A DNA stretch of 63,688 nt, filler included, from Octopus bimaculoides (lineage: Eukaryota), in the NCBI RefSeq assembly GCF_001194135.2. It is 8 parts of 6 records of this genome, joined end to end, with 100 filler letters (N's around TTAATTAATTAA, not from the genome) between each part and the next. Parts side by side here need not be neighbours in the genome. Positions count along the whole stretch, not along the records: positions 29,495 to 49,294 come from NC_068987.1; positions 49,395 to 54,679 come from NC_068987.1; positions 54,780 to 60,126 come from NC_068989.1; positions 60,227 to 63,688 come from NC_068991.1; 4 more parts are not named here. One strand, given 5' to 3'. The stretch's first letter is position 1, and every line of letters starts with the position of its first letter. Under the pieces are notes generated by a model. The model had not been told where the DNA came from and did no database searches. It saw only the letters and a list, made by a program, of their open reading frames with translations. Made by a program: the position numbers and the translations under genes. Shown piece after piece: positions 1 through 63,688 of the stretch.

Positions 1-11961: not shown

Positions 11962-13205
11962 TATCAGGTTGTGTAAAATGTAAGCAATGTTTTGAACCAC
12001 GAAGAATTTGTGCCTTTTTTTTTTTTGCAGAGATAGAATTTTTTGAAACATTATTTTTTTGCAGTTTTCTGATAATACAGATAGAGTCTTACCCAAATGC
12101 ATCAATAAATCAACATTGATATCTTCTCACCGCTTTACCAACCATATGAAATGGACCTGCCAAAGCGCGATATTCGAACAAGCTTGCTATTCACCTTCAA
12201 AAAAGTACCTAAATCAGCTGATACTGCTCGAGATATCAACGAAACTTTTGATGAGGAAATGTTGAGTGAGTGGTCAGCTCGAAAATGGATTTAAACGATT
12301 TCGCAGTGGAAACCTTTGCTTTCAACATGGTGAGTGTTGTGGACGCCCATCTGTCATCTTTGACGGTCAATTAAAAACCGTCATTGAGAAAGACACACGT
12401 AGAACCACTCGAGAGCTGGCAAAAGAACTTCAAATTAGCCAGAAAGCTGTCTGCATCCTTTCCATCGGATCAGAAAATCAAAAATGCTCGACAAATGGGT
12501 ACCACACGATTTGAAAGAAAACAAGAAAATGCGCAGGAATGAAATTTGCTCGTCGCTTCTCCTCCCTAACTACACCCCTGCATTTCTTGACCGATGAAAA
12601 ATTGATTCTGTACAATACTAAAAACGTTCTTCGCAGGGGTTAGACCAAAATGATGCACCTAAAATACTCCCTAAACCCGAGCTCTGAAGGTTATGGTGAC
12701 TGTTTGGTGGTGCACTGCAGGCCTCATCTACTATAACTTCTTAAAACACTGAAAAACTATTACTGCACAAATATATTACCATGAAATAGCCAAAGTGAAC
12801 GAAAAACCACCACTCCTCTGTCCCAGACTGGTCAACAGAAGAGTGGCAATTATTCTTCAGGACAATGATCGAACACACGTTTCACTAAGTATGCTCCAGA
12901 AGTTGAGGGTTCTTGGCTACGAAGTTCTTCTCGAACCAGGTTATTCACCAGATCTTTCGCCTACCGACTATATCTTTTTCAAGCATATTGAAAGTTTCCT
13001 ACGATAGAAAGAGTTCAAATATGAAACCGATGTTGAAAGTGCATTCAAAGAGTTCATCAGCTCCAGAACTCCAGATTTCCATGTTACCGTAATAAAAAAA
13101 TTAAAAAAACTTGTAACTCTTTGGCAAAAATGTGTGGATTGTAATAGTATTTACTGTGATGAATAAAATTTTCGCATTGTTGAAATATATTGTGATGAAT
13201 TTCAT
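11962..13205 (+). mobile_element. Near full-length degenerate mariner transposon
   Basis: GRPSVIFDGQLK..TTRELAKEL, WVPHDL, TDEK, VWWCTAG, QDNDRTH, YSPDLSPTDYIFF and LWQKCVDC, with stops and frameshifts. Confidence 0.9.
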
Positions 13206-13206
13206 G

Positions 13207-13243
<37 letters not shown>

Positions 13244-14127
13244 TTTTGTTACATATAATGAGACAACGGAAATCACATTAAAAAACCGTTATCAAAAGTA
13301 TGCATTCATTTCTCAGTCTCGTTAGAAAATGCTCTACGATTTTGTCAAATCTGAAATTATCGTGAGCTTGAAATTTAATATCCTGTGTGACGTTTCTCTG
13401 AGACAAATATTGAGAATTTTGCCTTAACGCAGTTTTAGAAAGTGAGTTATTACCGCCTTGAATGCACATGACAAAGTATATTTTATTTACACACAAGCCT
13501 CCTTAATTTCGTTCTGCTCAAACAATAAAACGTTAGTTTCGAAATGTTGAATTGATAGGTTTGATTGACATATGTTTTCGTATGTGTGAATGTTTGTCTA
13601 TGTGTACGTATGTGTAGATATGCATATGTGTATATGTATGCATCAGATATAATTTGGTGTATGTAAGTGGGCGTATGAGTGTGCATATGTGTATATGTGT
13701 GAGTCTGAGTGAACCATGCAAAATGAACACGCATATGCACACAACCATTACTTAAAAGTAAAACATAAATGTATCAATCTATTTGTAATATTAAACAATG
13801 CAGCATAATACTTTCGCTCGTTTGGAGTTTATGACGCTTATATTATTCTCCTTGGAACCAGAAACGAAATCAAAATCGCGTTTTGTGCGTCTCGTTCTCA
13901 AAGGCTTTTGAAAACAAGGACAGCGCGATACGCGTCTTGAAACTTTCAATCCATATTTACAAAAAGTTCAGAGTGGATATTTTAGAAGAAACTAACGCTA
14001 CGTCGGTTTATTAGCTGGGTATCGGAAAGGAGGAACTCCAAGTACAAGGAACTAGAAACTATCCGTTACAATGTGTTACGTTCAAATATATAGAGATAGG
14101 TAGATAAATTGCTAAATAAATAAATAT

Positions 14128-14196
<69 letters not shown>

Positions 14197-16399
14197 TTAT
14201 ACACATATATATATATATATCATCTGTGTCTGTCTATATGTGTCCATGTTTAAAGCTTATGTTGAAATTAAAGTATATCTCTATATTGTATTCAATTGTG
14301 GGGTAGAAGACTTAAGGCTGCGACAAATTAAATGTTCTAAAACATAATTCAAAATAAGAGGCGTGGGTCCCAAAACTAAGAGCAGAAATGAATAATATGA
14401 TTGCATTAATTAATATCTACGGAACTGAAAAAATGTCTACTTAATTCAAAATTATGAGCACACAGTTACCTAGGGACACGTGCAGGCTCTGGCTAAAAAA
14501 TTAACTACAGTCTCACCGTTATTAACAAATGTTTCAACAGCAAATATACGTTATCCAACGGTAGAAGTCAAAATAATTACTAGATAAAAAACGTATAAGC
14601 CACCCCCTCCTCGAAGAAGTTTTTACCACCTGCCTACATTCATGGACATGTAAATCATAGGAGGACTTTCTGCTGCACTCTGTATAATTAAAGATTGTAT
14701 GAAAATATTTATAAAGGATTATTTCATCCACAATCATACTATTAAGGTATACAATGTTGTTAATTTTTCCGTGATGGTCATCAGTTCTTGTTGTTGGTTC
14801 AGGAAACGAAACAGGTAACAGCATTCCATTTCTTGCCTTAAATACTCCAAGAGAAAACGAATATAAATAAGACCAAACTCGAATTTTCACTCAGAATGAA
14901 TAGTGCTAAATATTGTCGGTATTGTAAATGCAGTGCTATTTTACTTGCTCGTAGTTAGCCGAGAAATTTAATTAATGGAAATTACAATCTTAATGACTAA
15001 TTCTAGTCAATAAATGCAATTGAGACAACACTCGTGATTTTAATTAATTAAACTAATCTATTTTATGAATCCGGCGTTCTACTGATTATATGAGTATTAA
15101 GAAATTTATCGTAATTCGGATTGGTTTTCTTTATGAGTGCCACTAACCGGAGGTTAAGACGTCACATAGCTTCTCAGTGATTGAGCAGTCTCGAATCAAT
15201 CTCTGTTGGGACTAATTGAAATTATTTTATATCAGAAATATTTTCTGTACAAATTATTTATTTTATTTTAAATTAACTTTTTCGAACTGAAACTTAGTTA
15301 TGAATGTGTCATCAGCATTACAGAAAATTCTGTTAATATTTTAATTAGAAATGTTGACTGAGTACTCGACTTAGCCTTCTTGTAAATTTTCCTTGCTCAC
15401 ACCATATTCGAAAATGCGTGAACGCCACGATATTCAATAGGTAAAATAGTATCCTTTTGATATACTAAAAATGTTGGCCAACTTACCAAAATCTCGTTCC
15501 CTTACAACTTAAACAGGCAAGTGAATATTTTAGAATTATATATGAAAATATATACTAATGGTTGTGATGTTTTACCGACAGGACAGCCCTTTAAAGTTTC
15601 ATAAGAGTTTCACAAGATCTCAAATTTCCTATCAAATTGAATTAATGGTTTGCTGCGCCTTAGATATATCTTTAGTGGTTGTCTTTTCAAATAATGAGCT
15701 TTTCTCCATAGTATCGGTTATTGCTATTCAATTGTTCGGTAAAACGAATTGCAAAACCAACATGCAAGTGGTTGATTATTAGATGTATTATGTGCAATTA
15801 AATTCACAGACCAAACGTGATTGAGATTGCAACGAAGACCATTTATGTCTCAACATTACTGCTATCTAGCACATTCGGATGGTCTGTACTGAACCGCTAC
15901 ACAACTGCTACTCAACTGTTACTTAACACTCCTACCACGGCCAGACTATCTCTATTTATATATGTCTTGTGAAATCCTATTTCTTCGCCTGGGGGCGTCG
16001 ACACAACAAGACCTGTGCTTTACACTACAGATATAATAAGGAAAGAGAGAGTCAGTGTACGTCTTGTCGAATCTTGAACAGAGCAACTAAATGCATTATT
16101 TAGATTTTTGGTACTTTTACCAAATTAAATTAAGTCAGCCTTCGTCAGCGTAAGCAAGATACTGCTTATTAAATCAAAAGCAAAAATGACATTTATAAGC
16201 AAAATCTCAAGAACATAGCAACAAAAGACATCTATTAGTTTCCCAGTCTAAAATCATTTGCAGCAAATATAATTTACGCCTTAGAAATAATCGTTTATGA
16301 TACTATTAAATTGTAGCATTCAATAATGACATAGTAAACAGATCTAACATTTTTTATATAAATATACACGAGTAGTTTATAAATATACTTCAGAGAAAT

Positions 16400-16785
16400 G
16401 TTCGTTGTTGGCACTCCGTCGCTAACGACGTCGAGGGTTCCAGTTGATCCGATCAACAGAACAGCCTGCTCGTGAAATTAACGTGCAAGTAGCTGAGCAC
16501 TCCATACACGTGTACCCTTAACTTAGTTCTCGGGGATATTCAGCGTGACACAGTGTGACAAGGCTGACCCTTTGAATTACAGGCACAACAGAAACAGGAA
16601 GTAAAAGTGAGAGAAAGTTGTGGTGGAAGAGTACAGCAGGGTTCGCCACCACCCGCTGCCGGAACCTCCTGGAGCTTTAGGTGTTTTCGCTCAATAAACA
16701 CTCACAATACCCCGTGTGGAAATCGAAACCGCGATCCTGTGACTGCTAGTCCGCTGCCCTAACCACTGGGCCATTGCGCCTCCAC
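16400..16785 (-). mobile_element. tRNA-headed SINE with conserved central domain (Nin-type, from memory)
   Basis: Minus-strand head gtggaggcgcaatggcccagtggttagggcagcggact...ggtttcgatt; the central block is shared with 21010-21207. Confidence 0.75.
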
Positions 16786-17029
16786 TCAAATAAATGTAGA
16801 TATACACTATTGCGCTTGTGTCGTTTGTTGAATTAATTAACTTGCAAATTGACCATAAAATTCAGCTGTTATTTCGACAAGATGGTTATAATGAATTATG
16901 GTTTAATCAACGCAATAAATGTCCACTTAGAAATAAAGTAAAATTGCTATTGTTAGTATTTCCTTCCGTGTACTTAATTAAGAAAAGGTTTTAACATAGT
17001 ATTACAACCATCCTATGTAATGATTTCGA

Positions 17030-17218
17030 ATTTTCGCACAAGGGTAGCGATTTCGGGGAGGGGTTAATTGGATTAATTCGACCCTAGTTTTCAACTGGAA
17101 CTTATTTTATCGACTCTCAAAAAGTGAAAAACAAACTCAACCTCAGAACTTGAAGACGAACTAAATACCGCTAAGAATTTTCCTCGACGTTCTAAGGTTT
17201 CTGCCAGCTCACCACCTT
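17030..17218 (-). mobile_element. SINE, MetaSINE-like family (degenerate copy)
   Basis: Matches the family motif ttattttatcgac...aaaggcaaagtcgacc...gaactcagaacgtaaagac. Confidence 0.65.
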
Positions 17219-18603
17219 AGAACCATTATATAAAACAGACTATGAAGTAGATTACAGATTTGTAAACGAGAATGTTCGGTGTTCTGTTTGTTAGGTACTG
17301 AAACTGGTACTCTCAAAGGAATAAAATTATGATAAATACAATTTAGCTTTTAATTAATTGTGAATTATGAAGTGTTATCGCGAGGTCAGTGTCAATAACG
17401 AACATAAAGAGTTATGCAAATGACCCAATAGGTTATGAGGGTGGTCTGCTTTTCAGTTAGTTTCTAAGCACATTTACGATAGAAGACACTGAAACAGCAT
17501 TTTGTGGCTACTGATATCAGATCTTAGACTTGAATTCACCACACGTCAATTCTTCTTAAATACAGAAAGCACAGTAACTTCAACTATGTCACTGTATATA
17601 ATCTTTCCCTATCAAAATCGTATAAAAGTATAAATCATTTTACCTAACATTGAATACATACTTTTTAGTTATTTTACAATAATTTTTTAAAATACCAATT
17701 GTCTTTCTCCATGTAGGTTCTATAATGTTTCTACAAATATTATGAAGTGGGTAATCGTAAATTCTTAGTTTAATACGTCAAGAAAATTTACCTCTAGAGT
17801 GCATTGCAGAGTTACAGAATCAAACTAAATCAATTATAATTTAATATAAGAGCATACATAAATTGGTTCTGAGCAAAAATATCCTGGTAATAACAACAGT
17901 ATATCATGTATAAAAGAGCTAAATTTTGTCTTGAACAGCAATGCAATGCATCATTTACAAAATTTCATATTTTGTTCTACTAATCGACCTTTCGTTTCGT
18001 CTTTCCAAGAATTCAATTCCCTTTAAAACGTGAGACAATCACAAACAATTATCTTTAAGACGACAATAAATGAAGTTAATCCTAAGTCAATTATTTTCAA
18101 TTTTTTTCACCTTTGTCTTCTTTCTTACTTCCAGTTAATAATATACTGCCGCTTCATGTTACAAACACTACAAACAAAATAATATTGGTGTTTATAAGGC
18201 ACGCTATTTTCTTATCAATAACAGTAAATCTATGTTCATGTATTGTTTTACTATAATCAAGTTCACAAGTATCATTATTTCTGACAAATACACACCAACG
18301 CACAGATATACAATTGGATAAACGCATGCACACACAGATGATTATAAACAAAATAGTTTTCAATCATTGATTATGTTCACTCCGAGTTTCATCTCTCTAA
18401 CAGACACAAATGTTTTTTTTTGTGAATTATACCTAATTATAATTGTAACCCTCCCCCACGTCTATATATACCCCAATTTTAGACTATTTTACTTTAGTCT
18501 ATACACGGTTGTCGCTTACACGCTTTAAGCTTATAAAATATTATTATTTACAGAATTGTCACTCATCACCGCATCCCAAATCAACGCAGAATATATATAT
18601 ATA

Positions 18604-18606
<3 letters not shown>

Positions 18607-18664
<58 letters not shown>

Positions 18665-18681
18665 CAGAGAGATAGATAGAC

Positions 18682-18716
<35 letters not shown>

Positions 18717-18820
18717 CAGACGGACGGACGGAGACAGACGGACAGACGGAGACAGACATGCAGACAGATATATAGGTAGATAGATAGATAGGTAGATAGA
18801 TAGATAGATAGATAGATACG
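18607..18820. repeat. (GATA)n/(GACA)n/(GGAC)n compound microsatellite
   Basis: Direct inspection. Confidence 0.95.
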
Positions 18821-19562
18821 TATCAGTGTTTTCTCACTTAGACGGAAATGTGTTATCATTGTGCAATAATTATTTCGTATAAAAAGAGAATAATTTATTT
18901 CATAGCGGATTGCCTTATGTAAGTATAGGGTGAATTATAACTGAATATATATCAAAGACATATTTCTCGCTGTATAATTCAACAAATACTGGGTATTCCA
19001 CCTAGCATATACCCTATTTAACAGCTGATGACTAAAGGGAGCGAGACTAAAGGAAATTTATTGAATATGCGGGGCTTTATTTCTAGCAATTTGTGGCACC
19101 CCTTACACTACCATGGTAATGTAAAGGGTCCTGTCTTGATGAGACTTCGTCTTAAAAGTGGATTGGTTGAAGAGTTTAAGTAAAATACCACCCGAGTTCA
19201 CCGGACAATTTTTTTGTGAGAGTTATTTACGAGGTAAAGTTTAAGGTACACAACGGGCAACAGTTGACGAATTACGTGCAGCCATTGAATGAGAACAAAC
19301 ATAAATACTGAATGAAATGTTATTTGATGATCGTGATTGCATTGCTTCGAGCTCTCAGCGTTGCCTAGGCAAGAACTGTCATAAGTTTGAGAATTAGCTT
19401 TCGTAAATCAATTCATTTCTGTCTGTAGATTTTATTATATTTTGAAACTGAAATGTATTTTGTATTTTGATAAACTAAGTTTTTGAAACACATACTTTTG
19501 TATTATCATCCGGTCCTTTTCATCCGTACTTCTTCCATCGCTCCATCTCATTCATTTTCAGA

Positions 19563-19849
19563 GGCACAAGACCTGAAATTTTGAGGGAGGGGAAAAGCTG
19601 ATTACGTCGACACCAGTACTCGACAGCTACTTATTTTATCGACTCCGAGGGATGAAAGGTAAAGTCGACCCCAGCGGCATTCGAAACCAGAACTCAAAGA
19701 CTGACTAAATGCCACTAAGCGTTTTGCCCGAAGTGCTAACGATTCTGCCAGCTTGCTGCGTTGGGATAAGTTTTAACACTAACAATAAAACACAGGGGGC
19801 GAGCTGGCAGAATCGTTAGATCACCGGGAAAAATGCTTAGCAGCATTTC
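19563..19849. mobile_element. Two head-to-head MetaSINE-like copies (19563-19765 minus, 19790-19849 plus)
   Basis: gatgaaaggtaaagtcgacccc...tgctaacgattctgccagc, then ggcgagctggcagaatcgttag. Confidence 0.75.
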
Positions 19850-20098
19850 NNNNNNNNNNNNNNNNNNNNNNNNNNNNNNNNNNNNNNNNNNNNTTAATTA
19901 ATTAANNNNNNNNNNNNNNNNNNNNNNNNNNNNNNNNNNNNNNNNNNNNATATATATATATATATATATACACGGACATACACATACTCTTGTAGGAGGT
20001 ACACTGGCAGAAACTTGTAAGAAAATAATATATCACACATCGACGCATGCATATATGCCTACATATCCACTTACAATTATACAAGTATACATTCAACA

Positions 20099-20129
<31 letters not shown>

Positions 20130-20351
20130 CATACATACATACATGATAGATGTCAACGCGTGACCGAGTAAGACCACTTCCTAAACTCGCTAAGTCTTTG
20201 AAAATGAAGAACCCAAGAAGTTCCTGTGCGCGAGTTTACTTTCAGTGGAAGAAATTTTGCACAACCGTAACCCCACTCCTAAATGCAATCAGCGATAAAA
20301 CCAGTGATACTTAAGAGTTTTAAAAAAAATTCTAATACCAGTTTAATACCA

Positions 20352-20715
20352 GTTTTCATCTGTCCTCGTGTTCTGAGCTCAAATTTCGAAGAGGTTGACT
20401 TTTGCCTTTCATCCTTTCTGGGTCGATAAAATAAGTACTAATTGTTATAGACTTACCCACCTCCCACAAAAATTGCTGATCCTGGGCCAAAATTTGAAAG
20501 CAATACAACGGGTCTCCACTAAGGCAGCGAAATGGCTGAATCGTTCTCACACCGGAGCAATATGCTTAGCGGCATTTCATCCGTTTTTACGTTCTGTGTT
20601 CAAATTTCACCTTTCATACTTTCAGGGTCGATAAAATAAGTAAAAGTCGAGCTCTGGGGTCGATGTAATTGACTTAACTCCTCTCTGGAACTTGCTGGCC
20701 TTGTGCCAAAATTTG
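20352..20715 (+). mobile_element. Two tandem MetaSINE-like copies
   Basis: ttctgagctcaaattt...gcctttcatcctttctgggtcgataaaataagta; a second copy at 20518-20715. Confidence 0.75.
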
Positions 20716-21009
20716 AAACCGTTATATATGTACTTCTCATAAAGATATTTAACCCCTGTACGACCTAAAACTACTAATTGACACAGAAGGATTAAACTTA
20801 TCTTTTTACACATCAATATTGTTTTAATCCACTCTAATTTTGTTTTTATTCTAATCTTATCTTTAATCCTGTGTTTTCTGGAGATTAATATAAGTTCGTC
20901 AAAATGGCGTTTGTTTAAAGGATTCCGTTGCATTCTATTACTTTCACAATAAAAAATGAAACAAAAATGTCACTAATAAAATATCATTTACCTTGCCCCA
21001 AGACTATAC

Positions 21010-21207
21010 TCAGGGGGATTCGGCGTGACACAGAATGTGAGAAGGCTGGCCCTTTTGAAATACAAGTACTACTCACTTTTGCCAGCGGAGTGGACTGGAG
21101 CAACGTGAAATAAATTGCCTTGCCCAAGGAGACAACGCGTAGCCGGGAATTGAACTCACGACCTTACGATCAGGAGCCGAATGCCCTAACCACTAAGCCA
21201 TGCACCT
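21010..21207 (-). mobile_element. tRNA-headed SINE
   Basis: gggaattgaactcacgacc...ccctaaccactaagcca (reverse B/A boxes) plus a central block shared with 16.5 kb. Confidence 0.75.
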
Positions 21208-21334
21208 TCACAATATATCTATCTATCTATATATATATCATTCATACACATACGTACATGCATTCACATATAAACGCACGCACACTCGTGTACACGCACT
21301 TACACGCGCACACACACAGACACACACAGACAGA

Positions 21335-21372
<38 letters not shown>

Positions 21373-21495
21373 CAAAGAAAGAAACAAACAATGAAAGGAA
21401 GAATGAGTTAGAATTTCGCGTTGCTGCTTATCAAAACATTTTGTTCTTAGGTTTCTGTATGTGAGTACCAACTCCCTTAATTTATAGCAACTGGC

Positions 21496-21546
<51 letters not shown>

Positions 21547-21914
21547 CATGTTTGTAGGTGTACATAATTTATGCATGCATATGTATTATATTTATTTATA
21601 GGTGTGCATGTATATATGCATAAAATTCAGCATGTGTGTATGTGTGTGTGTGTGTGTGTGGGGTCTGGTCGTGTTCCACTTTTTGTGCATACCTGAGTTT
21701 CTCTTTATACTTGTGTTTGTGTATTTTTAGCCCCGCCCACAAAAGAAAGTGATGTTTGAAATCATTTATCCCTAAATCTTATCACACACACACACACACC
21801 TCTATACAGGATGTGGTGAACATATTGTCGTCGAAATTACGCAAAAATGAAAACAACACTGATATCTCAGTTTAACAGGTATATTTACCAAAATTACATA
21901 AAAATATCCCAAAG

Positions 21915-22025
21915 GGTGAAAGGCAAAGTCGACCGCGGCGTAATTTGAACTCAGAACGTAAAGACAGACCAAATACCGGCAAGCAGTTCGCCCGGCGTGC
22001 TAACGACTCTGCCATCTCGCCGCCA
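21915..22025 (-). mobile_element. MetaSINE-like fragment
   Basis: gtgaaaggcaaagtcgacc...ttgaactcagaacgtaaagac...gctaacgactctgcc. Confidence 0.75.
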
Positions 22026-22314
22026 CGGGGTGTTCATTTATTAAAGGTTAAATGTGAAGGGAAACTTTTCGCAGAAGAATCCGAAACTCAGGAATAAACA
22101 AGTTTCTACGGTTTCTTTCGCCTCGCTGAAGAAGACTGTATTTTAATTATTTGTTTGTTTATTTATTTAATTATTTATTTATTTCATTGTATTCGACAGA
22201 CTAAATCTTTTTTTAAAATCTGAGACAAATAGGTCTTGTGGTTCCAATATAACGTAGAAGACAGAGCTACTTAAATCTCATGTGTGCGTGTATATATCAA
22301 ATGTGTATGTATGA

Positions 22315-22350
<36 letters not shown>

Positions 22351-23019
22351 TTGTGTGTGTGAGTGTGCGTATGTCTCTAGGCCTGTGAAGTGGTCAGACG
22401 GATGCGGGTTACCACACAGCGGCCAGCGATATTATATCAAAGTTTGCCATAACCAGACCACTCAATTGGCGGAAGCCACTTAAATGCATATAAGTGTATG
22501 TGAGGTAGAGACATTGCGAGGTGATATGCAGTGGGAGCAGAAGGATTATGCCGAGTGTTTCTATTATTTGAGAAGTTACAAAATTTCATTCATTTTCTAA
22601 CATGGGTATATATTTTACTCCAAGAAATACGAATTCCCACAGAACCTGATGTATATCAAGTGTGTAGAAGCTAGCACTGCAGTAGCCAATGCTGCTGCTG
22701 CTGCTGCTACTGTTGCTGTTTAGCCCCGGGTTAAGTCTGATCAAGAAGACCTATCAACATAGATGTTCACGCATTGGGACTGAACCCGGAACCATGTGGT
22801 TGGGAAGCAAGTTTCTTACCACACAACCAGTGTGACTTTTATTAGAATTTCTTATTTAAGACAATAGAGTATAATTCTAAGGATATACTGGCTGATATTT
22901 TCAGCAGTTTGAATGACAATATAGAAACTCCTTCATTGGTTGAGGTGAGATAATCTGGAGGAGTAGGTTGAGGACTTGATAACAATAACAACAACTACAA
23001 TAATAGTTTCAACTTTTGG

Positions 23020-23205
23020 CTAAAGGCCAGCGATATTGGGGAAGGNNNNNNNNNNCACCCCAGAACTCACCGAGAACTTATTTTATCGATACCGAACGAT
23101 GAAAGGCAAAATCGACCTCGGCGACATTTGAACTGATAACGTAAAGACGGATGAAATGCCGCCAGGGATTTTGTCCGGCATGCTAACGATTCTGCCACCT
23201 CGCCA
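23020..23205 (-). mobile_element. MetaSINE-like copy
   Basis: ttattttatcgatacc...gatgaaaggcaaaatcgacctcggcg...gctaacgattctgccacctcgcc. Confidence 0.75.
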
Positions 23206-24644
23206 CTCTGATTCTAATTAGTCATGGGACGGGCCCTCACTGAATGATGAAAAATATAAGATAAAATAAAATTCACAATTTCTGAACGAAAGACGTGATG
23301 GTCACGTTTGAACATGTTTGGTCTGATGCTTGTCAGATCAAAATTTATCTCAGGCTTAAAAACAACATGATTCAACATAACTCCTAACAACTAAGTGGAC
23401 TCGTCTATTGACTTTTAACTGGCTTTTCCAGTACACTGTCACCTCTGACATTTACAGGCCATGACCGTGACAGGAAAGTTTACGCTAATTGGCTTATTTC
23501 GGTACCTATTTCTCCATCATAAGACCTAAAATCGACACCAAACACTAGACTTACAGTGTAAGTCTAGCTCTCCTATTTGTAAAGTAGTGGTATTTAGTAG
23601 GAACTGAAATTCCCGGTACTAAAGGAATTAATGAGCGTGAAATTGTAATATTAATCTTCCTGGCAGATATTACATAATATTTTGAATCTTTTTATTTCAC
23701 TCTTTTTTTTTTTTAATAGTAATTTCTAATTGGTAACTATGTAAATAATAAAAATGTTTTTCATGCTTACTTTAAAATGATACATTTTCCTGAAACATGG
23801 CTTCCGTCTCTCTGATGTTGCTGTCGTTTGTGGTTTCGTTATTTGTCTCCAAGACGGTCTTCATTGCGCAGGTCTATGATTAAAGTCATTCCAGTTGTGA
23901 ACATTCCATTTTTTGTACATTCATGACTACATTATCTAATGCGTCCTTTTTTTTTTTTTTTTTTTNNNNNNNNNNNNNNNNNNNNNNNNNNNNNNNNNNN
24001 NNNNNNNNNTTAATTAATTAANNNNNNNNNNNNNNNNNNNNNNNNNNNNNNNNNNNNNNNNNNNNTGTTCTTTTTTAGAAGCGTTGAGATGTATTGTAAG
24101 AACAGAAATAAATTTATTTCTCAAACGCGTGATAATGCTATAAATAGCGTGATGAGGATAGATTATCCATATAATGTAGAAAAATACGTTGCCGGCCAAC
24201 CATGAGACTCGAACTCACATCTCTGTGATTACATGTCAAGTGTTTTACCATTAAACCAAACTGCCCAGCAACGAATTCTTCGGCAATTTTAGAACTTATA
24301 AATTCAGCTTCGTAAGACGCTAACGTTAAATTCAACTATACGATGAAAGTAAACGAACAAAATTTGTTCTTTTTTAGAACACTTGACATCTAATCACAGA
24401 AATGTGAGTTGGAGTCACATCTGTGGTGCTCCAGCATGGCTGCATTCGAATGACTGAAACAAATAAAGGAGTCGAGAGTAAAAGAGTAACTCTCCATTCG
24501 TCTTCTTTAATCATATTTATACTTATAATGATCCCCTATATATTGAAGAGATATTCCTCAACGGTGTTAATAATTATACCAGTGAAGTTTCGGATTTAAT
24601 AAACCCTTATCATGTTAGGATATCCTCGCATTGACTATATTGAC

Positions 24645-24690
<46 letters not shown>

Positions 24691-24979
24691 CGCGCGTGTT
24701 ATGATTATATATATATATATATATAATGAGGGTGATAAATTGAATATTAATTTAACATCAATTTAAAACCAGTGGCCTAGCATATAAGCAAATTTGAAAA
24801 TTCAGAAAAATTGCATTGCATGCGTATGAGAGGGGATGACCACTAAGCGGATATACAATATGCTAGAAATATATCGCCTACGATCTAACCACAAAGAAAA
24901 TAATGTTCTCCAGAAAAAATTCAGCAAACACCAGAATATAAGCGAGCAAAACAAATGAAAATAAAGAAAATAAAGAATT

Positions 24980-25049
24980 AATCGTAGACCAGGTTTCGCC
25001 ATTAAATCTCTCACTTACGTAAAAACTTCCGTGGATCGTCAGTACGACC
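24980..25049 (-). ncRNA. Canonical minimal type I hammerhead ribozyme motif (Penelope pLTR type), one stem II mismatch
   Basis: Minus strand reads GGTCGTA-CTGACGA-TCCA...TGGC-GAA-ACCTGGT-C-TACGATT. Stem I GGTCGTA/TACGATT, near-palindromic stem III, GUC site. The mirror copy at 25184-25193 keeps CTGACGAGCC. Confidence 0.7.
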
Positions 25050-25190
25050 GTTCTAATTCAATAGAATTTGCCGACCTATACACGAATTGTCCGCATGAAG
25101 TTTGACGTGTGTTCAGACGTGTCTAACTTTATGAGGACAATTCGTGTATAGTTCTGTAAATTATAGTGAATTAGAACGGTCGTACTGACG
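25037..25190. repeat. 154-bp imperfect inverted repeat (inverted Penelope terminal repeat)
   Basis: Perfect 24-bp arms at 25037-25060/25167-25190 and 17-bp arms at 25076-25092/25135-25151. Confidence 0.9.
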
Positions 25191-25379
25191 AGCCTCGGAC
25201 TGGAATGGATGATGTAGGAACAAGTATTTTAGTCGTTTATATTGTTGTATGTTAGAAAAGCAAGTTGTTGGTGTAGAGAGGGGGGAAAAGAGATAAACAA
25301 AGAGACATGGAGGCAGTGAGATTAGAGTGGGGGAGGCAGTGCACGTCATGGCTAAACCATAACTGTTTGAATGTATTGA

Positions 25380-25900
25380 GATTGAGTTTGTGCACGTTTT
25401 GGATAGTCCGATAAGTTCACGGCATAATTTACGAAGGTTAGGAATGTGGATTTAAAGATGGGAGAGGAAACTTTGCATAACGTTCATCCTTTGTTGGTGA
25501 CAATAAGAATAATTTTATGTTTGGGTTTAATTTATATGTCTTGGTGAGAGGACTGACAGTTGGAATTTAACTGTTGATATTGATGATGTATTGGAAGATG
25601 TTTTGCCTGTGATATTAATATATTATAAAATTGTGATCAAAGAGTTTACTCTCAAAATAATAGTAGATATCTCGGATGAGAACAATGTACTTGTTTCCCT
25701 TCACAAGTTCTTTTGGTCTTATTTTTATTGTTAAGAAGGATTTGGGGATTGAAATAGTCTCGAAAATGTCGTGGTTACTTGTAGGTTGTAGAGAAAATAT
25801 AGTTTAAGCTTAGTACTTTTGCAGCTGAGACCGTTTGCGGAAGTGGTTAGGGATGTAATGCATAGAATTTGCAATAACATGCTTTGATTTGGAGTTGAGT
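25380..25900 (-). mobile_element. Penelope-like GIY-YIG region remnant
   Basis: Decayed KTKRTC..K..C...YL and downstream segments resemble the PLE endonuclease; it lies upstream of the hammerhead and hairpin. Confidence 0.5.
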
Positions 25901-26095
25901 ATTCAGTTTGATAAGTTAATCCTCTGCATAAAAAAGAGATCTCATCAAATCTGTGTCGTTTGGCTACGAGATCGTGATATGGTGTTTGTTAGCATACTGG
26001 TGATTTTGTCAGAGTGGAGATGGGGTTATGTTTATCTCAGTTTATGCTGTCGGAGTCATCATCATCATCATTATTTTTATTATTAGTACCCATCT

Positions 26096-26128
<33 letters not shown>

Positions 26129-26542
26129 AGGGCATTACTATACAATAACGCCTCACGCCATGAGGGACTCTAAGGTGAGACTACTATAAGGGGTTGGCTT
26201 NNNNNNNNNNNNNNNNNNNNNNNNNNNNNNNNNNNNNNNNNNNNNNNNNNNNNNNNNNNNNNNNNNNNNNNNNNNNNNNNNNNNNNNNNNNNNNNNNNNN
26301 NNNNNNNNNNNNNNNNNNNNNNNNNNNNNNNNNNNNNNNNNNNNNNNNNNNNNNNNNNNNNNNNNNNNNNNNNNNNNNNNNNNNNNNNNNNNNNNNNNNN
26401 NNNNNNNNNNNNNNNNNNNNNNNNNNNNNNNNNNNNNNNNNNNNNNNNNNNNNNNNNNNNNNNNNNNNNNNNNNNNNNNNNNNNNNNNNNNNNNNNNNNN
26501 NNNNNNNNNNNNNNNNNNNNNNNNNNNNNNNNNNNNNNNNGT

Positions 26543-26607
<65 letters not shown>

Positions 26608-27487
26608 TGAGAGAGAGATAGATAGATGCTGATCTATTTAATATTCACTTTCTGAAATAATGTTCGCACAGTAATTTTGAGAAAAAAGAAAAACAATCAT
26701 TCTCTAACTATATTTATCCATTTAATTTTTTCTTCATTCATCCTGCAGCAGTTGGCAATTCTGCGTACATAGAATTAAATAGCTAAGATGCATTGAATCA
26801 TTATTTTATTTTACACATCAATATGTATACTCAAAGACAATAATATATATTCCATGTCTTCCTACATATTCAAGAAGTCTCTATCAACTCATATGGCCTC
26901 AGGTTATTAATGCTGGTTTTGGAGAAAGTGAGAATCAAGAAAATGTAAAATGCTTTTTTTCTGTTGTTATATTTGAACATTAATGTATGTACATTCTCCC
27001 GAAGAGACGAGAATCTAAGCTTTATAATGTACAACTTATGTAAGGCATTTGCAATACTTTAACTCAATGGTTTTGCTTTTAATGGATTAATCAAAGAAAT
27101 ATCGGATGCTTATGGTGATTCTTGGTGGGGACAGTAAGAAGTTATCCTAAAACATGAAACAGGACAGAATTGTGCGGAATATAATGATACTAGTAAAATA
27201 TGAGGCATACGTGATTGGTATCAATCAACACTGGTGTGTGTATATATATATATATCAGCTAAAAACAGGAACATTCACTACAACGCATTTCTTCAACATC
27301 TTTTCAATACATTTATTCATGTGTATTAGACTGATTCGACGCTACGGCAGAAAACAACTGTATATCCTTCTACGCTATGTGATTGCACCTTGAATCATGA
27401 TGTCACAAATTAACAGTTTGGAATCCATAGCGACCTCCTGCGCCTATGTTCTGTAAGTAAAAATGTTTATGTCTCTAGGCAATAATA

Positions 27488-28398
27488 TTGGATCATCCCA
27501 TAAATAATGCGGGTTTTTCAATTGCATGAACTAAAAGTCGGAGGGGGACGGGAAATTACTACCTGTAAAAACAGGTACTAATTTTACCTTGTGCTTATTC
27601 TTAGTGCAAGTTTTGAAGTGTGCAGTTAGAGATTAACAGTTACTTTTTCAAAGCAATAACGGAAGTGACAAAGAAACATATTCGGCATATCGTCCTTTAT
27701 GAGTCCAATAAAGGCAACAACGCAACAGAAAGTGCGAGGAATTTTATTGCAGTATATGTAGATCGAACAATAAGCATAAGCATATGTCATCGGTGGTTCC
27801 AGAAATTCCGAGCTGAAACCTACAACCTACAAGACGAGCCTCGCCCTGGAAGATCTGTAGAGCTCGATGAGTACGTCCTGCAAACCTTGGTGGAACAAAA
27901 TCCTATCGTAACTGTTAGGGACTTGCAGAGAAGCTTGGATTTTATCAGTCATCCACTAGTCATTCAAGTCAGCATTAGAAGAAAAAACACCGTCTTTAGT
28001 TTTAAGACGGAAAGTGTTCTTCCATCAGAATTATGCCCGGCCACATGCAGCAAGGATAGCATTTCGAAGGCTGGAGCAGTTTAAATGGGAAACTATGCCC
28101 CACTCAGCATATTCACCGGACATTACCTAATTGGATTATCATTTATTCTGCAGACTTCAAAATCATTTGGACAGAAAAAATATGAATTCTGTAGACGAGG
28201 TCTGATCAGTACTGGAATGGTATTTTTCATTACGAACAAGAGAATTTTTGAAGAGGGGTCTTGCATGTCTAACAGGTAGATGGAAGAGCATTGTAGAAAA
28301 TGAAGGAGAGTATATTTTAGATTTCAAAAAATTTGTTTATCTTAATTTTGAAAAAGAAATGAAGTATTAAAAACCGCATTATTTATAGGATGACCCAA
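27488..28398 (+). mobile_element. Internally deleted mariner with both TIRs and TA target sites
   Basis: TA|ttggatcatcccataaataatgcgg ... ccgcattatttataggatgacccaa|TA. Transposase pieces KHIRHIVLYE..GRSVELD and HQNYARPH. About 370 bp are missing relative to the 54.9-56.1 kb copy. Confidence 0.92.
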
Positions 28399-28936
28399 TA
28401 TAAATCACAGCTATATAAGGTTTCCTAAAAGTGGGTATTAAAGCTTTTTCTGGCTACTAATTTACGAAAATAAGCAACTAAACAACATAACTACAGATTT
28501 AATTAACTGAGTATAGATTGATTTGAAATATATTATTATACGGGTATCATTATCAATCAACTTAACTATCCATTTATTTTATCATCATATGAGGCTCACT
28601 GATTTAAGGGTCTTACTCTCTATTGCTTGGAGGATGTCATTAATCATTCTTTTGACCATATCATTACCTATTGATTTAAAGATATCAATTTTATTGTTTT
28701 GAAGATATGAATACATGTACTCATATATGCTGATATTATACTGACTTGAAGACATCATTGTATGTTAATTAAAGATATCACTGTCCATTGGTTTTAGGAT
28801 AACACTATTCATTGATTTTCAATATATCACTGATCGTTAATTACAAGTTATTTTTATATATGGATTTGAAGACATCACAATTATATTAATTAATTAATAT
28901 ATATATATATATATAGATAGATAGATAGATTTAGAG

Positions 28937-28980
<44 letters not shown>

Positions 28981-29494
28981 GGAGTGTTTTTGTATTTGGT
29001 TTGAAAAATTCTTATTGTGAATTCGTATGTTGAAACAAATCTTGTCTTGGTTGTGTGGTTACGCCAATAATAACGAAGGCGCTCACTGGTTCAATATCAC
29101 TCTACATTATTACTTGCGTAATAACCTTCTCAAGTTATTGAATCATATTTAATTTTTCAGTTTACATTTTGTACACCGTCCTCTTTATTCTTTGAACTTA
29201 GCAATAATTTTCTACTTTATCTGGGTGTTGCTTATCGCACCTTCTTTCAATGTTCATGTTATTTTTGATAAGAATGTCGCATGCTTTTGTTCTTGTCTCC
29301 GAATGACCAAATATGTCATTTATTTATCCACCAATGAGGTGTTGACCACTCATTCCAACGTTCTACATTTACGTATATATATATATATATATATNNNNNN
29401 NNNNNNNNNNNNNNNNNNNNNNNNNNNNNNNNNNNNNNTTAATTAATTAANNNNNNNNNNNNNNNNNNNNNNNNNNNNNNNNNNNNNNNNNNNN

Positions 29495-29627
29495 TTCAAG
29501 ATATCGTCATTCAGCTCTGGCATTCCGGCAGACACGCTTTCTTGTACAATCTTTTGTAAATACCCTTTGTCTTTCGCTTCAACTGCTTCCTTCAGCTTAC
29601 CTCGTAGGCTATCAGCCGATTTATATC
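29495..29627 (-). CDS. Exon 14, module A2 (partial, runs into gap)
   Basis: tttttcactag|GA TAT...; GYKSADSLRGKLKEAVEAKDKGYLQKIVQESVSAGMPELNDDILK. Confidence 0.8.
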
Positions 29628-31585
29628 CTAGTGAAAAACATTAAACAATGTAAATTGGAAGACATTCTGTCAAACATACATCGATGAAATAGTCAAAGCA
29701 TTATCTTAGATCATTTTAGAAGGAGAGCCACTTATTAGTACGATTACGTTCGTTGCAAATGTAATACACATGTAATTCCATGAACGTTCAATTGAAATAC
29801 TGCCGCAATATTACATATCGTGTAGCCTTTTCGACTGAATCACGTTTACAGAACATTCATACGTTTTGCTTACATAAATTGTCATATGTTAGATATATAT
29901 ACTTTTCTATAGGCAACGATATTTCAAATATCTAACCTCCGCGTCCACCTCCTAAGCTTTCTAGTGCGTCTCTCGCTTTTGACAGATCCCAACTCAATTC
30001 AGGATATGCAACGCCTTCACAGTCTTCAATGATTTGCCTGAGAGCTACTTTGTCTTTCAGTTTTGTCGCTTTTTCTAGCTCATCTCGTAAACTTTCGACG
30101 GTTTTCAAGTCTGGCAAAGGAAGATTATGCACGTTATACTAACTTCGTGTATCAAACACACCAATCATCGGTAAACATAATTATTAATGAAAAGTTTCAA
30201 TAGCCTCATAAAAGAGGCGGTTTCAAATGATGTCTCCATATCATAATAGAAGAATGTATAATATTCTATTAGTTCAATAGGCGTTTGAAAGCAAAATAAA
30301 TGCTATGTACCTTTTGGAGGAGAAATTTTAACGTCTTTCAATAAGTCTCGAGCAACGCTTATGTCTACGTCTAGTTCTGGCATTCCAGCAGCAATGCATT
30401 CGTGAATTACTTTGTCCAATGTATCTTTATCTCCCTGCTTCATAGCAGACTTTAGTTTTCGGCGAAGTGATTCAGGCGTCTTCGTCCCTGACAGAGTATT
30501 TTAACAGCGCAATAAATAAACTTGGAAAAAATTTCTGTATATATCTTTACTGATGTCATGAACACAATACCAAAGTGGAAAAAATAGAAGCAAAAACATC
30601 CGTTTGCAAATATACCCACTTAGATTTTCATGCATAATCACATAGAAACACACAGAAACACACAAGGAACATACGGATAAACACACTCACACACAAACAC
30701 ACAAATACTCTTACACACACACGAACACGCATACAAACACCACGAGAAAACTGGAAGAATGTAACCAGCCCCCTCGTTTTGATGTGTAGTATATATTTGC
30801 ATGTAAGTCAATGTGCAATTTAGTTTAGAGAAAATCTGCACGTAAGTGAAATCAAATATAAGAGTAAGATTGTTTTCTCTGCTCGTATGTATTTGTGGTG
30901 TACATGGATCTGCTTCATTGTATAAAGATATGCCTAACATTTATCGGGGTTGGAATATCCGGAGGCGGGAGCTCCTTCAAGAATTGGTTTCTACGGGGAA
31001 AATAATGATCAAAGGAAGTTGTACCATACAGAGATCACAAATGACCAGAACGTCTAACGATAGGCAGTTCCCAAGAACACGTACTAGCCTCAGTTTTTAC
31101 CGAGGTTCTGGAAACCAAATGTGTATGTATACGAAAGCCCAACTAACCTTTGCCCAATTTCTTAATACCTTCCACTAGCCATCGTCTCTCTGCTGTTATT
31201 AAATGTGAAGAAACATCAAGCAGTATAAATTTAACAATATCCTGTCAAGCACATAGATCATTTGAAACAAGTAACATTTACTAACATAATAAAATCGCAA
31301 CTGAAATATATATGTGGAATAGCTCAAGTTTTAAACATGCATATATGCATACAAGAATCCATCTTCAAAATACAATTCTCGGTGGTAACAATAAATTTTC
31401 GGAAATGTATAGAGAAATTCTTATGATCACTTTTGTAGAAGGTCTTTCATGTTTACAGGATATCTGAATTCGTGTCTAACAGCAGCCTTCGTCGCTTTCT
31501 ATCCAAAGGGTTTTTTAAACACAATATTTATACTATTATTTATAGCTTATATATCTTCTTCAAGATCCAATGTTCCTAAAACAGA

Positions 31586-31618
<33 letters not shown>

Positions 31619-31620
31619 CT

Positions 31621-31660
<40 letters not shown>

Positions 31661-31687
31661 NNNNNNNNNNTGTGTGTGTGTGTGTGT

Positions 31688-31733
<46 letters not shown>

Positions 31734-33426
31734 AGATATACAGACAGACGGACGGACGAGTTGATGGATGGTTGGATGGATGGATGGATGGTTCATTTTA
31801 GTATATGCAATTGCTGAAAATGATTCTACCTCCACGGCCGCCGCCAAGTCTCTCTAATATATCCCGAGCTTTCCGAAGGTCATTACCCAATTCTGCATAT
31901 TCCGCTTTCTCACATTCATGTATGACCTCCTGTATTTTTTTCACATCTTTTCGTTTTCCAGCCATTTCAAGTTGGTCCCGTAAATTATCAGGGGTTCTGA
32001 TGTCTATAAGAATATATATTCAAAAGAAATGTACAGATGCTGAAAATCCGAAACATACTAACATAATTTTAGTCCATTTTAAAATTTACAACAGCTAGGA
32101 ATGACCGTTATTCCTACTACAAACTCTATCAGAGTATCACCTGTTCACCTCTCGCCATGTTTTCAAGAACCGTTTGTTCACTTTTTGTCAAGACTAAGTT
32201 GTTTATTGAAAAGGAACTTTGCTGTCACAGTCATTCTATTTGGAAATAAATACCATCTTACTAGACAATTTCCACAGCATGACCAAAAATAGAATAAGAT
32301 TATATAGCTGCATTGTTTTTCCCGCGAACATTTCCCTTCGTGTTACTACACGAGAAAGAATAAATAACACGACTACCAACGTCATTGTACAAATCTCACC
32401 AAGGAGCAGTTTATTGAAGACAACTTCGAAATTATCAAGAAAAAATTATGAGCTAACTATGGAGCTACAGTATGGTTGGTTGACTGGCTTGAATTAGCAT
32501 TTCAAGCTTTTCAAACCACATTCTGGTGTCTTGAAAAGTGAAGGACACATCGGATAATATAGTCGGCCGAAATACTACTGATCAATCAGAACTTACTCGA
32601 AGTTAATGTACAAGGAACACAGTTTGATGTTTTACATCAGGAGTAAAACACGAATAAATAGCAGGGCAAAAATACAAGGAAGCGATTTGACTCAGTGTAT
32701 ACTACATTGCTTTTTCGCTTTCAAAAATGAAACATTGTTGCTTCCGAAACGTTGATATATACTCTTTTCTATCAGAACTTTATGGCATTCGTACTGTTGC
32801 ACATTGTTTATATTGCATTTATTTATTATCACATTGAAAGAGAACAAAAGCATATTTACTGATATCAAAATTTGAAAGGAAGATATTATTAACCACCATT
32901 ATTAAGCCTGCAAACGGAAGTTCACGTCTTCTTAATAACTACACGAGAAATCACTAAAGCAGTATTATTCAAATTCTGTTTTCCCACTCCCTGTATATCA
33001 ATAAACCAACCCATCTCTCTCTTTCATTATCCCTTTCCTGCATTTGCTCTCTCTCCCTCTTTCTCACACACACTGTCATTGTTACATACTTTGTATGAAA
33101 TAAAATTGTTCTAACCTCCAGTACCACCAGCAAGAATATCCGAAATCCTTCGAGCTTGTTGTATGTCTGAGTCAAGTTCTGGCATACCAGCAGCGACACT
33201 TTGTCGGATAGCTTTAGCCAAAGCATTTTTATCCTTGCTTTCCATAGCACTTCGTAAATTTTCTCGCAGAGAATCAACGGATTTTGTTCCTAATAATGTT
33301 AAATGTTTTTTTTTTACACTTACAACAATAAAGATATATTACTGGACACAATGTCAGTTATTTTTACGGAAAGTTATAACCAATTGAGCTTTTGCCAAAT
33401 AAGTGCTGTTTTGCTGCATGATTAAA

Positions 33427-33479
<53 letters not shown>

Positions 33480-33569
33480 NNNNNNNNNNNNNNNNNNNNN
33501 TGTGTACGTGCGTGCGTGCGTGTGTGTGTGTGCGTGCGTGCGTGTGTGTGTTTGTGTGTTTGTGTTTGC

Positions 33570-33608
<39 letters not shown>

Positions 33609-36600
33609 AGTGACTGATTATAACAATATAATATACCAATATAACGTTGAGTTTTATCATAAATAGCAAAATTAAATGTTGTTAAATGTTTTTCATATCC
33701 AATTAAACTTTGTAAGCTTTCCAGTATATCAAACATTAAATTAGCTAACCTCCAAGACCTCCTCCGAGGCTTTTGAGCGTGTTTCTAGCTTTACGGAGAT
33801 CTGAGCCAAGTTCTGGAAACTCTGCTGCTTCCAATTCTACGATTAGCTTTTCCAATGCATATCTATCCTTCTGCTTTGTGGCCCTTTTCAATCTTCTCCG
33901 AAATGAGTCTGGTGATTTTGATTCTAATGACTTATTTTCTTCAAGTGATTTTAGAACTTCTCTTGCTCTATGAATTCTAGCATCCAGTTCTGGCCTTCCA
34001 ACGCTAATACATTCATTTATAGCATCTTCCAGTCTTTCTTTGTCATTGTCTCTAATTGCTAGATCAATTTTCTCTCGTAAACCATCAACTGAAATAACTC
34101 CTATCGGATAGGAGATGCAACAAAAGTTAAACATTGTCACTTGATTTTCAATTTAATGAAATTTATTCACATTTTTATGGAGGAAATTTCTTTCATTATT
34201 TATATTAAAATTTTCGGGGTAAATGTATAGATTTTAGATGAGTTCTTAACGTTGCTTTCGATTTGATATTGTTTAAACGAAGTAACTGAAGCAGTTCATG
34301 CCATTGAAATATGTTTTGAATGTAATTGTACCAAGAAAAAAATACAGAAAAAGAAACTTATGAAATTAACTTCATCCTTAAAAACAGAACATTGTACAGT
34401 AAAGGACGACATTGATCTTTGGGAGTTTTGTAGTCAACTGAAAAAATGAAAGGTGAAGCAGCACTCTCTCCAAATATTTACTATTCATGCGATACGACTT
34501 TGCATCAATGAGACAGAAATAGACAACAACTATAATTGTTCAGAATGTTCATCAAAAACGTTTGCAAACCTCCATCCCCGCCACCTAAATCTTCTAGGTT
34601 AATACGAGCTCTCCGCAATTCTGAATTCAATTCTGGGTAACCAAGTATTTCACATTCAGCAATGATTTTACTCAGTTCTGGAACATCTTTTTGTTTAATA
34701 GCTTTTGCTAACTGATTGAGTAAAGCAGCTGGACTTTTAACTTCTGCAAGTACAATACATATATTGCGAGCCAAAATATCGAAAAATCCCACAAATAATT
34801 AATTTTAGATTAGTAAATACAATTGTTTCCGATTAAAGTATATATTTCAGTAAACCGACACATTTTTGTATGCAATTATTATTTGTGATAGTTATATTTA
34901 CAATTGCCAGGGTAGAAGACTAATTCTTTGCGAAAATTGAAGTTTGATATCCTTCGTAGATTCAAGATGGAAAGTCTCTGTCTAAAAGGTCAGTCAGTAA
35001 ATATTTAGTGATATAGATAGGAGGGCTGGAGTATCATTGATTCTTTGACGGCAATATATAATATATAACGAATTTTTAACTAGGGATATAAAGAAATATG
35101 TGTCTTATAGTGTTATTCTTTTGATTCTTTCATGCGAAAAAACAAAACGAAAACAAATGTATAAAACATAATGTAAATACAACAAAATTATTAGGAACAA
35201 TTTTCGGGTGAAAATCTAACCTCCACTGCCACCTCCAAGAATATCTGATACACTTCGAGCTTGTTGTATATCGGCTTCTAACTCTGTCATACCGGCAGCT
35301 ACACAATTTCTGATAGTTTTATCCAAATGTCTTTTATCATTTGATTTCATAACAGCTTTCAGATTTTCACGCAACGCGAATGGCGATATACTTCCTATAG
35401 ATCAAATTAAACAATAATGTAAACTAAGTCATTAGAGTACGGATATATTTATAATTCTCTTATCACTGATATTCGAAAGAGATTTAGAAACGATAATACT
35501 ATAATGATAGCAACATTACACTATTGTTTATTCTTAAAACCTAAATTACGAAAATAATACCATATGATGAGGTTTCTAACTTTCAAAATTTTCAAACTAT
35601 ACATGTATTATATTCCAAAACAATATATGAAAGCTTGAAAAAATTAGATTTGTTTTAGTTTTAGAAATACTTTAGAAATAACTTATATATGTAACTCATA
35701 AGAAGAGGGACTTTCTTTGCTAACCTCCTCGACCATACCCTAAACTTTCTAAAGCATCACGAGCGGCACTAAGATCTCTACCCAGTTCTGGATAGAGTGA
35801 TTTCTCACACTCAGATATTAGTTTTTCCAAGGAATACTTGTCTCTTTCTGCAATGGCTTGTGCTATCTCGTCTCGTAGTATCTCAGACGGTTTTGGTTCT
35901 AGAAAAAGAAAATACAAACAAATACAATCTGCAAGTGAAAATAGCGGTTTCCTTCCTCACTATTTTTGGCTGCGTATACGTGTATATATGTGTGTGTGTG
36001 CATAACTACATGTGCGTTTGATGACGCATGCACTGAAAATACACTAGATCTACAGCCAACATTGTTTACGAAGCGTCCTTATGTATATGTGCACTCCTTT
36101 AAAAACCCTGTGTTGGTGCACTCAGTTTCATATATGAACTTGTGTGACAACTCAAAAAATTTAATCATTCAGTATAACTTGCAGTGGAACACAGCAACTT
36201 TTACACTTTAAATGAAAGAACGGCAGCCATACTGAGTTTGCTGCCAGGAAAATTGATAAACGTGGATGTTTTATTAGAGCGCGGAATACTACAATATTTG
36301 CATTGAGAAGTCCCCCCACCCCATATAGACATACGGTGCTAAGAGCACATACATATATCATAGCAGACAAGAACCGTCTGGTATAGTCACCAGAACTACC
36401 AGATCACATGATTTCAGCATACTGCCTTTCTCGGTGGCTTACCTCCTCCCCTAAACCAGTCAAATTTCCCCGCCATCAATATATAGAATAACAGTGACTT
36501 TTCTGTCATTGGTATTGCAAAGAACCAGTAAGCTAATAAAAAAGTATTAGCGATGGAAGCAGTATCAATACTAAAAAGCAGATATATGTTTATGCTATTA

Positions 36601-37590
36601 GGACCGTACATTTATATGAGAGAACCTCTCAAGACGAACGTCACAGCATTCGATGCTCTAATAAAAGATTCGAATTTAGTAGGATATAAAGGCCGCTTTT
36701 CGGTATTAATACAACTTTCATCGTTAATATTTAGTTTTATATAAGAGGGTTGTCTATTGCAACATCAGTGACTTTATAGTTGGCTGCGAGCTTTGGCTGA
36801 TATAAAGGTCACCGAACCACTGGAGAAGCGTAGCACGTTAAAATCACATGATCTGGTAGTTCCGACGCACACACCAGACCGTTCTTGTCTGCTAAAATAT
36901 AGGTCAGTGTTCTTAGTACCATACGTCTATATGAAAGGTCTTCTCAGGGCGAATGCAGTTGTATTCGGCACTCTAATACAGCATCCACGTTTAGTCTAAT
37001 ATAAAGAATACCTTTCGGCATTAATATTGTTTCCGTCATTAATATTTACAAATTGATAAATGTATGCATCTAGGTCCGGTAGAGACATGTATCTGTCATG
37101 TCTTTACGTATATTGCCATATATGTCTGTGACTCATCCGAATTGTTGCCAGAGGTACTGTATCTGTGAATATCCATGTATTTCTATGACTGCATGTCAAA
37201 TATATACGAATGCACCTATGTAAATATATACATAACATATATAATATGAGTGTGCCTAAGTAAATTTCTATGTACACGCCTAAGGAGGTCCAAGATATAT
37301 GTTTATGCGTATGTATAGATACATATATTCTAAAATTTGGACAGACGTAACACAGGAACAAACCTGAAAATTCACACACACAAGACAGGACTTTATAAAT
37401 TACTCGTCATGATATATATATATGTATGTATTTATGAGTTGCGGGAAACTGCTCTTGCAATCCATAAATTAGGAAACTCTAGAGTAGCAAGAGACTACAT
37501 ATGTGTGTGTGTATGTATGTATGTATGTATGTATGTATGTATGTATGTATGCATGTGTGTATGTATGCATGCATGTACGCATGCATGTAC

Positions 37591-37628
<38 letters not shown>

Positions 37629-40103
37629 GGTTCATTGATCATGAAATACAAGCAATTTTTAGGATACGATGTGTTCGATTATATTTCCTACGATCCATAT
37701 GCTAGGAGCAAATGTGTTATCGTTCCATGTTTCTTTCAGTCGTTCCACTACGATATTTTAACAAACTACAAGTGCAGAACAAGTGTAGATAAAGTTTTAG
37801 TCTTATTCAATATACCTTACACGTTATTAGCAATAATTACTGTTACATAAGAAGATACCTTTTAAAGAGATTACATAACCAAATGAACAGAGATTGCATA
37901 ACAATCTTAAAGCTTCAAGTTATATAACAGAAGTGAGATGGTGCTTCGGTAACAACAAATATAACAGTAGTGTAAATATGGGTCGAAGAATTTATTTTGA
38001 TATTAATCTGGTGAAGGTAGAGATTTTTTCACATCATAGTAAAGAGAATTAGTCATTTTTTTCTTTCTCATTAACTCTGTGTTATTAAGTAGAAACAAAG
38101 CTACATATCAGATATCAGGTCACTATAAACCATTGCTACATTTTATTACTCCTATTTGACGTCTTGATTATAATTACCAATCTTCACACATACATCATTC
38201 AATTCAACTATACAATCCTATACAGGTACCATATATGTCAACGAACATAAATATAACTCCTAACATTAACATATACACATTCATTTATGTGATATCTAGT
38301 TAGATGATCCCTATGGAATTACTGGTATCGCATATTTATTCTTTAGTTACAGGTGTTTCAATAATATATAAGTTAAATAAATCAAATCGGAAAATATAAA
38401 TATAGGAAAAGATTATGAATCATTGAATATATAATATTGATTGTATTATTCATTAGGGACGAAAGACTAAATTAACATGTGTAAAACTTAGATGAATTCA
38501 TTTATATATAGAGACAGAAGATTAGATGAGAGGAGGATTCATTTCTTACAGGGAGAGTTTCCTCTAGAAATGCTAATAACAGAAATGGTAATGATGACGA
38601 CTTTTGAGTTTCAGTTGGCAAGATCATGTTAGAAGTTAAATTTGTCAATAAGTTTGTATAACAGACAGTTGTCTGGTCGAGAATGTAAAACAATACTAAG
38701 ATTGTGTATCATAGTACAGGTGGTTAGGACAGCGGACTCGCGGTCGGAGGATCGCGGTTTCGATTCCCAGGCCGGGCATTGTATATGTTTATTGAGCGAA
38801 AATACCTACAAAGCTCCACGAGGCTCCAGCAGGTGTACTCTTTGGCCCCAACTTTCTCTTATTCTTTCTTCCTGCTTCTTGAGTAATGCTGGGGGGTACA
38901 CATACGCCATAGAAACCGGGAAACCAGGTCCACGAGCCTGGCTAGGCTTTAAAAGGGGCGCATAATAAAATCATTGTACAGAGTCTCATAAATTAACTGG
39001 GATGGGCATCTCTAGAGTAGCGTCAAAGAAAACCAAAATGATTAGAGAAAGAACAAAGTTGAAAAGGAGGTGGAAAGAAGAGAGTGAGACAGGAATAAAT
39101 TGAAAGTGTAAGAACAATAGCTAGTCTCGTATGAGGGAATGAGTGTATATAAATAGACTTAAAAGGATGAGAGGCTTTTGTAATTTGCAGTAATAGTGGT
39201 GGTATATGAAGATGTAAAATAGTCTTATAATACTTTATAATTAAATTCATAATTAAAAATAATGGTAAAAGATTAATGGTAAAAAAAAAAACTAATATTA
39301 ACCAGAACAGTAAAAGTGTACATAAATATACATACGTACATCTATACATATATCTGTACAAAAATATAAATATAGAAACACATATATTCCTAGATATAGT
39401 CAGGCATACATCCACAAACACACCAATATATACACGCACATACTTATAGGTATATATATAAGCACAAACATCTGCTCTGACTCCTAGCCATATACCTAAA
39501 TGCGCATGTAAATGAATTTGTAAAGTCATGCAGACGTGTGTATATACATGTATCTCGTAATCAATTAAATATTTCATGAATACAGCATTATGAAATAGTT
39601 GTTAGAAGCACAATAAAAAGAAGTGTAAAACAAAGGATATTTAGAATCGAGAAAATAAGTTGATGCATAAAGTTGAGGTGATAGGACAGTACGACAACCA
39701 CTTGGAGATGTGGTAGAGATGAGTAACGAAATTCATGCAGCATAATTCATATGTGTATATGCATATGCTTGCATTTATTTATTCCAATACTGTTTATGAG
39801 TAAGGTAAACAGAATTTTAAGAATGTTTTATTAATCCGATATCTGCATCTAGTTGTTAGCTCATTATGCTTATCAATGAGATCCGCTGAAAATTTCAGAT
39901 GAATTCAGCAGTATGTTGGAGTTCTTAGATCTAAGAACTCCACCACACTGCTGATCACGAATAAATCGTATTTTATCTCCTGTCTTTCTCATATTCATTT
40001 AATACAGTAGTACCTCGGTTTACGAACGCCTCTGATTACAAATAAATCGTACTTTATATATATATATATATCTAGCTATCTAACTATATATATATAAACA
40101 CAT

Positions 40104-40149
<46 letters not shown>

Positions 40150-42350
40150 NNNNNNNNNNNNNNNNNNNNNNNNNNNNNNNNNNNNNNNNNNNNNNNNNNN
40201 NNNNNNNNNNNNNNNNNNNNNNNNNNNNNNNNNNNNNNNNNNNNNNNNNNNNNNNNNNNNNNNNNNNNNNNNNNNNNNNNNNNNNNNNNNNNNNNNNNNN
40301 NNNNNNNNNNNNNNNNNNNNNNNNNNNNNNNNNNNNNNNNNNNNNNNNNNNNNNNNNNNNNNNNNNNNNNNNNNNNNATATATATATATATACGGTAAAA
40401 AAAGAAAATGGAGGGGATACAAAAATGATATACATCAGCCGGTAGACATTCTATTGTCTATTTATTCTAAAACATAAGGAAGTATTATAAGAATGTATAC
40501 ACATGCAAAGACTGTGTGCTACACAAATATGTAGTAGTAATACATAAAAGAATAAAATATTAAAAGATTAAGAGATCAGTTCCTTACGGCCGTTTCTGCC
40601 AAGAGGCCACGATATCCTCCATGCTACCTCCATCTCTTCAGTGTTGGGATGGGTAGATAGAGTTTGGCTGTTGAGAGTGCCTCTTGGCTTCTTCAGAGGG
40701 TCTAAATAGCCTAAATAGTTAGGATAGCCGAAACATACAAGAGTCAGTTACCAATAGGTACAGTATATTTTTTCTTATTGAAGAGGGCATAAGAAGAATA
40801 CGACCAAAAGTTAGTGTAAGAGGAATAAAATTTCGCAAAATGGATTAGGTATAGGAAAGGGAAACAAGTCATAGACTTCAAGTGTTGCCTTCCAAGATTC
40901 ATGTTATTTTGTCCAGTGGTGGATAGGTGGATACAGTTTTTCTAAGGAGGAATTTTTAAGGAAGGGTAAATTTGGGCAGTGGTTCTTATTTTGCTTACTT
41001 ATAAATACACGTTATGTTTACAGTGATGGGTTTGAAACTATGGTCCGTGTTTCGGTGGTGGAAGTTTATATGTAGGATGCCAGCTGGTACTAAAGAGAGT
41101 ATGGCACCAGGTGGTGTTCATGCTCGCTATTTTTCGATCAACAAGTCCCTGAATCCTTGTGTGCAGTGGGATAGGGGTTATGGTCAGTCCTGCAACCTAA
41201 TTGGTCAGCTATTGTTTTGAAAACTATGACGCGATTCCGGTTCGTTGAGGGCTAACAGATAACACAAAAACAGATCAGATAAATAAATAAGTAAATAACT
41301 AAATGAGTAAGTAAATAAACAAATGAGTAAGTAAATAAATAAATGACTAAGTAAATAAATAAATAAGTAAATAAATAAATAAAAGCCGTGGCCACTATGC
41401 ACAAGTAGAAGAGCAAAATGACATTCAAACTAGATTAAATTAAAGTAAAGTAAAACAAGTAAAAAAAATAAATCAGTATGTGAGTGAGTGCAATAATTAA
41501 AGCAATACGATTAAGGGGATATGATCTTAAGGGACAGCATAAGAAAATAACTTATATATAAAGCACGATTTATTCGATATCAGAGTTGTGCGAAAACCGA
41601 GGTACTACTGTATATTCATACATGTCTACATTTATGCTCGTCTTCCACAAAACCTTATACATTTTCTTCTCTTTTTTACTTCTTCTCCTCCCTTTGTTCC
41701 TATTCTCTGCCATTCAGATTTGTTTTCCATTATTCATTTACTTGATTTTCCTCTCTCCGCTTCTTCATTATTATCTCTGCGTTTTACCTTCCCCTTACAT
41801 ACCTACGCTTTACCTCTCTATGTCCTTTTTCCTCTTCCTCTTTGCTTAATGGGCTGGCTCTCTAGAACCATTCCGACAGTTGCTATATATAGGAGACCTT
41901 TCATTTACTGTTTTTATTTGAAAATGCTTGACTGAAAGTAGTTTTGTAAGGGCTATGTTACATAACTACAAGAAACATGTGTGTTAAATGTGTATTGAAT
42001 GCGCTTGTGAGTGAGTGTATCAACGAGACAAGATGATAGTTGAATAGAAGTGCGTGAATGTTTGTATATATGCGCATGTAAACGAAAGGCATGGATGGGT
42101 AGGGAGAGGAGTAGTCCAAGGAAGGTATGTGTTTGTGTGAAAGCTTTGTTAGTGTATTGAGGGTTTGCCTGTAAGTGTAGAGATATTGAAAGATTAGATA
42201 AGAGGAGTGGGGATGGAATGGAGGACTAAAATGGGAGGTGCAGGTGGATGTGGGGTAAGTAGATGGGAGGAGAAGCAGAAGAAAGATGTTTGTGGTGAAA
42301 TGCAAGTTATTAAAATTGCATTAGTGAATTTATACGAAAAGACGTGTACA

Positions 42351-42408
<58 letters not shown>

Positions 42409-44435
42409 CTCCTGTGCTTTCTGAAAACGAGTGGAGGGGTTTGCAGCTCTTTACATATTTGTAAATACAAAACTTGTTGCAATACATAACTTATTGATTC
42501 AATGAAAGTTACTGAGATATGTTTCAAAGTTTTTATATATTTGAGTAAGTCTACCATAATACATTGCTTGCAAATAATGAAAATAAAAATAGAGTTATAT
42601 TAAATGGTAATAAATATGCTGTCAAATGAATATAAACAGAAATGAAATATAAATGAAAATGCCTAGAAACATAGATATATTTAGATGGTCTTGGAAACTA
42701 TATATAAGCAACTAGAGCCTTTTTTGCCGTCACTTGTGTGGAGATGAGAAGTGGGTATTAAATAATTATGTCTAAAATATATTGCAGTAAATTGGATTGT
42801 TATTCTAACAATAACTGGACAGAAAAAATTTCGATGTCATTTAATCATTTTGCATTGCACAACTTACCTGAAATTTATTTTATTTATTTATTTATTTATT
42901 ATAATCATATATTCTGTTTATAATATTCTAACAGAATATGATTTTCATTTCAGCACATGAAAGTAAAAACCAACATCAGTTGAGACCTAAAGGAAAAGGA
43001 ATTTATAATTCAAATATGTCTTCTTTATTTCACCATGTCTTCAAATGCTATATTTCTTTGAATTAGAGAGGTCATATATCAATTCTCGAAATTCAATTGA
43101 AGTTGCATGCCATGCATATAGAATGAGATCGTCATAAGAGTAATTTGAAAATCTAACCTGTACTGTTTTGTCTCATATCTTCAAGAACATTTCTTGCACG
43201 TTCTATGTCAGAATCTAGTTCTGGCAGTCCAGCAGTGACACATTCATTAATTACTCTGTCTAATTTGCCTTTGTCACCTTCCCTCATTGCGTTTCTGAGA
43301 TTGGTTCGCAGAGAGTCAGGTGTTTTATTTCCTAACAATGAAATACATATGACAGTGAGAATTTCATGAAATTGTGCGTGTTTATGAAACCATGCCATGC
43401 AGAAAATCGAGAAATACGTATCCCGTAATTGATTCTTTTGTGATAATCTAATTCATGCACATTTATATTTCAACTTTAAAAGAAATATTCACTAGATCAT
43501 TCAATAAAACAGTGCATGCACTAAGTGAATGAAAGATGAACTTCTATTTAGATATGAATCACACATCTAAAATGTACAATCCCGTAAAATGGAAAAATCG
43601 CTATATTCGAAGAAACATTGAACTAAATTTAACTCGAAACGCCATAAACACATAGGAAAGGAAAAAAAAACAGAAGATAAGTGAGAATAATTTCTTACGC
43701 GAAAATAAATGTATGAAAGAATGAAACTAGGAAATGTTAGAAACTGCTAATGTTAGTTATAAATTGACATAAGAAACAACTATTTCACACCGGCAATATT
43801 TAGCAATTTTTTATGACAACATAATATAGAAAACCTTGCTGCTGACCTCCACGACCACCACCAAGAGACTCTAGAGTATCCCTAGCTTTACAAAGATCAG
43901 CTGCTAGTTCTGGATAACCAGCTTCTTCACTGTCTGCAATGGCTTTCTGCAGTTCACCAATATCTTTCTGACGAATAGCACGAGCCAACTGACTCTGCAA
44001 TGTATCTGAAGGTACTACATCTAGTAAAATCGAAGAAAGAAGTAATTAAATATTGATTTATAACATCGGCACCACGCATTTTGGGGGAGGATAAAATTGA
44101 TTGAATAAATTGCAGTATTCCACTATTATTGCATTTTTAATGATCCTAGAAGGGTGAAACTATCACAGTGGGATTTAAACTCAGAACGTAAATGTTTGTA
44201 ACTCTATACCTTAATGTATTTCATCCAACTCCCTAACGGTGAAATATGAATAAAATCTATATATACTTATTATTGCAAATAAATGTTTATTTCTAAATAT
44301 CTAAAAAGATAAAACGTCTGTGATGTAAATATTAACGTTAAAATTTATCTGGAATACAAAGACTAAAAAGCTATAGCAATCAAGAATATCATGAAATTTT
44401 AAATCCTTATATTCTACAAAGTATACTGTGAGAAT

Positions 44436-44469
<34 letters not shown>

Positions 44470-47400
44470 TTTCTCTCTCTCTCTCTCTCTCCTTTTCTCT
44501 CTCTATCTTCTCTTTACAAGCTTAAATGTCTATAGAGGGACAGCGAAAGTCTTTCGCATTACATCGTGTGTTAATTTATCTTGCATCAAGCTGCCTAATG
44601 AAATTATATATAATGAAACCCGTGATTTATATAGTAACAGGTTTGAAACTATGAGCATAAGATATCGTAACATTTTACATTTGCAAGTGCAACATCGTAA
44701 CGTTCATCTTTATCTGAGAATACTTTCTTGATCATAAAAAACCCAAAAGTAAGTAACACATCTCATAAATGTAAATTTTAGGTTTGAGAGCTTATGTCAA
44801 AGAAGTAGATAGTTAGCAGATACCAACAATTTCATTAAGATTGGTATGTTGTATATTCTCAGATAGCAATTAATAATGTTTGATGTGATAATATAATACC
44901 TTTAAACATGTAAAATTTGCCAACGATCCACTTAAAGAATCTAAAATGCACTGCCTTTAATGTACTTCAGCATTCAAGTAAAATATATATTTTGAACAAC
45001 CTCTCAAGAAATACGCAATATCTTAGGTCAATAATCACGATCAAATATCAGCTGATTAGTCTATTGTGTAACTGTACAGTAGAATAAAGGCTAACCTCCA
45101 GAGCCACCACCAAGAATATCTGATACACGTCTTGCTTGTTGTATATCAACATCCAGTCCTGGCATGCCGGCTGCTACACTTTCTTGGATAACTCTATCCA
45201 ATTCACTTTTATCTTTAGTTTTCATTGCATCTTCAAGTTTGTCTCTTAACATATCTGCAGATATTGTTCCTGAGTGTAGATAATAATTCAAGTAAGAATA
45301 AGTGATAAAATATACTGGAAATATAAGAATTGCCTACTCTTAGTACAAAGAGTATTAATATATAACATTTCTTCAAAACTTCAAATAAATTATTTTTGCA
45401 TAACATATTTCATATAGAGCATGCGGACATATTAACGTATTCGTTTAATATATATATGTATGGTTTTGAAATAATACTGTATAAAGAGACTGTAATTTTG
45501 GCAAAGACAGTATTAAATAAGAAAAATCTGCATAAGGCGTTTTGCAATCATACAACTTATTCTATGGTAACTGCAACTACTTATACAGTAAAATTGATAT
45601 TTTTTTAAATAGGCTAAAGCCATGTTCATATTTCTCGGGCATTTTAAATTCATTTTGTGGGACTAAACCTCGAAGACTGTCGTATCAGGATATGTAATAT
45701 AATCGCCCTTGACTCTCATTAATGCGATTAAATATTGGTATCCCATTAAGACACAAACACTCTAATGTTTGTAACTAAAGGAAAATAAGTTATTGTGTCT
45801 CACCATACTTTACATCTTGTTCTACAGAATACACAATGAATTGTGTAATGGGAACACTAAATTTTGTATTGCAGGATACAGTCTGTGACACGAAAGCATA
45901 TTAATTTCTTGTAATAAGTTTTGAAATGCTTCAATGAAACAGGTATTTACCAAAAATTTATATTTGAACAATTCTATGTTACTTTGCCAATCTTTTAGCC
46001 AACTGACAATCGACAAGTTTTAAAACATATTGCATGAGAACGATGTAAGTTAGAAAATTGGGAAAAAGATGAAATTACTATATATAAATATATATATATA
46101 TATAAATAATGTTCAAATTTTATACGACCGCTAAAAAAAATAGACAGACAGACATATATACATACAGACAAACAGACAAACAGATAGATAGATGTAACCC
46201 ACAAGTTTAAAGACTGCGTCGCAGCAATATAAATTATACTATATATATTTCGAATCACACAAAATGCTAACCTCCACATTCTCCACTCAGGCTCTTCAGA
46301 GTATCTCTGGCTTGCCGTAAATCAGAACTCAGTTCTGGATATTTGGCTTCTTCACATTCGCGGATTAGTTTCTCAAGCAGTGGCCTGTTTCTTTCTTTGG
46401 TTGCTTTCTTTAGTTCATTACGTAAGGAAACGGGCGATCTCGAACCTGACAAGAGATAGTTGCTAAGATTAAATAAATGCTCGTCTTTGTCCTGTTGTTT
46501 TTCTTGTTTTAGATATTAGATTGTTTTTGTTTTTGGTTATTTCCCATGAATATGAGCGTTATTATGATAGGACTTCAAATGTAGTTGTTTCATTTTACTA
46601 CGATAGAACTAGAATATTGCGTTAAATGTTTAATTATAACGATTACAAAATTGTTTACTTAATTTTTTCTTTCGTTTTTTATCTTCTGCTTATATTTAAA
46701 TAGAAAAATTGAGGATGAGATGCATGCGTACGTGCTCGCACATGCATGTGTATGTGTGCGCGCGTATGTGTATAACCTTTTATCTTTTGCTTGTTTCAGT
46801 CATTATACTGCGGCCATCCAGGGACACCGCCTTGAAAAACTTTAGTCGGACGACACGAGCATTTTGTTTAAGGTTGGAACTTAATCTATCGGACTCTTTT
46901 GCCGAGCTGCTAATTTACAGGGAAGTAAACACACTAACACCTATTGTCAAGCTGTGTGAGTCAAGACAAACGCAGACGTATCGATTTATTTTTCTACAAG
47001 CATCTGTAAATGTAATTGCCCTACTGAATGCTACCGCGAAAATATGTACGCATATCATAGTAATTTGATGTGTAGGTGTTTCATTTCTTGTCCATTGCTT
47101 TACTATTACACTAAGTTTAGCGCTCTACAATACAGTTACATTACCTGCTACCAATATCAACAAATATGATTAATAATGGTCAAATTTCCAACAACCACCT
47201 ACTGACATATTTTGACCATTTATTTCTTTATTTCTGCTATTCTTATATCTGTTTCTAGAAACGAACTGAATTTTTGTAGCTCATCTTTCGTAAAGATAAT
47301 TCTTTCAAATTAAGTAATAATCCGCTCACATGAGAATTATGTAGAATGAATAATGCAAATATCACTAATATCATTTTGTGTTGGATTTTCAATGTATTGT

Positions 47401-47612
47401 GCTCTGGTTACGTATTATAGCTTATATCATAGCGCATTTTACATGCGGTTTTAAGAGTTTAACACGGTAAACTATATTGAACTCTAATATAACTGGCTAC
47501 CTATTATAATGATATATGTGTATACATACTTGTATGTGTATGTGTAAATTATATGTATTATTTATATAGTACGTAATATATACATATATATTACTAGACC
47601 AAATATTATAAA

Positions 47613-47646
<34 letters not shown>

Positions 47647-48279
47647 TAGACCAAATATTATAAAAGGGTATTATTTTGAACTGAGAAAAAGATACGGCGA
47701 GCGATTGAGAGATGAGCAATATATACACACATACATGTGTGTGTAATATATACATACACACATATTTTTGTCTGTGTTTCCAGTGTTGTCCGAGCTTTAC
47801 AAGCTCATCTAAAAGCTCTGGATTACCAGCTTCGCTGTTTGCAATGACGTTTTGGAGTTGATCAACATTTTTCAACCGATTAACACGAGTCAATCGACTA
47901 TGTAATATTTTTAAATGTACTACATGCCAGATGCATAAAAGGAAGTGTGTGGATGTATATGTATAGGTATCTGCATGCACAGGAACATAAATAAATAAAA
48001 ACAGAAAGCTTCCTAATTATCAGGGCTGCTTTTATCAAGCAGAAGCTATATGGAAGGAAGATAAGATCCGTACGCTGCAGTATGTTAATTTGACTCACTG
48101 ACCTGGTTGGTGCTTCTCACGTAAGTCGTGGAGTAATTCTCTTGCTTTCTGCACATCTGTGTCTAGTTCTTGCAGTCCAGCTGCTACACATTCGTTTACT
48201 GCACTTTCTAACTGGGCTTTATCTCCATGTTGCATAACGTTTGATAGCATTTGTCGTAATGCTTCTGGTGATTTACTTC
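29495..48279 (-). CDS. Multi-exon gene segment encoding at least 15 tandem ~58-aa helical modules (about 860 aa visible); start and end not established
   Basis: All 14 exons have AG acceptors and the 13 complete ones have GT donors, all phase 1, so they splice into one open frame (2445 nt for the 13 complete exons). Shared pattern: LR..L..A....D...L...I.E(C/S)..AG.PEL..D(I/L)..AR..L. Confidence 0.88.
29937..30110 (-). CDS. Exon 13, module B1 (174 nt)
   Basis: ctttgccag| ... GGAG|gttaga; DLKTVESLRDELEKATKLKDKVALRQIIEDCEGVAYPELSWDLSKARDALESLGGGRG. Confidence 0.9.
30311..30487 (-). CDS. Exon 12, module A1 (177 nt)
   Basis: ctctgtcag| ... AAAG|gtacat; GTKTPESLRRKLKSAMKQGDKDTLDKVIHECIAAGMPELDVDISVARDLLKDVKISPPK; not in the ORF track. 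Confidence 0.88.
31830..32003 (-). CDS. Exon 11, module B2 (174 nt)
   Basis: ttcttatag| ... GGAG|gtagaa (weak donor); DIRTPDNLRDQLEMAGKRKDVKKIQEVIHECEKAEYAELGNDLRKARDILERLGGGRG. Confidence 0.82.
33116..33289 (-). CDS. Exon 10, module A2 (174 nt)
   Basis: cattattag| ... GGAG|gttaga; GTKSVDSLRENLRSAMESKDKNALAKAIRQSVAAGMPELDSDIQQARRISDILAGGTG. Confidence 0.88.
33750..34100 (-). CDS. Exon 9, fused modules A1+B1 (351 nt = 177+174)
   Basis: atccgatag| ... GGAG|gttagc; GVISVDGLREKIDLAI...LEENKSL/ESKSPDSFRRRL...LKSLGGGLG. Confidence 0.9.
34570..34743 (-). CDS. Exon 8, module B2 (174 nt)
   Basis: tacttgcag| ... GGAG|gtttgc; EVKSPAALLNQLAKAIKQKDVPELSKIIAECEILGYPELNSELRRARINLEDLGGGDG. Confidence 0.88.
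35221..35394 (-). CDS. Exon 7, module A2 (174 nt)
   Basis: gatctatag| ... GGAG|gttaga; GSISPFALRENLKAVMKSNDKRHLDKTIRNCVAAGMTELEADIQQARSVSDILGGGSG. Confidence 0.88.
35725..35898 (-). CDS. Exon 6, module B1 (174 nt)
   Basis: tttttctag| ... GGAG|gttagc; EPKPSEILRDEIAQAIAERDKYSLEKLISECEKSLYPELGRDLSAARDALESLGYGRG. Confidence 0.9.
36258..36992. repeat. Intronic inverted repeat (arms 36258-36443 and 36807-36992) with a third, more diverged tandem copy between them
   Basis: gaactaccagatca versus tgatctggtagttc, aaacgtggatg versus catccacgttt, and agcagacaagaac versus gttcttgtctgct are exact reverse complements. Confidence 0.8.
38714..38966 (+). mobile_element. tRNA-headed SINE
   Basis: gtggttaggacagcggactcgcgg...ggtttcgattccc...tttattgagcgaaaa; the head is shared with the 16.4-16.8 kb SINE. 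Confidence 0.75.
40005..41610. mobile_element. Tigger/pogo-like MITE with ~55-bp TIRs and TA target sites, inflated by internal insertions
   Basis: TA|cagtagtacctcggtttacgaac ... gtgcgaaaaccgaggtactactg|TA. Confidence 0.7.
43158..43331 (-). CDS. Exon 5, module A1 (174 nt)
   Basis: cattgttag| ... ACAG|gttaga; GNKTPDSLRTNLRNAMREGDKGKLDRVINECVTAGLPELDSDIERARNVLEDMRQNST. Confidence 0.9.
43847..44020 (-). CDS. Exon 4, module B2 (174 nt)
   Basis: ttttactag| ... GGAG|gtcagc; DVVPSDTLQSQLARAIRQKDIGELQKAIADSEEAGYPELAADLCKARDTLESLGGGRG. Confidence 0.9.
45096..45269 (-). CDS. Exon 3, module A2 (174 nt)
   Basis: tacactcag| ... GGAG|gttagc; GTISADMLRDKLEDAMKTKDKSELDRVIQESVAAGMPGLDVDIQQARRVSDILGGGSG. 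Confidence 0.9.
46272..46445 (-). CDS. Exon 2, module B1 (174 nt)
   Basis: tcttgtcag| ... GGAG|gttagc; GSRSPVSLRNELKKATKERNRPLLEKLIRECEEAKYPELSSDLRQARDTLKSLSGECG. Confidence 0.9.
47777..47925 (-). pseudogene. Decayed B2-type pseudo-exon
   Basis: Aligns to exon 4 at DNA level (ATGTAGTAC..., GAGCTT-GTAAAGCT versus GATCTTTGTAAAGCT). The acceptor position reads GC instead of AG, there is a 1-bp deletion, and the 3' end and donor are lost. Confidence 0.82.
48103..48279 (-). CDS. Exon 1 of the visible array, module A1 (177 nt)
   Basis: attgatcag| ... CCAG|gtcagt; GSKSPEALRQMLSNVMQHGDKAQLESAVNECVAAGLQELDTDVQKARELLHDLREKHQP; not in the ORF track. Confidence 0.88.
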
Positions 48280-48869
48280 CTGATCAATAAAGTGTGGAAA
48301 ATTCCCAAGACTTTAGATATAATTTTACCAAAATAATCTTTCTGTAAAGAAGCATGCAGATGAGATAACAGAAATGCATGCTGGTGACTCCATGCCTTTA
48401 TACACAAAGTTGACTCACTTTTAAAATTTCCATATAGCTAACTGAAGCATTGATCTCTTGACCATAAGCTTTAGAAATAACTACACTGTGTATATAGAAT
48501 TCAAGAGTAAACTTCATATGCGCAGAAATCAAAATGTAGGGTATGCATTTTTTTTTTAATGCTCGTTAAAACATTTTAATTAAAAAGTGTTGATTTAAAT
48601 ATTTAGTATTATAATTTTCTCTCCCCTCTCGCGAGCTCTCTATTTCTTTTCTCTCTCACCCTGTCACTCTCTCTCCACACACACACACACACACAGACAC
48701 ACACATATACACACACACACACACATACACACACACACACACACATACACACGCACATCATATATCAAAAGTTGACAGTGTACACTGAGTTTCAGCCCAT
48801 CCGACTAACCCTTGCCAACGTGGAGTACAGTCGTAAAGTGATGATAATGATCATGAATATAATATATAT

Positions 48870-49293
48870 ATATATATATATATATACAAATAATATGTAA
48901 GTATATGCATATATACCCACATGTATGTACACACTTACATCTACATGTATATATAGATGCATATCTGGGTACAGGGCGTCACAAAAAAAAACGTGGACAA
49001 AATGAGAACAGAGTACTGAAAACACACAGGCCACATAGAGAACATTTCCTTCATCAGCTGCCACCATTCTAAAACTAAGTGTTTCGAAGAGTAGGGCAGG
49101 ACGCATTGCTAGAATGGCTCTTCCCGCGGAAACAAATTAAATTTGTAATGCGGAAAAATATAGTGGCGAACAGAAAACACGACAGGAGAACGAAACAATG
49201 AAAATAAACAAGAAGGGCTAGTAGGGTCAGAAGTGAAAAAAATATATATGTATGCAGAACGCTGTGATGTGACGAACGGAAAAGATAAGAAGA
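48870..49293 (-). mobile_element. Dispersed ~430-bp element carrying a permuted hammerhead-like motif (copy C host)
   Basis: Colinear and similar to 60226-60660; its 3' tail GACGCCCTGTACCCAGATATGC is also similar to the 10.28-kb tail. Confidence 0.75.
49051..49123 (-). ncRNA. Permuted hammerhead-like motif, copy C
   Basis: GAAGAG-CCATTCTA-GCAAT-GCGTC-CTGCCC-TA-CTCTTC-GAAACAC-TTAGTTT-TAGAATGG-T-GGCAG-CTGATGA. Confidence 0.65.
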
Positions 49294-49646
49294 ANNNNNN
49301 NNNNNNNNNNNNNNNNNNNNNNNNNNNNNNNNNNNNNNTTAATTAATTAANNNNNNNNNNNNNNNNNNNNNNNNNNNNNNNNNNNNNNNNNNNNTTTTGT
49401 GAATGAAACAAACTAGATCCTAAATAAAAAATGAATGCTTAATATGACAAATTTTCAGATTTTTTACGTCATTTTAAAAAGGAGCTGATTCTGTGTCTCA
49501 AACTAACCAGATCCAAGTATAGTGCATACCATCCTCCACAATTTGCTACTCATATGAAGTACATATGTATTTTAACAATTTCTATCAAATACACTCTCTT
49601 TCTTGAGCATAAAAAATCCTCTTCCTTGATGACAATAACTTATATA

Positions 49647-50037
49647 TGTGTGGTAAGTAGCTTGCTTACCGACCACATGGTTCCGGGTTCATTCCCATTG
49701 CGTGGCACCTTGGGCAGGTGTCTTCTACTGTAACCTCGGGCCGACCAATGCCTTGTGAGTGGATTTGGTAGACAGAAACTGAAGGAAGTCCGTCGTATAT
49801 ATGTATTTATGTATATGTATGTGTGTGTATATGTTTGTATGTCTGTGTTTGTCTCCCCAACATCGCTTGACAACCGATGGTGGTGTGTTTACGTCCTCGT
49901 AACTTAGCGGTTCGGCAAAAGACACCGATAGAATAAGTACTAGGCTTACAAAGAATAAGTCCTGGGGTCGATTTACTCGACTAAAGGCGGTGCTCTAGCA
50001 TGGCCGCAGTCAAATGACTGAAACAAGTAAAAGAGTA
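49647..50037 (+). mobile_element. Full-length tRNA-headed SINE with internal TA/TG tract
   Basis: gtgtggtaagtagcttgcttacc...gggttcattccc head; tail aaggcggtgctctagcatggccgcagtcaaatgactgaaacaagtaaaagag. Confidence 0.8.
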
Positions 50038-50929
50038 TATCAGATTGTTGCACAAGATCTAGCTGTTTTGATAAGGGAAATCGGAAAGGTTTGAAATGAT
50101 TTCATCGGCATTTATTTGTACCAAAGAGCAATCTTTCGATAGACGATACGTTGATCTCATAAGTGTCGCGTGGTGGGAATAAACGCANNNNNNNNNNNNN
50201 NNNNNNNNNNNNNNNNNNNNNNNNNNNNNNNNNNNNNNNNNNNNNNNNNNNNNNNNNNNNNNNNNNNNNNNNNNNNNNNNNNNNNNNNNNNNNNNNNNNN
50301 NNNNNNNNNNNNNNNNNNNNNNNNNNNNNNNNNNNNNNNNNNNNNNNNNNNNNNNNNNNNNNNNNNNNNNNNNNNNNNNNNNNNNNNNNNNNNNNNNNNN
50401 NNNNNNNNNNNNNNNNNNNNNNNNNNNNNNNNNNNNNNNNNNNNNNNNNNNNNNNNNNNNNNNNNNNNNNNNNNNNNNNNNNNNNNNNNNNNNNNNNNNN
50501 NNNNNNNNNNNNNNNNNNNNNNNNNNNNNNNNNNNNNNNNNNNNNNNNNNNNNNNNNNNNNNNNNNNNNNNNNNNNNNNNNNNNNNNNNNNNNNNNNNNN
50601 NNNNNNNNNNNNNNNNNNNNNNNNNNNNNNNNNNNNNNNNNNNNNNNNNNNNNNNNNNNNNNNNNNNNNNNNNNNNNNNNNNNNNNNNNNNNNNNNNNNN
50701 NNNNNNNNNNNNNNNNNNNNNNNNNNNNNNNNNNNNNNNNNNNNNNNNNNNNNNNNNNNNNNNNNNNNNNNNNNNNNNNNNNNNNNNNNNNNNNNNNNNN
50801 NNNNNNNNNNNNNNNNNNNNNNNNNNNNNNNNNNNNNNNNNNNNNNNNNNNNNNNNNNNNNNNNNNNNNNNNNNNNNNNNNNNNNNNNNNNNNNNNNNNN
50901 NNNNNNNNNNNNNNNNNNNNNNNNNNNNN

Positions 50930-50931
50930 TG

Positions 50932-50973
<42 letters not shown>

Positions 50974-51021
50974 TTGCTGCTGCTGCTGCTTCTGCTGCTG
51001 CTTCTGCTTCTGCTGCTGCTG

Positions 51022-51068
<47 letters not shown>

Positions 51069-51101
51069 GCTGCTGCTTCTACTGCTGCTGCTGCTACTAC
51101 A

Positions 51102-51163
<62 letters not shown>
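50930..51163. repeat. (CTA)n/(CTG)n trinucleotide tract next to a gap
   Basis: Direct inspection. Confidence 0.95.
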
Positions 51164-52714
51164 AATAAGTATCAGCAATACATTTGAAGATGAGGAAGAG
51201 AAGAAAGAGACGAAGGTTGCGGTGAAAGAAGGCGCGGGATGGTAATAAAAGAACTTTATGTCGACTCATTTACTCACTGTTCGATGTCAAGGCCAGGAAT
51301 ATTTATATTTCTCTTAATCATATTGACTTTATGCGGGTAAGCACAAGATTTATCTTGTGCTTACCTTAGCCCAGCTTCACATAAATCTCACTAAATCCTC
51401 TCAATAATATATTATGTAGTCTTGATTGCCAAAGACAATTAAAAAAAAAAATATCGGTAGGTTCTCAAATCCAATCTTTAAGCGATTATGCAAGTAAGTT
51501 TCCCCTCCCACTCTCTCTCACACACATGTGTGAATGCAAGTGCAAGCGCGCACGCACACACACACATACATACGTATGCATGTATACACACATACACATA
51601 CATACATACATACATTAATATATATATNNNNNNNNNNNNNNNNNNNNNNNNNNNNNNNNNNNNNNNNNNNNNNNNNNNNNNNNNNNNNNNNNNNNNNNNN
51701 NNNNNNNNNNNNNNNNNNNNNNNNNNNNNNNNNNNNNNNNNNNNNNNNNNNNNNNNNNNNNNNNNNNNNNNNNNNNNNNNNNNNNNNNNNNNNNNNNNNN
51801 NNNNNNNNNNNNNNNNNNNNNNNNNNNNNNNNNNNNNNNNNNNNNNNNNNNNNNNNNNNNNNNNNNNNNNNNNNNNNNNNNNNNNNNNNNNNNNNNNNNN
51901 NNNNNNNNNNNNNNNNNNNNNNNNNNNNNNNNNNNNNNNNNNNNNNNNNNNNNNNNNNNNNNNNNNNNNNNNNNNNNNNNNNNNNNNNNNNNNNNNNNNN
52001 NNNNNNNNNNNNNNNNNNNNNNNNNNNNNNNNNNNNNNNNNNNNNNNNNNNNNNNNNNNNNNNNNNNNNNNNNNNNNNNNNNNNNNNNNNNNNNNNNNNN
52101 NNNNNNNNNNNNNNNNNNNNNNNNNNNNNNNNNNNNNNNNNNNNNNNNNNNNNNNNNNNNNNNNNNNNNNNNNNNNNNNNNNNNNNNNNNNNNNNNNNNN
52201 NNNNNNNNNNNNNNNNNNNNNNNNNNNNNNNNNNNNNNNNNNNNNNNNNNNNNNNNNNNNNNNNNNNNNNNNNNNNNNNNNNNNNNNNNNNNNNNNNNNN
52301 NNNNNNNNNNNNNNNNNNNNNNNNNNNNNNNNNNNNNNNNNNNNNNNNNNNNNNNNNNNNNNNNNNNNNNNNNNNNNNNNNNNNNNNNNNNNNNNNNNNN
52401 NNNNNNNNNNNNNNNNNNNNNNNNNNNNNNNNNNNNNNNNNNNNNNNNNNNNNNNNNNNNNNNNNNNNNNNNNNNNNNNNNNNNNNNNNNNNNNNNNNNN
52501 NNNNNNNNNNNNNNNNNNNNNNNNNNNNNNNNNNNNNNNNNNNNNNNNNNNNNNNNNNNNNNNNNNNNNNNNNNNNNNNNNNNNNNNNNNNNNTAGTACT
52601 GCCCAAATGTCGAGATCATAAGAATTTCTGATAAGCAGCTGACGATAAGATGTCTACGTTTGTTTTGCATCTTTTGGGGTTTTATTTAATGTTCTCATAT
52701 CAGTGTCATCCTCT

Positions 52715-52990
52715 ATTGTGATCCAGAGCCAGACTGTAAGTCGAGAGTTCTACTGCGACGTTTTGAAGGGTTTCGGAGAGGACATTCGGCGAAAGGGACC
52801 GGATCTGAGGAGCGCGAAGAATTGGATCCTTCACGACGGTAATACACCCTGTCATCGAGCTCTCCTCACTCGTGAGTTTCTCGCCAAAAACAACATGGTA
52901 TCGCTTCCGCATCCGTCATATTCGCCAGATTTAGTACCTGCTAACTTCCATCTCTTCCCTGAAGATGAAAATGCAGCTCAAAGGTCGCCT
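52715..52990 (+). mobile_element. mariner transposase C-terminal fragment
   Basis: FYCDVLK...NWILHDGNTPCH...LPHPSYSPDLVPANFHLFP. Confidence 0.85.
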
Positions 52991-53237
52991 TCTGTTGTTT
53001 TGGACTGGTCTGAGTAGAGCTTTAGAATGCTTTGGAAGTTATTTGAGTTCGGGTTAAGCGCCTGTTGTCGACCAGCTTTTGTATCTAATGCTTTAATGTA
53101 AGTTGGAATTTCGTAAATTGTTTTACATATTTGTTTTAGTGGTTTCCTTGCATGTGTGTGTGTGTGTGTGTGTTTGTGTGTGCCTGCGTGCGTGCGTGTG
53201 CGTGTGCGAAAGAAAGAGACTAAAACTATGTTCTCAG

Positions 53238-53600
53238 AGCAACAGGTGCGCAGATTCTCATTCGTCAAGTGGCGGATCACATTATCGAGGAGACATTTAA
53301 CGTCCTAGACACAAGGTAAGTAACCAATACTTGGAAGTTACGATAACAACGTGATGTTTCCTCTTATGACATGACTGGAGATGATTTCTTTTTCGACGTT
53401 TCAATAAGGAACTGTGATGGAACTGACTTATCCGATCACTTAAGACTGTTTATTCATGATATCCTCGGAAATCGCACTTCCCATAGATCTGGAATGCATG
53501 GAGAGGACGCCTGTATACACTCATACAATATAAACAACTATAGCATGGACAAATTTGGAAAGGATTCAATAAATCTATTCAAGTACTTTGACTTAAGTAT
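53238..53600 (+). CDS. Candidate two-exon coding fragment (53238-53315 and 53409-~53600), product unknown
   Basis: ttctcag|...ACAAG|gtaagt, a 93-nt intron, then tttcaataag|G. The phases join in frame: ATGAQILIRQVADHIIEETFNVLDTRNCDGTDLSDHLRLFIHDILGNRTSHRS... Confidence 0.35.
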
Positions 53601-54623
53601 ACTTATTAACATTAATTTAATGATAGTAAACTGCATACATATCCCACTAATTTTAAAATCTAGAAAATATAGCCTTTAGAGAAATCAAATGAAAACAATA
53701 AATACATTCACTAAGTTAGGAACAGCTCTCTAAACATAATTAGAGCCATGTATCTAGAATAAGCAAAAGAGTCTGTGATCCATAATTGGACATGGACATT
53801 TGTAGCAGAGTTGCTCCTTATCATAACGATGTGCTAACTACAAATGGCTCCACTGAAAATATATGGAAAACTATCCACCAATAGCACATCATACTGGAAC
53901 AGAACCGGGATGATGAAAGTAATCTGGTTTAATCCGCCGTATTTCTAGAATTTAACCACGCCATAGGTTTGCAAATAAAATGTACACTGGTGTGCGTATG
54001 TGACTGTTAGGTGTGTGTGTGTGTGTGTATGTGCGTGCGTGTGTGTGTGCGCGTGTATGTGTGTGTGTGTGTGTGTGTGTAAATATATATGTAGTTCGTN
54101 NNNNNNNNNTGCTGCTAATGTAGTTAAGAATATACTACACTTCTAAGAACTGCATGAAGTTTGTTAGGGTCATAGCTTCTAAAGGATTGTGGTTCATTTT
54201 TAAGTTATTAGTCTTTTTTTATCAGCTACCAAATCTAAGGCCAGAGGACTGTGTACCCTTGATAATTTCCTCTGTATTAACATCATAGGTTTTATTAGTG
54301 TCTTGCCCCTTTAACTGGTAATTAACATCTTGATTTGGGGTTTTCTTCTACCCAGCCTCCTTTATAGACAATTACTTATACAAATCCTAAAATCTTGACA
54401 ATATTTATGACCATACCCAACGATAAACTGTCAACTCACTCCTACCCTCCATTCTAAACAGACACTTAAAACGGTCTACTGCATCACCTCTTGATATCCT
54501 GTTGCTTATTTTGATTTTATGAATATATATATATATATATATATATAATTATAATTAAGGATATCAAAAGATATATCTTCATGCTAGATACAGCAGTCAA
54601 AACCAGATTCTAAAACCGCATCA

Positions 54624-54658
<35 letters not shown>

Positions 54659-54879
54659 ATATATATATATATATATATANNNNNNNNNNNNNNNNNNNNN
54701 NNNNNNNNNNNNNNNNNNNNNNNTTAATTAATTAANNNNNNNNNNNNNNNNNNNNNNNNNNNNNNNNNNNNNNNNNNNNTATATATATATATACGTATAT
54801 ACACACACGAACACATACATGTATGTATATATATATATTAATTAAAGGACACATTAAAGTGTCCAGTACGTATATATAT

Positions 54880-56147
54880 TGGTTCGTTCGACACATAATG
54901 CATGAACTAAAAGTCGAAGGGGACGGGATAAACTACCTGCATCAACTTGCTATAAATGCAGGTAGTAATTTTACCATGTGCTTATTCTTAGTGCAAGTTT
55001 TGAAGAGTGCAGTTCGATTTTAACAGTTATTTTTCAAAGCTATAATGGAAGTGACAAAGGAGCATATTCGGCATATTTTGCTTAAAGATTTCAATAAAGG
55101 CAACAACGCAAAAGAATGTGGGAGGAATATTAATGCAGTGTATGGGGATTGGACAATAAGCGTAACCCAGTGTCAACAGTGGTTCTAGAAACTAAGAGCC
55201 GCAAACTACAGCCGAGAAGACGAGCCTCGTCCTGGAAGATCTGTAGAACTCGACGAGGACGTCCTGCAAACACTGGTGGGACACAATCCCATCGTAACTG
55301 TTGAGGAACTAGCAGAGAACCTTAGATTTGGTCATTCAACAGTTCATCGAGACCTGCATGCCATCGAAAAAGTCAGCAAATTTGGGTCAATTAGTTCCTC
55401 ACAAACTTTCCGAGTCTAATCGCACGCAAAGAGTGAATGTGTGCTCTTCTTTGCTGTCACGTCTCACGAATAAACCATTTTTGGACCGAATAGTGATTGA
55501 TGACGGGAAATGGGTTCTCTATAAAAATGTCAAGCGCTGATGTCAGTGGGTAGGGAAAGGAGAAACACCAGTACCCCAGGTTAAAGAAGATCTTTAACCA
55601 CGTAAAGTGTTGTTATCTCTCTGGTGGGATATGAAAGGTTTAGTCCACTTTGAACTTTTAAACCTAAACCAAACGATAGCAAAGGAGATCTACTGCGAGC
55701 AGCGTGAGCAGCTTAAGTTAGCACTAGAAGAAAAATGACCATCTCTTGTTTCAAGACGAAAGGTGTTCTTCCATCAGGATAATGCTCGGCCACATACAGC
55801 GAGGATGATATTCAAAAGGCTGGAGCAGTTTCAATGAGAAACGATGCCCCACTCACCAAATTCGCCGGACATTGCCCCATCTGATTATTATTTATTCCGC
55901 AGTCTTCAAAATCATTTGGACGGAAACAATATGAATTCTGTAGACGAGGTCAGAAGAGTACTAGAGGAGTATTTTTCGTCAAGACAAGTGAATTTTGGAA
56001 GAGTGGCCTTCCAAGTCTACTAGATAGATGGAAGAGCATTGTAGAAAACGAAGGTGAGTATGTTTTAGATTAAAAACAACTTTGTTTATCTTAATTTTGA
56101 AAAATAAAAGAAGTATACAAAATTGCATTATTTATGGGAGGGATGAT
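54880..56147 (+). mobile_element. Near full-length degenerate mariner, same family as 27488-28398
   Basis: EHIRHILL, GRSVELDED, LVPHKL, RIVIDDGKWVLY, WWDMKG, HQDNARPH, SPDIAPSDYYLF and a right TIR abutting the gap. Confidence 0.9.
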
Positions 56148-56599
56148 NNNNNNNNNNNNNNNNNNNNNNNNNNNNNNNNNNNNNNNNNNNNNNNNNNNNN
56201 NNNNNNNNNNNNNNNNNNNNNNNNNNNNNNNNNNNNNNNNNNNNNNNNNTATATATATATATATATGGAGCAATAAATAACAATGAGAAGTTGATCATTG
56301 GTATTAAAATGTCATAGTTTGATTGTTGTTCAGAACCATTTACAGCTGTTTCTGTTTATGAAATCGAAGTAAATTTGCATTTATCTCGCTCCATTTAACA
56401 AACATCGTCAGAATGAATTAGAGGAATATAAATAGAAGAAGGGAAATGAAAGGAAAAGGAAAAAGCAAAAGAAAAAGGAGAAAGTTCGTTAAGTCTTTAG
56501 GCTTACATTTTAGTGACGTTTTTGGTTCCACGTGTGTACATTTCTTCAATTAGATGAGTAGAGCAGTAAGTGGGGAAAGTGACTAGTTGACCGGCGGTG

Positions 56600-57900
56600 T
56601 TAGCCAAAGGAGTTATACCTGGTGGAGATATCCGGTATTGTTAATTGTAATATATAACGCTGTTAGTGACCGCTAGGTTAGTCCCTATGATAACAAATAA
56701 TGCCCTTGTTAAAAATTAAGGATGCTTTCTAAAGTTAGAACGACATAATGTATATATATATGGGCTACGTAAAGGAATAATAAAAAAGGTAAAGAGCAAA
56801 TAAAAAAATTTAAAAAATCAATAAAATATAACGTGTTATGTGAGTCGGCAATCTAGCTTTAATGTGAATATATTATCGAGGATTATATGCCCTGGTGTAT
56901 AACGTAGAATTTTAAATAGATAGTTTGGTTAATCGGGGTAATTTAATTTAAAATTATGTTGTGATGTTAAATTTATGCTCTGTGGTAAATGGGATAATTA
57001 GGGGTGGTATTAAGGTGTTAGGCAGGTCAGCTAGTAACCTGTAATGTGGGTATTTAGAGTATAAGAATTTATCTTTATGCAAACATGTTCTATTTTTTCT
57101 CGTCTCGTTTATTAAGTAATTCTGATGTGGCCATTAACATGAAGAATTTCTCATTTATGCATAAATTACAGCGATTATTATTAAGGTTATATGAAGATGT
57201 TTTGGCTAGGATACGCCATTCTAATCTATAATTAATGTTATTGTCCTTCAGTTTCCAGATGTAACTACTTAGTCCGGTAGAGTTTGCTTTACTTCTATTT
57301 CTGAAACTTGAACGATGGGAATTATATCTAAGTTTCATTTCATTTTTAGTTGCTCCAATATAAGCTTTCTTGTAATTATTAGAGAGTACATAGCATTACG
57401 TTTTTAGTGTAACATTTATTTAAGAATTCACAAGTATTTTTATGTCTGCAGCCACAGAAATTAGTAAGGTTATCTATGCCTATGGTATGTTGGGGGTGGG
57501 GTGTATTATTTATAAGGTGGTTGTTCGAATTTTTAGAGGGCGAGTTATTTGGGGGATCCCTTATTATATCAATCAGTTGGTTGTTGTGCTTTTTATTGTT
57601 ATTCTTCCTAGTATCATAGAAGGTGTCTAGCTTTTTATTGTTGATAGAAGCTATGATAGTAGCTAGGTTGTTAGGCTATATCCTACTCTAATTTTATTGC
57701 TAAAGATTTCTGAGTATTTGATATTCATATTGACGTGCTTATTTCTAAGTTTCATTATAAGACTTATTATTTATAAGTCTCATTATAGATTTAACTATAT
57801 TAGTTTTTTGTTGCATCGCGAAGGGGATTATTAGCTAGGACTATATATAGTGAAGTAATACACCAGTAGTGCCTACGAATACATTTGTCCCTTAGATGGT
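56600..57900 (-). mobile_element. Penelope-like element remnant (GIY-YIG C-terminus)
   Basis: KLRYNSHRSSFRN...TGLSSYIWKLKD...WRIL...RCNLCINEK...LLNKRDE (ORF 57090-57338). Confidence 0.85.
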
Positions 57901-58038
57901 TGCATAACCTCTAACTCATAATTTTCTCTCTCTCTCTATATATATATATTTATGTATAAACTTAAATTATAGTGAGTAAATTGTGGTTTAGAGTGACAAC
58001 TCTGTTCATAGCAAGTGGTATTTCAATACCTTCTGTAT

Positions 58039-58098
<60 letters not shown>

Positions 58099-58539
58099 NN
58101 NNNNNNNNNNNNNNNNNNNNNNNNNNNNNNNNNNNNNNNNNNNNNNNNNNNNNNNNNNNNNNNNNNNNNNNNNNNNNNNNNNNNNNNNNNNNNNNNNNNN
58201 NNNNNNNNNNNNNNNNNNNNNNNNNNNNNNNNNNNNNNNNNNNNNNNNNNNNNNNNNNNNNNNNNNNNNNNNNNNNNNNNNNNNNNNNNNNNNNNNNNNN
58301 NNNNNNNNNNNNNNNNNNNNNNNNNNNNNNNNNNNNNNNNNNNNNNNNNNNNNNNNNNNNNNNNNNNNNNNNNNNNNNNNNNNNNNNNNNNNNNNNNNNN
58401 NNNNNNNNNNNNNNNNNNNNNNNNNNNNNNNNNNNNNNNNNNNNNNNNNNNNNNNNNNNNNNNNNNNNNNNNNNNNNNNNNNNNNNNNNGTGATATGTGA
58501 TTTAGAAAATGTTTTTTTTTAATTTCAGATACAGGAAAT

Positions 58540-58770
58540 ATAGAAACGGATCGAAGTTTAGATATAACATCAAAGGAGAAGAAAGAAATTGTGAAACTAT
58601 TGGAGCAAGAGGATACAAAATTGTAATTTCTAAAAAGGTAAATAGCGATCACAGAACCAAAAAAAAAAAAACAGGTACAAAACATTGAGAGAGTAAGAAT
58701 AAGGAAGAAAACGGGTTTCAAGAACATCACAAATAGAGATAAGAGAAAGCTCAAAAGAATTATAGGTTAC
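58540..58770 (+). mobile_element. Tc1-like transposase N-terminal remnant
   Basis: DITSKEKKEIVKLLEQ...ISKKVNSDHRT...RIRKKTGFKNITNRDKRKLKRII. Confidence 0.6.
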
Positions 58771-60225
58771 ACTCAGCTGGTATACCGAAAAAAGGGGAGA
58801 AAGGCAGATTGATTGGGACTGGGGTTTGTTAATTATAAGAAGCAGCTGGGTTAATTCTAAGAAGCAGATATTTCTGTATTTGCTGTGGAAAGGTGAGCAA
58901 GTGGAAACAGCATATCTTGAAGATAGGCTAGTCTTTGCTTATTAGCTAAATGATTTAAAATGTGGTTTAATATCTTTGTGCGTGTTATGAACTATACCGT
59001 CCTTTGTATATGTGCGCGCGCACGCATGTGTATGTGTGTGCATGTATGAGTGCACGGGTTAAACGATTGTGAAGCGTACTCGCCTAGCAACAGGCGGAGA
59101 GCGGAATTTGTAAAGGCAGGATTCATATTTTTTGGTCAAAATAGACGTTAACGATTTTTAAACTTTCTTGAGCCATAATCGATAAGAAACATAGGCAGAG
59201 GGGTGTGGGGTGCAAGTAGAAAAAAATAAATGAAAGGAAAAGAAAAAGAAAAAGAAAGGAATTTTGTTGCGTTGCAAGATCAAAGAGTTAAACCATTTAA
59301 AATGGAAAAAGTTGGTTATTTTGAGATAAGTATGAACGACTTTCATGAAGTGAAGCTAATGAATATATATGCATAAACTAATGAACATACAACCATACGC
59401 ACACAACTCACACATCCACACACACACACACACACACACGCACGCACACATATACACAAAGACAGACGCATCTTACACATACAAACGAACATACTCATGC
59501 AAGAATAATACATATAAACACAAACACACACATGTACACACACAAACACACACTTGTACGTACACAAACAGACACATACACACACATACAAACGCACATT
59601 TGCACACATAGAAGCACACATATGCAAAGAGATATACACCCATGCAGAAGCAAACCTAAGTACACACTCATAAAAATGCACGCGCGCACACACATACACA
59701 AAGACACAAAAGTACATTCATACTCTCATACTTATATACAACCACCGATGGGTATTTGTCTTGAAACAGCGTCGCCATTTCTCGCCATTTCTCGACCAAA
59801 TTTCACAATGAGAAATTATGCATTGGACAAGAAAAGAGAAAAAACTTCGGGTTACCTGAGGAATAAAACGAGTAAGAGTCAAGAAAGGAAATATATAAAG
59901 ATCGAAAGTTCTGATACAATAGTAGAGTAGGAGGTTTAGATTGAGATACAGAACCTTTGTCAGTTTATCTCTGCTCTGCCTGTCCCTTCAATTTTTCTCT
60001 AATCACTCTCATTCACCCTTATCTTTATGGCTTATGGGATGTATGCATGTATGCATGCATGTATGCATGTATGCATGTATGTATGTATGTATGTATGTAT
60101 GTATATATATATATGTATATATGTATNNNNNNNNNNNNNNNNNNNNNNNNNNNNNNNNNNNNNNNNNNNNTTAATTAATTAANNNNNNNNNNNNNNNNNN
60201 NNNNNNNNNNNNNNNNNNNNNNNNN

Positions 60226-60660
60226 NATATGCATATATACGTACAGGTATGTACATACCTACGTCTACCTGTATATATAGGTGCATATCTGGGTACAGGG
60301 CATTGCAAACAAAACGTAGACAAGAAAATAATAATAACCAGAGTACAGAAAACACACAAGCCACATAGAGAACATTTTCCTTCATCAGCTACCCCCGTTT
60401 TAACACCGGCGTTTCGAAGAGTTGGGCAGGACGCATCGTTAAAACGGCTCTTCCCATGGACCGAAAATTAAATTTGTATACACAAATTAAACCTGTGCCA
60501 TGGAGGAATGTAGTGGCGGACAAAAAAGCAAAACAGGAAAACAAACGGAAAAGGCTCTGCGGCCAGACGTGAAAAATTATGTGTATATGAACGCTGTGCG
60601 GCACGAACTGAAAGTAGGGACGAAGTAAGTTCGCGTGTTTGCTCGGCGATAGCCAAGGGA
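60226..60660 (-). mobile_element. Dispersed element carrying a permuted hammerhead-like motif (copy D host)
   Basis: Colinear with 48870-49293. Confidence 0.75.
60382..60453 (-). ncRNA. Permuted hammerhead-like motif, copy D (best preserved)
   Basis: GAAGAG-CCGTTTTAAC-GAT-GCGTC-CTGCCC-AA-CTCTTC-GAAACGC-CGGT-GTTAAAACGG-GGGTAG-CTGATGA. Confidence 0.7.
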
Positions 60661-60764
60661 GAAAAGGATTAGTGACCGCAAGCATGTGACCAGGCAGGGT
60701 TAAGGAAGAGAGAAAGAGAGTGGTAGAGGGAGAAACAAAGGGAGGAAGTAGAAGAAAAGGTGAG

Positions 60765-60903
60765 CAGCGAGAGAAAGAGAGGAATATAGTAGTAACAGAA
60801 GGAAGAACGAGAGGGAAAAGAGAGAGATACAGTAGTAACAGAAGGAAGAACGCGAGGGGTAAAGAGAGATACGTAGTGGTAACAAAGGAAGAACGAGAGG
60901 GGG
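60765..60903. repeat. Three ~43-bp purine-rich minisatellite units
   Basis: agtagtaacagaaggaagaacg at ~60788 and ~60831, with a variant at ~60875. Confidence 0.85.
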
Positions 60904-62667
60904 AAAAAGTGATAGAGAAAAAGATAGAGTTGCGTCAGAAAATATACATATATATATGCATGCCAACTTCCTAATATGCTCGTATATATGTATGTACAAT
61001 TTAATGAAATAAATTATTCCCAATTTAAAAATCTCTTGTTTTATTAGGCATATTCAAATCTGAAACCACAAAATTATATGCTGCTTATGCTTGATCCGGA
61101 TGAATTTCCGCATTCTGAAGGGGCGTATCCGCATTGGATAAAGACACATATCACCGTAAGTATAATAGATATTTTTTAGTAAATGTATTTTTTTATGCAA
61201 GTGTGTGCATTCGTACATGCAACTGTGTCAATTTTAGCACCCAATAGGCATATATAATTCCACAAATTCGAACGCACCGCGCACACACATACAGACACTT
61301 GCACATATGCATACACGCAAAGATACATACACACGCACAGAGATGCACATGTTCATACACGCAAATACAAGCAAACACACACATACATACATACNNNNNN
61401 NNNNNNNNNNNNNNNNNNNNNNNNNNNNNNNNNNNNNNNNNNNNNNNNNNNNNNNNNNNNNNNNNNNNNNNNNNNNNNNNNNNNNNNNNNNNNNAAGGTA
61501 TCGAGAGATACAAAGCTTGTGCATAGGCACAATATAGAAAGCAATCTTATCAGTAATTTCGGGGAAGGTGGGGACCAAAAACGTAACAAATATTTAGCCA
61601 CATGTGGANNNNNNNNNNNNNNNNNNNNNNNNNNNNNNNNNNNNNNNNNNNNNNNNNNNNNNNNNNNNNNNNNNNNNNNNNNNNNNNNNNNNNNNNNNNN
61701 NNNNNNNNNNNNNNNNNNNNNNNNNNNNNNNNNNNNNNNNNNNNNNNNNNNNNNNNNNNNNNNNNNNNNNNNNNNNNNNNNNNNNNNNNNNNNNNNNNNN
61801 NNNNNNNNNNNNNNNNNNNNNNNNNNNNNNNNNNNNNNNNNNNNNNNNNNNNNNNNNNNNNNNNNNNNNNNNNNNNNNNNNNNNNNNNNNNNNNNNNNNN
61901 NNNNNNNNNNNNNNNNNNNNNNNNNNNNNNNNNNNNNNNNNNNNNNNNNNNNNNNNNNNNNNNNNNNNNNNNNNNNNNNNNNNNNNNNNNNNNNNNNNNN
62001 NNNNNNNNNNNNNNNNNNNNNNNNNNNNNNNNNNNNNNNNNNNNNNNNNNNNNNNNNNNNNNNNNNNNNNNNNNNNNNNNNNNNNNNNNNNNNNNNNNNN
62101 NNNNNNNNNNNNNNNNNNNNNNNNNNNNNNNNNNNNNNNNNNNNNNNNNNNNNNNNNNNNNNNNNNNNNNNNNNNNNNNNNNNNNNNNNNNNNNNNNNNN
62201 NNNNNNNNNNNNNNNNNNNNNNNNNNNNNNNNNNNNNNNNNNNNNNNNNNNNNNNNNNNNNNNNNNNNNNNNNNNNNNNNNNNNNNNNNNNNNNNNNNNN
62301 NNNNNNNNNNNNNNNNNNNNNNNNNNNNNNNNNNNNNNNNNNNNNNNNNNNNNNNNNNNNNNNNNNNNNNNNNNNNNNNNNNNNNNNNNNNNNNNNNNNN
62401 NNNNNNNNNNNNNNNNNNNNNNNNNNNNNNNNNNNNNNNNNNNNNNNNNNNNNNNNNNNNNNNNNNNNNNNNNNNNNNNNNNNNNNNNNNNNNNNNNNNN
62501 NNNNNNNNNNNNNNNNNNNNNNNNNNNNNNNNNNNNNNNNNNNNNNNNNNNNNNNNNNNNNNNNNNNNNNNNNNNNNNNNACTACGGAGGGATAGCAGAA
62601 AGCCACATTGATTTAACTAAGTCTATCGTTCGGCTTCCTATAAGGTTTATAAATATTCTTATGCTTC

Positions 62668-62870
62668 CAGGAACAGGAAATGTCAACCAAATACCTGACC
62701 CACAAAAGAGACAGAAATACAGGAAAAGCAGTAAAATGTGACAACCGATGCAGACTTTGAGAAGTCAATACCGAAGGTATCATCCACATCATAAGCAATT
62801 GTCCAAAACTGTCATCACGGTATTATCTACCGATCACACATGATGTTACAGTTAGGATATTATAAAATGA
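62668..62870 (+). mobile_element. R4/Dong-like RLE non-LTR retrotransposon remnant (CCHC knuckle plus RHD-like motif)
   Basis: QEQEMSTKY...CDNRCRL*EVNTEGIIHIISNCPKLSSRYYLPITHDVTVRIL. Confidence 0.7.
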
Positions 62871-63688
62871 AATCCTTGAGGACCAGGAAATAAGAATCCA
62901 CACTATAGCAGAAGCTTTCGGCTGAATGTTGGTGACAGCGGGAGAATAATAATATATGTCTTAGTCTGTTAATCCTTCCTCTATCCAAATCCTTTCCAAA
63001 GGTCTGTCTAAAACGTCCATGCTTGTCTTCAGAGTTTTAGCTAGCCCTTGTCTGACTCGCTCTGAGTAACATAAAGCTTTCTTGTCCTTAGTTCCAAGTT
63101 ACCCTGGTGACTGAAGATAATTAGGAATGTTTTATCCTATACAATGCATGGATGCCAGACAAATCAGTTCTGTGTAGTCCATGATACACAAGACAGGCAA
63201 ATGGGATTCTCTTTGCACAANNNNNNNNNNGTGTAGTCCATGATACACAAGACAGGCAAATGGGATTCTCTTTGCACAATTAGGCTGTTCTCTCTCTAAT
63301 GTCACGACACAATAAGTCCCTGAACAGCTATTTTGTGCTTAAATACTAAGTTGGTTTACACCAGTCATATATGCCTTCTCTTCTTTTGGTTCGTATCTCG
63401 CTTATACTTGTTTTAGACATTAGACGGTGGTCATACTGGAGCATCGCTTTGCTGTAGTAAACGAACAAAACTTCAGTACTTATTACAAGTCTAGTACATA
63501 CATATTCTTTCTGTCTCCTCTTTTGCTGTACCGTTACATCACAGGGACGGAAATAAACCGACAGCAACTGTCAAGTGTTGGGCGGGAAGGCAAACACAAA
63601 CACCCACACATGAACACTTTCGTGCGCCTGTGTGCAGTCGGGTGGGCGTGGTTATGGACGTGGGTATGGGCGTGCGTGTGTCACTATA

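What the first reader, a model, noticed from the sequence alone, without database searches (positions are those of the whole stretch)
29495..48279. One-exon-one-module array of symmetric phase-1 exons encoding a long helical repeat protein
Seen: 14 exons over 19 kb with near-invariant length (174/177 nt), all phase 1-1 and stop-free. They are highly diverged at the DNA level but keep the hydrophobic periodicity and the PEL..D..AR motif. Any subset of exons can be skipped in frame, so the locus could give a combinatorial set of isoforms. No domain name is recognisable from the sequence alone. Inference: each module is a two- or three-helix unit forming an extended rod or solenoid.
Basis: partly seen in the sequence, partly recalled or inferred. 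Interest (0 to 1): 0.85.

Follow-up and report, generated by a model that had tools for sequence, protein, structure and literature searches.

The report
Octopus KY-like gene's helical-module exon array
This is part of a very long octopus gene of the kyphoscoliosis-peptidase/hillarin family. Its tail is built from dozens of duplicated 174-base exons, each encoding a small three-helix bundle of a kind no domain database has named.

Summary
On the minus strand, 13 complete exons sit between 29937 and 48279. Twelve are 174 or 177 nt and one is 351 nt (two modules fused). A 14th exon is cut by the piece edge. All have AG/GT splice sites and phase 1-1, and all three assembly gaps are intronic.

The first five exons align without gaps, junction residues included, to an Octopus vulgaris protein of 2069 aa. 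That protein has an N-terminal transglutaminase-like/Ig-like_KY region followed by 16 such modules.

Nine modules were compared with other octopus-like assemblies (eight full exons plus the cut one):
- Six of the full exons were scored against their flanks: 93% identical, against about 85% for introns.
- dN/dS is 0.13-0.32 across all nine.
- There are no indels, and the splice sites checked are kept.

AlphaFold gives each 58-aa module as a three-helix bundle with a disordered, mostly Gly-rich linker: beads on a string, not a solenoid. No Pfam or PDB relative was found.

Modules alternate between two types, A and B. A distant cephalopod contig carries at least 44 modules downstream of KY-like coding sequence, mostly as 174-nt phase 1-1 exons.

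Combinatorial splicing is arithmetically possible but untested. The flanking introns show no extra conservation.

The exon architecture is textbook tandem exon duplication. The domain family itself appears undescribed.

The parts
48103..48279 (-). Exon m01 (177 nt, phase 1-1), B-type module without a Gly linker
   Evidence: 84% identical to O. vulgaris P0152 residues 1179-1233
47801..47908 (-). Decayed A-type pseudo-module in intron 1. It has no phase-1 acceptor and has lost the AR motif.
   Evidence: HMM E = 3e-4; translation. The O. vulgaris model joins m01 directly to m02.
46272..46445 (-). Exon m02 (174 nt), A-type module
   Evidence: 95% identical to P0152
45096..45269 (-). Exon m03 (174 nt), B-type module with a GGGSG linker
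   Evidence: 90% identical to P0152
43847..44020 (-). Exon m04 (174 nt), A-type module with a GGGRG linker
   Evidence: orthologue in L004 with AG/GT kept
43158..43331 (-). Exon m05 (174 nt), B-type module. It is the last module shared with the O. vulgaris model.
35899..43157 (-). Intron 5 (7259 nt). It contains the 228-N gap at 40150-40377 and no further module.
35725..35898 (-). Exon m06 (174 nt), A-type module
   Evidence: orthologue in L001
35221..35394 (-). Exon m07 (174 nt), B-type module with a GGGSG linker
34570..34743 (-). Exon m08 (174 nt), A-type module
33750..34100 (-). Exon m09+m10 (351 nt): a B module and an A module fused, with no intron between them
   Evidence: AlphaFold model of two bundles joined by a disordered linker
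33116..33289 (-). Exon m11 (174 nt), B-type module with a Gly linker
31830..32003 (-). Exon m12 (174 nt), A-type module
30311..30487 (-). Exon m13 (177 nt), B-type module without a Gly linker
   Evidence: orthologue in L003, dN/dS 0.27
29937..30110 (-). Exon m14 (174 nt), A-type module
   Evidence: orthologue in L005, dN/dS 0.13
29495..29627 (-). Exon m15, B-type module, cut off by the edge of the piece. The array continues beyond it.
   Evidence: L005 shows the full m15 and a further A-type module, m16.

Best explanation
The window holds an internal stretch of the C-terminal repeat region of an octopus gene of the KY / hillarin / ltd-1 family. Members of this family have an N-terminal transglutaminase-like core and Ig-like_KY domains, and are cytoplasmic proteins associated with the cytoskeleton.

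The tail is an array of 58-residue modules. Each module is one 174-nt phase 1-1 exon. Each folds on its own into a small three-helix bundle and is joined to the next by a short disordered linker, usually Gly-rich (GGGRGG or GGGSGG).

The array grew by tandem duplication of exon blocks. The basic unit is a B+A pair and possibly a four-exon block. Phase symmetry is the condition that lets such duplications stay in frame.

Shown here: exon structure, gene family by orthology, purifying selection, and the predicted fold.

Inferred: the exons are mostly constitutive, and the array serves as a long, flexible, multivalent tether or spacer (possibly extensible under force) between the KY-like head and the C-terminal tail.
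For: - Exon structure.
- Gene identity: concatenated m01-m05 aligns gaplessly, junction residues included, to O. vulgaris CAI9725887.1 (P0152, 2069 aa) residues 1179-1465 at about 90%. Haliotis 'ltd-1-like' proteins have the same head followed by 2-3 modules.
- Physical linkage in another cephalopod: an Ig-like_KY product is called immediately upstream of at least 44 same-strand modules on ENA contig ctg115097l. There, 35 of 44 exons are exactly 174 nt in phase 1-1.
- Selection: six full exons are 93.1% identical against introns at 85-87%. dN/dS is 0.32 (m04-m08), 0.27 (m13) and 0.19 (m14+m15). There are no indels, and AG/GT is kept where checked.
- Fold: three helices per module at pLDDT 81, a linker below pLDDT 50, and two-module pTM 0.41.
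- Duplication history: identity is 45-49% within a type and 35% across types. B modules with and without a Gly linker alternate perfectly. Only the exons share DNA similarity.
Against: - No transcript or spliced-read evidence for m06-m15 was obtainable.
- The O. vulgaris model does not contain orthologues of m06-m16, so those exons could be skipped, or absent, in that species.
- The KY-like head is not inside this window. The link rests on orthology and on synteny in another species.
- AlphaFold used only 7 sequences in the two-module run, so weak packing between modules cannot be excluded.
- The tether or spring function is inference only.
- The period-4 super-repeat is only weakly supported (permutation p = 0.05-0.09).
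Confidence: 0.75

Rival explanations
1. The array is a bank of regulated cassette exons. Different subsets are skipped in frame to give many length isoforms, as happens in the titin I-band.
For: - All exons are phase 1-1, so any skip is in frame.
- 11 of 13 donors have a pyrimidine at +3 (mostly G|GTTAG). From general knowledge that is a weak 5' splice site, and it is kept in orthologues.
- The O. vulgaris model joins the m05 orthologue to a module outside this window. It omits counterparts of at least 11 modules that exist in this and another species.
Against: - Introns flanking the exons are no more conserved than the intron bulk (86.6% against about 85%).
- dS (0.145) matches intron divergence, so there is no extra constraint on synonymous sites.
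- GTTAG donors and phase 1-1 exons are inherited by nearly all of the 44 or more paralogous exons in a distant cephalopod. They are therefore ancestral features of the duplicated unit, not locus-specific regulation.
- The O. vulgaris omission may simply be a gene-model error. NCBI models of this gene in O. bimaculoides are fragmented.
Confidence: 0.2
2. The distal exons (m06 onward) are relics or belong to a separate, possibly unexpressed, gene. Only m01-m05 belong to the KY-like transcript.
For: They are absent from the O. vulgaris protein model. A 7.3-kb intron containing an assembly gap separates m05 from m06.
Against: - m06-m08 and m13-m15 have intact frames, conserved AG/GT sites where checked, no indels and dN/dS of 0.13-0.32 between species.
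- The A/B alternation continues in register across intron 5.
- Phase-1 exons with no initiator exon cannot stand alone.
- A genuine relic looks different: the pseudo-module at 47801-47908 has lost both its motif and its splice sites.
Confidence: 0.04
3. The modules stack into a continuous rigid helical rod or solenoid, like spectrin, HEAT or TPR arrays.
For: The sequence is all-helical and regularly periodic. Related ~49-residue repeats in protist proteins lack Gly linkers and may be continuous.
Against: - Most modules end in GGG(R/S)GG linkers predicted to be disordered.
- The two-module model has pTM 0.41 and no confident interface.
- Fold search found no solenoid match with E below 0.5.
Confidence: 0.08

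Closest known systems
KY (kyphoscoliosis peptidase) / hillarin / C. elegans LTD-1 / yeast Cyk3 family of transglutaminase-like proteins
   Same: The orthologous O. vulgaris protein and the O. bimaculoides fragments carry Transglut_core and Ig-like_KY domains and are named 'kyphoscoliosis peptidase-like'. Haliotis 'ltd-1-like' proteins also carry 2-3 of these modules. Family members act at the cytoskeleton or in cytokinesis (PMC3718969).
   Different: Described members have none or only a few such modules. Here there are at least 16 in a row in this piece and its immediate continuation, and at least 44 in another cephalopod. The module has no Pfam model. The KY-like head itself lies outside the window.
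Giant modular proteins built by tandem duplication of symmetric-phase exons (titin Ig/PEVK exons, nebulin super-repeats); from general knowledge
   Same: One module per exon, uniform exon length, a single symmetric phase, higher-order super-repeats (A/B pairs), lineage-specific copy number, and in-frame skipping possible.
   Different: The fold is different (a 58-aa three-helix bundle rather than Ig or nebulin repeats). The linkers are Gly-rich. No splicing data exist, and association with muscle is not shown.
Tandem 58-residue three-helix-bundle arrays such as Staphylococcus protein A domains E-D-A-B-C; from general knowledge
   Same: Module size is about 58 residues, the architecture is a three-helix bundle, and the units are independently folded on short flexible linkers.
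   Different: There is no sequence or significant fold-search relationship. The setting is eukaryotic, intracellular and exon-encoded, and no ligand is known. This is an analogy only.
Spectrin repeats
   Same: Tandem three-helix units in cytoskeletal proteins.
   Different: Spectrin repeats are about 106 aa and joined by a continuous helix. There is no Pfam spectrin hit. The modules here are half that size and joined by Gly linkers.

Membership tests
KY / hillarin / LTD-1 (transglutaminase-like) protein family | Transglutaminase-like core domain (Pfam PF01841) in the same polypeptide | tested here: inconclusive
   The domain is not inside the window. It is present in the O. vulgaris/O. bimaculoides cluster (P0095/P0151/P0152) whose member P0152 aligns at about 90%, gaplessly, with m01-m05. 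The link is by orthology, not by contiguous sequence here.
KY / hillarin / LTD-1 (transglutaminase-like) protein family | KY-type Ig-like domains (Pfam PF23265) upstream of the repeat region, on the same strand | tested here: inconclusive
   Met in the orthologous protein cluster. Also met on ENA contig ctg115097l, where an Ig-like_KY product lies directly upstream of module 1. Not testable in this 19.8-kb piece.
Modular proteins expanded by tandem duplication of symmetric-phase exons | All repeat exons share one symmetric intron phase and a length divisible by 3 | tested here: met
   13 of 13 complete exons are phase 1-1 and 174, 177 or 351 nt long. 35 of 44 exons in a distant cephalopod are exactly 174 nt.
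Modular proteins expanded by tandem duplication of symmetric-phase exons | Exon boundaries coincide with structural module boundaries | tested here: met
   Boundaries fall in the disordered linker between predicted bundles. The one exception is the fused m09+m10 exon.
Modular proteins expanded by tandem duplication of symmetric-phase exons | Alternative in-frame use of the repeat exons | not testable with these tools
   No transcript data are available. The protein search found only genomic single-exon ORFs.
Spectrin repeat | A ~106-residue three-helix repeat recognised by the Pfam spectrin model | tested here: not met
   There is no spectrin hit in Pfam scans of the 814-aa concatenate or of single modules. 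The module is 58 aa.
Any Pfam-A family or solved structure | Significant sequence or fold match | tested here: not met
   All Pfam hits fall below their gathering scores. PDB by phmmer or profile returns only de novo designed helical bundles, at E of 2e-4 or weaker. All Foldseek matches have E above 0.5.

The most novel reading that the evidence does not exclude
The array could be the extensible or length-tunable element of a cephalopod giant cytoskeletal protein: a KY-like head, dozens of unfoldable three-helix beads on Gly linkers, and a tail. Blocks of phase 1-1 exons with weak GTTAG donors would then be differentially included to set protein length by tissue. The 16-module O. vulgaris form would be a genuine short isoform. 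This would be functionally parallel to titin but built from an undescribed domain.
Probability: 0.15. Interest if true: 0.65.

Novelty: new member of a known kind. Interest (0 to 1): 0.4.

Why it matters
The exon architecture is a clean example of protein growth by tandem duplication of symmetric-phase exons, but it is not a new principle.

Three things are new:
- The 58-aa module is a domain family with no Pfam model and no solved relative. The profile search gave 226 cluster representatives (clusters at 50% identity) at E of 0.001 or better, and 128 at 1e-10 or better. Most of the best 150 are short single-module ORFs.
- In cephalopods the module forms arrays of tens of copies behind a KY/hillarin-like head. 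These arrays turn over between distant lineages but are conserved one-to-one within Octopus.
- Current gene models for this locus appear fragmented or shortened.

Defining this domain would improve cephalopod annotation. It would also give a handle on a possibly giant cytoskeletal protein of unknown role.

Tried and rejected
A 115-aa m05+m06 query returned only two genomic single-exon ORFs and no joined transcript product.
- Looking up a window ORF (81 aa) by exact sequence found nothing, so the source species and sample could not be identified that way.
- Pfam scans of the concatenate, the single modules and the long homologues gave only sub-threshold noise in the repeat region.
- PDB sequence and fold searches gave no meaningful relative.
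- Rfam found nothing in the piece.
- Literature searches for KY or hillarin in molluscs and cephalopods found nothing about these repeats.
- I considered whether m16 equals the O. vulgaris module that follows m05 in its model. It does not, so the extent of the skipped or missing block is unknown.
- I looked for one-to-one orthology between Octopus modules and the 44-module ENA array. Only module 1 matches (81%); the others are 50-65% identical and not colinear.
- The period-4 super-repeat is suggestive but not significant by permutation.
Full report
**What is in the sequence**

The piece (29495-49294) is 66% A+T and has (CA)n microsatellites next to each of its three N gaps. It has no long ORF.

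Using the conserved frame and the nearest in-phase AG and GT, I defined 13 complete exons:
- 48103-48279 (177 nt)
- 46272-46445, 45096-45269, 43847-44020, 43158-43331, 35725-35898, 35221-35394, 34570-34743 (174 nt each)
- 33750-34100 (351 nt)
- 33116-33289, 31830-32003 (174 nt each)
- 30311-30487 (177 nt)
- 29937-30110 (174 nt)

Every exon begins with two bases that complete a codon and ends with one extra base. All are therefore phase 1-1, and the split codon is usually Gly.

The 351-nt exon holds two modules with no intron, so the 13 exons encode 14 modules.

An HMM built from the modules and run on the six-frame translation of the piece gave four results:
- It recovers exactly these 14 modules, at E = 1e-24 to 1e-29.
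- It finds a 15th module at 29495-29627, which has a phase-1 acceptor but is cut by the piece edge.
- It finds a decayed copy at 47801-47908 in intron 1 (E = 3e-4), which has lost the AR motif and has no in-phase acceptor.
- It finds nothing else on either strand.

All three assembly gaps are intronic: intron 11, intron 9 and the 7259-nt intron 5. The alternation of module types is in register across each gap. Continuity of the reading frame is therefore not at stake.

**Internal organisation**

The modules come in two alternating types:
- Type A: ...EC-E-x-A-x-Y-PEL-xx-DL-xx-ARD-x-LESLGGGRG
- Type B: ...EC-V-AAG-M-PEL-D-x-DI-xx-AR...

Identity is 45-49% within a type and 35% between types.

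B modules alternate perfectly between a form ending in GGGSG-like linkers (m03, m07, m11, and m15 as seen in the orthologous contig L005) and a form with a non-Gly linker (m01, m05, m09, m13). This suggests a four-exon super-repeat. Permutation support from sequence identity alone is weak (p = 0.05-0.09).

At the DNA level only the exons resemble each other (61-76%). The introns do not. The duplications are therefore old, and the exon similarity is maintained by selection.

**What gene it is**

Pfam gives nothing at its thresholds, and neither does the PDB by sequence.

A profile search of 1.84 billion cluster representatives found 226 proteins at E of 0.001 or better and 128 at 1e-10 or better. 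Most of the best 150 are single-module ORFs of 50-130 aa, which are exon-sized genomic ORFs. A few are long proteins.

Source names and sequences show the following:
- The best long relative is Octopus vulgaris CAI9725887.1 (P0152, 2069 aa, 'Transglutaminase-like domain-containing protein').
- It clusters with O. bimaculoides XP_052825369.1 ('kyphoscoliosis peptidase-like, partial').
- The cluster representative has Transglut_core and three Ig-like_KY domains.
- P0152 continues with 16 modules and a C-terminal tail.

Concatenated m01-m05 aligns to P0152 residues 1179-1465 without a single gap. Identity per module is 84-95%, and the residues encoded across my predicted junctions match. This independently confirms the splice sites and the phase.

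From m06 onward the match to P0152 drops to paralogue level. The O. vulgaris model goes from the m05 orthologue to modules that are not in this window.

Haliotis 'ltd-1-like' proteins have the same head followed by 2-3 modules. The module is therefore an old accessory of lophotrochozoan KY/hillarin-like proteins.

**Are the exons under selection?**

Short genomic contigs from other octopus-like samples cover several of the exons:

| Contig | Sample | Modules covered |
|---|---|---|
| L001/L002 | Logan SRR11869391 / SRR11869384 | m06-m08 |
| L004 | Logan SRR11869384 | m04-m05 |
| L005 | Logan SRR11869380 | m14, m15 and a further A-type module, m16 |
| L003 | ENA ERZ25513664 | m13 |

Results from these comparisons:
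- Six full exons are 93.1% identical, against 86.6% for the 60 nt of intron on each side and about 85% for whole introns.
- No exon has an indel or a stop.
- The seven exons checked for splice sites keep their AG and GT.
- Nei-Gojobori dN/dS is 0.32 for m04-m08 (dN 0.047, dS 0.145, 855 nt), 0.27 for m13 and 0.19 for m14+m15.

This also holds for the distal exons that the O. vulgaris model lacks.

**Structure**

AlphaFold2 on the naturally fused two-module exon, with a 7-row alignment, gave six helices in two groups. The linker is below pLDDT 50, mean pLDDT is 76 and pTM is 0.41.

A single module with a 112-sequence alignment gave helices at residues 4-17, 20-33 and 36-52, with pLDDT 80.8 and pTM 0.59.

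The nearly invariant residues sit at helix caps and in the core: D19 before helix 2, P-E-L at the start of helix 3, and A45-R46 in helix 3. This placement is my reading of the model.

Foldseek against the PDB gave no match with E below 0.5 for either model. A profile search of PDB sequences returned only de novo designed helical bundles.

The picture is small autonomous three-helix bundles on flexible, mostly Gly-rich linkers. It is not a rod or a solenoid.

**Wider context**

Four loci from one 151.6-kb ENA contig (ERZ21867824 ctg115097l) were fetched. They show:
- A product with Ig-like_KY directly upstream of module 1, which is 81% identical to module 1 of the O. vulgaris protein.
- At least 44 modules on the same strand over 60 kb.
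- 35 of the 44 lie in exons of exactly 174 nt with phase 1-1.
- Two B+A pairs are fused, as m09+m10 are here.
- Apart from module 1, the modules are only 50-65% identical to Octopus modules and are not colinear with them.

The arrays have therefore expanded or turned over separately in distant cephalopods. Within Octopus they are one-to-one.

In this window the array must be longer than any current model. It has 5 modules upstream (from P0152), then m01-m16, then at least 6 downstream. NCBI models of this gene in O. bimaculoides are fragments.

**Splicing question**

Phase 1-1 makes every skip in-frame. Eleven of the 13 donors have a pyrimidine at +3, and eight of them read G|GTTAG. This departs from the usual GTRAG, which I state from general knowledge. 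The departure is conserved in orthologues.

The same donor is found in 29 of 43 exons of the distant array. It is therefore an inherited property of the duplicated unit.

Flanking introns show no extra conservation, and dS equals intron divergence. That argues against tightly regulated cassette exons.

The omission of m06-m16 from the O. vulgaris model is the only hint of skipping. It may instead be an annotation artefact. No transcript-derived protein could be found.

I therefore rate constitutive inclusion as most likely. The combinatorial-isoform idea remains open, at about 0.2.

**Verdict**

The locus is a stretch of a very long KY/hillarin-like gene. Its tail is an exon-per-module array of an undescribed three-helix domain. 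The architecture is a known kind, namely tandem duplication of symmetric-phase exons. The domain, and its scale in cephalopods, appear to be new.

The function is inferred only: a flexible tether or spacer, possibly extensible.

Noticed in passing
window 47801-47908 (minus strand), in intron 1: A decayed A-type pseudo-module (…VDQLQNVIANSEAGNPELLDELVKLGQHW…). It has lost the AR motif and has no in-phase acceptor. It is a relic of a lost exon inside the array.
   Followed up: partly
donor sites of all exons, e.g. window 46267-46271, 45091-45095, 35720-35724, 33745-33749: 11 of 13 donors have a pyrimidine at +3, and eight read G|GTTAG, instead of the usual GTRAG. The same donor occurs in orthologues and in 29 of 43 exons of a distant cephalopod array. 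It is unexplained and may bear on how efficiently these exons are spliced.
   Followed up: partly
window 33750-34100; also P0002-P0006, and L009 5879-6226 and 9969-10316: B+A module pairs fused into one exon by intron loss recur in several species and positions. The only fusion in the other order seen was P0008 (A then B).
   Followed up: partly
window 31566-31765, 33427-33614, 40076-40149, 48643-48768: Long (CA)n/(TG)n microsatellites occupy several introns and border all three assembly gaps, which probably explains the gaps.
   Followed up: no
proteins P0136/P0157 (Breviolum minutum), P0106 (Rhodelphis marinus), P0007, P0132, P0133, P0141: Protist proteins contain many ~49-residue repeats (R..L..A....D...L..AI.EAE.AGL...L..AR..L) that match the octopus module profile at E = 1e-10 to 1e-22. 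Two of them (P0136, P0106) have myosin heads, and P0136 also ends in a weak, sub-threshold ADP-ribosyltransferase-like match. None of the repeat regions that were scanned has a Pfam hit. Whether this is homology or convergence is undecided.
   Followed up: partly
L006-L009 (ENA ERZ21867824 contig ctg115097l, record 37630-107663): A contig deposited under an ENA metagenome-assembly accession is evidently cephalopod host DNA. It carries the KY-like gene with at least 44 modules. About 37 kb further downstream was not examined, and 5 kb (82362-87321) was not fetched.
   Followed up: partly
A-type modules, e.g. window 43847-43870, 31830-31850, 29937-29957: Most A modules end in GGGRGG, a single RGG-type motif recurring every ~116 residues. 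Possible arginine methylation or RNA or protein binding was not examined.
   Followed up: no
P0152 residues ~185-205 (outside the window): By eye, the transglutaminase-like core of the octopus and Haliotis proteins has NTWNAV / SDWNAV where catalytic family members have H-x-W-N. This suggests a non-catalytic head. It was not tested by alignment.
   Followed up: no

What the first reader, a model, noticed from the sequence alone, without database searches (positions are those of the whole stretch)
29495..48279. Perfect four-module higher-order register A1-B1-A2-B2 repeated 3.75 times
Seen, in transcript order: A1 (exons 1, 5, 9a, 12; CV/CI..G, non-Gly tails HQP/NST/KSL/PPK), B1 (2, 6, 9b, 13; LEKLI/LRQII..CE), A2 (3, 7, 10, 14; V(A/S)AGM, with IQQAR..SDILGGG in the three complete copies) and B2 (4, 8, 11; KD(I/V)..(L/I)). 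There are no exceptions, despite introns ranging from 200 to 7259 nt. Inference: the gene grew by duplicating a single exon to a pair, the pair to a quartet, and the quartet into an array, and modules pack with class-specific neighbours, as in titin or nebulin super-repeats.
Basis: partly seen in the sequence, partly recalled or inferred. Interest (0 to 1): 0.72.

Follow-up and report, generated by a model that had tools for sequence, protein, structure and literature searches.

The report
Octopus repeat-exon array, alternating modules
This is a run of near-identical-length exons, each coding one small three-helix module, in the tail of a giant octopus cytoskeletal (KY/hillarin-like) gene; two module types strictly alternate, while the claimed four-module pattern is real only for one of the two types and only locally.

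Summary
The minus strand holds 14 exons coding 15 modules. Exons are 174 or 177 nt (one fused exon of 351 nt), all with AG/GT splice sites and all in phase 1. All three N gaps are intronic. Each 58-aa module is predicted as three helices and has no Pfam, PDB-sequence or fold match.

Exons e1-e5 are 85-95% identical to part of Octopus vulgaris CAI9725887.1, which has a transglutaminase-like core, three KY-type Ig domains and a module array. Exons e6-e9 recur in order in another octopus (exons 92-96% identical, introns 85%, dN/dS 0.36). The array is therefore a real, constrained coding sequence.

- **A/B alternation:** solid. Bootstrap is 93-95%, three columns alternate perfectly, and a more distant cephalopod contig shows it too.
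- **A1/A2 alternation:** the best of 35 partitions (p=0.029) but weakly bootstrapped.
- **B1/B2:** not supported. Rank is 3-4 of 35 and B1 monophyly gets 2-3%.
- **"No exceptions":** fails at DNA level. A decayed copy of e4 lies in intron 1.
- **Uniform quartet duplication:** not supported. Synonymous divergence differs between classes and no intron homology survives.

Verdict: a new example of a known kind of structure, of moderate interest.

The parts
48103..48279 (-). Exon e1, 177 nt, phase 1-1. Module type A1, with a non-Gly tail ('REKHQP').
   Evidence: Splice sites and frame. Module HMM 91.9 bits. 85% identical to O. vulgaris P0154 residues 1175-1233.
47777..47925 (-). Decayed relic module (pseudo-exon) in intron 1. 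It is a copy of exon e4 (B2 type) whose last third is lost.
   Evidence: hmmsearch i-E 2e-4. nhmmer E 5.8e-8. 71-74% nt identity to e4, starting exactly at e4's 5' exon boundary.
46272..46445 (-). Exon e2, 174 nt.
   Evidence: 95% identical to P0154 residues 1234-1291.
45096..45269 (-). Exon e3, 174 nt. Module type A2 ('VAAGM', 'IQQARRVSDILGGG').
   Evidence: 90% identical to P0154 residues 1292-1349.
43847..44020 (-). Exon e4, 174 nt.
   Evidence: 91% identical to P0154 residues 1350-1407.
43158..43331 (-). Exon e5, 174 nt. Module type A1 (tail 'RQNST').
   Evidence: 90% identical to P0154 residues 1408-1465.
35899..43157 (-). Intron 5, 7259 nt. It contains the 228-N assembly gap (40150-40377), microsatellites and dispersed-repeat fragments. 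No module was detected in it.
35725..35898 (-). Exon e6, 174 nt.
   Evidence: Ortholog in L003 is 92% nt identical.
35221..35394 (-). Exon e7, 174 nt. Module type A2.
   Evidence: Ortholog in L003 is 95% nt identical.
34570..34743 (-). Exon e8, 174 nt.
   Evidence: Ortholog in L003 is 96% nt identical.
33750..34100 (-). Exon e9, 351 nt. Two modules (A1 + B) are fused in one exon with no intron between them.
   Evidence: two HMM domains, 81.0 and 89.5 bits. The first half is orthologous in L003 (93% nt).
33116..33289 (-). Exon e10, 174 nt. Module type A2.
31830..32003 (-). Exon e11, 174 nt.
30311..30487 (-). Exon e12, 177 nt. Module type A1 (tail 'KISPPK').
29937..30110 (-). Exon e13, 174 nt.
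29495..29627 (-). Exon e14. Module type A2 ('VSAGM'). It is cut off by the piece's edge after 44 codons.
   Evidence: 68.2 bits, HMM positions 1-43.

Best explanation
The window is a 19.8-kb slice of the repeat array that forms the tail of a very large octopus gene of the KY / hillarin / LTD-1 family. These are cytoskeleton-associated proteins with a transglutaminase-like core and KY-type Ig domains.

**Shown**
- Each 174-nt, phase-1/phase-1 exon codes one 58-aa module, predicted as three helices.
- Modules are mostly joined by Gly-rich linkers (GGGxGG).
- Two module types strictly alternate. A has V/I at column 32, L/M/R at 36 and I/V at 43. B has E, Y/F and L at those columns.
- The exons are under purifying selection.

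**Inferred**
- The A-B pair is the old, conserved unit. It is sometimes coded by one exon.
- The array grew by tandem duplication of exons or exon pairs through unequal crossing-over. The symmetric phase keeps every such product in frame, and would also permit cassette splicing.
- In this stretch, every second A module has lost the Gly linker (A1) and the others keep a tight 'IQQAR..SDILGGG' signature (A2). This gives a local four-module period.
- The B modules do not form two lineages. The A2 exons have been kept similar to one another, by gene conversion or by younger age.
- The protein's tail is a long, flexible string of small helical bundles that serves as a spacer or scaffold.
- The window species is probably O. 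bimaculoides.
For: **Gene structure**
- Exon lengths, splice sites and phase.
- All gaps are intronic.

**Module**
- The AlphaFold2 quartet model has 12 helices, three per module, at mean pLDDT 82. The single-module model has pLDDT 81.6.

**Gene identity**
- An exhaustive profile search gave 232 hits.
- O. vulgaris CAI9725887.1 (P0154, 2069 aa) carries Transglut_core and three Ig-like_KY domains, followed by at least 15 modules. These include 85-95% orthologs of e1-e5 in the same order.
- On O. bimaculoides chromosome CM046607.1, the first module lies 8.8 kb downstream of the 'kyphoscoliosis peptidase-like, partial' gene.
- About 150 kb further along the same strand, L001 carries more modules inside a gene whose product is 5242 aa.
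- Haliotis ltd-1-like proteins carry 2-3 modules after the KY Ig domains.

**Constraint**
- L003, from another octopus, has e6-e7-e8-e9 in the same order. Exons are 92-96% identical and introns 85%, there are no exon indels, and dN/dS is 0.36.

**Alternation**
- Within the window.
- In P0154 and in the distant contig L005.
- Fused A-B exons occur in e9 and in several ORFs from other data.

**Local period of four**
-.

**Non-uniform history**
-.
Against: - Physical linkage of this window to the KY-like N-terminus is not shown in the window's own genome. It rests on the O. vulgaris gene model and on O. bimaculoides map positions. The window has no nucleotide overlap with L001 or L002.
- NCBI annotates the O. 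bimaculoides KY-like part and the 5242-aa gene separately.
- The O. vulgaris model jumps from the e5 ortholog to a module that lies in L001. It contains none of e6-e14. Their inclusion in mRNA is therefore not demonstrated.
- No transcript data were available.
- The e5-e6 adjacency crosses a 228-N scaffold gap.
- Any function for the tail is inference only.
Confidence: 0.78

Rival explanations
1. A single exon became a pair, the pair a quartet, and the quartet was copied en bloc into an array. The result is four true module lineages (A1, B1, A2, B2), each packing against class-specific neighbours as in titin or nebulin super-repeats.
For: - The positional A1/A2 partition is the best of 35.
- Three of the four B1 modules share 'LEKLI', and all three B2 modules share 'KD[IV]'.
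- By score, modules outside the window fall in the same order, some by small margins: u3-u4-u5 in O. vulgaris, and 9231-10043-11681-13003 in L001.
Against: - B1 monophyly has 2-3% bootstrap support, and B1/B2 ranks 3-4 of 35 partitions.
- Within-class relationships are not congruent between classes. Synonymous divergence is 0.44-0.59 for the three complete A2 exons and 0.78-0.91 for B1, across the same quartet pairs.
- No intron homology links the quartets.
- A single-exon copy of e4 lies out of register.
- The O. vulgaris tail modules d3 and d5, and the contig L005, do not follow the register.
- The structure model gives no confident inter-module packing (pTM 0.49).
Confidence: 0.2
2. Only the two-module A-B repeat is real. 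The apparent period of four is a by-product of sporadic loss of the Gly hinge in some A modules, homogenisation of a few A2 exons, and motifs chosen after seeing the order.
For: - B classes are not significant.
- L005 shows strict A/B alternation but no regular A1/A2 pattern.
- With 8 A modules the smallest attainable p is 0.029.
- The A2 exons look homogenised.
Against: - The A1/A2 partition remains the best of 35 when the tail columns are removed.
- Four A1 modules fall at exactly every fourth position.
- The same order recurs in two independent stretches of the octopus array.
Confidence: 0.2
3. The array is a gene of its own, separate from the KY-like gene upstream. The O. vulgaris model that joins them would then be an annotation artefact.
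For: NCBI annotates O. bimaculoides with a 'kyphoscoliosis peptidase-like, partial' gene (806 aa) and, downstream on the same strand, a separate gene with a 5242-aa product.
Against: - An older O. bimaculoides model (P0098) and the O. vulgaris model both run from the KY domains into the first module.
- Haliotis ltd-1-like proteins carry KY domains and modules in one protein.
- The 806-aa model is flagged partial.
Confidence: 0.15
4. The repeats are not coding. They would be a satellite, a transposon-derived array, or a dead pseudogene array that happens to have open frames.
For: None beyond the tandem repetition. One copy, the relic in intron 1, is indeed dead.
Against: - All 14 exons have canonical AG/GT sites and the same phase.
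- Compared with another species, exons are 7-11 points more conserved than introns, carry no indels, and give dN/dS of 0.36.
- e1-e5 are part of an annotated protein.
Confidence: 0.02

Closest known systems
KY (kyphoscoliosis peptidase) / hillarin / LTD-1 / Cyk3 family of transglutaminase-like cytoskeletal proteins
   Same: The O. vulgaris protein that contains orthologs of e1-e5 has the family's Transglut_core and three Ig-like_KY domains. Haliotis 'ltd-1-like' proteins carry the same helical module after those domains. Family members are linked to the actin or septin cytoskeleton and to cytokinesis (PMC3718969).
   Different: The window holds only the tail array, with none of the defining domains. 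An array of tens of modules is not a described feature of KY, hillarin or LTD-1, as far as I know (own knowledge). Pfam has no model for the module.
Titin and nebulin super-repeats (higher-order periodicity in tandem-module muscle proteins)
   Same: Tandem modules of one fold, with one module per exon. Similarity is higher at a fixed lag than between neighbours: identity is about 0.35 at odd lags, about 0.45 at lags 2, 6 and 10, and about 0.50 at lags 4, 8 and 12.
   Different: The robust period is 2, not 4. The period of four is carried by one module type and is local. No periodic binding partner is known. The modules are 58-aa helical units joined by Gly-rich linkers, not Ig/Fn3 domains or 35-aa nebulin repeats.
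Helical repeat in protist myosin tails and other protist proteins (Rhodelphis marinus EP00736_P004893; Breviolum minutum symbB.v1.2.008618)
   Same: The module profile hits these proteins with 8-16 stretches each, at E of 1e-10 to 1e-23. They share the pattern L..AI...D...L..AI.EAE.AGL...L..A...L.
   Different: The protist repeats run on without Gly linkers and are shorter, about 40-45 aa. Homology versus convergence of amphipathic helices was not settled here.
Spectrin-type and other small three-helix repeats
   Same: Three helices per unit, in tandem arrays, in cytoskeletal proteins.
   Different: There is no Pfam spectrin hit and no significant fold match. The best Foldseek E-values are 0.31 for the quartet and 1.3 for one module. 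The unit is 58 aa rather than 106 aa, and units are separated by flexible Gly linkers instead of a continuous helix.

Membership tests
KY / hillarin / LTD-1 transglutaminase-like family | Transglutaminase-like core domain (Pfam PF01841) | tested here: inconclusive
   The domain is absent from the window piece, which is only the tail array. It is present in O. vulgaris P0154, which contains orthologs of e1-e5 (25.8 bits against a cut-off of 23), and in O. bimaculoides P0098 (27.2 bits). Linkage to the window's own genome is not shown.
KY / hillarin / LTD-1 transglutaminase-like family | KY-type immunoglobulin-like domains (Pfam PF23265) | tested here: inconclusive
   There are three stretches in P0154 (E 2e-64) and in P0098 (E 1e-66), and none in the window piece. 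The same caveat on linkage applies.
Tandem exon-duplication array (one module per symmetric exon) | Each repeat unit is coded by its own exon, of constant length and with the same intron phase at both ends | tested here: met
   13 of 14 exons code a single module of 174 or 177 nt. One exon (351 nt) holds two modules. All are phase 1-1 with AG/GT sites.
Super-repeat protein (titin / nebulin kind) | Modules at the same position of successive super-repeats are more alike than modules within a super-repeat, and form position-specific clades | tested here: inconclusive
   The feature is met for A versus B (93-95% bootstrap). It is met weakly for A1 versus A2 (best of 35 partitions, bootstrap 25-40%). 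It is not met for B1 versus B2 (B1 monophyly 2-3%)..
Super-repeat protein (titin / nebulin kind) | The super-repeat is conserved in orthologs and along the array | tested here: inconclusive
   The order e6-e9 is conserved in another octopus. B1-A2-B2(-A1) order is seen by score, some margins small, in two other octopus stretches. It is not seen in the O. vulgaris tail modules or in the more distant contig L005.
Super-repeat protein (titin / nebulin kind) | The period matches a periodic binding partner or filament | not testable with these tools
   No partner is known, and no interaction or localisation data were available.
Spectrin repeat | Match to the spectrin profile or fold (a 106-aa three-helix unit) | tested here: not met
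   No Pfam hit, no PDB sequence hit other than designed helical proteins, and no significant Foldseek hit.

The most novel reading that the evidence does not exclude
The 58-aa three-helix module is an uncurated, ancient eukaryotic domain, shared by mollusc KY/hillarin-like proteins and protist myosin tails. Octopuses have expanded it to roughly 90-100 exon-modules spread over about 150 kb. This would yield a protein of at least 5000-6000 aa whose alternating A/B units, and a local four-unit super-repeat, act as a ruler, spring or multivalent scaffold in muscle or neurons. The symmetric exons would allow tissue-specific length variants.
Probability: 0.15. Interest if true: 0.6.

Novelty: new member of a known kind. 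Interest (0 to 1): 0.35.

Why it matters
**Annotation.** A large, constrained coding array is poorly annotated in octopus genomes. The models in three species include different subsets of exons. The 5242-aa O. bimaculoides product was not returned when the protein collection was searched with P0001, which lies within that gene's annotated span. The module itself has no curated family.

**Repeat evolution.** The array is a clean natural case for studying how exon arrays grow. It combines strict two-type alternation, occasional intron-less pairs, a decayed out-of-register copy, and signs of homogenisation limited to one module type.

**Biology.** If the tail belongs to a KY/hillarin-like protein, it points to an unexplored giant cytoskeletal protein in cephalopods.

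**Limits.** This does not overturn any concept.

Tried and rejected
**Family and structure searches**
- Pfam on the modules gave nothing above threshold.
- The word-index protein search with e1-e8 gave no hit. With P0001 it returned only P0001 itself and one short ORF. The 5242-aa O. bimaculoides product was not returned.
- The PDB sequence profile search hit only designed helical proteins, at E of 0.013 or worse.
- Foldseek against the PDB found nothing significant, for the quartet or the single module.

**Look-ups of the window's own sequence**
- Exact look-ups of window ORFs in the assembly and protein collections found none on record. I could not place the window on a public contig or confirm the species directly.
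- P0154 is not in the gene-position index.

**Phylogeny**
- A count of disjoint-residue diagnostic columns proved uninformative, because variable columns score trivially.
- An extended tree of 35 modules from four sources was unresolved, with most support values below 40%.

**Other**
- tRNA and Rfam scans of the piece found nothing.
- Literature searches for KY in cephalopods found nothing relevant.
- I considered and rejected a non-coding satellite or transposon array.


Full report
**What is in the sequence**

The piece 29495-49294 is AT-rich (GC 0.24-0.39) and full of microsatellites. Its minus strand carries a series of short open frames with one recurring 58-aa pattern.

Reading the codons around each frame and fixing the boundaries gives 14 exons:
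- Twelve are 174 or 177 nt.
- One (e9) is 351 nt and holds two modules.
- The last (e14) is cut by the piece's edge.

Every exon is preceded by AG and followed by GT. Every one starts and ends in phase 1.

Spliced together, the exons give an uninterrupted 859-aa reading frame of 15 modules. The consensus is GxKSPDxLRxxLxxAxKxKDKxxLxKxIxECxxAGxPELxxDxxxARxxLxxLGGGxG.

**The assembly gaps**

All three N runs fall inside introns: intron 11, intron 9 and intron 5. No reading frame depends on them.

The first two gaps have TG repeats on both sides, as expected for one unread microsatellite. The third, of 228 N, has (CA)n on one side and (AT)n on the other.

The adjacency of e5 and e6 therefore depends on a scaffold join that I could not check. 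So does the continuity of the register at that point. A six-frame profile scan and a nucleotide profile scan found no further intact module in the readable part of any intron.

**Is it a real gene?**

Yes. An exhaustive profile search of 1.84 billion representative proteins gave 232 hits. Most are single-exon ORFs from read assemblies.

A few full-length proteins identify the gene:
- Octopus vulgaris CAI9725887.1 (P0154, 2069 aa) has a transglutaminase-like core and three KY-type Ig-like domains.
- These are followed by a K/E-rich stretch and at least 15 modules.
- Its residues 1175-1465 are 85-95% identical to e1-e5, in the same order.

In O. bimaculoides (GCA_001194135.2, chromosome CM046607.1):
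- The gene annotated 'kyphoscoliosis peptidase-like, partial' is followed, 8.8 kb downstream on the same strand, by the first module.
- About 150 kb further on, locus L001 carries more modules. One is the ortholog of the module that follows e5 in the O. vulgaris model. L001 lies inside a gene whose product is 5242 aa.
- At 58 aa per module, 5242 aa corresponds to about 90 modules. This figure is inference.

The window shares no nucleotide sequence with L001 or L002. Its divergence from O. vulgaris matches that of the O. bimaculoides modules, so it is probably another part of the same array. That too is inference.

**Are e6-e14 coding?**

The O. vulgaris model does not include e6-e14, so I tested them separately. 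A 2.1-kb contig from another octopus data set (L003, SRR11869391) aligns with window 35927-33928 at 86.5% identity. It carries e6, e7, e8 and the start of e9 in the same order.

- Exons are 92-96% identical and introns 85%.
- Exons have no indels, while the introns have 7-25 gap columns each.
- dN/dS is 0.045/0.126 = 0.36.

These exons predate the species split and are under purifying selection.

**The module**

AlphaFold2 predicts three helices per module:
- The quartet model has 12 helices at mean pLDDT 82.
- The single-module model has pLDDT 81.6.
- In the quartet model the linkers are the least confident parts, and pTM is only 0.49. The relative placement of modules is therefore not defined.

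Nothing known matches the module:
- Pfam gives no hit.
- The PDB sequence search finds only designed helical proteins, at weak E-values.
- Foldseek against the PDB finds nothing significant.

The same sequence pattern occurs in Haliotis 'ltd-1-like' proteins after their KY Ig domains. It also occurs, in longer linker-less runs, in protist proteins, including myosin tails of Rhodelphis and Breviolum. I did not settle whether the protist repeats are homologous or convergent.

**The register: period 2**

Two module types strictly alternate.
- Mean identity is about 0.35 at odd lags and 0.45-0.50 at even lags.
- Columns 32, 36 and 43 (V/I, L/M/R, I/V against E, Y/F, L) alternate without exception over 15 modules.
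- The A|B split has 93-95% bootstrap support on protein and on nucleotides.
- The chance of perfect alternation of 8 A and 7 B is 1 in 6435.

The alternation also holds outside the window.
- In the O. vulgaris protein, three B modules are followed by twelve alternating ones.
- In L005, a 20-kb stretch of a more distant cephalopod contig, four B modules are followed by twelve alternating ones.
- Five of the six two-module ORFs from other data run A then B, as does e9 in the window. Two of them lie in L005.

The A-B pair is therefore the old unit.

**The register: period 4**

The A modules support a period of four.
- The positional split A1 (e1, e5, e9a, e12) against A2 (e3, e7, e10, e14) is the best of the 35 possible 4+4 splits. 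This holds by identity and by BLOSUM score, on protein and on nucleotides, with or without the tail columns (p=0.029, the minimum attainable).
- NJ trees recover both groups, but with only 25-40% bootstrap. The three complete A2 exons reach 94% on nucleotides.

The B modules do not support it.
- The B1/B2 split ranks third or fourth of 35 (p=0.06-0.14).
- B1 monophyly has 2-3% support. B1 falls into e2+e9b and e6+e13, with the B2 modules among them.
- A tree of 35 modules from four sources is unresolved.

Outside the window the picture is mixed.
- By score, three modules just upstream in O. vulgaris fall as B1-A2-B2, and four in L001 as B1-A2-B2-A1, in register though some by small margins.
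- The O. vulgaris tail modules do not follow the register. In L005 only one of six A modules lacks the Gly tail.

The period of four is thus a local feature of the octopus array, carried mainly by whether an A module keeps its Gly-rich linker.

**History of the array**

A clean quartet-by-quartet duplication predicts equal divergence of all four classes between the same quartets. It also predicts congruent within-class trees. Neither is seen.
- The proportion of synonymous differences is 0.44-0.59 among e3, e7 and e10.
- It is 0.78-0.91, which is saturated, among the B1 exons.
- The closest pairs differ from class to class.
- Self-comparison of the piece finds similarity only within exons, never in introns. 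Similarity between A2 exons runs about 5 nt past the donor site.

Either the A2 exons are younger or they have been homogenised by gene conversion.

A decayed copy of e4 lies in intron 1 at 47925-47777.
- It is 71-74% identical to e4, starting exactly at e4's 5' boundary.
- Its last third is lost.
- Only the closest A2 exon pairs are as similar to each other as it is to e4.
- It sits between an A1 and a B1 module, out of register.

Single-exon duplication therefore also occurs here, and copies that land out of register can die.

**Function**

Nothing here tests function. Relatives of the N-terminal part (Drosophila hillarin, C. elegans LTD-1, yeast Cyk3) are tied to septins, actin-like patterns and cytokinesis (PMC3718969).

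From my own knowledge, mouse KY is a Z-disc protein whose loss causes muscular dystrophy with kyphoscoliosis.

The most economical reading of the tail is a long flexible string of small helical bundles acting as a spacer or scaffold. Most modules begin with Ser or Thr, often followed by Pro. This may be a helix cap or a phosphorylation site.

The uniform symmetric phase means that any subset of exons could be spliced in frame. No transcript data were available to test this.

**Verdict**

- The two-type alternation is solid and conserved.
- The four-type register is half supported: the A modules yes, the B modules no.
- 'No exceptions' fails at the DNA level.

This is a new, poorly annotated example of a known kind of structure, an exon-duplication repeat array with some higher-order periodicity. 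It is built from a module that no curated library describes.

Noticed in passing
window 47777-47925, minus strand (intron 1): Decayed copy of exon e4. It is 71-74% nt identical, starting exactly at the exon's 5' boundary, and its last third is lost. Only the closest A2 exon pairs are as similar to each other.
   Followed up: yes
window 38720-38780, plus strand (intron 5): A tRNA-like stretch (…GGTTAGGACAGCGGACTCGCGGTCGGAGGATCGCGGTTTCGATTCCCAGGCCGGGC…) lies inside a 107-aa chance ORF. It looks like the head of a tRNA-derived SINE. ARAGORN does not call it a tRNA.
   Followed up: partly
window 36257-37048 (intron 5): Dispersed repeat copies: 36993-36823 matches 36257-36432 in inverted orientation (74% over 176 nt), and 37048-36897 matches 36733-36582 (68%). 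They are probably transposon fragments.
   Followed up: no
window 39905-39954, and 41553-41613 versus 40002-40062: A 50-nt near-perfect palindrome (92%), and a 61-nt inverted pair (87%) that flanks the 228-N gap.
   Followed up: no
L001 (O. bimaculoides CM046607.1 38695447-38718637, reversed): NCBI annotates a 192-aa product (XP_052825468.1, three modules) inside a gene whose longest product is 5242 aa. That long product was not returned when the protein collection was searched with P0001, which lies within the gene's annotated span. Gene models for this region differ between O. bimaculoides, O. sinensis and O. vulgaris.
   Followed up: partly
L005 (ENA ERZ21867824 ctg115097l 61972-82361, reversed): A more distant cephalopod contig with 16 modules in 20 kb: four B-type modules followed by twelve strictly alternating A/B. 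Two A-B pairs are each coded by one exon (15365/15539 and 19455/19632), and one module is degenerate (14339).
   Followed up: partly
P0144 and P0087 (hits): Two hits are probably spurious. They are short-period repeat proteins ('SDDISKARSDIKSQ', 'LDTDTQKARATLKEELE') that match only the 'D..KAR' part of the profile.
   Followed up: no

What the first reader, a model, noticed from the sequence alone, without database searches (positions are those of the whole stretch)
29932..46272. Splice donors overlap an in-frame stop (G|GT TAG): possible recycled terminal exon and length ladder
Seen: 8 of 13 donors are GTTAG (exons 2, 3, 5, 6, 7, 9, 10, 13), so unspliced read-through ends cleanly in Gly-stop. 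Exons 1 and 12 stop one codon later, and none of the 13 uses the usual GTAAG/GTGAG. Exons 4, 8 and 11 (all B2) keep GT but not TAG, which shows the donor is the conserved element. Inference: the ancestral unit was a last exon ending GGT TAG whose GT was recruited as a donor. Intron retention or intronic polyadenylation could then give nested C-terminal truncations, or these could be alternative last exons.
Basis: partly seen in the sequence, partly recalled or inferred. Interest (0 to 1): 0.7.

Follow-up and report, generated by a model that had tools for sequence, protein, structure and literature searches.

The report
Stop-containing splice donors, octopus repeat gene
A giant octopus gene built from dozens of near-identical-sized exons uses an unusual splice signal (AG|GTTAG) at most exon ends, kept by selection across species, so that any unspliced copy stops exactly at a module boundary; why it is kept is not yet known.

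Summary
On the minus strand the piece holds 14 exons, 13 of them complete, from the repeat array of an octopus KY-like (transglutaminase-like) giant gene. Most exons are 174 nt, all are phase 1-1, and each encodes a 58-aa three-helix module plus a Gly linker. Eight of 13 donors read G|GTTAG and none reads GTAAG or GTGAG. All three N gaps lie in intronic microsatellites and do not affect the frame.

The motif belongs to the whole family. Across 54 homologous exons from the window, two ENA contigs and O. bimaculoides, 37 donors are GTTAG and +3 is T in 43. Fourfold sites in the same exons are saturated, so +3 T is being maintained by selection. Nine non-repeat donors in two octopus KY-family genes all carry A or G at +3. 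An O. vulgaris gene model uses exactly these junctions.

The "recycled terminal exon" origin is not supported. Abalone has the same repeats as internal phase-1 exons with ordinary donors.

The "length ladder" idea is untested. Poly(A) signals are not enriched in the introns, donors without TAG have no compensating early stops, and only one RefSeq model ends at such a TAG.

My best reading is a maintained, sub-optimal donor that also acts as an immediate stop. That the stop is the selected feature is inferred, not shown.

The parts
48098..48279 (-). Donor CAG|GTCAGT at 48102-48098. Read-through gives Gly-Gln-stop.
   Evidence: Orthologous to O. vulgaris P0170 residues 1179-1232. The same donor occurs in the related species contig L007.
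47780..47908 (-). Decayed B-type pseudo-exon (...NVDQLQNVIANSEAGNPELLDELVKLGQ...). It has no AG|GT donor and is absent from the O. vulgaris model.
46267..46445 (-). Exon X1, 46445-46272, 174 nt, type B. Donor GAG|GTTAGC. Read-through gives Gly-stop.
45091..45269 (-). Exon X2, 45269-45096, 174 nt, type A (...SDILGGGSG). Donor GAG|GTTAGC.
43842..44020 (-). Exon X3, 44020-43847, 174 nt, type B'. Donor GAG|GTCAGC, with no immediate stop.
43153..43331 (-). Exon X4, 43331-43158, 174 nt, type A' (...MRQNST). Donor CAG|GTTAGA. This is the last exon with an orthologue in the O. vulgaris model P0170.
35899..43157 (-). The 7.3-kb X4-X5 intron. It contains the 228-N gap (40150-40377) inside CA/TA microsatellites, plus other simple repeats and a SINE-like fragment.
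35720..35898 (-). Exon X5, 35898-35725, 174 nt, type B. Donor GAG|GTTAGC.
   Evidence: The orthologous donor in L005 is identical.
35216..35394 (-). Exon X6, 35394-35221, 174 nt, type A. Donor GAG|GTTAGA.
34565..34743 (-). Exon X7, 34743-34570, 174 nt, type B'. Donor GAG|GTTTGC. The TAG is lost, and the same loss is present in the related species.
33745..34100 (-). Exon X8, 34100-33750, 351 nt. It is a fused A'+B double module produced by intron loss. Donor GAG|GTTAGC.
   Evidence: L005 still has a donor after the A' half.
33111..33289 (-). Exon X9, 33289-33116, 174 nt, type A. Donor GAG|GTTAGA. The preceding intron holds the 33480-33500 gap inside (TG)n.
31825..32003 (-). Exon X10, 32003-31830, 174 nt, type B'. 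Donor GAG|GTAGAA, which looks like GTTAGAA with one T deleted. The following intron holds the 31661-31670 gap inside (TG)n.
30306..30487 (-). Exon X11, 30487-30311, 177 nt, type A' (...KISPPK). Donor AAG|GTACAT. Read-through gives Gly-Thr-stop (TAG).
29932..30110 (-). Exon X12, 30110-29937, 174 nt, type B. Donor GAG|GTTAGA.
29495..29627 (-). Exon X13, type A, cut off by the edge of the piece. The orthologue P0015 in a related species ends ...GGSGG*.

Best explanation
Shown. The piece is part of the repeat array of an octopus giant KY-like / ltd-1-like (transglutaminase-like domain) gene on the minus strand.
- Each 174-nt phase 1-1 exon encodes one 58-aa three-helix module plus a Gly-rich linker. 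The intron sits in the linker.
- The exon ends carry a family-specific, non-consensus U2-type donor, AG|GTTAG(C/A). It has invariant A-2 and G-1, conserved A+4 and G+5, T instead of the usual purine at +3, and C or A instead of T at +6.
- These donors are working internal donors, not gene ends.
- The motif arose in an already internal exon in the cephalopod lineage. It was then amplified with the array and has been held by purifying selection since.

Inferred. The donor is kept deliberately sub-optimal. TAG is the only stop codon compatible with A+4 and G+5. With TAG in place, a transcript that keeps an intron stops right after the linker Gly instead of adding a random, often hydrophobic, intron-encoded tail. 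In this reading the sequence serves as a splice site and an immediate stop at once. Whether the resulting truncated proteins are waste made harmless or are functional isoforms is open.
For: Anatomy: 13 complete exons, all phase 1-1, with GT-AG introns.

Fold: three helices per exon, with low-confidence linkers at the junctions.

Gene identity: U1 to X4 are 83-95% identical and collinear with O. vulgaris CAI9725887.1 residues 1179-1464. That protein has the Ig-like_KY / transglutaminase-like N-terminus, and its junctions match my donors exactly.

Family-wide motif: GTTAG at 15 of 20 donors in L001, 12 of 14 in L002, 2 of 6 scored donors in L004 and 8 of 13 in the window. In total that is 37 of 54, with +3 T in 43 of 54.

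Selection:
- Fourfold sites of conserved Ala, Pro and Gly codons carry 1.7-1.9 bits of entropy.
- The -2 site, a Gly third position, is A in 52 of 54 donors.
- +3 is T in 80%. That gives p about 2e-10 against a 0.37 background.
- T outnumbers C at +3 by 43 to 5.

Controls:
- All 9 non-repeat donors in O. bimaculoides and O. sinensis KY-family genes have A or G at +3.
- With the first seven of those control donors, Fisher p was 4e-6.
- The abalone orthologous repeat exons use G|GTGAGA and G|GTATTT at the same phase-1 position.

Link to linkers: GTTAG is found at 30 of 36 GGAG| linker ends against 7 of 18 other ends (p = 0.0017).

Donor strength: a +3A>T change in a human donor causes intron retention (PMC8371685, abstract seen), which fits GTTAG being a weak donor.

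Orthologous donors are unchanged in a species with 83% intron identity.
Against: - No transcript or protein data were examined. Use of these donors rests on gene models.
- If an early stop were itself selected, donors lacking TAG should have nearby substitutes. They do not. Their median in-frame distance to a stop is 10 codons, against 12.5-13 in the other two frames. Three of 17 have a stop within 2 codons, where 3.5 are expected.
- The base after TAG is C in 22 of 54 donors, a poor termination context. The +6 constraint as a whole (C or A in 44 of 54, T in 7) is not explained by a stop codon.
- Nonsense-mediated decay would remove intron-retaining mRNAs whether the stop is immediate or 10 codons later. 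The selective gain from immediacy is therefore unclear.
- The donors are paralogues, so the counts are not fully independent.
Confidence: 0.5

Rival explanations
1. Specialised or weak donor for regulated splicing, with the stop incidental. T at +3 and non-T at +6 are kept to lower U1/U6 complementarity, or to form a UAG/YAG site for an hnRNP A1-type repressor. That would let the symmetric 174-nt cassette exons be skipped or included to tune repeat number. Under this reading the in-frame TAG is a by-product.
For: - Both +3 and +6 avoid the base complementary to U1.
- YAG occupies +3 to +5 in 42 of 54 donors.
- All exons are phase 1-1, so skipping any of them keeps the frame.
- The O. vulgaris model has orthologues of U1 to X4 and then skips everything corresponding to X5-X13. 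Yet X5-X8 are under purifying selection, with 94% exon identity against 83% intron identity.
- An O. bimaculoides model of 5242 aa spans the same array.
- Donors without TAG have no compensating stops.
Against: - A weak donor could be made in many ways. T is favoured over C by 43 to 5, and A+4 and G+5 are retained, which points to the specific TAG triplet.
- No factor binding was tested.
- The difference between the O. vulgaris and O. bimaculoides models may be an annotation artefact.
Confidence: 0.27
2. The unit began as a terminal exon ending GGT TAG whose GT was recruited as a donor. Today intron retention or intronic polyadenylation at each TAG yields a programmed ladder of C-terminally nested isoforms, or alternative last exons.
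For: - Every GTTAG donor gives a clean ...Gly-Gly-stop.
- RefSeq XP_036360725.1 (O. sinensis) ends ...CGG*, and the orthologous O. bimaculoides stop is a GGAG|GTTAGC site.
- Other models also end by reading into an intron (P0001 and P0097).
- GTTAG is tied to linker ends.
Against: - Abalone repeats are internal phase-1 exons with ordinary donors and no Gly-Gly end.
- The octopus protein has its own non-repeat C-terminal region.
- Poly(A) signals are not enriched after the donors, and 8 of 13 window introns have none in their first 300 nt.
- The termination context is poor, with C after TAG in 41% of all 54 donors.
- The models that end in introns also start in introns, so they may reflect unspliced RNA or prediction artefacts.
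Confidence: 0.1
3. Frozen accident. One ancestral exon happened to have GTTAG and the array copied it. The motif persists only because +4 and +5 are needed for splicing and +3 is nearly neutral.
For: - All the exons are paralogues produced by tandem duplication, arranged as a four-exon super-repeat.
- The variants GTCAG, GTTGG, GTTTG and GTTCG are each one substitution away from GTTAG. GTAGA could be GTTAG with one T deleted.
Against: - Fourfold sites and intron positions from +8 onward are randomised among the same exons, yet +3 is T in 80%.
- Only 2 of 54 donors have moved to GTAAG or GTGAG, although those would pair better with U1.
Confidence: 0.1
4. Not a working gene: a pseudogenised or misassembled repeat array, so the 'donors' have no function.
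For: - There are three assembly gaps and one decayed pseudo-exon.
- No spliced transcript-derived protein was found in the databases searched.
Against: - Thirteen intact 58-codon frames retain the family consensus.
- Exon identity is 94% against 83% for introns in a related species.
- Exons are collinear with an annotated O. vulgaris protein.
- The gaps are intronic.
Confidence: 0.03

Closest known systems
KY (kyphoscoliosis peptidase) / ltd-1 / hillarin family of transglutaminase-like proteins
   Same: - The orthologous O. vulgaris protein and the neighbouring O. bimaculoides model carry Ig-like_KY and Transglut_core domains.
- The abalone ltd-1-like protein has the same 55-58-aa helical repeat, in separate exons with an intron at the same phase-1 position.
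   Different: - Other members have 1-3 repeats, no Gly linker and ordinary donors.
- The octopus gene has tens of repeats (a 5242-aa model in O. bimaculoides), GGGxGG linkers and GTTAG donors.
- The repeat has no Pfam model.
Immunoglobulin heavy-chain secreted/membrane switch, where a donor G|GTAAA lies just before the secretory stop codon (from established knowledge)
   Same: A 5' splice site overlaps or abuts an in-frame stop. An unspliced transcript therefore ends the protein cleanly, and a spliced one continues.
   Different: - The Ig case is one site per gene, with a near-consensus donor and a defined competing poly(A) site.
- Here there are dozens of sites, a non-consensus donor, and no enrichment of poly(A) signals.
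Selection for early in-frame stops in introns as a safeguard against intron retention (Jaillon et al. 2008; Behringer and Hall 2016; cited from my own knowledge, not read here)
   Same: An in-frame stop close to the 5' end of an intron limits translation of unspliced mRNA.
   Different: - The reported effect is a weak genome-wide bias.
- Here the stop is inside the donor itself, at a cost to donor consensus, and confined to one exon family.
- Donors lacking it show no early-stop bias.
Module-per-exon repeat genes with symmetric phases, such as titin, nebulin, spectrin-type and collagen genes (from established knowledge)
   Same: One structural module per exon, uniform exon length and symmetric phase. 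This permits tandem duplication and in-frame skipping.
   Different: I know of no report that those genes have a shared non-consensus donor with a built-in stop.

Membership tests
KY / ltd-1-like transglutaminase-domain gene | Transglut_core (PF01841) and Ig-like_KY (PF23265) domains in the same protein | not testable with these tools
   The N-terminal part lies outside the piece. It is present in the orthologue, O. vulgaris P0170, and in the O. bimaculoides model P0169 upstream of the array.
KY / ltd-1-like transglutaminase-domain gene | Window exons orthologous and collinear with the repeat region of an annotated member | tested here: met
   U1 and X1-X4 match P0170 residues 1179-1464 at 83-95% identity, in order. 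X5-X13 match only paralogous repeats, at 41-63%.
U2-type GT-AG intron | GT at +1/+2 and AG at the 3' end, with an open frame restored across the junction | tested here: met
   All 13 introns meet this. The junctions equal those of the O. vulgaris model.
U2-type GT-AG intron | Consensus purine at +3 (GTRAGT) | tested here: not met
   +3 is T in 9, C in 2 and A in 2 of 13 window donors, and a purine in only 6 of 54 family donors. It is a purine in 9 of 9 control donors from octopus non-repeat exons.
U12-type (minor spliceosome) intron | Donor /RTATCCTT | tested here: not met
   None of the 54 donors resembles it.
Ig-type splice versus polyadenylation switch (alternative last exon) | A poly(A) signal shortly downstream of the donor-embedded stop | tested here: not met
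   AATAAA/ATTAAA occur at 2.53 per kb in the first 300 nt against 2.46 per kb in the rest of the introns. Eight of 13 window introns have none in the first 300 nt. Cephalopod poly(A) signals may differ, so this is a weak test.
Fail-safe early intronic stop | In-frame stops enriched near the intron start relative to the other frames | tested here: inconclusive
   37 of 54 donors have an immediate stop, but only as part of the donor. The 17 others show no enrichment, with a median of 10 codons against 12.5-13 out of frame.
   Abalone repeats are internal, have no Gly-Gly end, and use donors G|GTGAGA and G|GTATTT.

The most novel reading that the evidence does not exclude
The array of about 90 exons could be a programmable ruler. 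Under this reading, regulated failure to splice at any one of the UAG-bearing donors ends the protein exactly at a Gly linker. That would give a tissue- or stage-specific ladder of beads-on-a-string proteins of set length. The conserved UUAG(C/A) would be the binding site of the regulator, an hnRNP A1-like YAG reader. Coleoid A-to-I editing of UAG to UGG could then reopen individual stops.
Probability: 0.1. Interest if true: 0.75.

Novelty: new variant of a known kind. Interest (0 to 1): 0.5.

Why it matters
If the +3 T is selected as part of a stop codon, this would be a clear case of dual coding. One pentamer would serve as splice donor and terminator, repeated dozens of times in a single gene and conserved across species. 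It would also offer a natural system for asking how cells handle intron retention in giant modular genes.

If the T is instead selected for splicing control, the array is a compact set of more than 50 paralogous weak donors sharing one non-consensus motif. That would be useful for studying how 5' splice sites with U at +3 are recognised.

Either way the work defines an unannotated 58-aa three-helix repeat. It also shows that current octopus gene models for this locus disagree: 2069 aa, 5242 aa, and short nested models.

Tried and rejected
- Pfam scan of six concatenated repeats: no family found.
- Search of solved structures by sequence profile returned only de novo designed helical proteins. 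Foldseek of the AF2 model had no hit below E = 0.4.
- First homology search with the 800-aa conceptual protein found nothing. The candidate list was probably swamped by Gly-rich words. A profile without the Gly tails worked.
- blastn of the piece against O. bimaculoides loci L003 and L004 gave no overlap, so the window's species and exact position remain undetermined.
- Look-up of O. vulgaris P0170 DNA: not on record.
- The library type of the Logan runs SRR118693xx could not be established. The one paper hit was an unrelated accession. I therefore did not count unspliced contigs L005-L007 as evidence of intron retention.
- Local RNA structure around the donor: pairing probability 0.60 against 0.52-0.56 at control positions, so no signal.
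- tRNA and Rfam scans of the piece were both negative.
- A U12-type donor was rejected from the sequence. Shifted or bulged U1 registers were considered by eye and do not improve pairing.
- The resemblance of GGTTAG to the telomeric repeat was judged coincidental, as it is only a 6-mer.
Full report
**What is in the piece.** Piece 29495-49294 is AT-rich eukaryotic DNA with many microsatellites. Translating the minus strand shows a series of open segments that all encode one roughly 58-aa motif, GxKSPDxLRxxLxxAxKxKDKxxLxKxIxECxxAGxPELxxDxxxARxxLxxLGGGxG. I placed splice sites and obtained 14 exons, which I call U1 and X1-X13.
- Ten exons are exactly 174 nt and two are 177 nt.
- One exon, X8, is a 351-nt fusion of two units.
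- X13 is cut by the edge of the piece.
- Every intron is GT-AG and phase 1, so each exon ends with the first G of a codon and the next exon supplies two bases.

**The gaps.** All three N runs lie in introns, inside (TG)n or (CA)n/(TA)n tracts. Each exon is a closed phase 1-1 unit, so unknown gap lengths cannot shift the frame. The exons follow a four-unit order: B, A (...SDILGGGSG), B', then A' (non-Gly tail). This order is unbroken across all three gaps. Only a loss of four or a multiple of four exons in the 228-N gap of the 7.3-kb intron would go unnoticed.

**The observation.** It is confirmed in every detail.
- Eight of 13 donors are G|GTTAG.
- U1 (GT CAG TGA) and X11 (GT ACA TAG) stop one codon later.
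- X3, X7 and X10, all of subtype B', have GTCAG, GTTTG and GTAGA, with no nearby stop.
- None of the 13 is GTAAG or GTGAG.
- A at -2 and G at -1 are invariant.
- On this strand GTTAG occurs 30 times among 1111 GT sites, and eight of those are the donors.

**What the gene is.** Pfam and sequence searches of solved structures found nothing. A profile of the 15 repeats, searched against 1.8 billion representative proteins, found 231 hits.
- Most hits are 50-130-aa ORFs called on genomic contigs, that is, single exons read from intron to intron.
- Many of those ORFs end ...GG.
- The named hits are octopus and mollusc proteins: "kyphoscoliosis peptidase-like" (O. bimaculoides), "Transglutaminase-like domain-containing protein" (O. 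vulgaris CAI9725887.1, 2069 aa) and "ltd-1-like" (Haliotis).

The O. vulgaris protein has a KY-type N-terminus, about 20 repeats and a long non-repeat C-terminus.
- Residues 1179-1464 are orthologous to U1 and X1-X4 at 83-95% identity and in the same order.
- Its junctions (...KHRP|GSRSP..., ...GESG|GTISED..., ...GGGSG|DVVPSD..., ...GGGRG|GSKTPD...) are exactly those my donors predict.
- The GT of GTTAG is therefore treated as a working internal donor in an independent gene model.
- X5-X13 have no orthologue in that model.
- X5-X8 are nonetheless conserved at 94% in exons against 83% in introns in a related octopus contig, so they are real coding exons.

In O. bimaculoides a 5242-aa gene model spans the same array. 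The published models disagree strongly on how many repeats are joined.

An AlphaFold model of three consecutive exons gives three helices per exon and low-confidence Gly linkers exactly at the exon junctions. This is a beads-on-a-string protein.

**The donor motif belongs to the family.** I fetched homologous arrays and scored every repeat exon with the profile.
- L001 (ENA contig): GTTAG at 15 of 20 donors.
- L002 (ENA contig): GTTAG at 12 of 14 donors.
- L004 (O. bimaculoides): GTTAG at 2 of 6 scored donors.
- The window: GTTAG at 8 of 13 donors.
- Total: 37 of 54.

Base composition at the 54 donors:

| Position | Composition |
|---|---|
| +3 | T 43, C 5, A 5, G 1 |
| +4 | A 46 |
| +5 | G 50 |
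| +6 | C 22, A 22, T 7, G 3 |

Only two of the 54 donors are GTAAG or GTGAG.

**Is this inheritance or selection?** The repeats are 26-51% identical in protein.
- Fourfold-degenerate third positions of conserved Ala, Pro and Gly codons carry 1.7-1.9 bits, so they are essentially randomised.
- The Gly third position that forms -2 of the donor is A in 52 of 54 donors.
- Intron positions from +8 onward look like background.
- Against that background, T in 80% at +3 gives p about 2e-10.
- The near absence of drift to the better-pairing GTAAG or GTGAG also points to purifying selection on +3.
- The paralogues are not fully independent, so the p-values are upper bounds on significance. The saturation of neighbouring neutral sites still argues against pure inertia.

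**Is GTTAG simply the local norm?** A small control says no. All nine control donors have a purine at +3 and none is GTTAG.
- Non-repeat exons of the same gene in O. bimaculoides use GTAAGT, GTAAGC and GTGAGT.
- Six donors of the O. sinensis paralogue LOC115211941 are GTAAAA, GTGAGT, GTAAAT, GTATGT, GTAACA and GTACTT.

A genome-wide table would settle this properly and is the first next step.

**Origin.** In the abalone ltd-1-like gene the two clear repeats are separate internal exons. Their intron sits at the same place, phase 1, just before the ...LR..L helix.
- They have no Gly-Gly linker, and their donors are G|GTGAGA and G|GTATTT.
- Further exons follow them.
- The first repeat of the O. 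bimaculoides array has GTAAA.

The exon-intron plan therefore predates GTTAG. The T at +3 appeared in an exon that was already internal.

**Why is it kept?** Several points favour the stop codon being the selected feature.
- TAG is the only stop compatible with the conserved A+4 and G+5.
- T is preferred over C at +3 far beyond the AT bias (43 to 5).
- GTTAG is tied to exons that end in the Gly linker, at 30 of 36 against 7 of 18 (p = 0.0017).
- One RefSeq model (O. sinensis XP_036360725.1) ends ...CGG*. In O. bimaculoides the orthologous stop is a GGAG|GTTAGC site.

Several points argue against that.
- The 17 donors without TAG show no early in-frame stops beyond chance.
- C follows the TAG in 41% of all 54 donors, a poor termination context. 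The +6 preference for C or A is unexplained by a stop.
- Poly(A) signals are not enriched after the donors.
- Nonsense-mediated decay would act whether the stop is immediate or ten codons later.

The +3 and +6 deviations together lower complementarity to U1 and U6. A +3A>T change is known to cause intron retention in a human gene (PMC8371685). All exons can be skipped in frame. A regulated weak-donor role is therefore a serious rival.

I found no local RNA structure.

**My reading.** This is a maintained sub-optimal donor whose failure is made clean by its built-in stop. I give confidence of about 0.5 to the package as a whole and lower confidence to the claim that the stop is the selected feature. 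A programmed length ladder is not excluded, but nothing here supports it beyond one gene model.

**Limits.**
- No RNA or protein data could be examined.
- The species of the window is an octopus close to, but not the same as, O. vulgaris. Identity with O. bimaculoides could not be checked.
- The species behind ENA assembly ERZ21867824 (L001, L002) is unknown. Its repeats are at most 71% identical to O. vulgaris repeats. They may therefore be distant orthologues or paralogous arrays.

Noticed in passing
window 33750-34100 (-); L005:1883-2086: X8 is a fused A'+B double exon of 351 nt. In the related octopus contig L005 the A' half still ends in a donor (CAG|GTTATA), and the alignment with the window breaks there. 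This points to a recent intron loss in the window's lineage. Similar fused two-repeat ORFs occur elsewhere (P0002-P0006).
   Followed up: partly
window 47780-47908 (-): A decayed B-type pseudo-exon lies between U1 and X1. It matches only the first 43 profile columns, has no AG|GT donor, and is absent from the O. vulgaris model.
   Followed up: partly
window 35899-43157 (-): The 7.3-kb X4-X5 intron is where the O. vulgaris model leaves the window's exon series. X5-X13 have no orthologue in that model although they are conserved as coding sequence. The intron also has four AATAAA/ATTAAA hits within 300 nt of the X4 donor, the only such cluster in the window.
   Followed up: partly
L004:10001-18024 (O. 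bimaculoides CM046607.1): Short RefSeq models nested in the array start inside an intron (MHEIKYQVVFYQLPG...). These are XP_052825468.1 (192 aa) and the O. sinensis model XP_036360725.1 (313 aa). They end either by reading through a GTTGG donor or, in the O. bimaculoides orthologue of the second, at a GTTAG donor's TAG. A 5242-aa model spans the same DNA, so annotation of this locus is inconsistent.
   Followed up: partly
P0007, P0099, P0114, P0131, P0132, P0136, P0137: The same kind of roughly 40-55-aa helical repeat (L..A...D...L..AI..AE.AGL......A...L) recurs in long proteins of protists (Rhodelphis, Breviolum/Symbiodiniaceae). No Pfam model covers it.
   Followed up: no
window 38700-38810: A tRNA-like SINE-type fragment (ggtggttaggacagcggactcgcggtc...ggtttcgattccc) lies inside the large intron. 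ARAGORN and Rfam do not call it.
   Followed up: partly
window donors and L001/L002 donors, position +6 to +7: B-type exons often share GTTAGCA(T/A) and A-type exons GTTAGA(T/A). The constraint or shared ancestry therefore reaches +6/+7, beyond what a stop codon alone would need.
   Followed up: partly
L003:22220-22726 vs 24147-25532: In O. bimaculoides part of the KY N-terminal coding region appears twice, with a 79%-identical extra copy next to an N run. This may be a duplicated or degenerate exon, or an assembly artefact.
   Followed up: no

What the first reader, a model, noticed from the sequence alone, without database searches (positions are those of the whole stretch)
49051..60453. A second, sequence-divergent subfamily keeps the same permuted ribozyme architecture with double compensatory changes
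Seen: copies C (49051-49123) and D (60382-60453) share almost no primary sequence with copies A/B in the stems, yet keep the same order and pairings. The site is GUC, stem I is CTGCC(C) with GGCAG or GGGTAG, stem III is GCGT/ACGC (one mismatch in C), and a/a' is GAAGAG/CTCTTC. Helix b differs by two compensatory pairs between C and D (CCATTCTA/TAGAATGG versus CCGTTTTA/TAAAACGG). Unlike canonical motifs, the strand 5' of GAAA pairs best with an upstream segment, not with the AGG after CUGAUGA. This points to selection on RNA structure in a mobile element, with a possibly undescribed topology or a conformational switch.
Basis: partly seen in the sequence, partly recalled or inferred. Interest (0 to 1): 0.85.

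Follow-up and report, generated by a model that had tools for sequence, protein, structure and literature searches.

The report
Rewired hammerhead ribozyme in animal transposons
These repeats carry the core letters and complementary stems of a hammerhead self-cutting RNA in a scrambled order, with one stem predicted to be supplied from upstream through a four-way junction, and the same layout sits behind the gene of many Naiad-type jumping genes, whose RNA it likely cuts.

Summary
Observation confirmed and extended. Copies C and D (minus strand), and A/B (9678-9796, 10071-10189), hold a hammerhead core in site-GAAA-CUGAUGA order, the non-circular type-SGC order. That type was reported only from metatranscriptomes. 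Unlike it, stem II does not follow CUGAUGA: its partner lies upstream.

Out-of-sample test: of 149 CUGANGA sites in 80 metagenome Naiad-type Penelope loci, 12 passed a core-only filter, all sense-strand behind the ORF. Upstream stem II paired at 70 of 72 positions; canonical stem II at 25 of 72. Published Octopus Naiad consensus sequences show the same layout by eye, and two Naiads flagged 'HHR_half_core' are explained.

The repeat is abundant in DNA runs and present in RNA reads; a subfamily has a compensatory stem II change. Cleavage is untested, no RNA-end pile-up was seen, and helix c is weak. Descent of the repeat from Naiads is inferred. A switch or dimer is not supported. Verdict: new hammerhead topology, not found in my literature searches.

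The parts
60377..60508 (-). Copy D, whole predicted ribozyme: c - P0 - a - b - III/GUC/I - a'/GAAA/III - b' - I/CUGAUGA - c'. Most intact copy.
   Evidence: 29.5 of 30; coordinates
60504..60508 (-). D helix c 5' strand (UUCCU), pairs with AGGAA directly after A9
60454..60503 (-). D hairpin P0; its 3' strand ends directly before strand a
60448..60453 (-). D strand a (GAAGAG), the upstream partner forming stem II
   Evidence: compensatory variant 60451/60418
60440..60447 (-). D strand b of the stem I-II interaction helix; pairs with 60402-60395
   Evidence: variant pair 60445/60397
60424..60434 (-). D block S: stem III strand, GUC with predicted cut between 60430 and 60429, stem I strand
   Evidence: sequence; cut site by analogy with hammerheads, untested
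60409..60421 (-). D block G: a' (CUCUUC), GAAA, stem III strand
60377..60394 (-). D stem I partner, CUGAUGA (60388-60382) and c' (60381-60377)
49046..49158 (-). Copy C, whole predicted ribozyme (c 49158-49154, P0 49153-49124, a 49123-49118, cut after 49100, core 49057-49051); one mismatch in stem III, two G.U pairs in c
   Evidence: 27 of 30
9678..9796 (+). Copy A, same layout with other stem sequences (site AUA, core 9785-9791); decayed in a and b
   Evidence: upstream helices no better than shuffles (28 of 60 reach its score)
10071..10189 (+). Copy B, same layout, core mutated (UUGAUAA), probably inactive
60227..60613 (-). Repeat body around D, homologous to C; non-coding; TA-rich 3' part runs into an N gap; a CT-rich part continues 5' to about 60945, with a 43-nt x3 array at 60774-60901
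48903..49294 (-). Repeat body around C; 5' end lost in an N gap
9425..10300 (+). Head-to-tail pair of roughly 400-nt units (A, B) ending in (TA)n
6336..6890 (-). Decayed Naiad-type Penelope RT fragment (context only; no ribozyme found behind it); query that led to the 80 loci

Best explanation
C and D are copies of an abundant non-coding repeat, likely a non-autonomous offshoot of Naiad-type Penelope retrotransposons, carrying a predicted self-cleaving hammerhead ribozyme in a rewired form. Shown by sequence: the order c, P0, a, b, [III-NUH-I], [a'-GAAA-III], b', [I-CUGAUGA], c', with complementarity and covariation in all six helices. Inferred fold: the normal hammerhead core forms. Stem II is a/a', closed by a G-C pair next to G12. 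A9 is not linked to that G but leads into helix c. Helices c and P0 would stack into one helix whose nick holds A9 on one side and the first G of a on the other, a four-way junction that replaces the A9-G10.1 backbone link. Helix b ties stems I and II together as in type SGC. Topologically this is type SGC with its ends joined and the chain reopened inside the core. Inferred function: cis cleavage after NUH (60430/60429 in D) processes read-through or tandem transcripts into unit-length linear or circular RNA that a Naiad RT/endonuclease reinserts at TA-rich sites, as proposed for Penelope and retrozyme hammerheads.
For: (1) Of 149 CUGANGA sites on both strands of 80 Naiad-type loci (276,767 nt), 12 pass a core-only S-G-C filter, all on the sense strand 3' of the ORF. 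(2) In those 12: a/a' 70 WC of 72, b 70 WC + 2 GU of 72, c 51 WC + 2 GU of 60, P0 39 WC + 5 GU of 48, with two to five pair types at most positions; canonical stem II 17 WC + 8 GU of 72. With the same search freedom, 0 of 60 shuffles reach the observed score in 11 of 12 loci and in C and D; 1 of 60 for L048. (3) With P0 placed by folding alone (found in 15 of 16), the 4 nt before it pair with the 4 nt after A9 at 45 WC + 5 GU of 60, against 12-25 WC when slid by 1-3 nt. (4) Median identity at helix positions among the 16 is 34%. (5) Naiad_Obim and Naiad_Ovul consensus 3' UTRs show the same layout by eye, with a third set of stems (a/a' GACACC/GGUGUC) and the same stem I as C; Naiad_Esco shows it decayed. 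(6) In one search, an A-U to C-G change in stem II (60451 and 60418) lies in one X17 contig and in 195/511 and 144/482 first-mate-plus RNA reads of X24; a G-C to A-U change in b is common (202/498, 349/572). (7) One 734-nt X17 contig returns head-to-tail. (8) Sister Naiads carry a twister-P5-like motif at the same place (L014, E 0.045, below the gathering score), which suggests a ribozyme slot. (9) The A9-G10.1 link tolerates an extra base in natural hammerheads (passages in PMC3705267 and PMC4209133).
Against: No cleavage assay. No pile-up of RNA starts or ends at the site in X24 (table 6: none); reads lie equally on both strands. In an energy test with the ribozyme body held unpaired, helix c was recovered beside P0 in only 2 of 16, both times as a longer form that displaces P0; c is short, and the 5-nt c/c' duplex is not stable in C (+1.6 kcal/mol). 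Plain folding of the window copies is no better than shuffles (z from -1.9 to +0.6; the tool does not model pseudoknots). A is no better than shuffles upstream (28 of 60) and B is marginal (3 of 60). blastn finds no nucleotide similarity between the window repeats and the 80 loci beyond four hits of 17-25 nt, so descent from Naiads rests on the shared RNA layout. 17 of the 29 loci on the motif's side of the tree lack it; some are cut short, others carry different structures. L012 and L020 are near-duplicates (97%). Variant 60395 C>A (156/566 reads) breaks or shifts an end pair of b.
Confidence: 0.74

Rival explanations
1. The active form is an ordinary type-SGC hammerhead with a short stem II made by the bases after CUGAUGA (one extra A, as in CChMVd); a/a' and c are an inhibitory fold, making a switch.
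For: C and D can form 3 such pairs after one extra A, B 2 pairs, and L048 3 pairs with no extra base. The extra-A10 precedent is in a passage of PMC3705267.
Against: 11 of 12 loci make 0-1 contiguous pairs; only 1 of 16 motifs fits the published stem II requirement. a'/a is more stable than a'/downstream in 16 of 16. Strand a starts with G opposite the C before GAAA in 16 of 16, which fits a real G10.1-C11.1 pair.
Confidence: 0.08
2. The fold is real and selected but does not cleave, or cleaves only with a protein; it serves as an RT-binding or template-end structure derived from a hammerhead.
For: No RNA-end pile-up. The A9-G10.1 link is broken. PLE hammerheads often cleave poorly in vitro (passage), and 8 of 9 retrozymes tested in one preprint did not cleave.
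Against: All catalytic letters (CUGANGA, GAAA, NUH, A15.1-U16.1) are present in the 12 loci. The filter demanded them, but no relaxed-core motif with the full layout turned up in 12 sister loci. None of the 40 displayed variant rows (of 96) lies in D's core.
Confidence: 0.12
3. The ribozyme assembles between two tandem units or two molecules (dimer), with a or c supplied by the neighbouring unit.
For: A/B are tandem; one contig is head-to-tail; some a or stem III strands are palindromic (L004, L005, L013); many PLE hammerheads act as dimers.
Against: All helices close within about 130 nt in cis. Each Naiad locus holds a single motif, and Naiad_Ovul is listed without a pLTR. C and D stems are not palindromic, apart from D's P0.
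Confidence: 0.05
4. Chance complementarity in a decayed repeat.
For: CUGAUGA is not enriched in the window; plain folding z-scores are near zero.
Against: and the Octopus Naiad consensus sequences.
Confidence: 0.01

Closest known systems
Type-SGC (HRIMA-1) non-circularly permuted hammerhead, Eckert et al. 2023, PMC10085705 (main text parts 1-6 of 8 read; supplement passages with the search patterns)
   Same: Block order site-GAAA-CUGAUGA, short linker from stem I to stem II, an extra helix joining the far ends of stems I and II (here b), and all core letters.
   Different: There block C is assumed unbreakable and the patterns require (U)G plus stem II right after CUGAUGA. Here the stem II strand lies 5' of the site and two more helices (c, P0) meet at A9. 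Their SGC examples came from metatranscriptomes, none from genomes of known organisms; these are in animal DNA and transposon 3' UTRs.
Pseudoknot (PK) hammerhead, Zhan et al. 2024, PMC11300833 (parts 1-3 of 6 read)
   Same: Most of stem II is replaced by pairing with an upstream strand, and the core still works.
   Different: PK keeps CUGAUGA-then-GAAA order and a contiguous G10.1-C11.1 pair; here GAAA precedes CUGAUGA and G10.1 comes from another strand.
Non-LTR retrozymes, Cervera and de la Pena 2020, PMC7229834 (passages); Li et al. 2026, bioRxiv 10.64898/2026.07.22.740005 (parts 1-3 of 5 read)
   Same: Non-coding, low-GC, tandem or solo animal repeats of a few hundred bases with a hammerhead, thought to be mobilised by Penelope-like elements.
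   Different: They are defined by type I hammerheads; this family has a non-circular, junction-containing form and points to Naiads, for which no canonical hammerhead was found.
Naiad Penelope-like elements, Craig et al. 2021, PMC8557442 (passages; supplement parts 1, 23-25 and search passages)
   Same: (TA)n-associated; autonomous members carry this motif in the 3' UTR (Obim, Ovul and Esco by eye; 12 metagenome loci by script).
   Different: The paper reports no canonical hammerhead and lists 8 'HHR_half_core' cases. This motif explains 2 of the 8 (Ovul, Esco). Four others that I read (Parc, Nbra-3, Hpol, Smim) have CUGANGA before GAAA, Dst-3 was unclear, and Dst-4 was not assigned. The window repeats encode no protein.

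Membership tests
Hammerhead ribozyme | Core letters CUGANGA, GAAA, NUH with A15.1-U16.1 | tested here: met
   C, D, A and 12 loci intact; B mutated
Hammerhead ribozyme | Stems I and III flanking the site | tested here: met
   All 16: stem I 79 of 80 and stem III 63 of 64 positions paired; for the 12 loci these stems were the filter
Hammerhead ribozyme | Stem II stacked next to G12, closed by G-C | tested here: met
   a/a' with G-C first pair in 16 of 16
Hammerhead ribozyme, types I-III | Circular block order C-G-S, stem II strand directly after A9 | tested here: not met
   Order is S-G-C; no Rfam hammerhead hit in the window, in 20 loci at gathering score or in 13 loci at E<=3
Hammerhead ribozyme | Site-specific self-cleavage, lost with G5 mutation | not testable with these tools
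   No assay; RNA reads show no end pile-up
Type-SGC hammerhead | S-G-C order, short stem I to stem II linker, stem I-II interaction helix | tested here: met
   Linker 2-7 nt, 3 in C and D; helix b
Type-SGC hammerhead | Block C intact: CUGAUGA(U)G followed by stem II | tested here: not met
   1 of 16 fits (L048)
PK hammerhead | CUGAUGA then short stem II, loop pseudoknot, then GAAA | tested here: not met
   GAAA lies 23-45 nt upstream of CUGANGA
Non-LTR retrozyme | Short non-coding, low-GC tandem units | tested here: met
   A/B units of about 400 nt; a 734-nt head-to-tail contig for the C/D subfamily, longer than 170-400 nt
Non-LTR retrozyme | Type I hammerhead | tested here: not met
Non-LTR retrozyme | Expressed as linear and circular unit-length RNA | tested here: inconclusive
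   3147 of 12,895,792 RNA records laid; strand, ends and circularity unresolved
Non-autonomous Naiad derivative | Shares the terminal RNA element of autonomous Naiads; TA-rich context | tested here: met
   sequence context
Non-autonomous Naiad derivative | Nucleotide homology to a Naiad 3' end outside the ribozyme | tested here: inconclusive
   None to 80 distant metagenome loci; no host genome was held, so no host Naiad could be aligned

The most novel reading that the evidence does not exclude
A natural hammerhead class outside the six-permutation scheme: the supposedly unbreakable CUGAUGA-stem II block is split, and a four-way junction rebuilds the A9-G10.1 contact. It is the processing ribozyme of one Naiad retrotransposon lineage across marine invertebrates and of their retrozyme-like offspring, which would make non-circularly permuted ribozymes abundant in animal genomes and open to regulation through the c/P0 clamp.
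Probability: 0.6. Interest if true: 0.88.

Novelty: new variant of a known kind. Interest (0 to 1): 0.8.

Why it matters
It breaks the stated assumption behind the six hammerhead permutations and shows why genome-wide patterns missed it. It would move non-circular permutations from metatranscriptome contigs into animal chromosomes and transposons. It makes the open question of why Naiads lack hammerheads directly testable, with named mutants. A core whose A9-G10.1 link is replaced by a junction with two free arms (P0, c) would also be a natural scaffold for structure work and for switchable ribozymes.

Tried and rejected
No host genome was held, so no genome-wide copy alignment was made. Rfam gave no ribozyme hit in the window, only microsatellite-driven miRNA hits and one tRNA hit. 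A word-index protein search with a 62-aa RT piece found nothing; the HMMER search did. Viral contigs held no Naiad relative and no match to a C/D-type DNA pattern. MAFFT could not align the 13 divergent motifs I gave it outside GAAA and CUGANGA, so no covariance model or the count of structure pairs was made; pairs were counted from a descriptor parse. The constrained energy test did not support helix c; it penalises a long unpaired body. The tree is the quick one; the careful search did not finish. Two other loose descriptor sites in the window (cores at 14784 and 13060) have A/U-rich stems and were dropped. The inverted repeat with CUGACGA at 25042/25185 showed no hammerhead layout. Loose read ends at 60420-60423 and two joints at 60430 lie near the predicted cut, and one X13 consensus diverges exactly there, but loose ends occur at many other places (499 rows not shown), so I do not count this as evidence. 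Three look-ups in earlier findings returned nothing.
Full report
Setting. The window is repeat-rich animal DNA with gaps, microsatellites, DNA transposon pieces and Penelope-like fragments. No whole genome was held. By eye, its Naiad-type RT fragment (6336-6890, minus) closely resembles published Octopus Naiad consensus sequences, so the host is likely an octopod; this is inference.

Observation. C-D share 74%, A-B 75% and C-B 60% identity. A profile of the four finds no fifth copy in the window. Rfam finds no ribozyme.

Block order. The core reads site (NUH), then GAAA, then CUGAUGA. This is the non-circular type SGC of Eckert et al. (PMC10085705; I read main-text parts 1-6 of 8). That paper states that no such RNA was found in genomes of known organisms and assumes that CUGAUGA and its stem II strand are contiguous; its patterns demand this. 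Only 1 of my 16 motifs (L048) fits that demand.

Anatomy. Comparing the four copies showed two more helices: a hairpin P0 ending right before strand a, and a helix c between the bases just 5' of P0 and those just after A9. The order is c, P0, a, b, III-NUH-I, a'-GAAA-III, b', I-CUGAUGA, c'. A descriptor for it scores D 29.5, C 27, B 22.5 and A 19.5 of 30, against a best of 19.5 among 1624 candidates in 60 shuffles; it was built from these copies, so an independent test was needed.

Lead from the literature. Craig et al. (PMC8557442; passages) report that Naiad elements favour (TA)n, lack canonical hammerheads, and in 8 cases have half a core with the other half 35-50 nt away on either side. 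In their supplement, read by eye, Naiad_Obim and Naiad_Ovul end in the same layout, with a/a' GACACC/GGUGUC, stem I CUGCCC/GGGCAG and a GUA site; Naiad_Esco shows it decayed. Of the 8 flagged cases this explains Ovul and Esco. Parc, Nbra-3, Hpol and Smim have the C-then-G order, Dst-3 was unclear, and Dst-4 was not assigned.

Out-of-sample test. A 52-aa piece of the window RT gave 150 listed relatives; 24 were aligned and 80 of 295 confirmed metagenome loci were returned. The lead protein has the Naiad marks: N-terminal GIY-YIG-type motif, CxC and DKA (read by eye). Among 149 CUGANGA sites on both strands, 12 pass a filter that uses only NUH, stem I, GAAA and stem III; all 12 are on the sense strand behind the ORF. 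In them a/a' has 70 WC pairs of 72, b 70 WC + 2 GU of 72, c 51 WC + 2 GU of 60, and P0 39 WC + 5 GU of 48, while a canonical stem II has 17 WC + 8 GU of 72. These partners were best-of-search, so the upstream region was shuffled and searched alike: 0 of 60 shuffles reach the score in 11 loci and in C and D, 1 of 60 in L048, 3 of 60 in B and 28 of 60 in A. With P0 placed by folding alone (15 of 16; three placed differently from the descriptor), the four bases before it pair with the four after A9 at 50 of 60 positions (45 WC), against 12-25 WC when slid. Against this, a constrained energy fold recovered c beside P0 in only 2 of 16, though P0 ended 0-1 nt before a in 14 of 16. Median identity at helix positions is 34%; L012 and L020 are near-duplicates. 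In a quick tree of all 80 RTs, the 12 lie on one 29-row side of a branch with support 100, and none among the other 51, 32 of which have at least 500 nt of 3' flank. Of the 17 without the motif on that side, several are cut short; L014-L016 carry a twister-P5-like motif (L014 E 0.045, sub-threshold) that also resembles stretches of L057 and L008 by eye, and others carry unclassified structures.

Reads. Of 24 listed runs, 20 hold the D stretch or part of it; I laid 4. It is highly repeated: 7062 contigs of X1 and 3906 of X13 were laid. In RNA run X24, 3147 of 12,895,792 records were laid, equally on both strands, with no start or end pile-up. A stem II pair changes A-U to C-G (60451, 60418) in one X17 contig and in about 30-40% of X24 reads, and a b pair changes G-C to A-U. 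Markers of that variant are far rarer in X1 DNA (for example 60474: 86 of 411 reads against summed depth 104 of 856,024), which hints at transcription of particular loci, but the individuals differ. The same 734-nt contig returns head-to-tail, as a tandem unit or a circle would; X17 being RNA is only a guess. Only 40 of 96 variant rows were shown, none in the core.

Mechanism. Shown: letters, order, complementarity and covariation. Inferred: c and P0 stack; the nick between them brings A9 next to the G that opens stem II, forming a four-way junction; b ties stems I and II; G12 and G8 act as in other hammerheads (as described for the PK form in PMC11300833) and the RNA cuts after NUH. An extra base is tolerated at this link in natural hammerheads (passages). 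Inferred role: processing of Naiad and retrozyme-like transcripts for retrotransposition. The repeat's descent from Naiads rests on the shared layout, the shared stem I sequence and TA-rich context; no other nucleotide similarity was found to the 80 distant loci.

Novelty. Nine searches of the open-licence library listed no paper describing a hammerhead with a split CUGAUGA-stem II block, or an SGC-order hammerhead in an animal genome; most hits were seen as listings only. Subscription journals, figures, the HRIMA-1 alignments (not read) and bioRxiv supplements (closed) could hold a prior description. It works like a hammerhead and shares the SGC order, but fails a defining feature of type SGC, so I file it as a new variant. 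Interest 0.8, because the structure is well supported and testable, while cleavage is not yet shown.

Noticed in passing
window 29500-48280 (-): A multi-exon host gene with many similar 55-aa repeat exons lies on the same strand as C and D and just downstream of C; no convincing Pfam hit. If C and D are intronic, they are sense-oriented ribozymes in its pre-mRNA.
   Followed up: partly
L014:3076-3135, also L015, L016, L057, L008 3' flanks: Twister-P5-like motif in the 3' flank of sister Naiads, below Rfam gathering; L039:4555-4618 has a weaker twister-P1-like hit. Naiads may swap ribozyme classes.
   Followed up: partly
L011, L017, L050 3' flanks: A shared, apparently structured motif with no Rfam hit at the place where relatives carry ribozymes; candidate new self-cleaving RNA.
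   Followed up: no
L042 3' flank: A duplicated GC-rich structured stretch (pLTR-like) without a hammerhead core.
   Followed up: no
window 56500-57700 (-): Decayed Penelope-like element with a C-terminal GIY-YIG (weak Pfam hit) and what looks by eye like a mutated canonical hammerhead remnant near 56550.
   Followed up: no
window 25042-25191: Long imperfect inverted repeat with CUGACGA in both arms, probably a MITE.
   Followed up: no
window 24194-24265 (-): tRNA-like Rfam hit above the gathering score, possibly a SINE head.
   Followed up: no
PMC8557442 supplement, near part 17: One further Naiad 3' region shows S-G-C order by eye, with a long hairpin between stem I and GAAA; I did not assign it to an element.
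   Followed up: no
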